A DNA stretch of 57,147 nucleotides from Sphingobacteriaceae bacterium (GCA_046074005.1 JBJTNJ010000124.1:1-57147); one strand, 5' to 3'; counted from the first letter of the stretch, positions 1 to 57,147 are shown. Program-made: numbers and translations. Notes: generated from the sequence alone by a model not told the origin.

Positions 1-237
1 GATAAATTTTAAGTTATAATTTGGTTTGATTTTTTAAAATCAAATATAAACTTAAGACTATTTTCATTGATTGCAAATATTTTTTTCGGCTGTACCAATA
101 CAATACAATGCAAATTCAGTTCTAAACTTATCAAAAAACAGCTTTAACACACTATAAACAAGACTAGCTATTGGTTGTTCAAAAAATACTTACATTTAAT
201 TCTTCTAAACCAATAAATTGAAAAACTAAGAGAACGT

Positions 238-2679
238 ATGAAAATTTTCAAATTCCTTTTTACTTCGGTTCTTGCCTTGGCACTTACTTGGAGCTTAAAT
301 CACAAATGGGGAACTGTACCTCCAATGGGTAAATTCCTCGATCCCTTCCAGGGATTTTGGAAAAACGCCGAATCTAAAAATACCGCCACCGAGAATATCC
401 TCTCCCTCAACGGGCTTAGAAGAGAAGTGAGTGTAGAATTCGATGACCAGCGTATTCCGCACATATTTGCCCAAAACCACCACGATTTATACTTTACCCA
501 AGGCTACCTAACGGCTAAAGACCGTTTATGGCAAATGGATTTTCAAACCCGTTTTGCTTCGGGCCGTTTGGCCGAAGTAATTGGACCAAAAGCTATCGAA
601 ATAGATCGCTTTCAACGCAGAATGGGCATGGGCTTTGGCGCCGAAAACATGGTAAAAACCATGATGAAAGATCCGGAAGTAGCCGAATTAATGAATGCCT
701 ATGCCGAAGGAGTGAATGCCTATATTCATTCGCTAAAACCAGGCGATTATCCTATTGAATTTAAATTATTGGATTATGCCCCAGAAGAATGGACACCTAT
801 TAACTCTGCCTATCTGTTAAAATTAATGTCGGCTACACTGGCCAGTGGATCTAATGAGTTTTATATGACCAATATTCTACACAAATATGGCCCCGATGTA
901 GTAAAAGACCTTTTTCCCGATTATCCTCTCCGCGAAGATCCAATTATTCCGAGCGGAACTGCTTGGAACTTTAAAAAAGTACCGGCACCTAGCGCCACTC
1001 CTACTACAGAGGCCACGGCAACCACCGGTATTAAAACTAAAGAAAAAGATGAAGTTATTGGAAGTAACAACTGGGCAGTATCGGGTACTAAAACCAGCAC
1101 CGGTTTTCCAATGTTAGAAAACGATCCTCACTTAGACCTTACCTTACCCTCTATTTGGTACCAAGTGCAATTGGTAAGCAGCGATATGAACGTGTATGGA
1201 GTTTCTATTCCAGGAGCCCCAGGCGTGATTATTGGCTTTAACAGCAAAGTAGCTTGGGGAGTAACCAATGTGGGTTCTGATGTGCTAGATTGGTATAAAA
1301 TTACCTTTAAAGATGATAACCACAAAGAATACTTATACAACAACCAATGGAAAACCGTTAAGCCTAGAATTGAAACCATTAAGGTTAGGGGCGATGAAAG
1401 CATTAGCGATACGGTATATTATACGCACCATGGACCGGTTGTATACCTAGAAAATCAAAAACCGAAAAACTTTGGCAAAGCCGATAATATTCCGGCAGGC
1501 TATGCGCTACGTTGGATTGCCCATGATGGCTCTAACGACGTAAAAACCTTTTATATGCTAAACAAAGCCAGCAATTATGCCGATTACCGCAAAGCTCTAA
1601 CCTATTACACCGCTCCGGCACAAAACTTTATTTTTGCCAGCATTGATAATGATATTGCCATAACCCCGAACGGCTATTTCCCCCTAAAATGGAAAGATCA
1701 AGGTAAGTTTTTACTAGATGGCAATAACCCCAACGACGAATGGCACGGACGCATTCCAGCAGATCAAAATCCAACAGTTAAAAATCCACCGAGAGGCTTC
1801 GTAAGTTCGGCAAACCAATTCTCTGCCGACCCCAGCTACCCGTACTACCTCCACTGGGAGTTTTCGGGCTACGAACGTGCACACCGCATTAACAAACGTT
1901 TAGCCGTAATGACTAAGGCTACAGCCGATAGTTTACGTAATTTACAAAACGACAACTACAGCATATTTGCCGAAAATGTTTTAGCAAACCTAAATGCTAG
2001 TGTAAGTACTCAGAAATTGAGTACTACAGAGAAAAAAGCATTTGCAGTAGTAAGCAGATGGAATAAGTTTTACAATGCTACCGAAATTGGTGCCAGCATC
2101 TTCGAAATTTGGCAAAAACAACTTAATAACGAAATTTGGGCCGATGAATTTGGCGATCAGAAAAACTTAATGCGGTACCCTTCTAGAGACAGAACGGTAG
2201 AATTACTACTAAACGAACCTAATTCAAAATGGTTTGATAAGGTAAACACTCCACAAAAAGAAAGCAAAACCGACGTGGTTACCGCTGCCTTTAAGTTTGC
2301 AGTAGATAGCTTAACTAGAGCCTATGGCCCACAAAGCAACCAATGGCAATGGGGTACCGTAAAACATACGCATGTACCACATTTAGCAAAAATTGCCGGC
2401 TTTGGGTCTAAAACCTTATTTACCGGAGGCTCTAAAACCTCGGTAAATGCTACTAGCGAAAGCAATGGCCCATCATGGAGAATGATTGTAGTATTAGGTA
2501 AAGATGTAAAAGCCTATGGCGTGTACCCAGGCGGCGAATCGGGTAACCCGGGTAGTTTTTACTACGACGATATGGTAAATACTTGGGCCGATGGCAAACT
2601 AAACGAATTAGTTTACCTACGCAATACTCAACAAGCCTCCGATCGCATTATATCTACTTGGAAATTCACGAAAAAATAA
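238..2679 (+). CDS. Penicillin/AHL acylase family protein (Ntn hydrolase precursor, secreted)
   Basis: 813-aa ATG ORF. Hydrophobic N-terminal signal-like segment MKIFKFLFTSVLALALTW. Internal GSNNWAVSG motif matches the autoprocessing site where Ser becomes the beta-chain N-terminal nucleophile in penicillin G acylase/PvdQ-type enzymes. Length fits the family. Confidence 0.85.
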   Translation: MKIFKFLFTSVLALALTWSLNHKWGTVPPMGKFLDPFQGFWKNAESKNTATENILSLNGLRREVSVEFDDQRIPHIFAQNHHDLYFTQGYLTAKDRLWQMDFQTRFASGRLAEVIGPKAIEIDRFQRRMGMGFGAENMVKTMMKDPEVAELMNAYAEGVNAYIHSLKPGDYPIEFKLLDYAPEEWTPINSAYLLKLMSATLASGSNEFYMTNILHKYGPDVVKDLFPDYPLREDPIIPSGTAWNFKKVPAPSATPTTEATATTGIKTKEKDEVIGSNNWAVSGTKTSTGFPMLENDPHLDLTLPSIWYQVQLVSSDMNVYGVSIPGAPGVIIGFNSKVAWGVTNVGSDVLDWYKITFKDDNHKEYLYNNQWKTVKPRIETIKVRGDESISDTVYYTHHGPVVYLENQKPKNFGKADNIPAGYALRWIAHDGSNDVKTFYMLNKASNYADYRKALTYYTAPAQNFIFASIDNDIAITPNGYFPLKWKDQGKFLLDGNNPNDEWHGRIPADQNPTVKNPPRGFVSSANQFSADPSYPYYLHWEFSGYERAHRINKRLAVMTKATADSLRNLQNDNYSIFAENVLANLNASVSTQKLSTTEKKAFAVVSRWNKFYNATEIGASIFEIWQKQLNNEIWADEFGDQKNLMRYPSRDRTVELLLNEPNSKWFDKVNTPQKESKTDVVTAAFKFAVDSLTRAYGPQSNQWQWGTVKHTHVPHLAKIAGFGSKTLFTGGSKTSVNATSESNGPSWRMIVVLGKDVKAYGVYPGGESGNPGSFYYDDMVNTWADGKLNELVYLRNTQQASDRIISTWKFTKK

Positions 2680-2697
2680 TCTAAAAAAATAGAAAAC

Positions 2698-3054
2698 ATG
2701 TTATTCATCCTTATACTATTAATCAGCTTAGTTGCTCAGTTTTTCTTGCCTTGGTGGGTTATTGCTCCCATTGCATTTATTTTGGCCGCTTGGATTGGCA
2801 ACAAACCAAGCAAATCTTTCGGAAACGGCTTTAGCGCTATTTTTATTCTGTGGGCCTGCATGGCTTTATTGCACAGCTTACCTAACGAAAATTTATTGGC
2901 CAACCGGGTGGGCCAAGTGCTTACTTCTTCAGAAAAAGGAATGCCTTGGTTGCTTTTGGTGCTGCTAACAGCTGCCCTTGGCGGCTTAGTTGCCGGAGTA
3001 TCTGCCTTGGCAGGCGCCTATTTTAAAGAAGCCTTCGGAAAAAGAAGACGATAA
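2698..3054 (+). CDS. Small polytopic membrane protein (about 4 TM), function unknown
   Basis: 118-aa ATG ORF 18 nt after the acylase stop. Four hydrophobic stretches and a basic C-terminus (GKRRR). The overlapping 2732..2968 ORF is an alternative frame of the same DNA and is less plausible. Confidence 0.6.
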   Translation: MLFILILLISLVAQFFLPWWVIAPIAFILAAWIGNKPSKSFGNGFSAIFILWACMALLHSLPNENLLANRVGQVLTSSEKGMPWLLLVLLTAALGGLVAGVSALAGAYFKEAFGKRRR

Positions 3055-3063
3055 GCCACCAAA

Positions 3064-4059
3064 TTGTATCTTTGCGCTGTGAACAACAGCCTATCCAAAG
3101 ATATTTTTAGCATCAAAAACCTCCAAGACTTCGAGCAGAAGGCTTTGGAGGTTTTTTACTATCAGGCTAATCACAATGCTATTTACCGCGACTTTATTGG
3201 CCATTTGGGGCTAAACCCCAGCAGCGTAGTACGCACGGCACAAATTCCTTTTTTGCCCATCGCTTTTTTTAAACAGCAGGCAGTAAGAACTACGGAGAGA
3301 GCTGAACAGGTATTCACCAGTTCGGGCACCACGGGCATGCAAACCAGCAAACACTATGTGCATGATTTAAGCCTATACGAAGAAAGTTATCGTAATGCTT
3401 TTAAACTGTTTTATGGTGATATTTCCCAGTACACCCTGTTGGCACTACTGCCCTCTTATGCTGAACGGGAGGGTTCTTCGCTCATTTACATGGTAGACGA
3501 TTTGCTACAGCAAGCACAAGCAGGCAGTGATTATTACCTACAAAACCATCAAGCACTTTTTGAAAAATTAGAAAGTCTTAAAAAATTAGGGAAGCCCACT
3601 ATTTTATTAGGGGTTACTTATGCCCTTCTCGATTTTATTGAGCACTACTCCATCCAGTTTCCGGAACTTATTGTAATGGAAACAGGTGGCATGAAGGGGA
3701 AACGGAAAGAACTTATACGAGAAGAAGTACACGCACTGCTAGGCGATGGATTTGGGGTAGCAAACATTCACTCCGAATACGGCATGACCGAATTGCTTTC
3801 ACAAGCCTATTCTAAAGGAAAAGGGCTTTTTACCTGCCCACCCTGGATGCAGATATGCATTCGAGACACAAATGATCCTTTTCAACTAATAGAAATTGGG
3901 AAAACTGGAGGCATTAATATTATTGATTTGGCCAATATATACTCTTGCGCTTTTATAGCTACGCAAGATTTGGGCAAAATAACTGGTCTCAACCAATTTG
4001 AAGTAGTAGGCCGCTTTGACGCCAGCGATATTAGAGGCTGTAACCTTTTGGTTCAATAA
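3064..4059 (+). CDS. LuxE-like acyl-protein synthetase / adenylate-forming enzyme family
   Basis: 331-aa ORF with the FTSSGTTGMQTSKHY adenylate-forming P-loop, and a size and layout typical of LuxE/F390-synthetase-like proteins. There is no ATG near the 5' end: the start is TTG at 3064 or GTG at 3079. Confidence 0.6.
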   Translation: MYLCAVNNSLSKDIFSIKNLQDFEQKALEVFYYQANHNAIYRDFIGHLGLNPSSVVRTAQIPFLPIAFFKQQAVRTTERAEQVFTSSGTTGMQTSKHYVHDLSLYEESYRNAFKLFYGDISQYTLLALLPSYAEREGSSLIYMVDDLLQQAQAGSDYYLQNHQALFEKLESLKKLGKPTILLGVTYALLDFIEHYSIQFPELIVMETGGMKGKRKELIREEVHALLGDGFGVANIHSEYGMTELLSQAYSKGKGLFTCPPWMQICIRDTNDPFQLIEIGKTGGINIIDLANIYSCAFIATQDLGKITGLNQFEVVGRFDASDIRGCNLLVQ

Positions 4060-4062
4060 GTA

Positions 4063-5346
4063 TTATTCGGCGCTAAGCAAAAAGTAGTTTTTCTTGCCTT
4101 TCTGTACCACCAAAAATCTATCGTTTACCAAACTATCGCCTGTAATTACCTGAGCTGGATCGGCAAGCTTTTCTTTATTAAGCGCTACCCCACCTCCCTG
4201 AATCATTTTACGGGCTTCTCCTTTTGATGGAAAAACCGCTGCATGCTCTGCCAAAAGATCGGTAATAGTCACACCAGCTGTTAAGGCTGATTTTGCGATG
4301 GTAAATTGCGGAATACCCTCAAAAACATCCAATACTGCCTCGTTAGAAAGTTCTCGTAAAAAGTCTAAAGAACCGTTGCCAAACAAGAAATCGGTAGTTT
4401 TTAGGGCTGTTTGCAAGGCCGCCTCACCGTGTGCACGGGTGGTAATTTCTTCGGCCAAGGCTTTTTGCAAAATGCGTAAATGCGGAGCAGCATCGTGCTC
4501 TTTTTCTAGGCTTTCAATTTCCACTTGAGATTTTAAAGTAAAAATTCGAATCCAAGTTTTAGCATCGTCATCGCTGGTATTGAGCCAAAATTGGTAAAAT
4601 TTAAAAGGCGATGTTTTGGCCGGATCTAGCCACACAGCACCTTCTTCGGTTTTTCCAAATTTGGTACCATCCGCCTTCTTAATTAGCTGAGTGGTAATGG
4701 CAAAAGCCGTACCGCCGGCTTTACGGCGAATGAGCTCGGTACCGGTAACCATATTGCCCCACTGATCGGAGCCACCCATTTGCACCAAGCAATTACGCTC
4801 TTTCCATAAATAGTAGAAATCGTAGCCTTGAACCAATTGGTAGCTAAATTCAGTAAACGACATCCCGGTATCACCTTCTAAGCGCTTTTTCACCGAATCT
4901 TTCGCCATCATATAATTCACAGTTAGGTGTTTACCTACATCGCGAATAAACTCTAAAAAGCTAAAATTTTTAAACCAATCGTAGTTATTTACCATGATGG
5001 CGCTATTGGCACCCGAATCAAAGTCTAAGAATTTTTTTAATTGACTTTCTAAGCAAGCTACGTTATGGTTTAACACCTCTGCCGAAAGCAAATTACGCTC
5101 GGCAGATTTTCCTGAAGGATCGCCCACCATGCCCGTTGCCCCACCCACCAACACTACCGGTTTATGGCCGGCACGCTGAAAGTGAATCAAGGTCATGATT
5201 TGCGTTAAATGGCCCACGTGCAAAGAATCGGCCGTTGGATCGAAGCCTATATAGCCCGCCGTTAGCTCTTTATTCAATTGCTCCTCTGCTCCGGGCATCA
5301 TATCGTGGAGCATGCCACGCCAACGTAATTCGTCAATAAAATTCAT
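4063..5346 (-). CDS. tyrS: Tyrosine--tRNA ligase
   Basis: HIGH motif (SLHVGH), KMSKS-type motif (KFGKT) and a C-terminal S4-like domain. Start placed at [11 protein letters not shown] (5346) rather than the ORF-track start 5421, because a TAnnTTTG box (5369..5376) lies inside the longer ORF and the extension is not TyrS-like. Confidence 0.95.
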
Positions 5347-5368
5347 CTTTTTCAATTGTTCAGGAAAA

Positions 5369-5376
5369 CAAAGATA
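5369..5376 (-). promoter_or_regulatory. Bacteroidota -7 promoter box TATCTTTG (tyrS)
   Basis: Exact TAnnTTTG match on the coding strand, 22 nt upstream of the proposed tyrS ATG. Confidence 0.4.
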
Positions 5377-5444
5377 ATAGAATTGCCTAAATACAGGGAT
5401 ATTGGCGCCAAAATGATGCATTTTGCGTACATTTAAGCAAGAAG

Positions 5445-8158
<2,714 letters not shown>

Positions 8159-8185
8159 GAATAAATCCATTACTTGCAAAATGTG

Positions 8186-8193
8186 TACTTTTG
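8186..8193 (+). promoter_or_regulatory. Bacteroidota -7 promoter box TACTTTTG (dapA)
   Basis: Exact TAnnTTTG, 20 nt upstream of the dapA ATG in the 54-nt ligA-dapA spacer. Confidence 0.4.
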
Positions 8194-8212
8194 AAAAGCT
8201 AAACTCAATAAA

Positions 8213-9091
8213 ATGAACAAACTATACGGTACCGGCGTAGCCTTGGTAACTCCTTTCAACACCGACGGATCGGTTGATTTCGACGGTTTAAAAAAATTAA
8301 TTAATCATACCATTTCTGGTGGGGTAGAGTACTTGGTTTCTTTAGGTACTACCGGCGAAACAGCTACCTTAAGTAAAGAAGAGAAGAGGGCTATTTGGAA
8401 GTTTACCAAAGAAACTGTGAACGGACGTGTTGGTTTGGTAGCGGGTATTGGCGGTAATAATACGCAAGAAATTGTAGAAACCTTACAGGCATTCGAGAGC
8501 GAAGGTTTTGATGCTATTTTATCGGTAAGCCCGTATTATAATAAGCCTACTCAAGAAGGTATTTATCAGCATTATAAAGCCATTTCTGCCGCTTCTCCAT
8601 TGCCTATTATTTTGTACAATGTACCGGGCAGAACAGGCAGCATGGTAAGTGCCGATACGGTATTGCGTTTAGCCAACGATTTTAAGAACATTATAGCGGT
8701 AAAAGAGGCTTCTGCCAATTTCGACCAGTTTAATAAAATCGCCAAAGAAAAGCCAGAAGGCTTTTTATTGATTTCTGGCGATGATCCTATTACCTTACCC
8801 ATGATTGCTTTGGGTGCCGTTGGTGTAATTTCGGTAGTAGGAAATGCCGTTCCTAAGATATTTTCGAGCATGGTGCGTTTATGCCTGGCCGGAAACTTTA
8901 CTGAAGCACAGCCTTTACACTACAAACTTATTGAGTTTACTAACTTGTGTTTTGTAGAAGGCAATCCGGCTGGAGTAAAAGCCGCCTTAAAAACCTTAAG
9001 TATATGTGGCGATACGCTACGCTTGCCTTTGGTACCAGTAAGTGCCATCACCCAAGAAAAAATAAACAAGGAGTTGACTCAGCTAGCCTAA
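8213..9091 (+). CDS. dapA: 4-hydroxy-tetrahydrodipicolinate synthase
   Basis: 292 aa. GTTGE motif (SLGTTGETATLS), Schiff-base lysine context AVKEAS, and typical DapA length. Confidence 0.95.
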   Translation: MNKLYGTGVALVTPFNTDGSVDFDGLKKLINHTISGGVEYLVSLGTTGETATLSKEEKRAIWKFTKETVNGRVGLVAGIGGNNTQEIVETLQAFESEGFDAILSVSPYYNKPTQEGIYQHYKAISAASPLPIILYNVPGRTGSMVSADTVLRLANDFKNIIAVKEASANFDQFNKIAKEKPEGFLLISGDDPITLPMIALGAVGVISVVGNAVPKIFSSMVRLCLAGNFTEAQPLHYKLIEFTNLCFVEGNPAGVKAALKTLSICGDTLRLPLVPVSAITQEKINKELTQLA

Positions 9092-9108
9092 GCAAACCAC
9101 CTTGCAAC

Positions 9109-9146
9109 AAAAAAAGCCTTTCAGAATTCTGAAAGGCTTTTTTTGT
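9109..9146. terminator. Bidirectional rho-independent terminator (dapA / hc1-like gene)
   Basis: Perfect palindrome aaaaagcctttcagaa|ttctgaaaggcttttt centred on gaattc. It is flanked by A-runs and T-runs on both sides and sits between convergent genes. Confidence 0.8.
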
Positions 9147-9163
9147 GTTTTGGAAACTTAAAA

Positions 9164-9340
9164 TTAAGCTTTGTTTTTAGTTGCTTGAACTTCTAAACGG
9201 ATAGCTTGTGCTAAGTTTTTCAAATCTTGCATTCCTTTACGTACACGAGTACCAGCAGCGCTGTTACCTTTGTTGTAAAATTTGTCTGCATCAGCCTCTA
9301 ATGCTGCTACTAAAGCTTTGAATTCGTTGAATTTTTTCAT
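9164..9340 (-). CDS. Histone H1-like DNA-binding protein (Hc1 family), 58 aa
   Basis: Hand-translated and absent from the ORF track (below 60 aa): MKKFNEFKALVAALEADADKFYNKGNSAAGTRVRKGMQDLKNLAQAIRLEVQATKNKA. The FYNKGNSAAGTRVRK...LKNLAQAIR core is the signature of the small Bacteroidota/Chlamydia Hc1-type proteins. The gene ends at the bidirectional terminator. Confidence 0.8.
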   Translation of the reverse strand: MKKFNEFKALVAALEADADKFYNKGNSAAGTRVRKGMQDLKNLAQAIRLEVQATKNKA

Positions 9341-9555
9341 TGTTTGTTACTTTAAAGTTTGTTTAATATGGTTACTGTGTAATAACGTGTAGCTAATGTA
9401 GAGTCTTTTTTTCGGAAATAAAATAGATTAAACAAATAAAATCGCTGTTTTTGGTCGTTTTTTTCCACATTTTGAACACCTCTCCACAATTAAACGAAGA
9501 AAAATAAATACAATGTATTGTTTATCAAATAGTTAAGAAGTAATTGAGCATAAAA

Positions 9556-9585
9556 AAAGCCCTTTAGTGATTGCTAAAGGGCTTT
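9556..9585 (-). terminator. Rho-independent terminator after the alpha-oxoamine synthase gene
   Basis: Hairpin aaagccctttag-tgattg-ctaaagggcttt with a T-run on the minus strand, 18 nt past the stop codon. Confidence 0.7.
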
Positions 9586-9602
9586 CTTATTTTTTACTTT
9601 TT

Positions 9603-10844
9603 TCACGCAGTTACCGCCTTTTTTTCGCGATATGCTCCATTTTTAAGACGCTCACCCACGATACTAAATGCTTCGAGGGTTCTGTTCACATCTTCTAAGG
9701 TATGCATCGCGGTAGGAATAATACGTAACTCAATTAGGCCTTTTGGAATAACTGGGTATACTACAATAGAGCAGAAAATTCCAAAATTTTCACGCAAATC
9801 CATAGTAATACCGGTTGCTTCTGAAAGTTCGCCTTTTAAGAACACAGGCGTCACCATGGTATTGGTAGCACCAATATCAAAACCACGCTCTTTTAATCCC
9901 TTTTGTAAGGTGGTGGCAATTGTCCATAATTTCTCTCTAAGTTCAGGCTTAGTTTTAAGTAATTCTAAACGCTTAAGCAAACCTACTACCATTGGCATAG
10001 GCAAGGCTTTTGCGAAGGTTTGTGAGCGCATATTGTAACGCAGGTAATTGGTTATTTCTTCGGTAGAGGCAACAAAAGCACCAATGCCGGCCATAGATTT
10101 GGCAAAAGTTGCAAAGTAAACATCTACACCATCAATACAGTTTTGCTCCTCGTGGGTACCCGCACCGGTTGGGCCCATGGTACCAAATCCATGTGCATCA
10201 TCTATTAATAAACGGAAATGAAAATCTTTTTTCAGATCTACAATTTCTTTTAATTTACCTTGTGCGCCCGACATACCAAACACCCCTTCGGTAATAACTA
10301 AAATACCGCCACCGGTTTGTTCTACTAATTTGGTAGCTCGTTCTAGTTGCTTGCGACAACTATCAATATCGTTATGCTGATACACGAATCGCTTACCCAA
10401 ATGCATGCGTAAACCATCAATAATACAAGCGTGAGACTCGGCATCGTATACAATAACATCATTTCTATCTACCAAGGCATCAATAGCTGACATAATTCCT
10501 TGATAGCCATAGTTTAGCAAGAATGCATCTTCTTTACCAACAAACTCAGCTAATTGTTGCTCTAAAGCTTCGTGGTTATTTGAGTTACCCGACATCATGC
10601 GGGCGCCCATTGGGTATGCCATACCAAATTCGGCAGCAGCATCGGCATCGGCCTTGCGCACTTCCGGATGATTGGCTAATCCTAGGTAGTTATTAAGGCT
10701 CCAAACTAAATGTTCTTTGCCACGAAATTTCATATGTGGTGCAATTTCACCTTCTAATTTTGGGAAAGCGAAATATCCATGGGCCATTTTTTGGTGTTGC
10801 CCAAGTGGGCCCATGTTTTTCGAGATTTTGTCAAAAATATCCAA
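9603..10844 (-). CDS. Alpha-oxoamine synthase family PLP enzyme (Kbl/BioF/Spt-like acyl-transferring C-C ligase)
   Basis: 413 aa. NNYLGLANHP motif, DDAHGFG, PLP-lysine context TFAKSMAG, and a C-terminus YPVIPKG...RIIPTAMHT similar to Kbl. The start codon is TTG (no upstream ATG). The substrate cannot be assigned from sequence. Confidence 0.85.
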   Translation of the reverse strand: MDIFDKISKNMGPLGQHQKMAHGYFAFPKLEGEIAPHMKFRGKEHLVWSLNNYLGLANHPEVRKADADAAAEFGMAYPMGARMMSGNSNNHEALEQQLAEFVGKEDAFLLNYGYQGIMSAIDALVDRNDVIVYDAESHACIIDGLRMHLGKRFVYQHNDIDSCRKQLERATKLVEQTGGGILVITEGVFGMSGAQGKLKEIVDLKKDFHFRLLIDDAHGFGTMGPTGAGTHEEQNCIDGVDVYFATFAKSMAGIGAFVASTEEITNYLRYNMRSQTFAKALPMPMVVGLLKRLELLKTKPELREKLWTIATTLQKGLKERGFDIGATNTMVTPVFLKGELSEATGITMDLRENFGIFCSIVVYPVIPKGLIELRIIPTAMHTLEDVNRTLEAFSIVGERLKNGAYREKKAVTA

Positions 10845-10875
10845 TGTATATTCTATTTTGATTTAAAAATTTGTG

Positions 10876-10883
10876 CAAATATA
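10876..10883 (-). promoter_or_regulatory. Bacteroidota -7 promoter box TATATTTG (alpha-oxoamine synthase gene)
   Basis: Exact TAnnTTTG on the coding strand, 32 nt upstream of the TTG start. Confidence 0.4.
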
Positions 10884-10947
10884 CGATTTAAGTGCCTAAA
10901 ATCGGAATTTATTCTTTATATGTCCTAAACGGATTAGGCAAAAAAAG

Positions 10948-10972
10948 AAGCCTCTGCCAATGGCAGAGGCTT
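10948..10972 (-). terminator. Rho-independent terminator after ftsZ (end of dcw cluster)
   Basis: Hairpin gaagcctctgcca-a-tggcagaggctt followed by a T-run on the minus strand, 8 nt after the ftsZ stop. Confidence 0.75.
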
Positions 10973-10979
10973 TCATTTC

Positions 10980-12635
10980 TTAGTCAACGTTATCGTGCAA
11001 GAAAGAATTGTTGGGTCTTATTTCGGTAATTCCTTCTTCGCTAGATAAGGTAAATCTAGATACCTGAGATTCTGATGAATGAGGTACATCGTCTAATGAA
11101 AGTTGCTTACGCTTGTAGGCTGGTTCATTTTCTAATTCTTGCAAGCCATTTGAGCTGCGCAATTTCATGCTTAAATCTTTTAAACGCATAATGCGTTCTT
11201 TCGATTTGCGTAATTGCTCTTCTATTGAATCGTCGGTTTTGGTGGCATCTTCATGTAACTCCACCATTTCTACCACTTGTGTCTCGTCTGCTACCTCTTC
11301 TTCCTCTTGGGGAGCAGCGGCGCTGATATAGCTATCAAAAGGCAATTCGGCTTCTTCTACTTTCAACTCAAATTCGAAGGCCGAAGAGCTTGCCGTTTCT
11401 TCTGCAACAGCTTCTTGCGTTACTGTAAACATTTGTGGCTCTGCTAGTTCTTCGAAGTGAATAACTTCTGATTCTGAGGAAGGAACTGAAGATACGCCAG
11501 CGAAAAGATCGAGTACACTTGTGGTTAATTCAGGATCTTCCACTTCTTCTTCGGCAATAATTTCAGGTGCCGTGAAAAAGCTGTTTACGTGTTCTACTGG
11601 CTTAACTAGCGGGGCATTCTCCACCGCAAAATCAGTACGTACATTGGTGGCTTGGCTACGCTCTTGCTGACGTTCTTCGGTGGTTTGGAAACCGGTTGCA
11701 ATAATTGTTACGGCTAATTTATCGCCCAAACTTTCGTCGGTGCAATTTCCCCAAATAAGATCAGCAGCTAAGCCAGCTTCTTGTTGAATATAATCGGTAA
11801 TTACTGTTACTTCGTCCATGGTAACTTCTTTATCACCAGAACTAATGTTTAATAAGATGTAACGGGCACCTTCAATTTCGTTGTCTTCTAACAAAGGAGA
11901 GTTTAGCGCACCTTCTACCGCTTTTAACGCACGATTATCGCCTTCGGCAGCATAACTACCCATAATAGATACACCACTATCTTTCATTACAGTACGCACA
12001 TCTTTAAAATCGACGTTGATATAGCCCGGTATGGTAATAATCTCGGCAATTCCTTTGGCAGCCGTGGTTAAAATATCGTCGGCTTGGCCAAATGCCGAAC
12101 CTAGGGTTAGGTTTCCGAAAATTTCACGTAAACGGTCGTTAGAAATTACCAGGAACGAATCCACGTATTTCTTCATTTCTTCCAAACCTTCTTCGGCTTG
12201 CATTTTACGACGTTTTCCTTCAAAAGAGAAAGGGGTGGTTACAATACCTACCACCAAAATATCTAATTCTTTTGCAGCTTTTGCAATAATTGGGCTTGCT
12301 CCTGTTCCTGTACCACCACCCATTCCGGCGGTAATAAACAACATTTTGGTATTTGCACCCAACATTTCTTTAATATCGTCTATATTTTCGATAGCCGAAT
12401 TTTTACCCACTTCGGGAATAGAGCCGGCTCCCATTCCTTCGGTTAAACTTGCACCTAATTGTACTTTATTCGGAATAGGGCTTAATTCTAATGCTTGAGC
12501 ATCTGTATTACAGATAATAAAGTCTACACCAGTAATTCCTTGACGGTACATATGATTTACGGCATTACCGCCGCCGCCGCCTACACCAATCACCTTAATA
12601 ATAGATGATTTTTCTTTTAACATTTCAAACTGCAT
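10980..12635 (-). CDS. ftsZ: Cell division protein FtsZ (long acidic C-terminal linker)
   Basis: 551 aa. Tubulin signature GGGTGTGASP, N-terminal IKVIGVGGGGGNAV, and last position in the dcw cluster. Confidence 0.97.
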   Translation of the reverse strand: MQFEMLKEKSSIIKVIGVGGGGGNAVNHMYRQGITGVDFIICNTDAQALELSPIPNKVQLGASLTEGMGAGSIPEVGKNSAIENIDDIKEMLGANTKMLFITAGMGGGTGTGASPIIAKAAKELDILVVGIVTTPFSFEGKRRKMQAEEGLEEMKKYVDSFLVISNDRLREIFGNLTLGSAFGQADDILTTAAKGIAEIITIPGYINVDFKDVRTVMKDSGVSIMGSYAAEGDNRALKAVEGALNSPLLEDNEIEGARYILLNISSGDKEVTMDEVTVITDYIQQEAGLAADLIWGNCTDESLGDKLAVTIIATGFQTTEERQQERSQATNVRTDFAVENAPLVKPVEHVNSFFTAPEIIAEEEVEDPELTTSVLDLFAGVSSVPSSESEVIHFEELAEPQMFTVTQEAVAEETASSSAFEFELKVEEAELPFDSYISAAAPQEEEEVADETQVVEMVELHEDATKTDDSIEEQLRKSKERIMRLKDLSMKLRSSNGLQELENEPAYKRKQLSLDDVPHSSESQVSRFTLSSEEGITEIRPNNSFLHDNVD

Positions 12636-12708
12636 ACTGTCTGTTTTTATCTTTTTTATATACGAGAACGTAGTTTTCGCACAGTAATACTACTCAATTT
12701 TAGTAGGA

Positions 12709-12740
12709 CGTTTTCCACATTGGCGCCAATTGTGGAAAAA
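12709..12740. promoter_or_regulatory. Near-perfect 13/14-bp palindrome in the ftsA-ftsZ spacer (candidate operator or RNA hairpin)
   Basis: TTTTCCACATTGG-CG-CCAATTGTGGAAAA with one 1-nt bulge. No T-run follows on the minus strand, so it is not a classical terminator. It contains the 12-mer GTTTTCCACATT that is also present upstream of mraZ. Confidence 0.45.
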
Positions 12741-12761
12741 TGTCGTTCGTGTGGATAATTA

Positions 12762-14123
12762 TTACAGGTAATCTTTGTCGTCGATGCTGTCTTTTACCAC
12801 TTCGTCTTCAATAAACTCCTTGGTTTTTCTAAAAAGCTTAGCGAATAAATTCCCATCATTTGGATTATTTTCTCTGCTGCTTACAAGAACTTCTGGTTCT
12901 TTAGACGCAATCTTCACTTCCGGTGCTGCGTCTGCAGACTGAACGCCATCTATTAGCAAACCAATACTAGTGGCATACATTGGGCTTTTCAGCAAATCGT
13001 AGGTAGCTTTAGGCAATACCTCATTTTTTGCTAAATGCTCGTTCGGGTAGCCTACACGGCAATCTAAACCAGTTACGTACTCTACCAATTGCGGCAAGTG
13101 TTTTAGCTGAGATCCTCCACCGGTAATAATAATTCCGGCAATAAGTTTTTTCTCGTAACCCGACGATTTGATTTCGTAGTATACGTGCTCAATAATTTCT
13201 TCCATACGGGCCTGAATGACGTAGGCCAAGTTTTTAGCAGAAATTTCTTTCGGTTCACGGCCTTTTAAGCCTGGTACGCAAATAATTTCATTGTCTTTGT
13301 TCTCTTCAGCCAAAGCAGAACCAAAACGGGTTTTTAGTAATTCAGCCTGATTGCGCATTACCGAGCAACCTTCTCTAATATCTTCAGTTACGCTATTGCC
13401 CCCAAAAGGAATAACGGCGGTGTGACGGATAATGCCCTCATGGAAAATGGCAATATCTGTGGTTCCACCACCTATATCAACTAGTACTACGCCCGCTTCT
13501 TTTTCTTCTTCGCTTAATACTGCTTCGGCCGAAGCTAAAGGCTCTAACACCAAGCTATCAACTTCTAAAGTGGCATTTTCTACGCATTTTAGAATATTTT
13601 TCACGGCACTTACGTGGCCCGAAATGATGTGAAAATTAGCTTCTAAACGTACGCCAGCCATACCAATAGGGTCTTTAATTCCCGGCTCATTATCTACCGT
13701 AAATTCTTGGGGCAATACATGGATAATTTCTTCTCCGGGAGGCATTACAAGCTTGTACATATCCGACACCAATTTATCGATGTCTGTTTTTTGAATTTCA
13801 CTTGTTAAATCTTTTCGAGTTAAGATTCCGCGATGCTGCAAACTCTTAATGTGTTGTCCGGCGATACCTACGTTAACCACCTTAATTTCTACATTAGATT
13901 GACTGCTGGCATCTTCTACCGCGGCAACGATACCTTGTACGGTTTTCTGAATGTTTGAAACCACTCCTCGAGTTACTCCCGATGAATCGGCTTTACCAAT
14001 TCCTAGCACTTCAATTTTACCATAGTCGCTGCGGCGACCAACAATGGCACAAATTTTAGTGGTACCAATGTCGAGGCCTACAACAATTGGTGAATTTTTA
14101 GCTGATGTAGCGTTATTTTCCAT
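12762..14123 (-). CDS. ftsA: Cell division protein FtsA
   Basis: 453 aa. Actin-fold phosphate motifs VGLDIGTTKI and VDIGGGTTDI, positioned between ftsQ and ftsZ. Confidence 0.95.
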   Translation of the reverse strand: MENNATSAKNSPIVVGLDIGTTKICAIVGRRSDYGKIEVLGIGKADSSGVTRGVVSNIQKTVQGIVAAVEDASSQSNVEIKVVNVGIAGQHIKSLQHRGILTRKDLTSEIQKTDIDKLVSDMYKLVMPPGEEIIHVLPQEFTVDNEPGIKDPIGMAGVRLEANFHIISGHVSAVKNILKCVENATLEVDSLVLEPLASAEAVLSEEEKEAGVVLVDIGGGTTDIAIFHEGIIRHTAVIPFGGNSVTEDIREGCSVMRNQAELLKTRFGSALAEENKDNEIICVPGLKGREPKEISAKNLAYVIQARMEEIIEHVYYEIKSSGYEKKLIAGIIITGGGSQLKHLPQLVEYVTGLDCRVGYPNEHLAKNEVLPKATYDLLKSPMYATSIGLLIDGVQSADAAPEVKIASKEPEVLVSSRENNPNDGNLFAKLFRKTKEFIEDEVVKDSIDDKDYL

Positions 14124-14138
14124 GATTATTCTAATTTA

Positions 14139-14981
14139 TTACTGTTTTACTTTTGCTGAATCTGTTTTTAACGTATCTGCAGGCAAGCTTTGGATGTTGG
14201 CTGACAATCCACTTTTGGTGCAAATAATTTGTTTACTATATTTTAAATTAATGGTTTTATAGGTATTCCATCCCACCTTAGGCATAGCTTGTTTATAAAA
14301 AACGAGCAGTTTGTTCAATTTTGTTTCCAAAGAATCGGCAGTGCCAATAATAATCTGTTGGTCGCCAACCCTAGGCACCAACTGAATATCCTCATTGGCG
14401 TTTACATAAAGTTGCTCTATCTGTTTACTCCACAGCGTATCTTTTGATAAGTATTGGGCTACTTTAAAAAGCTCTTTAGCTACCGGCGTTTTCAGCGTGG
14501 CTACTCTGCCTTCTAAATCCTCGGCAATATTGCCCGTGGCCACCACTACTTGGGCAGTAAAATTGGGACTTACCGGAATTTTATAGCCATTTTCGTCTAC
14601 GTAATAATCTTGGTTTTTTAGATTGAAAATGCGCAGTAGTGGTTCTCTCTGTTCAATGCGCACCCAAACTACACCCGTCATATCGGCATACACCTTGGCT
14701 CTTTTTATAAATGGGTTTGCTTTTAAAGCATCTTCTAGGGCTTGGCTATTAATAGTACTTAAGGCTTTGCCTCTGATATCGCCATTTACGCTCCAAAGAA
14801 TGCGTTCTACTTCTTTTCTACTAACAAAACTTTGTTCGCCGGGTATAAATACTTTTAAGCCCACGCAGTTTACTTCCTGCTTTTTATGTTCAATAAAACT
14901 CATTAATACCACCAAGCCTGCTAAGCAAGTAGTCCAAGTAAATCCTGTCAAAATAGCTTTCCACGGTATGCGCTTAATCAT
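14139..14981 (-). CDS. ftsQ: Cell division protein FtsQ (POTRA-containing)
   Basis: 280 aa with a single N-terminal TM helix and a POTRA-like region. It sits between murC and ftsA and overlaps murC by 8 nt. Confidence 0.8.
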   Translation of the reverse strand: MIKRIPWKAILTGFTWTTCLAGLVVLMSFIEHKKQEVNCVGLKVFIPGEQSFVSRKEVERILWSVNGDIRGKALSTINSQALEDALKANPFIKRAKVYADMTGVVWVRIEQREPLLRIFNLKNQDYYVDENGYKIPVSPNFTAQVVVATGNIAEDLEGRVATLKTPVAKELFKVAQYLSKDTLWSKQIEQLYVNANEDIQLVPRVGDQQIIIGTADSLETKLNKLLVFYKQAMPKVGWNTYKTINLKYSKQIICTKSGLSANIQSLPADTLKTDSAKVKQ

Positions 14982-16329
14982 AGCTCAGTATATTTTTAAG
15001 TGGTTCAACAAGGGTATCTATATCTCCAGCTCCTACCGTTAGTAAGAGTTCGGGCTTATTTACTTTTACTTGGGCCAACACTTCATTTTTGGTAAAAAGG
15101 TGGCGCTCGGCAAGCGTGGTTTTAGCAAGTATCAATTCAGAGTTTACACCTTCAATAGGCAATTCTCTAGCCGGATAAATATCCAATATCCACAATTCAT
15201 CGCTCATGCTTAATGCTTCGGCAAAACCATCGGCAAAATCGCGGGTACGGCTAAATAAATGAGGTTGGAAAATGGTAGTCAGTTTCTTATTCGGATACAA
15301 ACTTTTAACGGCCGTAATACAGGCTTTTAATTCTTCTGGGTGGTGTGCATAATCGTCTATATACACGTGTTTATCGGTTTTAACAAGGTGCTCAAATCGA
15401 CGTTTAACTCCTTTAAAGCTTGCTAAAGCGGCTTTTATTTGCTCTGGGCTGCACGATAACAATAGCGCCACTTTAATGGCCGCTAAGGCATTTTCTACAT
15501 TATGCAAACCTGGTAAACCTAAAGTTATAGCAGGAATAGTTGCTTCGGATGATACATAATCGAACACAAATTGCCCTTGAGCAATGTGTACATTTTGTGC
15601 TTCTATCTGAGCCGGCTGGCTTGCCGAATAGGTATAATTTCCCTCAATAGCTAAACCTGATTTAGTAATTAGCGCACCTTGAGAATCTACTTGAGAAGCA
15701 AACAGTTGGAAAGACTCGGTTAAGTGCTCCGAATCTCCGTAAATATCCAAATGATCGGCATCCATAGAGGTAATTACCGCAATGTTTGGATGCAGGGTTA
15801 AAAACGAACGATCGTATTCATCGGCTTCAACCACCACTATATTGCTCGTACCGAACAATACATTGCTATTATAGTTACTGGCTACTCCGCCCAAAAAAGC
15901 GGAACATTCTTTACCCGAAGCGGTAAGAATGTGAGCTACCATACTAGAGGTTGTTGTTTTTCCGTGGGTGCCCGCAATGGCTACGCAAAACATGCCTTGG
16001 CTAATAATTCCTAGCACCTCGGCTCGTTTTTTAAGCTCAAAACCCTGGGCCTTAAAGTAAGTTAAGATTGCTGAATCGGCAGGTATAGCTGGGGTATAAA
16101 TGACTAATGTTTCTTGGTCGGGCTCCTGAAAACTAATAGGCACCAAGTTTTCATCATCGGTAAAAATAATGTTGATACCTTCAGCTTGCAGGCTATGCGT
16201 AAGCTCGGTTTCGGTACGATCGTAACCACATACCAAGCAGCCTCGTTGGTGGAAATACCGAGCCAATCCGCTCATACCAATTCCTCCAATACCAATAAGG
16301 TATACTCGTGTTATGCTATTAAGCTCCAT
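14974..16329 (-). CDS. murC: UDP-N-acetylmuramate--L-alanine ligase
   Basis: 451 aa. N-terminal GIGGIGMSGLA, Mur ligase P-loop GTHGKTTT, and dcw position. Confidence 0.95.
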   Translation of the reverse strand: MELNSITRVYLIGIGGIGMSGLARYFHQRGCLVCGYDRTETELTHSLQAEGINIIFTDDENLVPISFQEPDQETLVIYTPAIPADSAILTYFKAQGFELKKRAEVLGIISQGMFCVAIAGTHGKTTTSSMVAHILTASGKECSAFLGGVASNYNSNVLFGTSNIVVVEADEYDRSFLTLHPNIAVITSMDADHLDIYGDSEHLTESFQLFASQVDSQGALITKSGLAIEGNYTYSASQPAQIEAQNVHIAQGQFVFDYVSSEATIPAITLGLPGLHNVENALAAIKVALLLSCSPEQIKAALASFKGVKRRFEHLVKTDKHVYIDDYAHHPEELKACITAVKSLYPNKKLTTIFQPHLFSRTRDFADGFAEALSMSDELWILDIYPARELPIEGVNSELILAKTTLAERHLFTKNEVLAQVKVNKPELLLTVGAGDIDTLVEPLKNILSYD

Positions 16330-17440
16330 GAGCCTCCTTTCTATGTCCAGCCAATGCTAGCACTTCTTTTGCAATTACCTCATCAGCATGACTCTTGCCT
16401 AGGCGGCCAATATGTTCTGATAGTGTACGGCACTCTTCGGCATTATTTAACAAAGTCAATACCGTTGGGATTAAGTCTGTTTTTGCTTGGACATCGCTCA
16501 CTAAAAGGGCGGCTTTGTGTTTTACCAAGGCTTGGGCATTTTTGGTTTGATGATCTTCCGCTACATTGGGAGAAGGCACCAAGATCACGGGCTTTTTGAC
16601 CAAACATAATTCGGCAATGGTTCCTGCGCCTGCTCTAGATACAATTACATCGGCTAGGGCGTAGGCTAAATCCATACGGTTTAAAAATTCCAATACTTTT
16701 ATTTGCGGTGGGCATTGTTCTCCCAAACTTGAAGTGATGGTGTTATAATACATCTTTCCTGTTTGCCAAATTACTTGCACACCAGCTGCCACCAAGGCAT
16801 CTAGCGATGCTAAGAACGCCTGGTTTAAGGTTCTGGCACCTAAACTTCCGCCAGTGAGCAAAATGGTTTTTTTAGCGCTATCTAAACCAAAAAACTGTGC
16901 AGCTTCGGCTTTTTTACCTTCAATGTCTACCGATTCTTTACGAACCGGATTGCCGGTTATTTGTACCTTATGGGCAGGAAAATAGGCTTCCATTCCATCA
17001 AAAGCTACACATATTTTTTGCGCTTGCTTCCCTAACCATTTATTGGTAAGGCCGGCATACGAATTTTGTTCTTGAATAAGGTAAGGAATTCCCAAGCCTT
17101 TTGCCGCTAAAAACAAAGGGCCAGAAGCATAGCCACCCACACCCACTGCAGCATCGGGATTAAAGGTTTTAAGAATGTTGCGGGCATGCCACACACTCTT
17201 TAATAATTTAAAAGGCAAGCTAATATTTTTCCAAAGCGCTTTACGCTGTATACCGGCAATATCTAAACCAATAATCTTATAGCCAGCAGCCGGAATTTTT
17301 TCCATTTCCATTCGGCCCAGAGCTCCCACAAACAAGATTTCTGTTTTCGGGTCGATTTTTTGTAATGCTTGCGCAATAGCCAAAGCCGGGAAGATATGTC
17401 CTCCGGTACCACCACCACTTATGATTATGCGCTTGCTCAT
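16319..17440 (-). CDS. murG: Lipid II-forming UDP-GlcNAc transferase
   Basis: 373 aa. GGGTGGHIFPALA motif and dcw position. Confidence 0.95.
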   Translation of the reverse strand: MSKRIIISGGGTGGHIFPALAIAQALQKIDPKTEILFVGALGRMEMEKIPAAGYKIIGLDIAGIQRKALWKNISLPFKLLKSVWHARNILKTFNPDAAVGVGGYASGPLFLAAKGLGIPYLIQEQNSYAGLTNKWLGKQAQKICVAFDGMEAYFPAHKVQITGNPVRKESVDIEGKKAEAAQFFGLDSAKKTILLTGGSLGARTLNQAFLASLDALVAAGVQVIWQTGKMYYNTITSSLGEQCPPQIKVLEFLNRMDLAYALADVIVSRAGAGTIAELCLVKKPVILVPSPNVAEDHQTKNAQALVKHKAALLVSDVQAKTDLIPTVLTLLNNAEECRTLSEHIGRLGKSHADEVIAKEVLALAGHRKEAHGA

Positions 17441-17441
17441 T

Positions 17442-18593
17442 TTATACGTGACCTAAGGCTACTTTTTCTTTCTCTTTTAACTTATGCTCTTCTACATCGC
17501 GACTTACACTTAAAATAATGCCAAAAGCCACACTTGTAAACAAAATAGATGTACCGCCCATACTTACCAATGGCAGAGGCACCCCGGTAACGGGACCTAG
17601 CCCCACCGCTACTGCCATATTTGCAAAAGCTTGTATGGTTAAACTAAAGCTTAACCCCGCCGCCAGCAAGGCACCAAAAGCCTTGGGGCTATGGGTTACT
17701 ATCAATACACATCGATATAGGAATACCAGATAAATAAGTATTAATACAATCCCTCCCACGGCACCATATTCTTCAATAATTAAGGCAAATACAAAATCAG
17801 AATAAGGATGTGGCAATACATTTCGCTGAATACTATTACCAGGCCCTTTGCCGAATAAGCCTCCGGTTGCCACCGCAATCTTGGCTTGATCTGCCTGAAA
17901 AGATTTATCCTTATCTACCTTTTCGGGGTGCAAAAATGTTTGAATACGTGACGTATATGTTTTTCTTCGAGGGCCTAAAAACATTACTCCAGCCAATAAA
18001 ACGCCGCCTAATAAACACACAGCCATAATTTGCTTAATACTAATGCGGCCTATTATTAAGAGCAAAATACTTACTCCAAAAAGCATTAATGCAGTAGATA
18101 AATTGGCCAAAGCAATTAATAAAAACACCACACAAACCGACCCCATTATAGGAATAAAGGCTTTTTTCACGTCCTTTATGTTTTCTTGCTTACGGGTAAG
18201 GGTACGAGCTAAAAAGGTAATAAGCGCCAACTTGGCTAAATCGGAGGTTTGAAAGGTTTGATTAATAATTGGAATAGTTACCCAACGGCTTGCATCGTTT
18301 ACATTAGCTCCAAATAAGAGGGTGTACAACAGCAAAGGAATAGTAATAACCATTAGTAACTTAGAAATTCCGGCGTAGTACTTGTAGTCAAGCAAATGGG
18401 AAAAATACATTAAAGCGATACCTGCCGCAATAAACACAAAGTGTTTAAACAAATAAGCCTCGGTTCCCACGCCTTTTTTATACGCAATGGTTCCAGTTGC
18501 GGAATATACAGCCAATACCGACCACATAGATAGGATCAATACAATGATCCAAATCCATTTGTCGCCTTTTACTTTGCTAAATACCCGTTCCAT
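17442..18593 (-). CDS. ftsW: SEDS-family peptidoglycan polymerase FtsW
   Basis: 383-aa polytopic membrane protein between murD and murG, with a SEDS-like C-terminal GLGPVTGVPLPLVSMGGTS motif. Confidence 0.9.
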   Translation of the reverse strand: MERVFSKVKGDKWIWIIVLILSMWSVLAVYSATGTIAYKKGVGTEAYLFKHFVFIAAGIALMYFSHLLDYKYYAGISKLLMVITIPLLLYTLLFGANVNDASRWVTIPIINQTFQTSDLAKLALITFLARTLTRKQENIKDVKKAFIPIMGSVCVVFLLIALANLSTALMLFGVSILLLIIGRISIKQIMAVCLLGGVLLAGVMFLGPRRKTYTSRIQTFLHPEKVDKDKSFQADQAKIAVATGGLFGKGPGNSIQRNVLPHPYSDFVFALIIEEYGAVGGIVLILIYLVFLYRCVLIVTHSPKAFGALLAAGLSFSLTIQAFANMAVAVGLGPVTGVPLPLVSMGGTSILFTSVAFGIILSVSRDVEEHKLKEKEKVALGHV

Positions 18594-18614
18594 TTTTAGT
18601 ACTAAAAATTGATA

Positions 18615-19967
18615 TTATAATTCTTTAACTGCTTTCTTAAACTGGTTGCCTCTATCCTCGTAGTTTTTAAATAAGTCGAAACTGGCACATGCTGGAGAAA
18701 GCAAAACCGTATCTCCTTTTTTAGCTAAATGATAGGCCACTTGAGCAGCCTCACTTGCCGAAAATGTATTTACAATTACTTCCACATCATCCTCAAAAGC
18801 ATCGTGAATACGGCTATTATCTTTCCCCAAACACACAATGGCTTTCACTTTTGCTTTTACCAAATCCTTTAACATGTTATAATCGTTACCTTTATCAACG
18901 CCACCCAAAATAAGTACCACATCGGTAGTCATGCTTTCTAAGGCATACCAGGTTGAGTTCACATTCGTTGCTTTAGAATCATTAATGAAGTTGATGCCAG
19001 AAATACGGGCAACCTGCTCTAATCGGTGTTCGATATTGGTAAAATTACCCATGCTTTCGCGGATAGTTTCGTTGCGTAAATCCAATACTTTGGCAACAAT
19101 GCCCGAAGCCATTGAATTGTACAGATTGTGTTTGCCTTGTAGGGCTAGTTCGGTAATTAACATATCGAAAGTTGGTTTAGGGGCTTGTTTAAGATCTATT
19201 TTTAGATGATCCTGTTCTAAGTATGCTCCGGGTTCTACTACTTTTTGAATAGAGAATGGATAGCAGGTTGCCTTAGGCTGAATGCGGTCTAAGCCTTTCA
19301 TTGTTTCAGGATCGTCGGCGCAATACACAAATACATCCGCCTCGGTTTGATTTTGAATAATGCGGAATTTTGAATTCACATAGTTCTCCATCTTGTATTC
19401 GTAGCGATCTAAATGATCGGGGGTAATGTTTAACAATACGGCGATATCTGCTTTAAAATCGTGCATGTTATCGAGCATAAAACTGCTTATCTCCAATACA
19501 TAGTAATCTACCTCTTGGTTGGCTACTTGGCGGGCAAAGCTTTGCCCAATATTGCCTCCCAAGCCTACGTTTACACCGGCATTTTTTAGAATGTGGTAAG
19601 TAAGCATGGTAGTAGTAGATTTACCGTTAGAACCAGTAATAGCAATTAATTTTGCTTGGGTATACCGGGCGGCAAATTCTATTTCCGAAAGAATAGGAAT
19701 TTGCTTTTCAACTAATTTTTGAATAATGGGTGCCTTATCTGGGATACCCGGGCTTTTAATTACTTCGCTAGCCGCAAGTATTTTGTCTTCGCTGTGCTGA
19801 TTCTCCTCAAAGGCAATAGCTAGTTCTTTTAGTTCCTTCTTGTAAGCTGGTGCAATAGCGCCAAAATCTGACACAAACACCTCATAGCCTTGCTTCTTAG
19901 CCAAACATGCTGCTCCCACCCCACTTTCGCCGGCTCCCAAAATTGCGATATATGGCTGTTGGCTCAT
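18615..19967 (-). CDS. murD: UDP-N-acetylmuramoylalanine--D-glutamate ligase
   Basis: 450 aa. N-terminal Rossmann motif GAGESG, P-loop GSNGKSTTT, and dcw position. Confidence 0.95.
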   Translation of the reverse strand: MSQQPYIAILGAGESGVGAACLAKKQGYEVFVSDFGAIAPAYKKELKELAIAFEENQHSEDKILAASEVIKSPGIPDKAPIIQKLVEKQIPILSEIEFAARYTQAKLIAITGSNGKSTTTMLTYHILKNAGVNVGLGGNIGQSFARQVANQEVDYYVLEISSFMLDNMHDFKADIAVLLNITPDHLDRYEYKMENYVNSKFRIIQNQTEADVFVYCADDPETMKGLDRIQPKATCYPFSIQKVVEPGAYLEQDHLKIDLKQAPKPTFDMLITELALQGKHNLYNSMASGIVAKVLDLRNETIRESMGNFTNIEHRLEQVARISGINFINDSKATNVNSTWYALESMTTDVVLILGGVDKGNDYNMLKDLVKAKVKAIVCLGKDNSRIHDAFEDDVEVIVNTFSASEAAQVAYHLAKKGDTVLLSPACASFDLFKNYEDRGNQFKKAVKEL

Positions 19968-21208
19968 TAGCGAAGTTTTAAAGTTACGATGGTTAAAATG
20001 GCTAGTAGGATACCCATAATCCAGAAACGGGTAACAATTTTGGCTTCGTGATAGCCTTTTTTCTGATAATGATGGTGTAGTGGCGACATCAAGAATACTC
20101 TACGACCTTCGCCATATTTACGCTTGGTGTATTTAAACCAACTTACCTGAATAATTACCGATAAATTTTCTACCAAAAACACCCCACAAAGCATTGGGAT
20201 TAACAATTCTTTGCGAATCATGATGGCAAAGGCGGCAATAATTCCACCAATAGCTAAACTACCCGTATCGCCCATAAATACTTGAGCCGGGTACGAATTG
20301 TACCATAAAAATCCTACGCAAGCTCCCACAAAGGCTCCAGCAAAAACCACCAACTCGGCAGAGTTAGGGATGTACATAATGTTTAGGTAATTGGCAATAA
20401 TGGTATTACCCGATACATAGGCCAATACCGCCAAGGTGATGCCAATAATGGCCGAAGTGCCGGTAGCTAATCCGTCTATACCATCGGTAATGTTAGCCCC
20501 ATTAGATACCGCCGTGATAATAACAATAACAAACAGTAAGAACACGATAAGGGCGTAACGTTGATAGCCATCGCCCATAAATTTGAGCACTTTGGCGTAA
20601 TCAAACTCGTTGTTTTTATAAAAAGGCACATTGGTTAAGGTCGATTTTACATCGCGGGTGTAAACGGTTTTGCCCTCTAATTGATGCATAGAAATTCCGG
20701 AAGTTTGTACCTGCGGTTTTGTTACTTGTTCCCGAACCACAATATCGGGGTGGAAATACATCGTCCAACCAATAATGAGGGCTAAGCCTACTTGGCCCAT
20801 AATTTTAAACCTACCAGCTAGACCTTCTTTATCTTTTTTAAATACTTTAATGTAATCGTCAACAAAACCAATGGCTCCCATCCAAACGGTAGTGATAAGC
20901 ATTAATAGCACATAAATATTATCGATTTTAGCGAATAAAAGGGTAGGTACTAAAATGCCAAGCAGAATAATAATTCCGCCCATGGTTGGGGTGCCCTGCT
21001 TCTCAATTTGCCCTTCCAAGCCCAAGTTGCGAACAGTTTCGCCAACTTGCTTGTTGCGCAACATATCAATCAACCTACGTCCGTAAACAGTGGTAATAAG
21101 CAAGGAAAAAATAACCGCCATACCCGTACGGAAGGAGATAAATTGGAACAAACCTGCTCCAGGAATATTATATAATTTATCTAACCAAGTGAATAAGTAG
21201 TATAACAT
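19967..21208 (-). CDS. mraY: Phospho-N-acetylmuramoyl-pentapeptide transferase
   Basis: 413-aa polytopic membrane protein with conserved VDDYIK and [13 protein letters not shown] motifs. It overlaps murD and murE by 1 nt each. Confidence 0.95.
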
Positions 21209-22668
21209 TAGTCTTGGAGCTTAAGGTTTTCGGTTAAAATTTCTTTATCATCAAAAGGTTGTTTTACCCCTTGTATATCTTGGTATTTTTCGTGCCCTTT
21301 ACCAGCTAGCAAAATAATATCGCCGGGTTGTGCCAAATGGCAGGCCGTTTTAATGGCTTCTCTACGATCGGTAATAGAAAGGGTTTTGCGCTTGTTGCTT
21401 GGCGATACGCCTGCTTCCATTTCACGAATAATTTCTTCTGGATTTTCGGAACGAGGATTATCGGACGTAAGAATTACTTTATCGCTGCCATCGCAGGCTA
21501 CTTGAGCCATAATTGGGCGTTTGGTCTTATCGCGATCGCCGCCACAACCAATAATGGTAATTACCTGCTCAGTACCTTTACGGATATCGCGAATGGTGTT
21601 TAATACGTTGAGGACAGCGTCTGGAGTGTGGGCATAATCTACAATGCCTACAACACCGTTAGGGGCTACTACATAGTCAAATCTACCTTCGGCACCGTGC
21701 AAACGACTAAGAGTCGTTAACACTTTTAGCTTATCCTGATCGAGCAACATAGCTGTTGCATATACAGCCAATAGGTTATAGGCATTAAAGCTGCCTACTA
21801 GTTTAAACCATACTTCCTCGTCGTCTATGTTAAGTAGCAGGCCATTAAATTGATTCTCAATAACCTTAGCACGGTAATCGGAAAGGTGTTTTAAGCTGTA
21901 TGTTTTGCTATGTGCCTTGGTATTTTGCAGCATTACCGAACCATTTTTATCATCGGCATTGGTTAAGGCAAAAGCGGTTTTAGGCAATCCATCAAAAAAT
22001 GCCTTTTTAGCTTTTAAATAACTATCAAAAGTTTGATGAAAATCTAAATGATCGTGCGTTAAATTGCTAAATACGCCTCCGGCAAATTGTAACCCTTCAA
22101 TGCGGTATTGTGCTACGGCATGGGAGCTTACTTCCATAAAGCAATAATCGCAGCCCGCATTTACCATTTTACGCAATAGCTCGTTTAAAGCAATGGGGTC
22201 TGGTGTAGTATGAGTAGATGGAACAATTTCTTGATTAATCTGATTTTGCACCGTGGATAGCAAGCCTACTTTATAGCCTAATTCTCTAAATAATTGAAAT
22301 AATAAAGTGGCCGTAGTGGTTTTACCATTGGTTCCGGTAATACCTACCAATTTTAATTCGCTAGATGGATGATCGTAAAAATTGGCCGCTACAATACCCA
22401 AGGCTTTAGCTGATTGATCTACTTTTAGATAATGTACACCCTCTATTAAATCAACAGGCAAACTCTCACACAGAATAGCGGTTGCACCTAAGGCGATGGC
22501 TTTGCCTATGAAATCGTGGCCATCGGTTTGTGTACCCTTAACGGCAACAAATAAGGTGCCTGGTTTTACCAAACGAGAGTCAAAAGCAATAGCCCTAATC
22601 CCCACATTGGTTGAACCAACCACCTGCTGTAAGGATACGCCATATATAAGATCTCTTAACTTTTTCAT
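21208..22668 (-). CDS. murE: UDP-MurNAc-L-Ala-D-Glu--2,6-diaminopimelate ligase
   Basis: 486 aa. P-loop GTNGKTTTA, and a DNPR motif (LTSDNPRSE) that indicates meso-DAP specificity. Confidence 0.95.
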
Positions 22669-24741
22669 TTAGTTTAATTCTAATACAATAGGTGAACCTT
22701 TGGCTAATTTTACACCCGGCGCAACCGACTGGCGGATCACTTTCCCGGTGCCTTTTGGAACCACTCTTAGGCCCACATTTCCGACTAAGAACATGGCATC
22801 TCTTAAACCCATACCTTGAACATTGGGCACTACACCTTCGTGATAAGTAGCTCCGCTATCGCTTACAGGAGTAGTGGCTTTGGAAACAATTGGAACACCT
22901 AATTTTCGAGCCAAATAACGGGTGGTTTCTGTATCGCTGGCTTTTACCGATGGAGCTTCCGAGCCTGCTAATTTTTGCTGCGCTACTGGCTTAAACATTT
23001 GAAAATCGTTGGCGTATACCATATCAGCTACCTCTCTAAATACAGGGCCGGCCACCACTGCGGCATAGTAAGCTCCTTTAGGATTATTGAGCACCACAAT
23101 CATGGAATATTTAGGATTATTGGCCGGGAAATATCCACAGAAAGAAGCTTGATACACTTTCTTGGCTTTATATCCCTGAGATCCATCGGCCACTTGGGCG
23201 GTACCGGTTTTACCGGCTACTTTATAGTAGGGATTTTTAATCACATCCTTACCTGTTCCTTCTTCTACCACCCCTTCTAACATTTTCTTAACCTTGCCAA
23301 GTGTTTCTTTGCTACACACCTGCTCATTAATTACACGAGCATTAAAGGTTTCTATCGGAGTACCCAAGCGTCTAATTTCACGCACGAAAAGTGGAGCAAT
23401 AGCTTTACCGTTATTGGCTACCGAATTATAAAAAGTTAGCATCTGCAGGGGCGTAAGGTTCATCTCATAACCATAGGCCATTTGCGCCACACTCATGCCA
23501 CTCCAAGAGCGATTACTAGGATTTTTTATAACGGGCATTCCCTCTCCCGGAATTTGTAAACCCAGTGGTTTATTTAACCCAAACTTGTATAGGTAGTCAG
23601 TAAACTGACGTGGGTTTTTAGCGTAATTATTATACACCAACATAGAAACCGCTACGTTAGATGAAACCTCAAAAGCTTTCTTAACGGTGATACTACCAAG
23701 CGGTCCGTGCGACTCTTTGATTGTATGATTAAATACAGTAAAGCCAGCATTTGGCGTGTTTACCACGGTATTGGTATCTACCTTTTTATCTTCTAATAAG
23801 GCCATATACGAGGCCAATTTAAAGGTAGAACCCGGATCTAAACTCTCGTGAATGGCATAATTAAATAATTCTTGGTACGTGCCATCTTTCGCTTTAGTAT
23901 AATTTGCAATAGCTCTAATTTCACCGGTATTAACTTCCATTAAAATCACACAACCGTGGTCAGCATCACTCTTTTTTAGTTGAGTAAGCAAGGCTCTTTG
24001 GGCTACGTCTTGTATGCCTATGTCGATAGTTGAAATAATATCTGCACCATCTTTAGTTTCAATTTCATTAGAACTATTTACCGGCACCCAAAAATTACCT
24101 GCAATTTTATACATCAAGCGTCTGCCCGATTCGCCATTTATGTATTTACCGTACGCTCCTTCTAATCCTACGGGCTGTACGTTGTCATTTTTATAACCAA
24201 TGGTACGAGCGGCTAAATCTTTAAAGGGCTTAATACGGTGGTTTTTCTGATCAATAATTAAACCTCCCCCATTGTTTTTCATGTTTAACATGGGGAACTT
24301 TTTAATCTGCAACATATCGGCATGCGACACATTTTTACAGATTAATTTATAACGCTCTTTGTTTTTACGACCCTCTCTAAGGAAGCGGCTGTATTCTGAA
24401 GGGGTTTTATCTTTTAAAAAGGCAGATAGGCTGGCTGCTAAAGAATCTACTTTCTCGTCAAATACGTTATCGTCTTCAATACCGGTAGCTAATAAATCTA
24501 TGCGGATATCGTACTCCGGAACCGACGTGGCCAACAAACTACCGTCCACACCATAAATATTGCCACGTACTGCTTCTACTGTTTTAAATTGAGTAGCCGA
24601 ACTTTTTGCCTCTTTACGCCAATGTGCACCCTGGATAACTTGAACCTGAAACAATTTAAATAGCACGGCAGCCGCAAAAAGTACAATAAGACCAAATGCG
24701 AAATATACCCGGGCTAATATGTCGGTTCTAATGCTACTCAT
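22669..24741 (-). CDS. ftsI: Penicillin-binding protein 3 (FtsI) with C-terminal PASTA-like domain
   Basis: 690 aa. N-terminal TM anchor, SxxK (STFK), SxN (SSN) and KTG (KTGT) motifs. The last 60 or so residues (VVPNVQGMGLRDAMFLVGNVGLRVV...GSPIVLEL) look like a PASTA domain. Confidence 0.9.
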   Translation of the reverse strand: MSSIRTDILARVYFAFGLIVLFAAAVLFKLFQVQVIQGAHWRKEAKSSATQFKTVEAVRGNIYGVDGSLLATSVPEYDIRIDLLATGIEDDNVFDEKVDSLAASLSAFLKDKTPSEYSRFLREGRKNKERYKLICKNVSHADMLQIKKFPMLNMKNNGGGLIIDQKNHRIKPFKDLAARTIGYKNDNVQPVGLEGAYGKYINGESGRRLMYKIAGNFWVPVNSSNEIETKDGADIISTIDIGIQDVAQRALLTQLKKSDADHGCVILMEVNTGEIRAIANYTKAKDGTYQELFNYAIHESLDPGSTFKLASYMALLEDKKVDTNTVVNTPNAGFTVFNHTIKESHGPLGSITVKKAFEVSSNVAVSMLVYNNYAKNPRQFTDYLYKFGLNKPLGLQIPGEGMPVIKNPSNRSWSGMSVAQMAYGYEMNLTPLQMLTFYNSVANNGKAIAPLFVREIRRLGTPIETFNARVINEQVCSKETLGKVKKMLEGVVEEGTGKDVIKNPYYKVAGKTGTAQVADGSQGYKAKKVYQASFCGYFPANNPKYSMIVVLNNPKGAYYAAVVAGPVFREVADMVYANDFQMFKPVAQQKLAGSEAPSVKASDTETTRYLARKLGVPIVSKATTPVSDSGATYHEGVVPNVQGMGLRDAMFLVGNVGLRVVPKGTGKVIRQSVAPGVKLAKGSPIVLELN

Positions 24742-25147
24742 CTGTGGCTTTAACTACAATTTTTTTAGGCGGTTCCACTGGCTCTACAATGCCCAGGGTA
24801 TCTACCAATTTTGCAATCTCTGATTTGGTGCTTTTGAGCATCAATTCGGCTTTTAATACTTTATACTCTGCACTTAGCAATTTTACCTCTTTGCCTAGCT
24901 CACCAATGTGTCGGATATTATTTTCCGCATAATGACGATTGCCGATATAGGCCATGCCCAATAAGGATAAAAACACAATAAAAGGCATCGCAGCCAATAC
25001 CGCTTCTTGAGAAACTACCCCTTCGGTAAATAAGGTGAGCAAAAAACCCTTGGGCGCTTGCGGTTTCGGCTCTGGAGGTAATATTTCCTCTGGAGTTTCG
25101 AACAATTCTTGTTCTTCTATTGGCTCATTTTTAAAACGATTTCCCAT
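24734..25147 (-). CDS. FtsL-like cell division protein (Bacteroidota FtsL_2 type)
   Basis: 137 aa with one central TM helix followed by a coiled-coil-like segment. It sits between rsmH and ftsI and overlaps ftsI by 8 nt. Confidence 0.6.
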   Translation of the reverse strand: MGNRFKNEPIEEQELFETPEEILPPEPKPQAPKGFLLTLFTEGVVSQEAVLAAMPFIVFLSLLGMAYIGNRHYAENNIRHIGELGKEVKLLSAEYKVLKAELMLKSTKSEIAKLVDTLGIVEPVEPPKKIVVKATDE

Positions 25148-25159
25148 TCCCTTCCCTCC

Positions 25160-26062
25160 TTATCTTTTTATAGCTATGCGTAATTTTGCACTTCTAGCTC
25201 TACTATTTTGCTCTACTTCGGCAGCACTTGCTACCACCGCTTTGCGGCTAAGCACATCAAAAGGCTTTACTTCGTTGCCAAAAAAATCTTTTTCCACTTC
25301 GCCTCTAAATTTTCCCTTGGCCAAGAAATTCTTCACTAAGCGGTCTTCTAAAGAATGGTAAGACATAACCACCAAGCGACCGCCCGATTTTAATACCTCT
25401 ACCGATTGTTCTAGAAATTCTTGCAGCGCTTCTAACTCTTGGTTTACCTCAATGCGCAAAGCCTGAAATACTTGAGCTAGGTATTTATTCTCTTTCCCTC
25501 TTGGAATTAATTTTGCGATAGCCTCTTTTAACTGACTTACCGTATCTATCGGGGCATTCAACCGAGCGGTAACAATGGTTTTTGCTAGCGTTTTAGCATT
25601 GTGTAACTCACCGTACATACCAAAAATGCGGTGCAAATCTTCTTCAGAATAGGTGTTTAGCACCTGTTTAGCTGTTAAGAGAGCAGTACGATCCATGCGC
25701 ATGTCTAAATCTGCATCGAAGCGAATAGAAAAACCGCGGTCGGCCTCGTCAAACTGATGAGAAGAAACACCCAAATCGGCTAAAATACCATCGGCAGGGA
25801 GTGCCCCGTGCAGGCGGCAGTTATTTTTAAAGTAGCGGAAATTTTGATCGACAAATACAAAACGCTCGTCGGTTGGAATGTTTTGCTGTGCTGCTTCGTC
25901 TTGGTCAAATGCAACTAATTTTCCTTTTGGACCCAGTTGTTTTAGAATTGCTTTAGAGTGACCACCGCCGCCAAACGTAACATCCACATAAATCCCGTCA
26001 GGTTGAATAGCCAAACCTTCAAGGCATTCTTGCAACATTACCGGAACGTGGTAATCAGTCAT
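25160..26062 (-). CDS. rsmH: 16S rRNA (cytosine1402-N4)-methyltransferase
   Basis: HVPVML N-terminus and SAM motif TFGGGGHS. Start taken at MTDYHVPVML (26062). The ORF-track start at 26083 is possible but adds 7 residues that are not conserved in the family. Confidence 0.93.
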   Translation of the reverse strand: MTDYHVPVMLQECLEGLAIQPDGIYVDVTFGGGGHSKAILKQLGPKGKLVAFDQDEAAQQNIPTDERFVFVDQNFRYFKNNCRLHGALPADGILADLGVSSHQFDEADRGFSIRFDADLDMRMDRTALLTAKQVLNTYSEEDLHRIFGMYGELHNAKTLAKTIVTARLNAPIDTVSQLKEAIAKLIPRGKENKYLAQVFQALRIEVNQELEALQEFLEQSVEVLKSGGRLVVMSYHSLEDRLVKNFLAKGKFRGEVEKDFFGNEVKPFDVLSRKAVVASAAEVEQNSRARSAKLRIAIKR

Positions 26063-26522
26063 TTGCGGCCCTCCTTCCGGCATTGCCCATCACCTCTTCG
26101 GCTAGGTTAGCAAAGTTTTCCGGCTCGTTATCTAATTGAGCATCGTAGGCATCTTTAGCCCAGATTTCAATTTTATTAAATTGACAAGAAAGCACTACCT
26201 CTCCGGTAATACCTCCGTATTCTAATAAAGATTTTGGCAACAATACTCGGTTGGCGGCATCCAAGCTAAGCTCTGAAGCACCCCGAGTAAAATAACGGAT
26301 GAACTCACGAGTTTTCTTTTCGTAAGGATTTAAATGAGATAACTCGTCCACAATCACTTCCCACTCTTTTCGAGTATACACTACCAAGTGCTTTTCAAAA
26401 CCACGGTTAATCACCAAACCTTCACGCTCTGCGTCGGGCAATTGCTTTTTCAAGCCAGCCGGAATCATGAGCCTGCCTTTGGCGTCCAGTTTACAATCAA
26501 ATTCTCCTAAAAAATGAGCCAT
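26055..26522 (-). CDS. mraZ: Transcriptional regulator MraZ
   Basis: 155 aa from MAHFLGEFDCKLDAKGRLMIP. It has two SpoVT/AbrB-type repeats (DAKGRLMIP and DAANRVLLP). The 28-aa N-terminal extension in the ORF track (to 26606) covers the promoter/operator DNA and is rejected. Confidence 0.9.
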   Translation of the reverse strand: MAHFLGEFDCKLDAKGRLMIPAGLKKQLPDAEREGLVINRGFEKHLVVYTRKEWEVIVDELSHLNPYEKKTREFIRYFTRGASELSLDAANRVLLPKSLLEYGGITGEVVLSCQFNKIEIWAKDAYDAQLDNEPENFANLAEEVMGNAGRRAAND

Positions 26523-26566
26523 GTAGCTTTTTGTGGTTTTTAGCAAGAGTAAAATTACGGAGATTC

Positions 26567-26622
26567 TCCACTTTTTACCACAATCTCCCACAAAAAAGTT
26601 TTCCACATTCTATTTTTCCCAC
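26567..26622 (-). promoter_or_regulatory. Candidate MraZ operator: five GTGG(G/A/T) boxes, three with exact 10-bp phasing
   Basis: The minus strand reads GTGGGaaaaatagaatGTGGAaaacttttttGTGGGagattGTGGTaaaaaGTGGA. On the plus strand the CCAC cores start at 26568, 26578, 26588, 26603 and 26619. The array lies 45-100 nt upstream of the mraZ ATG, next to a near-consensus TAATTTTA box. Confidence 0.5.
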
Positions 26623-26630
26623 TAAGGCAT

Positions 26631-26666
26631 AAAAAAACCCACTCCGGCAGTACCAGATTGGGTTTT
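26631..26666 (-). terminator. Rho-independent terminator after pgk
   Basis: Stem aaaaccca/tgggtttt around a 17-nt loop, with a 7-T run on the minus strand, 26 nt downstream of the pgk stop. Confidence 0.6.
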
Positions 26667-26691
26667 AAGTGCGTGGGGAATTTTTTAAGGA

Positions 26692-27882
26692 CTAGCTATT
26701 TATCGCCTTTACACCGGGTAGTTCTTTCCCTTCCATGTATTCTAGCAAAGCCCCGCCGCCTGTAGAAACGTAGCTTACCTGTTCGGTTAAGTGGAATTTA
26801 GAAACGGCTGCTGCCGAATCGCCACCACCTATTAAAGAGAAAGCGCCTACTTTGGTAGCCTCAACTACCGCTAAGGCCACGGCCTTGGTTCCTTTCTCAA
26901 ACGTTTCGAATTCAAAAACACCCATAGGACCATTCCAAAGCAAGGTTTTCGATTGCTTAATTACTCCTGCAAAATTTTCGGCAGTTTTGGGGCCAATATC
27001 TAAACCCATCCAATCGGTAGGAATTGCCGCTGTTGGGCATACCTGAGTGCTTGCCTCATTAGAAAAGGCATCCGCTATCAAGGTATCTATAGGCAAATGG
27101 ATTTTCACACCTTTTTCTGCCGCCTTTCTCAAAAGTGAATTGGCTAAATCTAATTTATCGTCTTCACAAATAGAGGTGCCTATTTGGCCACCTTGCGCTT
27201 TTACAAAGGTATAGGCCATGCCTCCACCAATAATTAGGTTATCTACTTTAGTGAGCAATTGCTCTATTAAGAGAATTTTATCTGAGACTTTTGCCCCACC
27301 CATAATAGCGGTAAAGGGTCGCTCGGGGTGGTTTAACACTCTTTCTGCATTTTCTAATTCAGCCGCCATAAGGTAACCGAAATATTTTGCTTGCGGGAAA
27401 AATTGTGCAATAATAGCTGTCGAAGCGTGGGCTCGGTGTGCGGTACCAAAGGCATCGTTTACATATACATCGCCCAAGGCAGCTAATTTTTCTGCAAAAG
27501 CCACATCGCCCTTTTCTTCTTCTTTATAAAAACGAAGGTTTTCTAAAAGCAATACTTGCCCTGGCTCAAGTTTTGCGGCTTGTTCTACTGCGGAAGCGCC
27601 TATACAATCATCGGCAAATGCTACCGAACGATTTAAGACTCTGGATAAATAGGCTACGATATGTTTTAGGGAAAATTTATCGGCAGGACCATTCTTGGGT
27701 CTGCCCAAATGCGACATTAGAATTACCGAACCGCCATCATTTAAAATTTTAGTAATGGTAGGTAGAGCACCTTGAATACGATTATCATCTGTTATTGTGA
27801 AATTTTCATCAAGAGGTACATTAAAATCTACCCGAATAAGGGCTCTTTTTCCTGAAAAATTTATCGAGTCTACTGTTTTCAT
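26692..27882 (-). CDS. pgk: Phosphoglycerate kinase
   Basis: 396 aa. RVDFNVPL N-terminal motif and the C-terminal GGGDSAAAV...STGGGA motifs. Confidence 0.97.
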
Positions 27883-27909
27883 ATATGCTATATTAAGGCG
27901 CTAAATTAC

Positions 27910-28353
27910 TTATTTAATTGGTTTTAACGATAAATACATGGCTTTATGTGGGCCAATTCCAGGAATATCGAAGGTTTCGGAAATAAAGGAGAACCCTAGA
28001 TTCTGATAAAAAGGAAAAGCTGCTTCACGGGCATTGCACCATATATAATCTACACCCATTTGTTGTAAATACTCCAAAGAAAAGCGAACTAATTTCGATC
28101 CCAAACCTTTACTTTGATACTCCGGATAGGTGGCCATGCCTCTTAATTGATAGCCTAGGCCGGGGTATCCTTCACGAACTTGTGGCAAAAAGCTAGCCGC
28201 ACAAACTACTTGCTCGTTTTGCACTACTCCTAAATGAAAAGATTCGGAATTGTTATCGCCAACAAATACACAATCTTGAGGCGCTTTTTGGCCATTTCGT
28301 AAAACAGCTGCCCGTAAAGGCAATACGTCTACTGCTTTAATAAAACGGATCAT
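27910..28353 (-). CDS. GNAT family N-acetyltransferase
   Basis: 147 aa with the acetyl-CoA-binding motif QLRGMATYPEYQSKGLGSKL (Q/RxxGxG/A) and the C-terminal FYQNLGF. Confidence 0.8.
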   Translation of the reverse strand: MIRFIKAVDVLPLRAAVLRNGQKAPQDCVFVGDNNSESFHLGVVQNEQVVCAASFLPQVREGYPGLGYQLRGMATYPEYQSKGLGSKLVRFSLEYLQQMGVDYIWCNAREAAFPFYQNLGFSFISETFDIPGIGPHKAMYLSLKPIK

Positions 28354-28355
28354 AC

Positions 28356-29351
28356 TTAATGGGCTGCGGACAATTTTAAGGCAAGCTCTACCAATCTATT
28401 GGAATAACCAACCTCATTATCGTACCAGCCTACCACTTTCACTAGGCCGCCCACCACCGAAGTAAGTTGGGCATCGAAAATGCAGGAATGCGGATTATCT
28501 AAAATATCGACCGAAACTATAGGGTCTTCGGTATAGGCTAAAATGCCTTTTAAGTCGTTTTCGGAAGCTTTTTTAAACGCTGCATTAATTTCGGCAACAT
28601 CTACAGGCTGCTTTAAGGTGCAGGTAAAATCGGTTAAAGAGCCATTTAATACCGGCACCCGAATACCTGCCCCTCCAAGCTTTCCTTCTAAATGCGGAAA
28701 TATGGTGGTAATGGCTTTAGCTGCTCCGGTAGTGGTTGGAATAATAGAGGCAGAGGCTGCTCTTGCTCTTCGTAAATCTTTATGAGGCGCATCGTGCAAG
28801 TTCTGATCGCCCGTAATGGAGTGAACAGTAGTAATGTAGCCATCTACAATGCCCCATTGTTCATCGAGTACTTTTATGAGTGAGGCTACATTATTGGTAG
28901 TACACGAAGCATTGGATAAAATAGGTGCCTTTAAATTAAGCTGATGCTCGTTTACACCTAAAATTACCGTTGGAATGCTTTTATCGGCTGAAGGGGCTGA
29001 AATAAGCACTTGTTTTGCACCACCTGTTAGGTGCGCATTGGCTAGCTTTTTGGTTGTAAAATGGCCGGTTGATTCAATCACCAAATCGATAGCCAATTCT
29101 TTCCAGGCTAGGTTTTCAGGATTTTTCTCAGAGAAAATTTGAATGGACTGCCCATTAATTTGTAAGTGATTGTTTTTCACTTCTACAGTACCGGCAAAAG
29201 GGCCATGCACCGAATCGTATTTAAATAAATGAGCAAGCGTTTCGGCGTCGGCTACATCGTTAATAGCCACCACCTGCAAGCTTTGTTGCTGCAGGGCTGC
29301 ACGCAAAAAAGTGCGTCCAATTCGTCCGAAACCGTTAATGGCTACTCTCAT
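28356..29351 (-). CDS. gap: Type I glyceraldehyde-3-phosphate dehydrogenase
   Basis: NGFGRIGR Rossmann motif and catalytic SNASCTTN. Start taken at MRVAINGFG; the ORF-track start (29360) adds 3 residues. Confidence 0.95.
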   Translation of the reverse strand: MRVAINGFGRIGRTFLRAALQQQSLQVVAINDVADAETLAHLFKYDSVHGPFAGTVEVKNNHLQINGQSIQIFSEKNPENLAWKELAIDLVIESTGHFTTKKLANAHLTGGAKQVLISAPSADKSIPTVILGVNEHQLNLKAPILSNASCTTNNVASLIKVLDEQWGIVDGYITTVHSITGDQNLHDAPHKDLRRARAASASIIPTTTGAAKAITTIFPHLEGKLGGAGIRVPVLNGSLTDFTCTLKQPVDVAEINAAFKKASENDLKGILAYTEDPIVSVDILDNPHSCIFDAQLTSVVGGLVKVVGWYDNEVGYSNRLVELALKLSAAH

Positions 29352-29375
29352 ACGAAGCAAATGTAGGAGATTTTG

Positions 29376-30371
29376 CTAGGAGTTGATGGCATTCCACAAC
29401 AAATCTTTTAATTCGGTAATGCCTTTTTGAGCAACAGACGAAATAAAGATGTGTGGAATATTGGGGAGATCTTTGGTCATTTCTTGGGTTAATTCTTCAT
29501 CCAATAAGTCGCTCTTGGTTATGGCTAGCACCCTAGGCTTATGCATTAGCTCGGGATTGTAAGCTTCTAGCTCATTGAGCAAAATTTGATATTCTTCGGC
29601 AATAGTTCTGCTGGTATCGGCCGGCACCATAAATAACAAGACCGCATTTCGCTCAATGTGGCGCAAAAATCTAAATCCAAGTCCTTTACCTTTCGATGCT
29701 CCCTCGATAATTCCAGGGATATCGGCCATAATAAATGATTTACTACCACGATAAGAGACAATCCCTAAATTAGGCACCAAGGTAGTAAAAGCATAATCGG
29801 CAATTTCGGGCTTAGCGGCAGAAACTACTGATAATAAGGTGGACTTTCCGGCATTGGGGAAACCGACCAAACCTACATCGGCCAATACTTTTAACTCCAA
29901 AATCATCCACTCTTCTTTACCTGGTTCACCGGGTTGTGCAAAGCGTGGGGTTTGCTGGGTGGCCGATTTAAAGTGCCAGTTTCCCAACCCACCGCGGCCA
30001 CCGTGAGTTAAAATTCGGGTTTCACCGTCTTCGGTAATTTCGAAAAGGATTTCGCCGGTTTCGGCATTTCTAGCTACGGTTCCTAGCGGTACTTCCAAAA
30101 TATCGTCTCTACCGGTTTTTCCGGTACGCAAAGCGGGTTCACCATTGCCCCCGTCACCTGCAATTACGTGCTTACGATATTTAAGGTGCAATAGTGTCCA
30201 TAACTGAGCATTTCCTTTCAATACGATATGGCCACCACGAGCACCATCGCCACCATCGGGGCCACCCTTAGACGTGTTAATATCGCGATGCAAATGCGCA
30301 GACCCTGCCCCTCCTTTTCCAGAACGGCAACAGATTTTTACATAGTCAACGAAATTTGAACCTTGCGACAT
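29376..30371 (-). CDS. obg: GTPase Obg/CgtA
   Basis: 331 aa. Glycine-rich Obg fold ([13 protein letters not shown]) followed by G1 GFPNAGKST and G3 DIPG motifs. Confidence 0.95.
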
Positions 30372-30384
30372 ATTTTATTTTTAT

Positions 30385-30424
30385 ATAAAAAAAGCGGATA
30401 AGCAGGCTAGGCCACCATCCGCTT
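30385..30424 (-). terminator. Rho-independent terminator after adk
   Basis: 8-bp stem aagcggat/atccgctt followed by a T-run on the minus strand, between the adk stop (30443) and the obg start (30371). Confidence 0.7.
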
Positions 30425-30442
30425 CTATTAGTTTTAAGTGCT

Positions 30443-31015
30443 TTATAGTGTATCAACTACTTGGCGTAGCGAAGCGAAAATTTCGTCGATTTGACCAATA
30501 CCGCCAATACTATAGAATTTGTTTTTTGCTTTATAAAAATTAGCTACCGGAGCAGTTTTGTTATTATACTCTACAATGCGTTTACGAATTACTTCGGGGT
30601 TTGCATCGTCGGGGCGGCCCGATTCTTTTCCTCTTAATAGTAAACGGCGCTCTAATTCATCGTCGGCCACTTCTAAAGCAATCATTCCGGCAATACCCGA
30701 TTTTTTGCTTGCCAACAAAGCATCTAAGGCCTCTGCTTGTGCAACCGTACGAGGGAAACCATCGAAAATAAAACCTTTGGCATTTTTATTACTGTCTAGC
30801 TTATTGCTAATCATGCCAATTACCACTTCGTCGGGAACCAAAATGCCTTGATCCATTAACTTCTTGGCTTCTACACCCAATTCGGTGCCTTGAGCAATTT
30901 CATTTCGTAGTAAATCGCCTGTAGAAAGGTGTATTAATTGATATTGATCAATTAAGTTCTGCGATTGAGTTCCTTTACCAGCACCCGGAGGGCCGAATAA
31001 TACTAGGTTGAGCAT
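30443..31015 (-). CDS. adk: Adenylate kinase (short-lid form)
   Basis: 190 aa. P-loop GPPGAGKGT. The lid region is short and has no Cys4 zinc motif. Confidence 0.95.
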   Translation of the reverse strand: MLNLVLFGPPGAGKGTQSQNLIDQYQLIHLSTGDLLRNEIAQGTELGVEAKKLMDQGILVPDEVVIGMISNKLDSNKNAKGFIFDGFPRTVAQAEALDALLASKKSGIAGMIALEVADDELERRLLLRGKESGRPDDANPEVIRKRIVEYNNKTAPVANFYKAKNKFYSIGGIGQIDEIFASLRQVVDTL

Positions 31016-31034
31016 GAGCTTACACTAAAAAATT

Positions 31035-31069
31035 AAAAGCCCTTCCGATGTGTGGACGAAAAGGCTTTT
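31035..31069 (-). terminator. Possible terminator or processing hairpin downstream of tRNA-Arg
   Basis: 7-bp stem aaaagcc/ggctttt with a 21-nt loop, then ttttaatttttt on the minus strand. The large loop makes this weak. Confidence 0.35.
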
Positions 31070-31075
31070 TGATTG

Positions 31076-31149
31076 TGGACCTGAAGGGAGTCGAACCCCT
31101 AACCTCCTGATCCGTAGTCAGGTGCTCTATCCAATTAAGCTACAGGTCC
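31076..31149 (-). tRNA. tRNA-Arg (anticodon ACG)
   Basis: Hand-folded 74-nt cloverleaf: acceptor GGACCTG/CAGGTCC, D-arm GCTT...GAGC, anticodon stem CCTGA/TCAGG with loop CTACGGA (ACG), 5-nt variable loop, T-arm AGGGG-TTCGACT-CCCTT, discriminator A. CCA is not encoded. Confidence 0.9.
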
Positions 31150-31165
31150 ATTCCGGATCGGACTG

Positions 31166-31173
31166 CAAAAATA
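31166..31173 (-). promoter_or_regulatory. Bacteroidota -7 promoter box TATTTTTG (tRNA-Arg)
   Basis: Exact TAnnTTTG, 17 nt upstream of the mature tRNA 5' end. Confidence 0.4.
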
Positions 31174-31208
31174 GCATATCCGATTAAATTACCAAAGTGT
31201 TTTGCTAT

Positions 31209-31673
31209 TTATTGCTGAACGATTGTTCTAATAGCGTTAAAATCAGGTAGATCGCCCGCAGATTCTAACACTTCGGCATAGGTAATTTCTTGATTTTCGT
31301 TTACCACAAATGCAGCACGCTTAGAAACTCCCTTTAAATTGAATACAAATTCATCATAAAAAGCATCGTATGCTTTAGAGGCTTCTTTGTTAAAATCGGA
31401 AAGTAAAGGGAATTGATACTTGTTTTCTTCCTTGAACTTAGCTAAAGTAAATGGCGAATCTACCGAAATGCCCAACACCTGGGCACCTAAGCCTTCGTAA
31501 TAACCAAAACTATCTCTCATGGTACACAATTGCGTGGTACAAACGCCTGTAAATGCCATTGGAAAGAAATGAATGACTACTTTTTTTCCTGCATAGTCGC
31601 TCAAGCGCACTTCTTTTAAGTCGCTAGAAAAAAGGGTGAAATTAGGGGCCTTTTGGCCAATTGCTACTGCCAT
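31209..31673 (-). CDS. Peroxiredoxin (AhpC/TSA-redoxin family)
   Basis: 154 aa. Peroxidatic cysteine context FPMAFTGVCTTQ and a thioredoxin-fold length. Confidence 0.85.
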   Translation of the reverse strand: MAVAIGQKAPNFTLFSSDLKEVRLSDYAGKKVVIHFFPMAFTGVCTTQLCTMRDSFGYYEGLGAQVLGISVDSPFTLAKFKEENKYQFPLLSDFNKEASKAYDAFYDEFVFNLKGVSKRAAFVVNENQEITYAEVLESAGDLPDFNAIRTIVQQ

Positions 31674-31692
31674 ATTGTTGTTTATTTTGTTC

Positions 31693-31700
31693 CAAATATA
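31693..31700 (-). promoter_or_regulatory. Bacteroidota -7 promoter box TATATTTG (peroxiredoxin gene)
   Basis: Exact TAnnTTTG, 20 nt upstream of the ATG. Confidence 0.4.
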
Positions 31701-31710
31701 AGAAAAAGGC

Positions 31711-34279
<2,569 letters not shown>

Positions 34280-34280
<1 letters not shown>

Positions 34281-34525
34281 TGATCGTAGAAATTTATACA
34301 CCAGATCAATTAGTATTTCAAGGCGAAGCCACTTCGGTAAGTGTACCGGGTACTTCGGGTTCTTTTGAAGTATTAAAAGACCACGCTCCTATTATTTCGA
34401 CCTTAGAAGACGGCAAGGTAACGGTACGTACCGGCCAAGAAACACAAACCTTTGGAATTAAAGGTGGTGTGATAGAGGTAAAAGACAATAAAGTAGTGGT
34501 GTTAGCCGAAGGTTTGGCCGAATAA
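34280..34525 (+). CDS. atpC: F1 ATP synthase epsilon subunit (short form)
   Basis: 81 aa. Its start overlaps the atpD stop (TAATG). It has the beta-sandwich N-terminal domain only. Confidence 0.9.
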
Positions 34526-34545
34526 ACTCGGTTAAAAAAAGATAG

Positions 34546-34580
34546 AAAAAGCATTCTCCAGACCGGGGAATGCTTTTTTG
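34546..34580 (+). terminator. Rho-independent terminator after atpC
   Basis: Stem aaaaagcattc/gaatgcttttt followed by a T-run (tgcttttttgtttt). Confidence 0.75.
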
Positions 34581-34587
34581 TTTTAAG

Positions 34588-35583
34588 CTAACGGGGAACA
34601 ATTCGGGAGTTGCTAAACTGCAGTTGAACAGTATCGCCCACTGCATAAGCCCCCATAGGAACTTGCGCATGCAGTAGGTTACCCTCTACACTAAGTTCCA
34701 ATTCGTTATGGGCCAGTTGATAGTGAATTTGAGTAATGCTAGCTTCGATTCCTTTTTCCACCAACTTGCATTCGTAAGGATATACTATTAGCTGTTCATT
34801 AGTGGCAAGCTGAAAACCGAAATAGGTATTGGCCACTTCGGCCGTTAAAATATTTGCCGACCCTAGTAGCTTAGCTACATAGCCACTAGAGGGTTTATCA
34901 ATTAAAGCAGCAGGGGCTCCGTGCTGCAGTAACTCCCCTTGCTGTACTATTACCAAGGTATCGGCTAAGGATAGGCCGTCTAGCGGGTCGTGAGAAACCA
35001 AAATCATGGTGGTACCCAACTCTTTAGAAAGGCGTTTTAAATCGGTACGCAACTGCTTGCGCATGAGCACATCTACCTGACTAAAAGGCTCATCGAGCAA
35101 CAATACCTGAGGTTTGGTAATGAGTGCTCGGGCAATGGCCACCCGCTGTTGCTCTCCGCCACTTAATTCTACTGCCCGGCGTTCTGCCAAATGATCTATA
35201 CGCAAGGCTTTCATCATGGCCAAGGTATGTTGTTTTTTGCCTTCTAAATCGGTATTAGACAGCATAGAAGCAATATTGTCGTACACCTTAGCGTAAGTAT
35301 TCAGGTCGAAATTCTGAGCAATCATTTTCATGCACTCATGGCCCGGAATAAGTTTTTCCTCTGGACCTAAAATTCTTTTCCCTTGAAATAGCACCTCCCC
35401 TTCAGTGGGGCTTAACAAGCCGTAAATAAGTTTTAATAAGGTGCTTTTACCGCTGCCGCTTTCTCCTAAAATAGCTACAAATTCTCCCTGCTGAATGTGC
35501 AAATTAATATACCTAACGCCACCATTAGGGTTGTTTGGATAGGATTTAGAAACCTGATTGAGCTGGATAAGTGGATTGGGCAT
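34588..35583 (-). CDS. ABC transporter ATP-binding protein with C-terminal TOBE-like extension (orphan)
   Basis: Walker A GESGSGKST, signature LSGGEQQR, Walker B LLLDEP and H-loop VSHD. About 100 residues follow the ATPase core. Start taken at MPNPLIQLNQ (35583), because the longer ORF (to 35610) runs through a terminator hairpin and a -7 box. Confidence 0.85.
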   Translation of the reverse strand: MPNPLIQLNQVSKSYPNNPNGGVRYINLHIQQGEFVAILGESGSGKSTLLKLIYGLLSPTEGEVLFQGKRILGPEEKLIPGHECMKMIAQNFDLNTYAKVYDNIASMLSNTDLEGKKQHTLAMMKALRIDHLAERRAVELSGGEQQRVAIARALITKPQVLLLDEPFSQVDVLMRKQLRTDLKRLSKELGTTMILVSHDPLDGLSLADTLVIVQQGELLQHGAPAALIDKPSSGYVAKLLGSANILTAEVANTYFGFQLATNEQLIVYPYECKLVEKGIEASITQIHYQLAHNELELSVEGNLLHAQVPMGAYAVGDTVQLQFSNSRIVPR

Positions 35584-35586
35584 GGC

Positions 35587-35594
35587 CAAAGATA
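35587..35594 (-). promoter_or_regulatory. Bacteroidota -7 box TATCTTTG abutting the start codon (possible leaderless mRNA)
   Basis: Exact TAnnTTTG, 3 nt upstream of the ABC ATPase ATG and fused to the T-run of the upstream terminator. Confidence 0.35.
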
Positions 35595-35628
35595 AAAAAA
35601 CCCACGCCAAACCTAGAGTGACGTGGGT
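35594..35628 (-). terminator. Rho-independent terminator after the OM beta-barrel gene
   Basis: 7-bp stem acccacg/cgtgggt with a 15-nt loop and a 7-T run on the minus strand. Confidence 0.6.
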
Positions 35629-35651
35629 AAATGACGTTTATATGAAGGTTC

Positions 35652-36572
35652 TTAGAAACCCCAGCACAAACCGAAAGACAGATTTTTGAAGTCTACCGGT
35701 CCTTGGCCTTTAGCAAATACATCGTTAAAGTAGTATTTGGAATACATTCCCATTCCTTTATATCCAACACGAACAAAGGCTCCATAACGGAAAGGGTTAA
35801 AGTTATAATCGTCTTTAAATTTCTCTTTCCCGCGTTCTTTGCTTTCTTGCTTCACTTTTCCATTAAGCAAAAAACCAAATTCAGGGCCTAGCACAAAATG
35901 AAACTTATGGCCATTCTGAATGGTTTGGGTGAAATCGAACCCAATTGGAATTCTTAAATAACGACTACTGAACCTGTTTTTAGTAAAGTTAATGGGCTCT
36001 TGTATGGCCGTAAGCGTAGCTTGATTTTTTTGGAACGTTACATTGTTATTTAAACGAATATGATTCCAATCTAAACCGGCACCAATATACAAGCGAAACT
36101 TATCGCTGGCTTTATACTTAAACTCAAAAAAATCGAAACCCACGTTACTTGTTTTAGCCGGCAAGAAATCTAAATTGGCATTTGCCGGGCTCAAAGTAAA
36201 ACTTCCTTGATCTAAATAGCGGCTAAAGCCTAAATCGAAACGAGTAAACTCAAGGCCAATACTAACGGCTTTTTTAGGTTTAGTTACTACTGCATTATCT
36301 GAACCAATGGTAACTGCGGTATCTGAATTTCTACTTTTAATGCTTATAGTTTTTCCTACCTGAATAATGGTTTTCCCTTTCAGGTGTAGGCTATCTTGCA
36401 AAGGGGCAGCACCTATGCGAATAATGGTTTTGGCAGTAGGAGGCACAGTGTCTTGCGATGTAGATGCTTTGCCTATTTGTATAAGGGTTTTACCCTTAGA
36501 GGCCACGTAGTTTTGCGCTTGAGCAGCAAAAGCGAATGCGCTTAATGCCACTATCATTAGTGATTTTTTCAT
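35652..36572 (-). CDS. Outer-membrane beta-barrel protein (porin-family-like) with N-terminal triple repeat
   Basis: 306 aa. Signal peptide MKKSLMIVALSAFAFAAQAQ, alternating hydrophobic beta-strand pattern and a terminal aromatic residue (LCWGF). The N-terminal 20-aa-period repeats are KGKTLIQIGKA, AKTIIRIGAA and KGKTIIQVGKT. Confidence 0.65.
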   Translation of the reverse strand: MKKSLMIVALSAFAFAAQAQNYVASKGKTLIQIGKASTSQDTVPPTAKTIIRIGAAPLQDSLHLKGKTIIQVGKTISIKSRNSDTAVTIGSDNAVVTKPKKAVSIGLEFTRFDLGFSRYLDQGSFTLSPANANLDFLPAKTSNVGFDFFEFKYKASDKFRLYIGAGLDWNHIRLNNNVTFQKNQATLTAIQEPINFTKNRFSSRYLRIPIGFDFTQTIQNGHKFHFVLGPEFGFLLNGKVKQESKERGKEKFKDDYNFNPFRYGAFVRVGYKGMGMYSKYYFNDVFAKGQGPVDFKNLSFGLCWGF

Positions 36573-36573
36573 G

Positions 36574-37284
36574 TTATTTATCGGTGTTTATTTTCTTTAT
36601 TTTTACTGGACCCACATTGAGCGATATGAGGCTCAGTCCGCCCTCATCGCTAGAAGTTTCTACTATTTTATCTTCCCGAGTATCTACTGTGGCTACCACA
36701 AAATTAACCAAATCACTTAAAGAGCGAATACGTTTCTTGCTACGCTTTGTAGCGCTGGGTTCGGCAGCAGCAGAAGTTATTTCCTCCGGACCGCTCCGTA
36801 CTGTTGATGGCTCTATTGGAGGCACTTCGGTTAAATTAGCTATTTGTTCTTCCTGCAGAACTATAGCAGTAGTTTTAGGCTCAACTATGGTTACTGGAGC
36901 ATTCGCTAATACAACTACATTTTGCGCTAGTGGCGCTTTTAGCTTAGCTTTTACACTAACTAGGTGTTCTCCTTCTTTAGCTAGCAAATTTTCTTCACTT
37001 CCTAATTGAACTTCGCTAGAACCTGTAGGTTTTTTCTGCACCTTAACTAGGGCTCCAAGTTTAACTTGGGCTTCGTTCAATGAGAAAAACCACCACGCCC
37101 CTAGAGAAATTAGTAGCACACTAGCCGCTAGGCCTAGCCAGGGATACATTGTTCGTTTTTTCTGCTGCCTTTGCTCCAATTTCTCGGCAATGTTTTGCCA
37201 TACGTGCGGAGATGGAGCTACAGAAACTTCGCCAAGCTTATCTTTTAGCACTTTATCAAAAGTATTTTCCATCGTATTATTCAT
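36574..37284 (-). CDS. Putative anti-sigma factor (single-pass membrane protein)
   Basis: 236 aa. It overlaps the ECF sigma gene stop by 8 nt. It has a short cytoplasmic N-terminus, one TM helix (WLGLAASVLLISLGAWWFF) and a low-complexity periplasmic part. The call rests on context and topology only. Confidence 0.55.
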   Translation of the reverse strand: MNNTMENTFDKVLKDKLGEVSVAPSPHVWQNIAEKLEQRQQKKRTMYPWLGLAASVLLISLGAWWFFSLNEAQVKLGALVKVQKKPTGSSEVQLGSEENLLAKEGEHLVSVKAKLKAPLAQNVVVLANAPVTIVEPKTTAIVLQEEQIANLTEVPPIEPSTVRSGPEEITSAAAEPSATKRSKKRIRSLSDLVNFVVATVDTREDKIVETSSDEGGLSLISLNVGPVKIKKINTDK

Positions 37285-37807
37285 AAATGGGCACCTCCAA
37301 TTTTTTTATTTTCTCTTGCAAATAAATCCGGGCTCTAGACAATTGCGATTTAGAACCTCCTTCAGAAATGCCTAACTGTTCGGCAATTTCTTTGTGCGAA
37401 TAACCCTCAATGGCGTATAAATTAAACACCATTCGGTAGCCATCGGGCAAATTTTGCACCAGCTTCATTAAATCTTGTGCGGCCAATTGGCTTAAGGCAT
37501 TTGCATCATTCACTTCTACTACTCCATCCAGCTCCACGGTATGTAGCGATCTCATATTTTTTCGGTAAACCTCAATGGCCGTATTTACCATAATGCGTCG
37601 TACCCAGCCCTCAAAAGAACCTTCGTTCTTAAAATCATTCATTTTCTGGAACATCTTCACAAAACCCATTTGCAAAATATCCTCGGCATCGGTTCTATTT
37701 GCAGCATAGCGCATGCAAACTCCCATCATTTTAGCCGAAAGTTGGTTATATAGCGCTTCTTGAGCCTTCCGATCTCCCTGTTTACATCCGGCTACTAATT
37801 GCTCCAT
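37277..37807 (-). CDS. ECF-type RNA polymerase sigma-70 factor
   Basis: 176 aa. Region 2 (DAEDILQMGFVKMF...WVRRIMVNTAI) and region 4 HTH (GYSHKEIAEQLGISEGGSKSQLSRAR). Confidence 0.9.
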   Translation of the reverse strand: MEQLVAGCKQGDRKAQEALYNQLSAKMMGVCMRYAANRTDAEDILQMGFVKMFQKMNDFKNEGSFEGWVRRIMVNTAIEVYRKNMRSLHTVELDGVVEVNDANALSQLAAQDLMKLVQNLPDGYRMVFNLYAIEGYSHKEIAEQLGISEGGSKSQLSRARIYLQEKIKKLEVPIYE

Positions 37808-37999
37808 TGGTATACACTATTCGATTGTTTTTTCTTTAAAGATGCCTAGCAGTTGCAAAAGGTTGCATGGGTTCGGTATTTTTTTAGTTAGGCTCCCAGA
37901 AGCCCAAAATACACAATCTTCAAAGAAGCTTCTACATGGGAGCCAAAGATTGGCGAAATAATTATTTTCATAAAAGCAGCTTTTGTACTACATTGATGT

Positions 38000-39817
38000 A
38001 TGAAAAAATTAGGTTGTATTTATGTTTTCTTGATGCTGTTCTCTGCTGGCTTTGCACAACCCAAGCATCAGTTCTCTCTAAGTAAAAAAGATTTTTTATT
38101 AGATGGAAAACCTTTTCAGATTATTAGCGGAGAAATGCACCCTGCCCGAATTCCAAAAGAATATTGGCGCCATCGCATTCAATTAACCAAAGCGATGGGT
38201 TGCAATACCATTGCTGCCTATGTTTTCTGGAACTATCACGAAAAAGAACCAGGAATATTTGATTTTAAAACAGAAAATAGAAACATCGCCGAATTTATTC
38301 GTATTTGCAAAGAAGAAGGCCTATGGGTACTGCTTAGACCAGGGCCCTATGTGTGTGCCGAGTGGGACTTTGGAGGCTTACCCACGGATTTATTAAGCAT
38401 ACCCGATATTAAAATTAGATGTATGGATCCGAGATATATGAACCGAGTATCAGACTATGTTGCTCATCTTTCTAAAGAGATAAAAACATTACAATGCACT
38501 CAAGGTGGACCTATACTTATGCTACAAATTGAGAATGAATATGGCAGTTTTGGGAATGATAAAGAGTACCTAAGTACCCTAAAAAATTTATGGGTAAGAA
38601 ATGGTATCCGTATACCTTTTTATACTTCCGATGGCGCTACGCCCTATATGCTAGAAGCCGGAACCCTAGCCGGTGCGGCCATTGGTCTTGATAGCGGAAG
38701 TGATGAACGTGATTTTGAACAAGCCGCAAAATTCAATCCCAATGTACCTGCGTTTAGTGGCGAAACTTATCCGGGTTGGCTCACGCATTGGGGCGAAAAA
38801 TGGGCTAAGCCAGATACCGCTGACCTGAAAAAGGAAATGGAATTTCTACTAAAAAACAATAAATCGTTTAATTTATATGTGATCCATGGAGGAACTAATT
38901 TCGGCTTTACAGCAGGTGCTAATGCTGCTTCAGCAACGCAATACCAACCCGATATTACAAGCTATGATTACGATGCCCCTATTAATGAGCAAGGATTGCC
39001 TACACCTAAATATTTTATGTTGCAAAAACTTATTAGCACGTATACCGGGCATACCCCACCAAACTTACCGGCACCAATAGCCAGCATGTCTATTCCAGCA
39101 ATTTCCATGCAGGCGGTTAATTCTATTTGGAATGTACTGCCCAGAGCCTTTACAAGTCCACAGCCAAAAGCCATGGAAATGCTTGGCCAAAACCAAGGGC
39201 TTATGCTCTATCAAACTCGACTTATTGGGCATAAGGGAGGACGTTTAACCATTACCGAGCCGCACGACTTGGCTCTTATTTATTTAAACCATCAATATAT
39301 CGGTAGCGTTTCTAGAGATGGCGGGAAGTGGAGTATTGAGCTTCCTAAGACCAATACCACCACAGAAAATCCACTGTTAGAAATTTTAGTAGAGGGTATG
39401 GGACATATCAATTTTGCACAATACATGATAGATAGAAAGGGGATTACCGACCGAGTTACCCTAAATGGCATGACGCTTATGAATTGGAACATGTACCCAC
39501 TTCCGCTAGATTCTGAGTTTATGAGCAAGGCTAGCCAGACAAATACAAACGTAGATACGTCTAAAGGAGGATTAATTTTTAAAGGAACGTTTAGTATAAG
39601 CAGCACCGCCGACACCTACTTTGATCTGAGTAATTACCAAAAAGGGGTTGTTTATATAAATGGGCACAACTTAGGCCGCTATTGGAATATTGGGCCCCAG
39701 CAACGTATATATTGCCCAAAAACCTGGTTAAAAGAGGGACTAAACGAACTAGTAGTAGTAGATTTATTTCAAAAGGAACCCGCAGCAATAAGTGGCTACG
39801 AAAAGGCTGTTAATTAA
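38000..39817 (+). CDS. Glycoside hydrolase family 35 beta-galactosidase (secreted)
   Basis: 605 aa. Signal peptide, GH35 motifs (GPYVCAEWDFGGLP) and the acid/base glutamate in QIENEYG. Confidence 0.9.
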   Translation: MKKLGCIYVFLMLFSAGFAQPKHQFSLSKKDFLLDGKPFQIISGEMHPARIPKEYWRHRIQLTKAMGCNTIAAYVFWNYHEKEPGIFDFKTENRNIAEFIRICKEEGLWVLLRPGPYVCAEWDFGGLPTDLLSIPDIKIRCMDPRYMNRVSDYVAHLSKEIKTLQCTQGGPILMLQIENEYGSFGNDKEYLSTLKNLWVRNGIRIPFYTSDGATPYMLEAGTLAGAAIGLDSGSDERDFEQAAKFNPNVPAFSGETYPGWLTHWGEKWAKPDTADLKKEMEFLLKNNKSFNLYVIHGGTNFGFTAGANAASATQYQPDITSYDYDAPINEQGLPTPKYFMLQKLISTYTGHTPPNLPAPIASMSIPAISMQAVNSIWNVLPRAFTSPQPKAMEMLGQNQGLMLYQTRLIGHKGGRLTITEPHDLALIYLNHQYIGSVSRDGGKWSIELPKTNTTTENPLLEILVEGMGHINFAQYMIDRKGITDRVTLNGMTLMNWNMYPLPLDSEFMSKASQTNTNVDTSKGGLIFKGTFSISSTADTYFDLSNYQKGVVYINGHNLGRYWNIGPQQRIYCPKTWLKEGLNELVVVDLFQKEPAAISGYEKAVN

Positions 39818-40353
39818 CGAGATTGCTCCCGAAAGTGTTTATATACTTTTACAGCTAACATAATCACGGCACTCAACACCAACAAACCAATGATACCATA
39901 AGCCATATCGAGGGCGGTTCTAAGAATAACGGCAAATACAATGGCTACTAAGAGTAGAGTGGCCACTTCGTTCCATAAACGCAACTGGGTAGATGACCAG
40001 CTAAAAATGCCTTTTTTAAATTGCGAAATCATGCGCTGGCAAATAAAATGATACAGCAATAAAGCCACCACAAAGCCTAGCTTTAATTGCATCCAACCCT
40101 CTTGCAACAGAAAAGGGTTTAAGTAAAGCATGCCCAAGCCAGCTAGTACAGTGAGTATCATGGCTGGGGTGGTAATAATGTTCCATAACCTAGACTCCAT
40201 AATCCCATACTGTTTTTGCAAAATGGTACGCTCGGCCTCAGGAAGCTCATTTGCCTCCGTATGGTAAATAAATAAGCGTACGCTATAAAACAAGCCAGCC
40301 ATCCAACTAACCACAAAAATAATGTGTATGGCTTTGAAATAAAGGTAGGTCAT
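39814..40353 (-). CDS. hemJ: Protoporphyrinogen IX oxidase, HemJ type (UPF0093/CopD-like membrane protein)
   Basis: 179 aa with about 5 TM helices. N-terminus YFKAIHIIFVVSWMAGLFY with the conserved His is typical of HemJ. It starts 1 nt after the hemE stop. Confidence 0.8.
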   Translation of the reverse strand: MTYLYFKAIHIIFVVSWMAGLFYSVRLFIYHTEANELPEAERTILQKQYGIMESRLWNIITTPAMILTVLAGLGMLYLNPFLLQEGWMQLKLGFVVALLLYHFICQRMISQFKKGIFSWSSTQLRLWNEVATLLLVAIVFAVILRTALDMAYGIIGLLVLSAVIMLAVKVYKHFREQSR

Positions 40354-40354
40354 C

Positions 40355-41395
40355 TTAGTATCGGAATTCTTTAATTAGGTCTACGGCGTATTTCACATTG
40401 TCAAATGGAATATCGGGCATAATGCCGTGGCCTAAATTGAAAATAAAGCCATCTTCGCCACGCATACGCTCAAACAAGCGATGGATGCGCTCTTTAATCA
40501 CCGATTTATCTGCATATAAAATATGTGGATCTAAATTACCTTGCACGGCCATACCGGCAGGCAAGCGGTGTTTGATGTCTTTCAAATCTACATTCCAATC
40601 GATAGATACTACATCGGGTTTGGCTTGGGCCATTAATGGAGCAAACACCGAACTGCCTTTGCAGAAAGAAATTACAGGAATATCTTTTCGGTGCAATCCG
40701 GCAATAATTTGCTGGATATATTGGTGCGAAAATTCGCGATAATCGTCCCAAGAAAGTGCTTGTGCCCAGCTATCGAAAATTTGCACTGCATTTACGCCAG
40801 CTGCAATTTGCAAGTTCAAATAATCGGTGGTTACTTTAGCTATTTTTGCCAATAGTTTATGCGCCAATTCTGGATGATTGTGCAGCATCAATTTGGTTAG
40901 TTTAAAATCTCTAGAAGAACCTCCTTCTACCAAATAGCTCATAACGGTGAAGGGTGCACCGGCAAATCCAATAAGTGGGATACTGCCATTTAAACGTTCT
41001 TGAATAACTTTAATGGCATCGGCTACATACTGCAATTTATCGCCCACTTCTGTGTCTAGCGCTTCTACATCGGCAGCAGTGCGAACCGGATTGGCAAATT
41101 TAGGGCCTATGCCTTGGGTAAAACTTAAATCGCCTCCCATGGCTTCGCCGGTTACCAAAATATCGGAGAATAAAATCGCTGCATCAATACCCAATAAATC
41201 TACAGGCAACATGGTTACATCGGCGGCAATTTCAGGCGTTTTGCACATCTCTAAAAACGAATATTTGTTTTTAATTTCCCAATATTCGGGCATAAAACGG
41301 CCTGCTTGACGCATCATCCATACGGGTGGACGTTCCGTTTTTTGAGAAAATGCAGCTTTTATAAATAACGATTCTAGTTGGTTTGGTGTACTCAC
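40355..41395 (-). CDS. hemE: Uroporphyrinogen decarboxylase
   Basis: PPVWMMRQAGR motif. Proposed GTG start at 41395 gives 346 aa, the family-typical length, and overlaps the upstream stop as GTGA. The 394-aa ORF-track version has a basic, non-homologous 48-aa extension that overlaps the upstream gene. Confidence 0.92.
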   Translation of the reverse strand: MSTPNQLESLFIKAAFSQKTERPPVWMMRQAGRFMPEYWEIKNKYSFLEMCKTPEIAADVTMLPVDLLGIDAAILFSDILVTGEAMGGDLSFTQGIGPKFANPVRTAADVEALDTEVGDKLQYVADAIKVIQERLNGSIPLIGFAGAPFTVMSYLVEGGSSRDFKLTKLMLHNHPELAHKLLAKIAKVTTDYLNLQIAAGVNAVQIFDSWAQALSWDDYREFSHQYIQQIIAGLHRKDIPVISFCKGSSVFAPLMAQAKPDVVSIDWNVDLKDIKHRLPAGMAVQGNLDPHILYADKSVIKERIHRLFERMRGEDGFIFNLGHGIMPDIPFDNVKYAVDLIKEFRY

Positions 41396-41910
41396 GATGT
41401 TTTGGGGATTTCTTTTTCTATTTTTTCTATAATCAGCTTTACTCTCGATGTAATTTTGAGTGATTTTGCTTTTTCTACATACACTTTGGCACGTTCGTAT
41501 TCTTTTTTTCGCAAACTCATATTGGCCAAATGCGTCCAAACTAAGGCTTTATCGCTGGCATTACGCAAAGGATAGCGGGTAGCTAGTTGAAAGTGCCGCT
41601 CGGCCTCTTCATAGTTCTGACGATGTAATTCTATATTGCCGTAAATAAATTCATAAAAGCCTCTACGATGTTTATTTAGGCGTTCCGGATCGGGTACTTC
41701 TTGTAACAATTCTTCGGCCCTATCGTAATTTTTTAGGTGAAATTCTTTAGCTGCCATTACCACCGTACCTTCACTAAAGTAGCCCCAAACTAAGAGCAAT
41801 ATACCCAAACCCGTTATAATAGAAATGGGATATACTTTCTCTTCTAGTGTCCAAGCCAAAAGTGCTAGACCTATAAGAATAATAAACAAGCGGACTTTAC
41901 GAGTAAACAT
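41392..41910 (-). CDS. Membrane protein with two N-terminal TM helices and TPR-like repeats
   Basis: 172 aa. TM helices LFIILIGLALLAWTL and IITGLGILLLVWGYF, then TPR-like helices (NYDRAEELL, QNYEEAERHFQLA, KEYERAKVYVEKA). Its start overlaps the response-regulator stop (TAATG). Confidence 0.55.
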   Translation of the reverse strand: MFTRKVRLFIILIGLALLAWTLEEKVYPISIITGLGILLLVWGYFSEGTVVMAAKEFHLKNYDRAEELLQEVPDPERLNKHRRGFYEFIYGNIELHRQNYEEAERHFQLATRYPLRNASDKALVWTHLANMSLRKKEYERAKVYVEKAKSLKITSRVKLIIEKIEKEIPKTS

Positions 41911-42611
41911 TAGCTATCTATAAATTTATACCCCACTCCTCTAATAGAATGAAAATAGGTTGGATTTTTCTGATCGGGCTCAAAATATTTACGAAACGTT
42001 AATATGAAGTTATCTATGGTTCGGGTAGATGGATATACATCGTAGTTCCATACGGTTTCTAAAATTTGCTCTCTCGAAACGGCTTCGTTTTTACGCTCAA
42101 TAAGCAGTTTAAGTAGCATGGTTTCTTTTTTCGTAAGAGCAACCGTGGTGCCATCGTCTTTCTTTAATTCAAATGAATTGAAATAAATGATTTTATCGCC
42201 AATACGGTACGATTGCAACTCTTTTAACTCTTCGCCTTTTAAACTGCGTTTTACCAAAATACCCACCCGCAAAATCAGTTCTTCTAAATTAAAGGGCTTT
42301 GTTAAATAATCATCTGCCCCTTTTTTTAGTCCAGCTACCCGATCTTCGCTCGTGTTTTTGGCTGTTAAAAACATAATGGGCACTTCCGAATTCTCTAAAC
42401 GGATAGTTTCGGCTACTTGGAAACCGTCAACTTCGGGCAACATCACATCTAAAATCACGAGGTTAAATCGCTCTTCCTTAAATGTTTTAAGTGCCTTTTT
42501 ACCATCGGTGGCGGTGCTTACTTTATAACCCTCGAGCTCAAGGTTGAGCTTAATGGCATCGAGCAAATGAAGCTCGTCTTCTACTAATAAAATGCGTTGT
42601 TTAGTTCCCAT
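41910..42611 (-). CDS. OmpR/PhoB-family response regulator
   Basis: Receiver domain (ILLVEDE, phospho-acceptor context ILDVMLPEVDG, K in LTKP) plus a winged-helix C-terminus (RGVGYKF). Start taken at MGTKQRILLVEDE; the ORF-track start at 42635 is possible. Confidence 0.9.
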   Translation of the reverse strand: MGTKQRILLVEDELHLLDAIKLNLELEGYKVSTATDGKKALKTFKEERFNLVILDVMLPEVDGFQVAETIRLENSEVPIMFLTAKNTSEDRVAGLKKGADDYLTKPFNLEELILRVGILVKRSLKGEELKELQSYRIGDKIIYFNSFELKKDDGTTVALTKKETMLLKLLIERKNEAVSREQILETVWNYDVYPSTRTIDNFILTFRKYFEPDQKNPTYFHSIRGVGYKFIDS

Positions 42612-43479
42612 GGTGTTGACTAAAAGTGATTTCAAAAATGGTGCCCCTTGGGGTATTATCTAATACTTGTACACCTGCTTGGTGTATATCTAAAACCTTT
42701 TTCACAATATACAAACCTAGCCCTGTACCTTTTGTTTGGCGGGTATTTTCGCTACCTATACGGTAAAACTTCTCGAAAATACGGTTTTTTTCTGCATCAG
42801 GTATGCCGGTTCCGTGATCAGCCACCCGCATGCACACCTGCTCTTTTTTACTATCTAAACTAACCTCCACTTCGGCACAAGCTGGCGAATATTTTACGGC
42901 GTTTTCTATTAGATTAATTAAGAGCGAATTTATAGCAAACTGATCGCCGCTAATATAAATGTTGGGCTTTACGATACACTTAATGGTTTGCGAATCGCAA
43001 GCATGTACTTGCAAGCGCTCCACTACCTTTTCTACTAGCTCCGAAAGGTTAATTTTATCTTTCGGAAAACTATAAGAACGATTTTCAATTTTAGTAGCCA
43101 ATAACATATTCTCTACCAAATCGTCTAAGCGTTCAATATCTTTTAAAGAATTACCCAGAAGTGCCTGTTTTTGCTCTAGCTGTAAATCTCTCTTTAAAAT
43201 GGTTTGCAGGGATAGCTTAATAGATGCTAAGGGCGATTTTAGTTCGTGCGTAACCGACAGTAAGAAGTTTTTTTGCTGTTCTTGGAGTTTCTCTCTACCG
43301 TTGAGGGTTTTGTGTATTTGAACAACGCCAATAATAAACAAGCATAAAAACACAATGGTTTCGCCTACTATCATTTCCATTCTACCTGGCTCTGCTTTTA
43401 GCAGTAGCCAACCCCACCACATCATTTCGGCAAAGGCATATATGGCTATAAGGTAAAAAATGAAAAGGGCTTTACGCAT
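42601..43479 (-). CDS. Sensor histidine kinase, intramembrane-sensing architecture (2 TM, no extracytoplasmic or PAS/HAMP domain)
   Basis: 292 aa. Two TM helices joined by a loop of about 9 residues, then directly the H-box THELKSPL, N-box LINLIENAVKYS and G-boxes DHGTGIP and GTGLGLYIV. Its start overlaps the hemL stop by 8 nt (ATGCGTAA). Confidence 0.9.
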   Translation of the reverse strand: MRKALFIFYLIAIYAFAEMMWWGWLLLKAEPGRMEMIVGETIVFLCLFIIGVVQIHKTLNGREKLQEQQKNFLLSVTHELKSPLASIKLSLQTILKRDLQLEQKQALLGNSLKDIERLDDLVENMLLATKIENRSYSFPKDKINLSELVEKVVERLQVHACDSQTIKCIVKPNIYISGDQFAINSLLINLIENAVKYSPACAEVEVSLDSKKEQVCMRVADHGTGIPDAEKNRIFEKFYRIGSENTRQTKGTGLGLYIVKKVLDIHQAGVQVLDNTPRGTIFEITFSQHHGN

Positions 43480-44854
43480 GCGGTTGCTTCTTAAATACGA
43501 TATCTAAACTTTCAAAGATAGCCCTTTTTGCCTTCTCTAAATCAATTTTGCTATGCGCCGCCGAAACAAAGCCCACTTCGTAGCCCGATGGACCAATGTA
43601 AATACCGCGATTGAGCAATTCACGATGCATGATTTTAAATTTATCCATACTGGCAGGATCGATGGCTTCGGCTGTTTTAATGTCTTTTTTAGTAAACGCA
43701 AACCAAAAAATAGAACCAATAGTAAACACCCTAAACGCATAATTATGCGTATCGGCATAGCGTTGTATAGACTCTACAAATTCTTGAGTTTTAGCATTTA
43801 ATTCTTTGTAAAAACTTGGCTTGGCCAACTCCGATAATTGAGCAATGCCTGCAGCCATAGCCACCGGATTTCCCGAAAGGGTACCGGCTTGATAAACGGC
43901 TCCATCCGGAGAAATATGACCCATTAAGGCAGCTGAAGCGCCGTAGGCGCCCACCGGCAAGCCGCCACCGATAATTTTACCATAGGTTACAATATCGGGC
44001 TGCACGTTGTAATACGCAGCTGCACCTTCAAAGCCTAAACGGAAGCCTGTAATTACTTCATCGAAAATAAGGAGGCTTTTATTTTTAGTACAAATGTCTC
44101 TTAAGAAATCTACAAATGCTTTATCCTGAATTAATAAACCATTGTTTGCCGGAACTCCTTCAATAATAATAGCGGCAATTTCGTTTTTAAATTGTTTAAA
44201 GGCTGCTTTTACCGCTTTTTGGTCGTTTAGTGGCACCACAATGGTTTCTTCGGCAAACGATTTAGGAATACCAGCTGATGAGGTTTCGCCAAAGGTAACC
44301 AAGCCCGAGCCTGCTTTTACCAGTAAACTATCTACGTGGCCATGATAACAGCCTTCAAATTTTAAAATTTTATCTCGTTTAGTGTACCCTCTGGCCAAAC
44401 GAATGGCTGACATTACGGCTTCGGTACCCGAGCTTACAAAACGGATTTTTTCTAGGTACTTATTATGACTAAGTATAAGCTCAGCCAATTCGTTTTCGAG
44501 AGCGGTTGGTGCACCAAAGCTCATGCCTTTTTGCATTACTTCCGCTACTTTTTCGCGAACGCTTGGGGCATTATGTCCTAAAATAAGGGGTCCCCAAGAA
44601 CAACAAAAATCGATGAATTCATTTCCATCGGCATCCCATAAACGGCAACCATCCCCTTTTTCAATAAAAAGTGGGGTACCATACACCGATTTAAACGCCC
44701 TTACGGGACTATTTACTCCTCCGGGGAAATAGTGCTTTGCTTTTTCGAATAATTCGGCCGAACGTTCTCTGCTGATATCTGGTTTATCTGAATGAAATAC
44801 CGTGCTAGGTGTTTCTGCTGGTTTAGAAAAAAGTTTTGTAAAGAAATTAGCCAT
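43472..44854 (-). CDS. hemL: Glutamate-1-semialdehyde 2,1-aminomutase
   Basis: 460 aa. GGVNSPVRAF motif and PLP-lysine context YGKIIGGG. It has an N-terminal extension of roughly 25 aa relative to typical HemL (about 430 aa). Confidence 0.95.
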   Translation of the reverse strand: MANFFTKLFSKPAETPSTVFHSDKPDISRERSAELFEKAKHYFPGGVNSPVRAFKSVYGTPLFIEKGDGCRLWDADGNEFIDFCCSWGPLILGHNAPSVREKVAEVMQKGMSFGAPTALENELAELILSHNKYLEKIRFVSSGTEAVMSAIRLARGYTKRDKILKFEGCYHGHVDSLLVKAGSGLVTFGETSSAGIPKSFAEETIVVPLNDQKAVKAAFKQFKNEIAAIIIEGVPANNGLLIQDKAFVDFLRDICTKNKSLLIFDEVITGFRLGFEGAAAYYNVQPDIVTYGKIIGGGLPVGAYGASAALMGHISPDGAVYQAGTLSGNPVAMAAGIAQLSELAKPSFYKELNAKTQEFVESIQRYADTHNYAFRVFTIGSIFWFAFTKKDIKTAEAIDPASMDKFKIMHRELLNRGIYIGPSGYEVGFVSAAHSKIDLEKAKRAIFESLDIVFKKQPHA

Positions 44855-44883
44855 AAGAATATTTTTAGAGAGCAGAACGAGTG

Positions 44884-45852
44884 TTACAGCCAGTTATTTT
44901 CTAAAATTTCGCGGGCGTGATAGGTAATAATGATGTTTGCGCCGGCACGGGCAAAGGCATACATGTTTTCCATAGTTACTTTTTGGGCGTCAATCCAACC
45001 GGCTTGGGCCGCAGCTTTTACCATGCTGTATTCGCCCGATACATTGTAGCACGCTACTGGCAACAGTGTTTGTTGTTTTAAATTCTGAATAACATCCAAA
45101 TAAGCCAAGGCTGGTTTTACCATTAAAATGTCGGCGCCTTCCTCTTCGTCTAAAAATGCTTCCCGCATCATTTCATTGGGGTTCCGAAAATCCATTTGAT
45201 ACGCCTTACGGTCGCCTTTGCTAGGTGCCGAATCTGCTGCTTCGCGGAAAGGACCATAATAAGCAGATGCGAATTTGATGCTATAACTCATAATGGCGGT
45301 ATTCACAAATTGGTGCTCATCTAATAAATCGCGAATGGCCCCTACTCGGCCATCCATCATATCTGAGGGAGCCACCATATCGGCACCAGCTTCTGCGTGT
45401 GCCAGGGCCATTTTAGCCAAAATAGCAACAGTTTCATCGTTTTGTACGTAATCGTTGTGCAGTATGCCACAGTGTCCGTGTGTGGTATAAGCACAAGTAC
45501 ATACGTCGGTAATTACGTAAATATCGTCGCCAAATGCTTTCTTTAATTCGCGAACCGCTTGGGCCACCAAAGAATCGTACTGATACGCCGAGCTGGCATC
45601 TTCGCACTTTTTCTCACCTACTCCAAAAAGCAATACTTTGTTTAGACCTAGCTTCAGTCCTTCGGCTACATCTTTCACCAGCATATCTGCCGAGAAATGA
45701 TAAATACCCGGCATGGCATCAATAGCCTGTTTTACCCCTGTGCCTGGTACCACAAAATAGGGGTACACAAACATGTCTTTTGATAAACGTGTTTCAGCTA
45801 CTAACTCCCGAATAATTGGATTTTTGCGTAATCTTCTTGGACGTATAAGCAT
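44884..45852 (-). CDS. hemB: Porphobilinogen synthase (Zn-type)
   Basis: 322 aa. The Cys-rich metal motif DVCTCAYTTHGHCG indicates the zinc-dependent class. Active-site lysine region VKPA. Confidence 0.95.
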   Translation of the reverse strand: MLIRPRRLRKNPIIRELVAETRLSKDMFVYPYFVVPGTGVKQAIDAMPGIYHFSADMLVKDVAEGLKLGLNKVLLFGVGEKKCEDASSAYQYDSLVAQAVRELKKAFGDDIYVITDVCTCAYTTHGHCGILHNDYVQNDETVAILAKMALAHAEAGADMVAPSDMMDGRVGAIRDLLDEHQFVNTAIMSYSIKFASAYYGPFREAADSAPSKGDRKAYQMDFRNPNEMMREAFLDEEEGADILMVKPALAYLDVIQNLKQQTLLPVACYNVSGEYSMVKAAAQAGWIDAQKVTMENMYAFARAGANIIITYHAREILENNWL

Positions 45853-45855
45853 AGA

Positions 45856-47457
45856 TTAATAGGTTAAACCAAACACCGCTTCTGCCAAACCAATTTCGTC
45901 TGGAGAATAGGGTAAAGTATAGGTTACATTTAATTCGTCGAACTTTTTGCCGGTTGATTTGCCAATGCAAATAACCTGTTGACCCGGCTGAAGTAAGTTA
46001 TGGGCAAAATAGGCATCTACATTTGATGGGCTAGTAAACACCAGTACTTCGGCAGACGATGGATCGCAAGTTTCATCCATTTCGGTTTCGTATACCGGCA
46101 AATCTATTAGTTTAGTTTCTTTGCTTAATGCCTGCTGGATGGTGCGTAAAGAATCTTTAGCACCTGGGAAAAGTACGGTACTACCGTTGGCTAATTTGGC
46201 AAAATCTTTGGCAATATCTTGCGTATCAATACCATCTTCTTCGCCATTAAAATCGGGCACTATGCCGTATTTGCGCAACATTTCTTCGGATGCTCTGCCA
46301 ATTACGCCATATTTTACTTTTTTAGGCAACTGAGGAGATAGTTGGAAGAAACATTCAATGGCATTTTTACTGCTAAAGAATATCCAATCTACTCGTTTTA
46401 AAATAAAGGAATCGAGGGTATTAATAATAGGAAAAATCTTAATTAAAGAGCGATCGTCTAGCTGTATTTGGTGTTTTTCTAAGGCTTTGCGGAAATAACT
46501 TGTTTCGGGCAATTTCCGGCTTATAAACACATTACTAGGTAATTTACGTTCGGGGCTAAACTTAGCCACAATTTCTTCGGCTAGGCCTTTGGTACTTTTA
46601 GCCGATAGGAACAAACGATCTGGAAAATCTTCTGCATCGGCCGCTTTAGAAGTCCACACCTCGTAGTTTCCTCCCTCTTTTCTGCAATAGCAGCCTAGGG
46701 GCATGTGGCATCCACCTTCAAACAATTGTAATACGGTACGTTCAACGGCAATTTCTTTGGCTACTGCCGCACTATGTAAGGGTTTAAGAAGTTCGGCCAA
46801 TGCGCTATCTTTTTCACGTATTTGAATAGCCAACACTCCTTGAGCGGGTGCCGGAACAAATTCCATGGGTTCTAGTTCTTCTACATAAAATTCACTTAAA
46901 TCAATACCCAAGCGGCCTACGCCGGCCTTGGCAATCATAATAGCATCGTACTTTTCATCGCGGAGTTTCTGAATACGAGTAGGTACGTTTCCACGTAAAT
47001 CTTCCACCTCTAAATCGGGGCGAAAAGCCAATAACTGCGCCTTACGTCTATTCGAAGAAGTGCCTACGGTACCACCAAATTTAACCGAGAGTTTTTGTTG
47101 TATGTCTACGCAATCTTTCAAGATCAACAGTAATTCTGAAGGATCTTCTCTTTCAGACACTGCAGCAATGGCTAAACCGGCAGGCTGTGTGGTAGGTAAG
47201 TCTTTATGAGAGTGTACTGCTAAATCGATACTTCCATTCAGCAATTCTTCTTCTAGTTCTTTGGTAAAAAACCCTTTCCCTTCTAATTTATCTAAACGTA
47301 GGTTTAGAATGCTATCTCCTTGAGTTTTAATAATTTTTAATTCTGCGGCAATGCCATTTGCCGCCAAGGTATCTTTTACAAAATTTGCTTGCCAAAGAGC
47401 TAAATCGCTGCCTCGGGTTCCAATAATTAAGGGCGATTTGGTAGAGGTAGCTTGCAT
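45856..47457 (-). CDS. hemC/hemD: Fused hydroxymethylbilane synthase / uroporphyrinogen-III synthase
   Basis: 533 aa. The N-terminal 300 or so residues are HemC (IGTRGSDLALWQA; cofactor cysteine in GGCHMPLG). The C-terminal 230 or so residues have the HemD two-lobe layout (VFISRK...IFFSSKNA...LVFTSPSNV). Confidence 0.88.
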   Translation of the reverse strand: MQATSTKSPLIIGTRGSDLALWQANFVKDTLAANGIAAELKIIKTQGDSILNLRLDKLEGKGFFTKELEEELLNGSIDLAVHSHKDLPTTQPAGLAIAAVSEREDPSELLLILKDCVDIQQKLSVKFGGTVGTSSNRRKAQLLAFRPDLEVEDLRGNVPTRIQKLRDEKYDAIMIAKAGVGRLGIDLSEFYVEELEPMEFVPAPAQGVLAIQIREKDSALAELLKPLHSAAVAKEIAVERTVLQLFEGGCHMPLGCYCRKEGGNYEVWTSKAADAEDFPDRLFLSAKSTKGLAEEIVAKFSPERKLPSNVFISRKLPETSYFRKALEKHQIQLDDRSLIKIFPIINTLDSFILKRVDWIFFSSKNAIECFFQLSPQLPKKVKYGVIGRASEEMLRKYGIVPDFNGEEDGIDTQDIAKDFAKLANGSTVLFPGAKDSLRTIQQALSKETKLIDLPVYETEMDETCDPSSAEVLVFTSPSNVDAYFAHNLLQPGQQVICIGKSTGKKFDELNVTYTLPYSPDEIGLAEAVFGLTY

Positions 47458-47495
47458 GAATATGGGTTAATGGGTACGATGGCGTAAGGGAGATT

Positions 47496-48713
47496 TTAGC
47501 AATTATCTACTAAAATTTCTTTGGCCATTACCATAGGTACACTAATGTATTTTTTCTCCATGTAAGCAATTACTTTTTCAAGCACTACTAAGGAGTTAGG
47601 GTCTAAATTCTGAATATCTTCGGCAAAAACTGAATTTAATGCCGTGTCTTTTATTTCTTTAATACGCTCTGGCACTTGGCGCATGGCTAGTTCAACACGA
47701 CGCTGTTTTAATATATGTCTAAACTCATCGAGGTGTTGTTCGATAATTTTTTCGGCGTTTACCAATTCGTGGTATCGCTCTTGCATATTGCGCTCGGCTA
47801 CTGCCTGCAAACCATGCACCTCAATAAAATGTATCGGATTATTTAGCAATACTTCCGTGTGCGTATCGTTTGGTATGGCTAAATCTAATACCACCTTTTT
47901 ATTGGTATCACCTGCAAGCAAATTAGAATAAATTTCGGGCGTAATAATAGGCTCTGTTGCGCTGGTGCAGGTAATTAGAATATCAAAACCCTTATTATAG
48001 CTAACCAACTCTTCTAGTGTGAAAGCTTCGCCATTAAGCTCGGCAGCCAACGTTTGTGCTTTAGATAGGGTGCGATTAAATACTACAAAATTTGAGTACT
48101 TATGTTTTTGAAGATATTTTGCTATTAATTGATTGGTTTCACCGGCACCAACCAACACTACACGAGCATTGGTAAAGGTGTTAATCTTACGTAATTCGCG
48201 GTAGGCTAAAGATACCACCGAAATAGGATTACAAGCAATTTGCGTATCGGTGTATACCGATTTAGCGGTTTTAACCACCTGATCCATTATTAAACGAAGG
48301 TAGTCGCCGGTAAAGCCTAGCGCTTTGCATTTTTCATACGATTGACGCAACTGGGCCAAAATTTCTTTTTCGCCCACTACTAAACTTTCCAAAGAGCACG
48401 ATACTCTTAATAAATGATTCAGGGCCTCTTTACCTTCATACACTGCCGCTTGAGCTGCCAATTTAGTGGCGTCTGCCCCAACAGATAAAGCATCTACAAA
48501 AGACTGTACAAAAGCCGGAGTTAAGGCATCTTGGTGCGTAAATACAAATTCCACACGGTTACAAGTACCTACGTATACTATCTCAGAAATAGCTAATTGA
48601 TTTTTTAGTGATAGCAAATTACTCTCGAGCGACTCATCGCTGATGACTAATTTTCCCAAGTCTTTTAAATCAACTTGTTTGTGTGTGAAAGCTATTACTC
48701 TTAAATTCTTCAA
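47496..48713 (-). CDS. hemA: Glutamyl-tRNA reductase
   Basis: 405 aa. Catalytic cysteine in GTCNRVE and NADPH Rossmann motif VGAGETN. The start codon is TTG (no in-frame ATG near the 5' end). Confidence 0.92.
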   Translation of the reverse strand: MKNLRVIAFTHKQVDLKDLGKLVISDESLESNLLSLKNQLAISEIVYVGTCNRVEFVFTHQDALTPAFVQSFVDALSVGADATKLAAQAAVYEGKEALNHLLRVSCSLESLVVGEKEILAQLRQSYEKCKALGFTGDYLRLIMDQVVKTAKSVYTDTQIACNPISVVSLAYRELRKINTFTNARVVLVGAGETNQLIAKYLQKHKYSNFVVFNRTLSKAQTLAAELNGEAFTLEELVSYNKGFDILITCTSATEPIITPEIYSNLLAGDTNKKVVLDLAIPNDTHTEVLLNNPIHFIEVHGLQAVAERNMQERYHELVNAEKIIEQHLDEFRHILKQRRVELAMRQVPERIKEIKDTALNSVFAEDIQNLDPNSLVVLEKVIAYMEKKYISVPMVMAKEILVDNC

Positions 48714-48743
48714 GGGCTGTTTGGGCGCTATATTTTACTACGA

Positions 48744-48751
48744 CAAAAGTA
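48744..48751 (-). promoter_or_regulatory. Bacteroidota -7 promoter box TACTTTTG (hem operon)
   Basis: Exact TAnnTTTG, 30 nt upstream of the hemA TTG start. Confidence 0.4.
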
Positions 48752-48766
48752 AAAAACCACAAAGGC

Positions 48767-48797
48767 GACACTGTCACGTATTTGTCAAACCGACAGT
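48767..48797. promoter_or_regulatory. Candidate response-regulator operator: TGTCA-N6-TGTCA direct repeat nested in GACA/TGTC palindromes
   Basis: The plus strand reads GACAcTGTCAcgtattTGTCAaaccGACAgt. TGTCA occurs at 48772 and 48783 (11-bp phasing). Palindromes are GACA-C-TGTC and TGTC-AAACC-GACA. The site lies 20-50 nt upstream of the -7 box, where a -33 element or class II activator site would be. Confidence 0.3.
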
Positions 48798-48923
48798 ATT
48801 TAGAATGGATATAAATTGGCTAAAAACCACTAAAATGACCTTTTAAAGACATAAAATAAAAAGGGAGGAAAGATAAAGTGACGAAGATCACACCTGAAAA
48901 TTTAGTCCTAAGTAGAGAGGAAT

Positions 48924-50885
48924 TTAGATGGCAAGATCCACCCAATTTCCATCTTCTCGAATAATCTCAATGAGCTCATCGAGGGCATTCTCGGTGTTTA
49001 CATTTTTCTTAACCACCTCTTTACCACGGTATAATGTAATTTTTCCAGGCCCGGTACCTACATAGCCATAATCGGCATCGGCCATTTCTCCGGGGCCGTT
49101 TACAATGCAACCCATAATGCCAATTTTAATTCCTTTTAAATGATCGGTTCGGCTGCGTATAAGTTGGGTGGTTTCTTGCAAATCGAATAAGGTACGTCCA
49201 CAACTTGGGCAAGAGATATACTCGGTTTTAGAAATTCGAGAACGGGTAGCTTGCAAAATTCCGAACGAAGTACTGAGCAAGAGTTTGGAGGACAAGTGCG
49301 GAGCCTGCAACCATACGCCATCGCCAAAACCATCTACCAATAAGGCACCAGCATCTGTAGCGGCATATAATTGAAATTCGTTTTCAGAAACTCCGGGATA
49401 GGTTCTTTTAATAATTACCGGCACGTTTAGACCTAATTCTTCTAGAAGGAAAAATGCCTGACGTTGTTCTTGCATGGCATTTTCGGCAGTGCTGGTAAGT
49501 ACAAAAACGAGTGTTTTATCTACCGGTATTTGCTGAAATGCGTCAGTATACATATCGGCCAAACTAAGCTCCACCAAGTTTAAAGAGGGGCATCTGTCTT
49601 CGGCATCTACGTATTCTTTTAAGCTATACAGCGGATGACAATTCACTTTACTAGCCAGCTTTTTCCAGGTTGAATACTGGTATAGTTGCTTTAAATTTCC
49701 GGGCAACGTAAACGATGGAAGTTGATCGGCTAGGTACACAAAATCAACCGATTGTTCGCCCATAGTATATTTATCTAAAATGGGCGAATACAGATAGCCA
49801 ACCTCCGATAAAATGGCCGGATCTTTTAAATTCTTAGTTGATAAATCAATGAGTACTCGGGGTACTTGATGCCCTCCAATAAAGGTGTTTAGTTCTTCCG
49901 AAACTCTCTTTTGATAGGAAAAGGGAGAATACTGAGCAGGTAAGGCAATGGGCTGCGCTTCCTTAGTTTGCGTGCTACGTTGGGCATAGCGCTTTACTAA
50001 CTCCTGAGCTACCGGAATTTCCAATTCAGGGTCTTCGGTTAAAGACACTCGAATGGTATCGCCCAAGCCATCTTCTAATAAGGTACCAATTCCAACAGCA
50101 GATTTAATGCGCCCATCTTCGCCATCGCCCGCTTCGGTTACGCCCAAATGCAGCGGATAATTCATGCCTTCGGCTACCATGGTTTTTACCAATAATCGGT
50201 AGGCTTGCACCATTACTTGTGGATTGCTCGATTTCATGGAAATAACCAAATTATGGTAATTCAAATCTTCGCAAATACGCATAAACTCCATGGCCGATTC
50301 TACCATTCCTTGGGGCGTATCGCCAAATTGGCTCATAATACGATCGGATAGCGAACCATGGTTGGTGCCAATACGCATGGCTGTACCGTATTCTTTACAA
50401 ATAGCTACCAAGGGCGCAAACTTTTTATAAATACGTTCTAGCTCTTCTTGGTAGGCCTGCGGAGTATAGTCAATGGTTTCGAAACGCTTTTTATCGGCAT
50501 AATTTCCCGGATTAATACGCACTTTTTCTACCAAACGAGCGGCCAACTCGGCAGCATTTGGTGTAAAATGAATATCGGCTACGAGAGGTGTATGGTAACC
50601 CCGTTTACTAAGTTCTTTTTTAATTTCGGCTAAATTCTGAGCTTCTTTTATGCTCGGGGCCGTAATACGTACCAATTCGCAACCGGCCTCTATCATTCGA
50701 ATAGATTGCGCTACCGTTCCTTGAGTATCCATGGTATCGGTAGTGGTCATACTCTGAATACGAATAGGGTTGTTGGCTCCCATGGCCAAATCGCCTACAT
50801 GCACCTCTCTGGTAAGAAAGCGCTTGTATTGTAGCAAAGATGGGCAGTATATTCCTGCTAGTTCAGGAGAATTTTGGGACTTCAT
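48924..50885 (-). CDS. ispG: 4-hydroxy-3-methylbut-2-en-1-yl diphosphate synthase, long form with inserted domain
   Basis: 653 aa. N-terminal TIM-barrel motifs and the C-terminal 4Fe-4S cysteines (ISCPSCGRT, GCIVNGPGE). An insert of about 270 aa between the two conserved domains is as in plant, Chlamydia and Bacteroidota enzymes. Confidence 0.95.
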   Translation of the reverse strand: MKSQNSPELAGIYCPSLLQYKRFLTREVHVGDLAMGANNPIRIQSMTTTDTMDTQGTVAQSIRMIEAGCELVRITAPSIKEAQNLAEIKKELSKRGYHTPLVADIHFTPNAAELAARLVEKVRINPGNYADKKRFETIDYTPQAYQEELERIYKKFAPLVAICKEYGTAMRIGTNHGSLSDRIMSQFGDTPQGMVESAMEFMRICEDLNYHNLVISMKSSNPQVMVQAYRLLVKTMVAEGMNYPLHLGVTEAGDGEDGRIKSAVGIGTLLEDGLGDTIRVSLTEDPELEIPVAQELVKRYAQRSTQTKEAQPIALPAQYSPFSYQKRVSEELNTFIGGHQVPRVLIDLSTKNLKDPAILSEVGYLYSPILDKYTMGEQSVDFVYLADQLPSFTLPGNLKQLYQYSTWKKLASKVNCHPLYSLKEYVDAEDRCPSLNLVELSLADMYTDAFQQIPVDKTLVFVLTSTAENAMQEQRQAFFLLEELGLNVPVIIKRTYPGVSENEFQLYAATDAGALLVDGFGDGVWLQAPHLSSKLLLSTSFGILQATRSRISKTEYISCPSCGRTLFDLQETTQLIRSRTDHLKGIKIGIMGCIVNGPGEMADADYGYVGTGPGKITLYRGKEVVKKNVNTENALDELIEIIREDGNWVDLAI

Positions 50886-50903
50886 GTACGTATATTATGG
50901 AAA

Positions 50904-50911
50904 CAAAAGTA
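50904..50911 (-). promoter_or_regulatory. Bacteroidota -7 promoter box TACTTTTG (ispG)
   Basis: Exact TAnnTTTG, 19 nt upstream of the ispG ATG in the 43-nt spacer. Confidence 0.4.
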
Positions 50912-50928
50912 AGAAAATGTTCGGTGGC

Positions 50929-51534
50929 TTAAAGCAACCGTTCTTTTACCACCAAGGTGCCCGCCAATTTATCGTGCAAACACTGCTGTTTTCGGTCGAA
51001 AAAACCGAATAAGTACCCCACACCAAGAGTGAGTGTACTTAGCCATTTACCCAAATTGCGCAAGACCGATTGGCCAAAACTAATACTTCTACCCTCTTCG
51101 TCGCAGACTTTAATGCCTAGTAGCTGCTTACCCAAAGTAGCTTGTTTTTTAGCACATTCCATAAAAACGGCATATACCGAACGGGCAATGGGAATAATGA
51201 CTATCCCCGACAAAGCAATGGCTATTTTAAGCACTTGCTGGTGGGTAAAAGCCAATAAGATTAAGGCTAACACACTATAAATTCCAAAAACGAAAAGATA
51301 ATCTACAGCCATGGCTAGTAAACGTACATCTAGCGAAGCAAAATATTGTGGCTGAACAAGCTTGGCTTTAAAGCCCAACAAACTGCGAATCTCAGCAACT
51401 TCGTGTGCTTCTTTATAATCGTCCATTGTTTCCGACTTTATGAATGTATCGGATTTTATAGAACGATTTTTTAGCTCTTCGAGGCTAAACGGGCCGGCAG
51501 GTTTGCCATTCTCAACCACCCAAAAGCGATGCAC
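50929..51534 (-). CDS. GYF_2 (DUF4339)-RDD domain membrane protein
   Basis: 201 aa. N-terminal WVVENGKPAGPFSLEELK is GYF-like. The C-terminal half has three TM helices and an RDD-family layout (...FFDRKQQCLHDKLAGTLVV). Confidence 0.7.
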   Translation of the reverse strand: MHRFWVVENGKPAGPFSLEELKNRSIKSDTFIKSETMDDYKEAHEVAEIRSLLGFKAKLVQPQYFASLDVRLLAMAVDYLFVFGIYSVLALILLAFTHQQVLKIAIALSGIVIIPIARSVYAVFMECAKKQATLGKQLLGIKVCDEEGRSISFGQSVLRNLGKWLSTLTLGVGYLFGFFDRKQQCLHDKLAGTLVVKERLL

Positions 51535-51535
51535 A

Positions 51536-52471
51536 CTAATAACGTTTTACGTTAAACGACGACAAGCCTCCGTGTAGTTTAATGTTGATTTTTGTGGAAG
51601 CAGTGGCATAGTTAGGGCTAACATACAGTCCATCTTCTTTTTTATCAAAACCTTCAAAAGACTTGCTCGTTAAACCGCCTTCATACTCAATTTGACACGC
51701 TACATTTTCCGGAATAGAGATTTTTACATCAGAAACACCGGTATCTACACTCACCTTTGTAAGCGCTAAGGGTTGACCTAATTTTAGCTCAAAAGCCGAA
51801 GCTCCTCCTTTAATGGCTATATCAGACAATTTGTAGGCAGACAAATCAAAATCGGCTTTACCAGCGCCCATATCTAAACGGATAGTCCAAATGGGATTAG
51901 TATTCAGACGAATGATGGCTTTGTTTGAATTTGATTTGTTCAGATGCCAAGATTTTTCACCATCGTTCATTTTAAAATTTAGTATTTCTACCGAGTCGGT
52001 GCTGGATCTGGTAAGAGAGTACTGGCCGTATGATTGGTTTACTTCGGCCTCAAATAATTGAGGCGTAGTTTGTTCAAGTTCGTAAACAGTAGCACCTCCT
52101 TCTATGTTTAACTCGGCTTTAGCTACGGCTGCATTATACGTTTCTGAGAAGGTTCTTATCTGGTTAGAATCGGCAGCGCTTAGGTCCTCATCGTCATTAA
52201 AAAACCAGTGAGTGCTAGGCTTAGAACGAGTGCTACCCACATACGCTACAAAGCCTAATACAATGCAGGTTAATAAAATCACCATAATTCTGCCTATCGG
52301 GCTTTGTTTTGCTCTACCAAACACCAAGTTTAACCCAGATAAGATTAGAATAATTGGCCAAAAATGCCATACCGAACGCCAATAAAAATCAATAATGTCA
52401 AAGTTATCGAGCAGTAAAATGGTACCGATAAATACGAGGGTAATACCCCACACTATTTTTTCGCTTTTCAT
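51536..52471 (-). CDS. LiaF-like / toastrack-domain membrane protein
   Basis: 311 aa. N-terminal TM hairpin (GITLVFIGTILLLDNF...WPIILILSGLNLVF) of the LiaI-LiaF type, then a repetitive beta-rich C-terminal domain (ELNIEGGA..., LDMGAGKADFDL, IKGGASAFELKL, VDTGVSDVKISI, KLHGGLSSFNV) typical of DUF2154/DUF4097 toastrack folds. Confidence 0.6.
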   Translation of the reverse strand: MKSEKIVWGITLVFIGTILLLDNFDIIDFYWRSVWHFWPIILILSGLNLVFGRAKQSPIGRIMVILLTCIVLGFVAYVGSTRSKPSTHWFFNDDEDLSAADSNQIRTFSETYNAAVAKAELNIEGGATVYELEQTTPQLFEAEVNQSYGQYSLTRSSTDSVEILNFKMNDGEKSWHLNKSNSNKAIIRLNTNPIWTIRLDMGAGKADFDLSAYKLSDIAIKGGASAFELKLGQPLALTKVSVDTGVSDVKISIPENVACQIEYEGGLTSKSFEGFDKKEDGLYVSPNYATASTKINIKLHGGLSSFNVKRY

Positions 52472-52490
52472 ATGCTTAGGTTTTTAAAAC

Positions 52491-53075
52491 TTATTCTGAT
52501 TTTTTAGGTTTTTTTACTGCCGGTTTTTTTGCCGCTACTTTCTTCGGAGCAGTAGTTTTTTTAGGGCTTACTTTTTCTTCTGTAAGGGGTGTTTCCGACT
52601 GAGTAGGGTCGGCTACTTTTTCGCTCGTTTTTTTGCCCGAATTAGCTAGCATTACCAATCCAGGGATAATTAAGGCTAGCGGCCATAACTTACCAAAGCT
52701 TACCCATTCTGGCACCCAATCAAACTGATCTAGTAGGAAAAAGGAGCCCAAGGCAATTAAGATAATGCCTGAAACAAATCCAGATTCTCTTTTTCTGTTG
52801 GATTTAGCGGCCTTAAACTCGGTTTCAAAAGGGCTAGCTGTTTTGTCTTTTACCGTATAATCGGTTTCAGCAGGCATGCTCCATACACCAAATGGTTGTT
52901 CGGGGATGGCAATCCACAAAATAATGTAAATAAGTAAACCCGAGGCGCCAAAAATAGTGGCCAAAATGAATAAAATGCGAATCCAAGTAACATCAATATC
53001 GAAATAACGAGCCAAACCGGCTGCAACGCCAGCCACTACTTTATCATTTGTATTTCTGTATAGTTTCTTCTCCAT
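52491..53075 (-). CDS. PspC domain-containing membrane protein with LiaI-like TM hairpin and Lys/Ala/Pro-rich tail
   Basis: PspC motif KLYRNTNDKVVAGVAAGLARYFDIDVTWIRILFIL. Start taken at MEKKLYRN (53075), because the longer ORF (to 53162) would overlap the SDR gene by 76 nt. Confidence 0.8.
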   Translation of the reverse strand: MEKKLYRNTNDKVVAGVAAGLARYFDIDVTWIRILFILATIFGASGLLIYIILWIAIPEQPFGVWSMPAETDYTVKDKTASPFETEFKAAKSNRKRESGFVSGIILIALGSFFLLDQFDWVPEWVSFGKLWPLALIIPGLVMLANSGKKTSEKVADPTQSETPLTEEKVSPKKTTAPKKVAAKKPAVKKPKKSE

Positions 53076-53086
53076 AACTAACTCTT

Positions 53087-53788
53087 TTAAAATGCTTCTG
53101 AAATAGGTTTTAGTATTAATTGATCTAGTGTTGCGCCAGGGCTTAGAGTTAAACAAGTCCAAACCGCTTGGGCTACGTCTTCGGGCTGAATAAATTTGTC
53201 GGGAGCTAGTTCGGTGCCCTCCCAGGAAGAGGTATAGGTTGCTCCCGGCAAGATAGCGCTTACTTTAACACCCGAGGATTTTAGCTCTTCCCTCAGTATA
53301 GTAGTAAGACCCAATAAGGCTACTTTTGTTACACTATACGAAGCAGCTTCTTTTACTACGTTTAGGCTGGCAATAGAGCAAATATTAATAATGTAGCCCG
53401 ATTTTAGCTTGCGCATTTCTTTGCCAAAAAACTTACTTAGAGCATGTGCCGGGTACACATTTGTTTCCATTTGACGAATTAATGCATCGTCTGCTTCCTC
53501 TAAAATAGTGCCTGGGGTATATTGCCCTACATTATTTATGAGCACCTCTACATGGCCGAGTTGGGCATGGGCGTGCTGTGCAAAATCCTGCACCTGCGGT
53601 AATTGTGCACAATCTACTGCCTCTATGTATACCTGTACTTTTGGATGTTTTTTTTGCACCTCTAATTTTAAAGTTTGTAGATCGGAGAGATTGCGGGCAC
53701 AGAGTGCCAAATTATAGCCTTCTTTAGCTAATTTTAGTGCAATAGCTCTTCCAATTCCCTTACTTGCTCCGGTAATTACTGCATTCAT
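53087..53788 (-). CDS. Short-chain dehydrogenase/reductase (classical SDR)
   Basis: 233 aa. Cofactor motif TGASKGIG and catalytic YSVTK (YxxxK). Confidence 0.85.
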   Translation of the reverse strand: MNAVITGASKGIGRAIALKLAKEGYNLALCARNLSDLQTLKLEVQKKHPKVQVYIEAVDCAQLPQVQDFAQHAHAQLGHVEVLINNVGQYTPGTILEEADDALIRQMETNVYPAHALSKFFGKEMRKLKSGYIINICSIASLNVVKEAASYSVTKVALLGLTTILREELKSSGVKVSAILPGATYTSSWEGTELAPDKFIQPEDVAQAVWTCLTLSPGATLDQLILKPISEAF

Positions 53789-53907
53789 AACGTGAAGTTA
53801 AGGGCATTTTTCCTGAATTAAGAGCCGGCAAGCAAATAAAAATATTGTCGCTAATTCGTTAAAGAGCCAAAGGCTTGTTATTTTTACCCTTTGCAATCCA
53901 ATAAATC

Positions 53908-54642
53908 ATGTTTTTTCAGCCACTAGGCAAGTACATTCTTCTGTTAAAAGCTGTTTTCCGCAAACCGGAAAAGTGGACTATTTATTGGAAAGAAATAGCC
54001 AAAGAAATGGTTGCTATTGGTGTGGGCTCTATCGGAATTATTACCATTATTTCGGTATTTTTAGGAGCAGTAACTACGGTACAAACAGCTTTCCAATTGG
54101 TAAGTAATCTAGTACCACGCTCTGTAATTGGCACTATTGTTCGCGATTCTTCTATTTTAGAGTTAAGCCCCACCATATCGGCCATTGTACTGGCGGGCAA
54201 AGTGGGTTCAAGTGTAGCTTCTCAAATAGGCACCATGCGGGTAACCGAACAAATAGATGCCCTCGAAATTATGGGTATTAATTCCCCAGGCTACCTTATT
54301 TTACCTAAAATTTTGGGGGCAGTAACTATGATTCCTCTTCTAGTAATTATCTCTATTGCCCTAAGTATTTTTGGCGGATATATTGCCGGAACCCTTTCTG
54401 GAGCAGTAAGTGCACAAGATTTTATAGCCGGTATTACCACTGATTTTGTTCCGTTTACCTTTACCGTATGCATGGTAAAATCGGTTATTTTCGCCTTTAT
54501 CATCACTACCGTATCGGCTTACCAAGGCTTTTACACCGCTGGCGGAGCCTTAGAAGTAGGCATTTCTAGCACTCGAGGCGTAGTAATTTCGTGTATCATG
54601 ATTTTGTGTGCCGATTACCTAACTGCCCAATTATTATTATGA
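53908..54642 (+). CDS. mlaE: MlaE-family ABC transporter permease
   Basis: 244-aa polytopic membrane protein with the MlaE/YrbE-type pattern (...MRVTEQIDALEIMGINS...), followed by a cognate ATPase gene with an ATGA overlap. Confidence 0.8.
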   Translation: MFFQPLGKYILLLKAVFRKPEKWTIYWKEIAKEMVAIGVGSIGIITIISVFLGAVTTVQTAFQLVSNLVPRSVIGTIVRDSSILELSPTISAIVLAGKVGSSVASQIGTMRVTEQIDALEIMGINSPGYLILPKILGAVTMIPLLVIISIALSIFGGYIAGTLSGAVSAQDFIAGITTDFVPFTFTVCMVKSVIFAFIITTVSAYQGFYTAGGALEVGISSTRGVVISCIMILCADYLTAQLLL

Positions 54643-55385
54643 TAGAAGTTAGGAACATCCATAAAATTTTCGGTACACACCAAGTTTTAGACGGAATTTC
54701 TGCCGAATTTCTTCCGGGTAAAACCAATTTAATTATTGGAGGCTCGGGTTCGGGTAAAACCACCCTACTTAAATGCATGGTAGGTTTGCACGAACCCAAC
54801 CAAGGAAAAGTGCTCTATGATGGTCGCGATTTTACCGAAATGAACTTCGCCGAACGCATTTCGGTGCGTAAAGAAATTGGCATGCTTTTTCAAGGAGCTG
54901 CACTTTTCGATTCTATGACGGTAGAAGAGAACATCCTTTTCCCGCTAAACATGTTTACCACCCAAAGTTTAGGTGAAAAAAAAGACCGAGCAAATTTTTG
55001 TTTGGAACGGGTAAACCTAGCCGGGAAAAATGCCCTCTACCCTGCCGAACTTTCTGGAGGAATGAAAAAACGGGTAGGCATTGCACGAGCCATTGCCATG
55101 AATCCTAAATATTTGTTTTGCGATGAGCCCAACTCTGGCCTCGACCCTAAAACGGCCATTGTAATTGACGAGCTTATTCATGAGCTTACCGTTGAATACC
55201 AAACCACCACCATTGTGGTTACGCACGACATGAACTCGGTGATGGGTATTGGCGAACACATTATCTTTTTACACAATGGGCAAAAATGGTGGGAAGGCAC
55301 TAAAGAAGAAATTATTAGCAGCGACAATGTGGAATTAAATGAATTTATCTTTGCTAGCAAATTCATGAAAGCCTTTAAAAAATAA
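54639..55385 (+). CDS. mlaF: MlaF-type ABC transporter ATP-binding protein
   Basis: Walker A GGSGSGKTT, signature LSGGMKKRV, Walker B FCDEP. Start taken at MIEVRNIHKIF (ATGA overlap with the mlaE stop); the ORF-track start 54591 lies inside mlaE. Confidence 0.85.
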   Translation: MIEVRNIHKIFGTHQVLDGISAEFLPGKTNLIIGGSGSGKTTLLKCMVGLHEPNQGKVLYDGRDFTEMNFAERISVRKEIGMLFQGAALFDSMTVEENILFPLNMFTTQSLGEKKDRANFCLERVNLAGKNALYPAELSGGMKKRVGIARAIAMNPKYLFCDEPNSGLDPKTAIVIDELIHELTVEYQTTTIVVTHDMNSVMGIGEHIIFLHNGQKWWEGTKEEIISSDNVELNEFIFASKFMKAFKK

Positions 55386-55394
55386 CACATCTAC

Positions 55395-56273
55395 ATGATT
55401 GAACTACTCAGTCCCAGCCACTGGAAAGACTACGAACTACTCGATTGCGGCGATTTTGAAAAGCTGGAACGCTTTGGCGACCTTATTTTAATTAGACCTG
55501 AACCACAAGCTGTTTGGGCAAAAGCATTACCAGAATCGGAGTGGAATAAATTACACCACATCCGCTTTAAAGGCAAATCTGCCACCTCCGGCGAATGGGT
55601 AAAGAAAAGCCCAAAATCTCCAGACAGATGGAACATAAGCTATAAAAACGAAGACATTGCCATTAAGTTCCGTTTAGGATTAACTTCTTTTAAACACGTA
55701 GGTATTTTTCCGGAGCAAGCCGTAAACTGGGATTTTATTGCACAGCAAGTAAAACGCTTTAAAAATCCGGAACCTAAAATTTTAAACTTGTTTGCCTATA
55801 CCGGTGGTGCCTCGTTAGCGGCAAAAGCTGCCGGGGCCGACACCACTCACGTAGATTCTATTAAGCAGGTGGTTACCTGGGCCAACGAAAATCAAGAACT
55901 TTCCGGTATAAATAATATCCGCTGGGTGGTAGAAGATGCCTTAAAATTTGTAAAAAGGGAACTTAAGCGTGGCAAAACCTACAATGGTATTATTCTAGAT
56001 CCGCCAGCTTATGGCCATGGGCCAAACGGCGAAAAATGGAAATTGGAAGATCACATTCAAGAAATGATGCAAGACGTAATGCAATTATTAGATCCCGAAG
56101 AACATTTCCTCATTCTTAATGCCTATTCTATGGGCTTTTCATCCGTAATTATTGAAAATTTATTAACTAGCTCTATGCCGAGCATACAAAATCTACAAGT
56201 TGGCGAATTGTATTTACAAGCCACTAGTGGCTGCAAACTACCACTTGGTGTTTTTGGCAGATGCTCTAAATAA
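55395..56273 (+). CDS. Class I SAM-dependent methyltransferase (RlmI/YccW-like catalytic domain)
   Basis: 292 aa. SAM motif I LNLFAYTGGASLAAKAAGA and post-I and motif IV elements (ILDPPAYG). Confidence 0.75.
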   Translation: MIELLSPSHWKDYELLDCGDFEKLERFGDLILIRPEPQAVWAKALPESEWNKLHHIRFKGKSATSGEWVKKSPKSPDRWNISYKNEDIAIKFRLGLTSFKHVGIFPEQAVNWDFIAQQVKRFKNPEPKILNLFAYTGGASLAAKAAGADTTHVDSIKQVVTWANENQELSGINNIRWVVEDALKFVKRELKRGKTYNGIILDPPAYGHGPNGEKWKLEDHIQEMMQDVMQLLDPEEHFLILNAYSMGFSSVIIENLLTSSMPSIQNLQVGELYLQATSGCKLPLGVFGRCSK

Positions 56274-56281
56274 ACAAACAC

Positions 56282-57147
56282 ATGAAAAAATTAGCAAAAA
56301 TTAGCTTACTCGTACTCTTTGGAGCCGTATTGTTTAGCAATTGTTCGGGCTCTGCAGGCAAAAACAGTGGTAGCGATTCTACCACCGTAAAACAAAATGC
56401 AGGCAATTATCCGCCGGTAGATACGCTAGCTTACCTACAAAAAGTAAAAGCCCTTGCCAATGGCGATACTACCGGAAAATGGCCGGTAAAAAAACAGCCT
56501 TATCCACTGCCGGGAGCCATTTTACCCTTTAAACGTATTGTAGCGTATTACGGTAATTTATATTCAGTACGCATGGGAATTTTAGGCGAATTACCGCCCA
56601 AGCAAATGCTAGCCAAGCTAGATCAAGAAGTAAAACGTTGGGAAAAAGCCGATCCTAAAACCCCCGTACAACCAGCCTTACACTATATTGCTGTGGTAGC
56701 ACAAGGCGATGCCGGCAAAGACGGGAAATACCGTTTCCGCATGCCCGACAAACAAATTGACTCGGTATTACACATTGCCAAAATGCGCAATGCCATTGTA
56801 TTTTTAGATATTCAGGTATCGTTAAGTAACATACGTGCAGAATTACCACTTTTAGAAAAATACTTGAAATTACCCCAAGTACATTTGGGTATCGATCCGG
56901 AATTTTCCATGAAAACTGGTGCAAAACCAGGCACAAAAATTGGCACCTACGATGCTGCAGACATTAATTATTGCTCTGCTTATCTTGCTAAATTAGTGCA
57001 AGAAAACGGACTTCCGCCGAAGGTATTTACGGTACACCGCTTTACCAAAGGCATGCTAACCAATTCGAAAAACATTAAACTACACCCCGAAGTGCAAATT
57101 ATTATGCACATGGATGGCTGGGGAGGCCCCGACTTAAAAAAAGGGAC
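56282..57147 (+). CDS. Putative lipoprotein, function unknown (3'-truncated by window end)
   Basis: Not in the ORF track because there is no stop codon in the window. Hand translation gives an open frame of 288 codons starting MKKLAKISLLVLFGAVLFSNCSGSAGKNSG, a signal peptide with Cys21. The antisense 56655..56936 ORF is its shadow. Confidence 0.6.
   Translation, partial: MKKLAKISLLVLFGAVLFSNCSGSAGKNSGSDSTTVKQNAGNYPPVDTLAYLQKVKALANGDTTGKWPVKKQPYPLPGAILPFKRIVAYYGNLYSVRMGILGELPPKQMLAKLDQEVKRWEKADPKTPVQPALHYIAVVAQGDAGKDGKYRFRMPDKQIDSVLHIAKMRNAIVFLDIQVSLSNIRAELPLLEKYLKLPQVHLGIDPEFSMKTGAKPGTKIGTYDAADINYCSAYLAKLVQENGLPPKVFTVHRFTKGMLTNSKNIKLHPEVQIIMHMDGWGGPDLKKG

Follow-up and report, generated by a model that had tools for sequence, protein, structure and literature searches.

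The haem-biosynthesis cluster described here carries, between hemL and hemE, a two-component system made of a histidine kinase and an OmpR/PhoB-family response regulator. We estimate at roughly 0.7 the probability that this system is the Bacteroidota counterpart of Leptospira HemKR, lying within a haem operon under its own control. Since a direct repeat of the OmpR/PhoB type is conserved upstream of hemA, at a class II activator position, autoregulated control of the hem operon appears to be the best reading. HemKR has been studied so far in Leptospira only, and literature searches retrieved no experimental work on any Bacteroidota member.

The window, i.e., the whole 57,147-nucleotide stretch of DNA analysed, belongs to a soil-type Bacteroidota genome. 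ORF prediction combined with Pfam and NCBIfam searches delineates nine genes, all on the minus strand. The first one, hemA (glutamyl-tRNA reductase, 48713..47496; TIGR01035, 258 bits for a cutoff of 209), starts with TTG, a start codon common to all aligned loci. It is followed by a hemC/hemD fusion (hydroxymethylbilane synthase and uroporphyrinogen-III synthase, 47457..45856; Pfam Porphobil_deam and HEM4), by hemB (porphobilinogen synthase, 45852..44884; Pfam ALAD, 470 bits) and by hemL (glutamate-1-semialdehyde aminomutase, 44854..43472; TIGR00713, 557 bits). The HemK-like histidine kinase (HK, 292 residues, 43479..42601) and the HemR-like response regulator (RR, 233 residues, 42611..41910, ATG at 42611; Pfam Response_reg and Trans_reg_C) are encoded side by side, ahead of a 172-residue protein with two N-terminal transmembrane (TM) helices and Pfam TPR matches (2TM-TPR, 41910..41392). 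Then come hemE (uroporphyrinogen decarboxylase, 41395..40355; TIGR01464, 420 bits) and hemJ (protoporphyrinogen oxidase, 40353..39814; TIGR00701, 153 bits), the last gene of the unit. The intergenic distances, read in the sequence and computed, are +38, +3, +29, -8, -11, -1, -4 and +1 nt in operon order. The four negative values correspond to stop/start overlaps at the hemL/HK (ATGCGTAA), HK/RR (ATGGGAACTAA), RR/TPR (TAATG) and TPR/hemE (GTGA, with GTG as hemE start) junctions, which suggest that the overlapping genes may be co-translated. The gene order, gaps and overlaps listed in an earlier note on this DNA were all recovered, as was its description of the kinase as two TM helices joined by a loop of about nine residues, without periplasmic, PAS or HAMP domain. 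Directly 3' of hemJ, within the 3' end of a convergent GH35 gene, a weak terminator-like hairpin (39779..39802, minus strand) is kept as a candidate only, because such sites in the region do not exceed the shuffle expectation.

Pfam assigns only HisKA and HATPase_c to the kinase. According to hydropathy, its TM segments span approximately residues 4–27 and 37–57 and are connected by the nine-residue loop KAEPGRMEM. The AlphaFold model (mean pLDDT 69) comprises helices 2–29, 31–60, 66–96 (with H78) and 101–132, then the CA domain, and offers no space into which a HAMP or PAS domain could fit. The architecture is that of the intramembrane type: TM1, 9-residue loop, TM2, DHp (H78), CA. The TM hairpin is the sole conserved non-catalytic part, with W21, W22, M36, E40 and F44 invariant in a kinase family whose members are only 35–50% identical; W21, W22, E40 and F44 lie near the outer leaflet. 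Across the Bacteroidota family, the number of residues linking the WW pair to TM2 varies from 13 to 102 with the TM motifs kept, and the window kinase represents the minimal form, with a fixed WW-to-TM2 spacing.

This conserved hairpin could also be viewed as a direct binding site for haem or protoporphyrin, both of which partition into membranes, and the kinase would then be a haem-load sensor of the HssRS/ChrSA type rather than one responding, as HemK does, to 5-aminolevulinic acid (ALA) or an intermediate. However, no invariant His, Cys or Tyr that could coordinate the haem iron is found across the wider kinase family (Y14 is nearly invariant, H56 variable), and HssS and ChrS are built differently and switch on genes for efflux or degradation rather than for biosynthesis. 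The trigger demonstrated for HemK phosphatase activity in Leptospira is ALA, hemin not being evaluable owing to its toxicity, although the authors consider that the true ligand may be a metabolite downstream of ALA, haem included (PMC11426443). Direct haem sensing in the membrane is thus regarded here as very unlikely.

The regulator, with D55 as predicted phospho-acceptor, is 84–92% identical across Sphingobacteriales and reaches the cutoff of none of the named NCBIfam regulators. The PDB receiver domain 4Q7E, which we take to be that of HemR, scores 77 bits against it, below several other OmpR-family receivers, among them M. tuberculosis PrrA (150 bits) and PhoP (146 bits), so a PhoB-like pair may have been recruited independently. 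A quite different explanation would make the pair a PhoBR-like system of Bacteroidota with a general housekeeping function in membrane stress, which in Sphingobacteriales merely landed in the haem cluster, the repeat before hemA being bound by another OmpR/PhoB-family regulator, such as the true PhoB. Kinase family names at JGI and NCBI are indeed generic or 'PhoR', and PhoB-Bacteroidetes (NF053854) is among the best NCBIfam scores of the regulator, but at 183 bits for a cutoff of 270. Assignment of the kinase to PhoR-Bacteroidetes (NF053855) was likewise rejected (121 bits for a cutoff of 500, PAS domain absent).

The genomic distribution bears on the same question. Relative loci were seeded on the kinase alone, and hem linkage nevertheless recurs among the Sphingobacteriales loci retrieved, so the arrangement does not reflect chance in a single genome. 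hemE and hemJ lie downstream of the pair in every Sphingobacteriales locus with enough flanking sequence, and hemA to hemL lie upstream in most of them. Sphingobacterium retains HK-RR-TPR-hemE-hemJ without hemA to hemL, and Hufsiella keeps the pair without the TPR gene. The kinase–regulator pair is an integral and conserved part of the haem cluster in these relatives; the conservation of the whole HK-RR-TPR trio, whose survey the earlier note had proposed, holds across Sphingobacteriales except for this loss of the TPR gene in Hufsiella. Outside Sphingobacteriales, most orthologous kinases adjoin unrelated genes (yicC-gldH in Chitinophagaceae, gpmI in Flavobacteriales with no adjacent regulator, pyrG and others), often without a neighbouring regulator, as a housekeeping PhoBR-like system would predict. 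Against this, linkage to hem genes persists on either side of the pair and withstands two types of rearrangement, and hemL-HK-RR recurs in three Chitinophagales-type loci outside Sphingobacteriales (two Saprospiraceae, one unclassified Chitinophagales). The unlinked orthologues are in any case no argument against a role in haem synthesis, because L. biflexa HemKR is unlinked from the hemA operon and yet controls it (PMC11426443).

The promoter of hemA provides the second main line of evidence. It contains a Bacteroidota-type -7 box (TACTTTTG, 48744..48751, minus strand) fitting TAnnTTTG, the consensus of the -7 box in Bacteroidota sigma-A promoters, and no -33 TTTG element is present at the proper distance from it. 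The hem-box TGACA-AATACG-TGACA (48772..48787, minus strand), a direct repeat of 11-bp periodicity located 20 nt upstream of the -7 box, is the predicted site of the phosphorylated regulator and matches exactly the TGACA[N6]TGACA hem-box of Leptospira HemR (PMC11426443). A lone hem-box in one window has no significance by itself, but T[TG]ACA-N6-TGACA is kept in 15/15 hemA upstream regions (the window and 14 related loci with hemA), whose flanking sequences and spacers are unconserved. The composite of a hem-box with TAnnTTTG 19–20 nt downstream occurs 15 times in 1.36 Mb, each time upstream of hemA. An unbiased metagenome scan for the same composite retrieved 120 stretches, 76 of which have a downstream ORF; HemA is the first such ORF in 24 of these 76, the commonest downstream gene for a chance expectation well under one, and some of these HemA proteins are just 30–43% identical to that of the window. 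Speaking against the HemKR reading, the promoter preceding the kinase gene in Sphingobacterium has only a single inverted TGACA half-site.

Upstream of the hem-box lies box A, an imperfect 9-1-9 palindrome (AATTTATATCCATTCTAAAT, 48798..48817, minus strand; ideal form ATTTAGAAT-N-ATTCTAAAT). The pattern ATTT[AG]-N7-TCTAAA precedes hemA in the window as well as in 14/14 related hemA-bearing loci, a near-perfect palindrome adjoins a hem-box in two loci (L065 and L070), and box A is also present in metagenome hemA loci. Box A is probably the operator of a second, dimeric regulator.

Read on the opposite strand, the hem-box corresponds to the E. coli pho box (CTGTCAT-N4-CTGTCAT), and a genuine PhoB or another family member could bind it. 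In nine metagenome loci, the motif also precedes genes of a PD40 beta-propeller family without evident connection to haem. Yet in two Crocinitomicaceae loci an exact hem-box together with box A adjoins a gene for a multi-haem cytochrome c, the kinase being about 8 kb away. Taking the genomic and promoter evidence together, a PhoBR-like system stranded in the haem cluster appears improbable, and a HemKR-type control of the operon is preferred.

How such a control might operate can be outlined from the Leptospira system. The HemK-like kinase would phosphorylate the HemR-like regulator by default, and the phosphorylated regulator would bind the hem-box as a head-to-tail dimer and activate hemA through hemJ, its own genes included, from this promoter devoid of a -33 element. 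A second factor would probably act at box A. If the pathway outpaces demand, the membrane hairpin would switch the kinase to phosphatase mode; the Leptospira case suggests ALA or a porphyrin intermediate formed later as the signal. The regulator would then be dephosphorylated and the operon turned off, which would amount to a negative feedback on tetrapyrrole flux. Gene content, architecture, synteny and the conserved hem-box with the geometry of its promoter are observed directly; we infer the binding of the regulator to the hem-box, the sign of the regulation, the identity of the signal and the function of the TPR protein. The earlier note had proposed a membrane-level sensor of haem or porphyrin load controlling its own operon: the feedback part is well supported by the conserved synteny and the hem-box, whereas in HemKR a response to ALA or a downstream porphyrin, and not haem sensing in the membrane, is what has been demonstrated (PMC11426443).

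The 2TM-TPR protein may serve the kinase or the pathway as an accessory. It combines two TM segments, according to hydropathy, with a cytoplasmic three-repeat TPR domain (AlphaFold mean pLDDT 86). Its likeness to E. coli HemY, raised in the earlier note, holds at the level of architecture and no further: Pfam HemY_N (PF07219) gives no match, generic TPR families only being retrieved, with E values up to 0.01, and Foldseek finds solely generic 3-TPR domains, with E above 0.004. A profile search against PDB chains gave no sequence match, FLU included. The gene stands between RR and hemE in 18 Sphingobacteriales loci of the genome scan and in one metagenome locus (L105), directly 3' of the regulator gene in 19/19 hem-linked loci carrying it, and it co-occurs with the kinase form having the shortest linker. 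The two-component system does not need this protein, since the pair persists in Hufsiella where its gene is lost.

Within the HemKR-type scheme, the 2TM-TPR protein would most likely modulate the kinase switch or link it to a cytoplasmic pathway protein. It might instead act independently of the two-component system, by braking glutamyl-tRNA reductase (GluTR) or another Hem enzyme after translation, as FLU does, or by tethering it to the membrane. Such a function would fit its membrane anchor and cytoplasmic three-repeat TPR domain, an overall plan shared with plant FLU, whose TPR domain binds GluTR (PMC4726326), as well as the Hufsiella case and a diverged family member unlinked from the pair in another locus (L067). 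It is less easily reconciled with the strict position of the gene after the regulator, its association with the shortest-linker kinase, and the structural and profile searches, the former retrieving generic TPR folds and the latter no PDB chain, FLU included. An independent role is thus possible but doubtful. Another tentative scenario, also on the unlikely side, is that the kinase lost its periplasmic loop entirely in Sphingobacteriales and gained the 2TM-TPR protein as a dedicated partner, which would pair in the membrane with the invariant WW/M/E/F hairpin. The groove of this partner's TPR domain, on the cytoplasmic side, would sense the pathway state, e.g., by docking glutamyl-tRNA reductase, some other Hem enzyme or a protein loaded with a tetrapyrrole. 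If so, the 2TM-TPR protein would be the bacterial analogue of plant FLU, but would feed into a two-component switch rather than act through the enzyme alone, and would hint at how kinases of the HemK type, that of Leptospira included, perceive their signal.

These results suggest that the HemKR logic, with a two-TM kinase that does not depend on its loop, a regulator resembling PhoB and a hem-box before hemA, is widespread in Bacteroidota, and would represent an ancient or repeatedly adopted solution for tetrapyrrole flux control. A linker of 13 to about 100 residues alongside five constant hairpin residues points to where the signal is read, a question left open by the Leptospira work, and the Bacteroidota kinases provide a natural experiment on linker length. 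The TPR partner and box A are concrete, testable additions to the HemKR model, and the hem-box with its -7 box can be used to predict hemA promoters in Bacteroidota genomes, possibly also a haem/respiration regulon.

Several known systems share part of these features. HssRS and ChrSA/HrrSA, the only two-component precedents compared in the earlier note, are also haem-homeostasis two-component systems with OmpR-type regulators, but they respond to haem that is exogenous or in excess, by inducing efflux (hrtAB) or haem oxygenase. They lie outside the biosynthetic operon, without hem-box, and their sensors have a large extracytoplasmic domain or five to six TM helices. Other intramembrane-sensing kinases have accessory membrane proteins: SaeS with SaeP/SaeQ in S. 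aureus, LiaS with LiaF and BceS with BceAB in B. subtilis. They share the two-TM hairpin with a loop of about nine residues, the lack of an extracytoplasmic domain, and a small membrane protein in the same operon that could set the kinase/phosphatase balance. In contrast, they are cell-envelope or host-signal systems of Firmicutes, from other kinase subfamilies and without tetrapyrrole link. To our knowledge no TPR partner exists in these systems, and a contact between HK and the TPR protein in the window system is purely conjectural. Plant FLU and E. coli HemY (hemCDXY) combine, likewise, a membrane anchor and TPR repeats tied to early tetrapyrrole synthesis, but with no detectable sequence similarity and a fold match limited to generic TPR.

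The closest precedent, which the earlier note had overlooked, is a near-identical one occupying the same place: Leptospira HemKR (Hklep/Rrlep; LB014/LB015 in L. interrogans, LEPBIa1423/1422 in L. biflexa) (PMC2266917, PMC11426443). In L. interrogans, the hklep/rrlep pair is part of the hemACDBLENYH locus, where it is flanked by hemL and hemE and transcribed together with the hem genes (PMC2266917). HemKR mutants are auxotrophic for haem and can be rescued with either ALA or hemin, HemR once phosphorylated activates hemA while repressing hmuO, and the 32-residue loop of HemK can be replaced without loss of function, whereas the TM region is required (PMC2266917, PMC11426443). Both systems combine a hemA-hemC/D-hemB-hemL-...-hemE cluster with the pair between hemL and hemE, a two-TM kinase with a HisKA-type core and no recognisable sensory domain, an OmpR/PhoB-like regulator, and the hem-box upstream of hemA. 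They differ in phylum (Spirochaetota for Leptospira), in the kinase loop (9 versus 32 residues), in the H+4 residue (Ser here, with S and T alternating in the wider Bacteroidota family, versus Thr102 in HemK) and in the end of the cluster (hemJ versus hemN-hemY-hemH). By gene order, architecture and hem-box, the window system is probably a Bacteroidota member of the HemKR kind, to which it adds the conserved 2TM-TPR gene, the box A palindrome upstream of the hem-box and the minimal TM1-TM2 linker.

The nine consecutive ORFs lying between 39814 and 48713 of the window, all on the minus strand, encode in this order HemA (above the NCBIfam TIGR01035 cutoff), a HemC/HemD fusion, HemB, HemL, a histidine kinase of 292 residues with HisKA and HATPase_c domains only, an OmpR-type response regulator, a TPR-repeat protein of 172 residues, HemE and HemJ (above the TIGR00701 cutoff). 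This order, proposed earlier from reading the DNA, is borne out by the ORF calls and by the Pfam and NCBIfam matches. The gap and overlap figures given with it match exactly the junctions read and computed here, which are successively +38, +3, +29, −8, −11, −1, −4 and +1 nt; the overlaps correspond to ATGCGTAA (−8), ATGGGAACTAA (−11), TAATG (−1) and GTGA (−4). The hemA gene starts with TTG (48711..48713), as it does in 14/14 aligned relatives, which means that a weak start codon is retained by the rate-limiting enzyme of the pathway.

Pfam, hydropathy and structure prediction all agree with the kinase plan described in the earlier note, namely two transmembrane (TM) helices, a short loop and no sensory domain. 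Hydropathy analysis shows two TM segments joined by the linker KAEPGRMEM. The AlphaFold model, of moderate confidence, comprises helices 2–29 and 31–60, a DHp domain (66–96, with H78, and 101–132) and a CA domain, with no further domain. Close homologues of the same length are found across Sphingobacteriaceae, and an exhaustive search of representatives places the kinase in a large Bacteroidota family, characterized by FxWW in TM1, M-x-x-G-E in TM2 and the H-box HEL(K/R)(S/T)P, with a very variable linker length. Cluster look-ups for ten representatives of this family returned sources that were only Bacteroidota or unnamed. In an alignment of members 39–63% identical to the window kinase, W21, W22, M36, E40 and F44 are invariant. 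The spacing between the WW pair and the TM2 motif is exactly 13 residues in every Sphingobacteriales kinase in which both motifs are readable, and 19–102 residues in all other orders.

The TPR protein also has two TM segments according to hydropathy, and its AlphaFold model (pLDDT 86) places three TPR repeats and then a capping helix after the two TM helices. By the positive-inside rule, the soluble parts of both the kinase and the TPR protein would be cytoplasmic. Two known TPR proteins were considered and rejected as identities: HemY, since there is no Pfam HemY_N match, no PDB sequence match and a fold matching only generic TPR, and FLU, since there is no PDB sequence match and the structural neighbours are just generic three-repeat TPR domains. 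High conservation is seen in the cytoplasmic part, as in HRRGFYEFIYGN and PLRN..DKA. The protein as a whole is 39–76% identical across Sphingobacteriales and diverges faster than the neighbouring genes. A wider profile search gathered 425 proteins in this family, the matches listed all being close relatives that added no further context.

Conservation of the locus was analysed by a genome scan with one genome per species, using the kinase alignment as query, which yielded 80 loci whose gene content was read by tblastn with the window proteins. The order hemA-hemCD-hemB-hemL-kinase-regulator-TPR-hemE-hemJ is found in Sphingobacteriales loci with enough flanking sequence, and the full cluster spans Daejeonella, Pedobacter, Mucilaginibacter, Olivibacter and several MAGs. 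Look-ups showed the same hem cluster in Pedobacter sp. BS3, including a TPR gene coding for 170 residues, and in Hufsiella ginkgonis without the TPR gene. In four Sphingobacterium-type loci with sufficient flank (L007, L010, L013, L016), only kinase-regulator-TPR-hemE-hemJ is present, preceded by a HAD gene in divergent orientation; one more contig of this type (L020) has the same HAD-kinase-regulator start and stops before the TPR gene. The linkage to hem genes on which the earlier note built its interpretation holds for the kinase–regulator pair across Sphingobacteriales; the TPR gene is missing in Hufsiella, and the hemA–hemL part is split off in Sphingobacterium. Outside Sphingobacteriales, the kinase (35–48% identity) and regulator (57–64%) occur in unrelated contexts, such as yicC-gldH-kinase-regulator in Chitinophagaceae and kinase-gpmI without the regulator in Flavobacteriales (both by Pfam), and hemL-kinase-regulator is found in three loci, two from Saprospiraceae and one from an unclassified member of Chitinophagales. 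Within the set, conservation is highest for the regulator, with 84–92% identity across Sphingobacteriales. The TPR gene directly follows the regulator gene in every hem-linked locus that has it, and one diverged family member lies away from the kinase–regulator pair (L067). The co-occurrence of the TPR gene with the shortest-linker kinase, a pattern of a single clade, suggests an accessory role for the TPR protein. Further downstream in the window (35652..37807, minus strand) lies a trio made of an ECF sigma factor, a 236-residue protein with no Pfam match, which is likely an anti-sigma factor, and an OMP_b-brl_2 outer-membrane protein; the same trio is found downstream of the Hufsiella hem cluster (L001, 14662..16833).

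An alignment of the window with 14 related hemA-carrying loci, over the 150 nt that precede hemA, revealed four conserved blocks separated by unconserved spacers. The first one, box A (48798..48817), is a 9-1-9 palindrome, ATTTAnA-N4-TTCTAAAT, near-perfect in the related locus L065. It is followed by a direct repeat, T[TG]ACA-N6-TGACA, which in the window reads exactly TGACAAATACGTGACA (48772..48787) and is identical to the Leptospira hem-box. After 19–20 unconserved nucleotides comes a −7 box of the Bacteroidota type, TAnnTTTG (48744..48751), and the conserved TTG start codon lies about 30 nt further. No −33 TTTG is found at the proper distance, which, together with the promoter geometry, would place the repeat, spanning roughly −47 to −32, at the position of a class II activator. 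A single hem-box in one window is not significant by itself, and the weight of this element comes from its conservation across loci: the composite of repeat and −7 box occurs 15 times in the 1.36 Mb of window and loci, and 15/15 times in front of hemA.

Other means of control were also considered. A riboswitch or leader RNA was rejected, since the 210 nt upstream of hemA gave no match at the Rfam gathering threshold and the 5′ UTR, as deduced from the promoter, is just about 25 nt; the sole match at this threshold in the 57-kb window is a tRNA gene (31076..31149, minus strand). MarR was likewise rejected as a general box A factor, since only L001 and L002 have a divergent MarR gene ahead of hemA, the window and the other loci having none there. 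A scan for sigma-70-type promoters and terminators gave counts at or below shuffle expectation; this promoter model is ill-suited to Bacteroidota, and the scan is neutral on internal signals. In the window, the gene immediately preceding the hemA promoter, in the same orientation, is ispG (gcpE; 48924..50885, minus strand), as also in L003, L005, L008, L017, L021, L091, L105 and L114, and in L017 the ispG stop codon is immediately followed by the start of box A. In the Sphingobacterium-type loci (L007, L010, L013, L016, L020), the kinase gene has its own TAnnTTTG box about 60–90 nt upstream of its start. No hem-box was found before the kinase in this split cluster, the only other conserved element being TTCkTATTAGTGTCATAA, which precedes the TAnnTTTG box and carries one inverted TGACA half-site.

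An unbiased test consisted in scanning a metagenome collection for the composite, which returned 120 stretches. A downstream ORF is present in 76 of these, and encodes HemA in 24/76, including proteins just 30–43% identical to the window HemA whose clusters have no two-component genes. Box A accompanies the composite in the Sphingobacteriaceae-like cases and in two distant ones. In one distant Bacteroidota hem cluster (L099; HemA 30% identical, no two-component system, hemJ divergent from hemA), four TGACA half-sites in an 11-bp register lie ahead of hemA (about 1650..1729). In L121, a different two-component pair is found immediately upstream of the hem-box and hemA (2129..4427), with a regulator 42% identical to that of the window and a kinase of 420 residues; it was not counted as a supporting case, since this kinase belongs to another type, its periplasmic domain being about 140 residues long. 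Two Crocinitomicaceae/Flavobacteriales MAGs have an exact hem-box together with a near-perfect box A (L065, 2123..2178; L070, 2195..2249), at about 8 kb from the orthologous kinase. Both elements sit between two divergent genes, one for a multi-haem cytochrome c and the other for a small secreted protein; read toward the cytochrome gene, this hem-box is inverted and followed after about 20 nt by a TAATTTTG box. This site suggests that the hem-box and box A form a module used beyond hemA. The second commonest gene behind the composite encodes a secreted PD40 (TolB-like) beta-propeller protein (L084, L115, L120, L129, L142, L174, L175, L184, L199), with the motif variant TGACAAAnnnCTGACAA. Its link to haem is not obvious, and it may be a regulon member or be controlled by a related regulator of the PhoB type.

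The hem-box corresponds to the E. coli pho box read on the opposite strand, and is thus a site typical of the PhoB branch. Judged from the sequence alone, its binding by another member of this family is conceivable. The regulator itself has M. tuberculosis PrrA and PhoP as best PDB matches, with a lower score for chain 4Q7E, which we take to be the HemR receiver domain. It falls below every named NCBIfam cutoff, including that of the Bacteroidota PhoB model, as does the kinase, including that of the Bacteroidota PhoR model.

A HemKR-kind system, present in a further phylum, is probably what the window encodes, as judged from the published description of the Leptospira system. The earlier note was right about the kind, a feedback-type regulator within the hem operon, and missed a close, experimentally studied precedent, Leptospira HemKR (PMC11426443, PMC2266917). 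No report of a Bacteroidota counterpart was found in the literature; a similar linkage of two-component and hem genes has been described in Bdellovibrio (PMC2266917). In L. interrogans, the pair sits within the hemACDBLENYH locus, flanked by hemL and hemE, and is co-transcribed with these genes (PMC2266917). Leptospira mutants of the system show haem auxotrophy that ALA or hemin relieves (PMC2266917). In the Leptospira kinase, a loop of 32 residues goes with two TM helices; exchanging this loop leaves the function intact, and the cytoplasmic part alone fails to complement (PMC2266917). Without its first 80 residues, the kinase is locked in the kinase state (PMC11426443). Phosphorylated HemR binds TGACA[N6]TGACA in front of genes for haem metabolism, acting as an activator at the hemA operon and as a repressor at hmuO, and ALA stimulates the phosphatase activity of HemK, which shuts the system down (PMC11426443). 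Position, kinase plan, regulator class and cis element, as published for Leptospira, are all reproduced in the window. Three variant features with respect to HemKR are worth following up, namely the TPR protein as a putative partner, a linker cut to the minimum along with an invariant hairpin, and box A.
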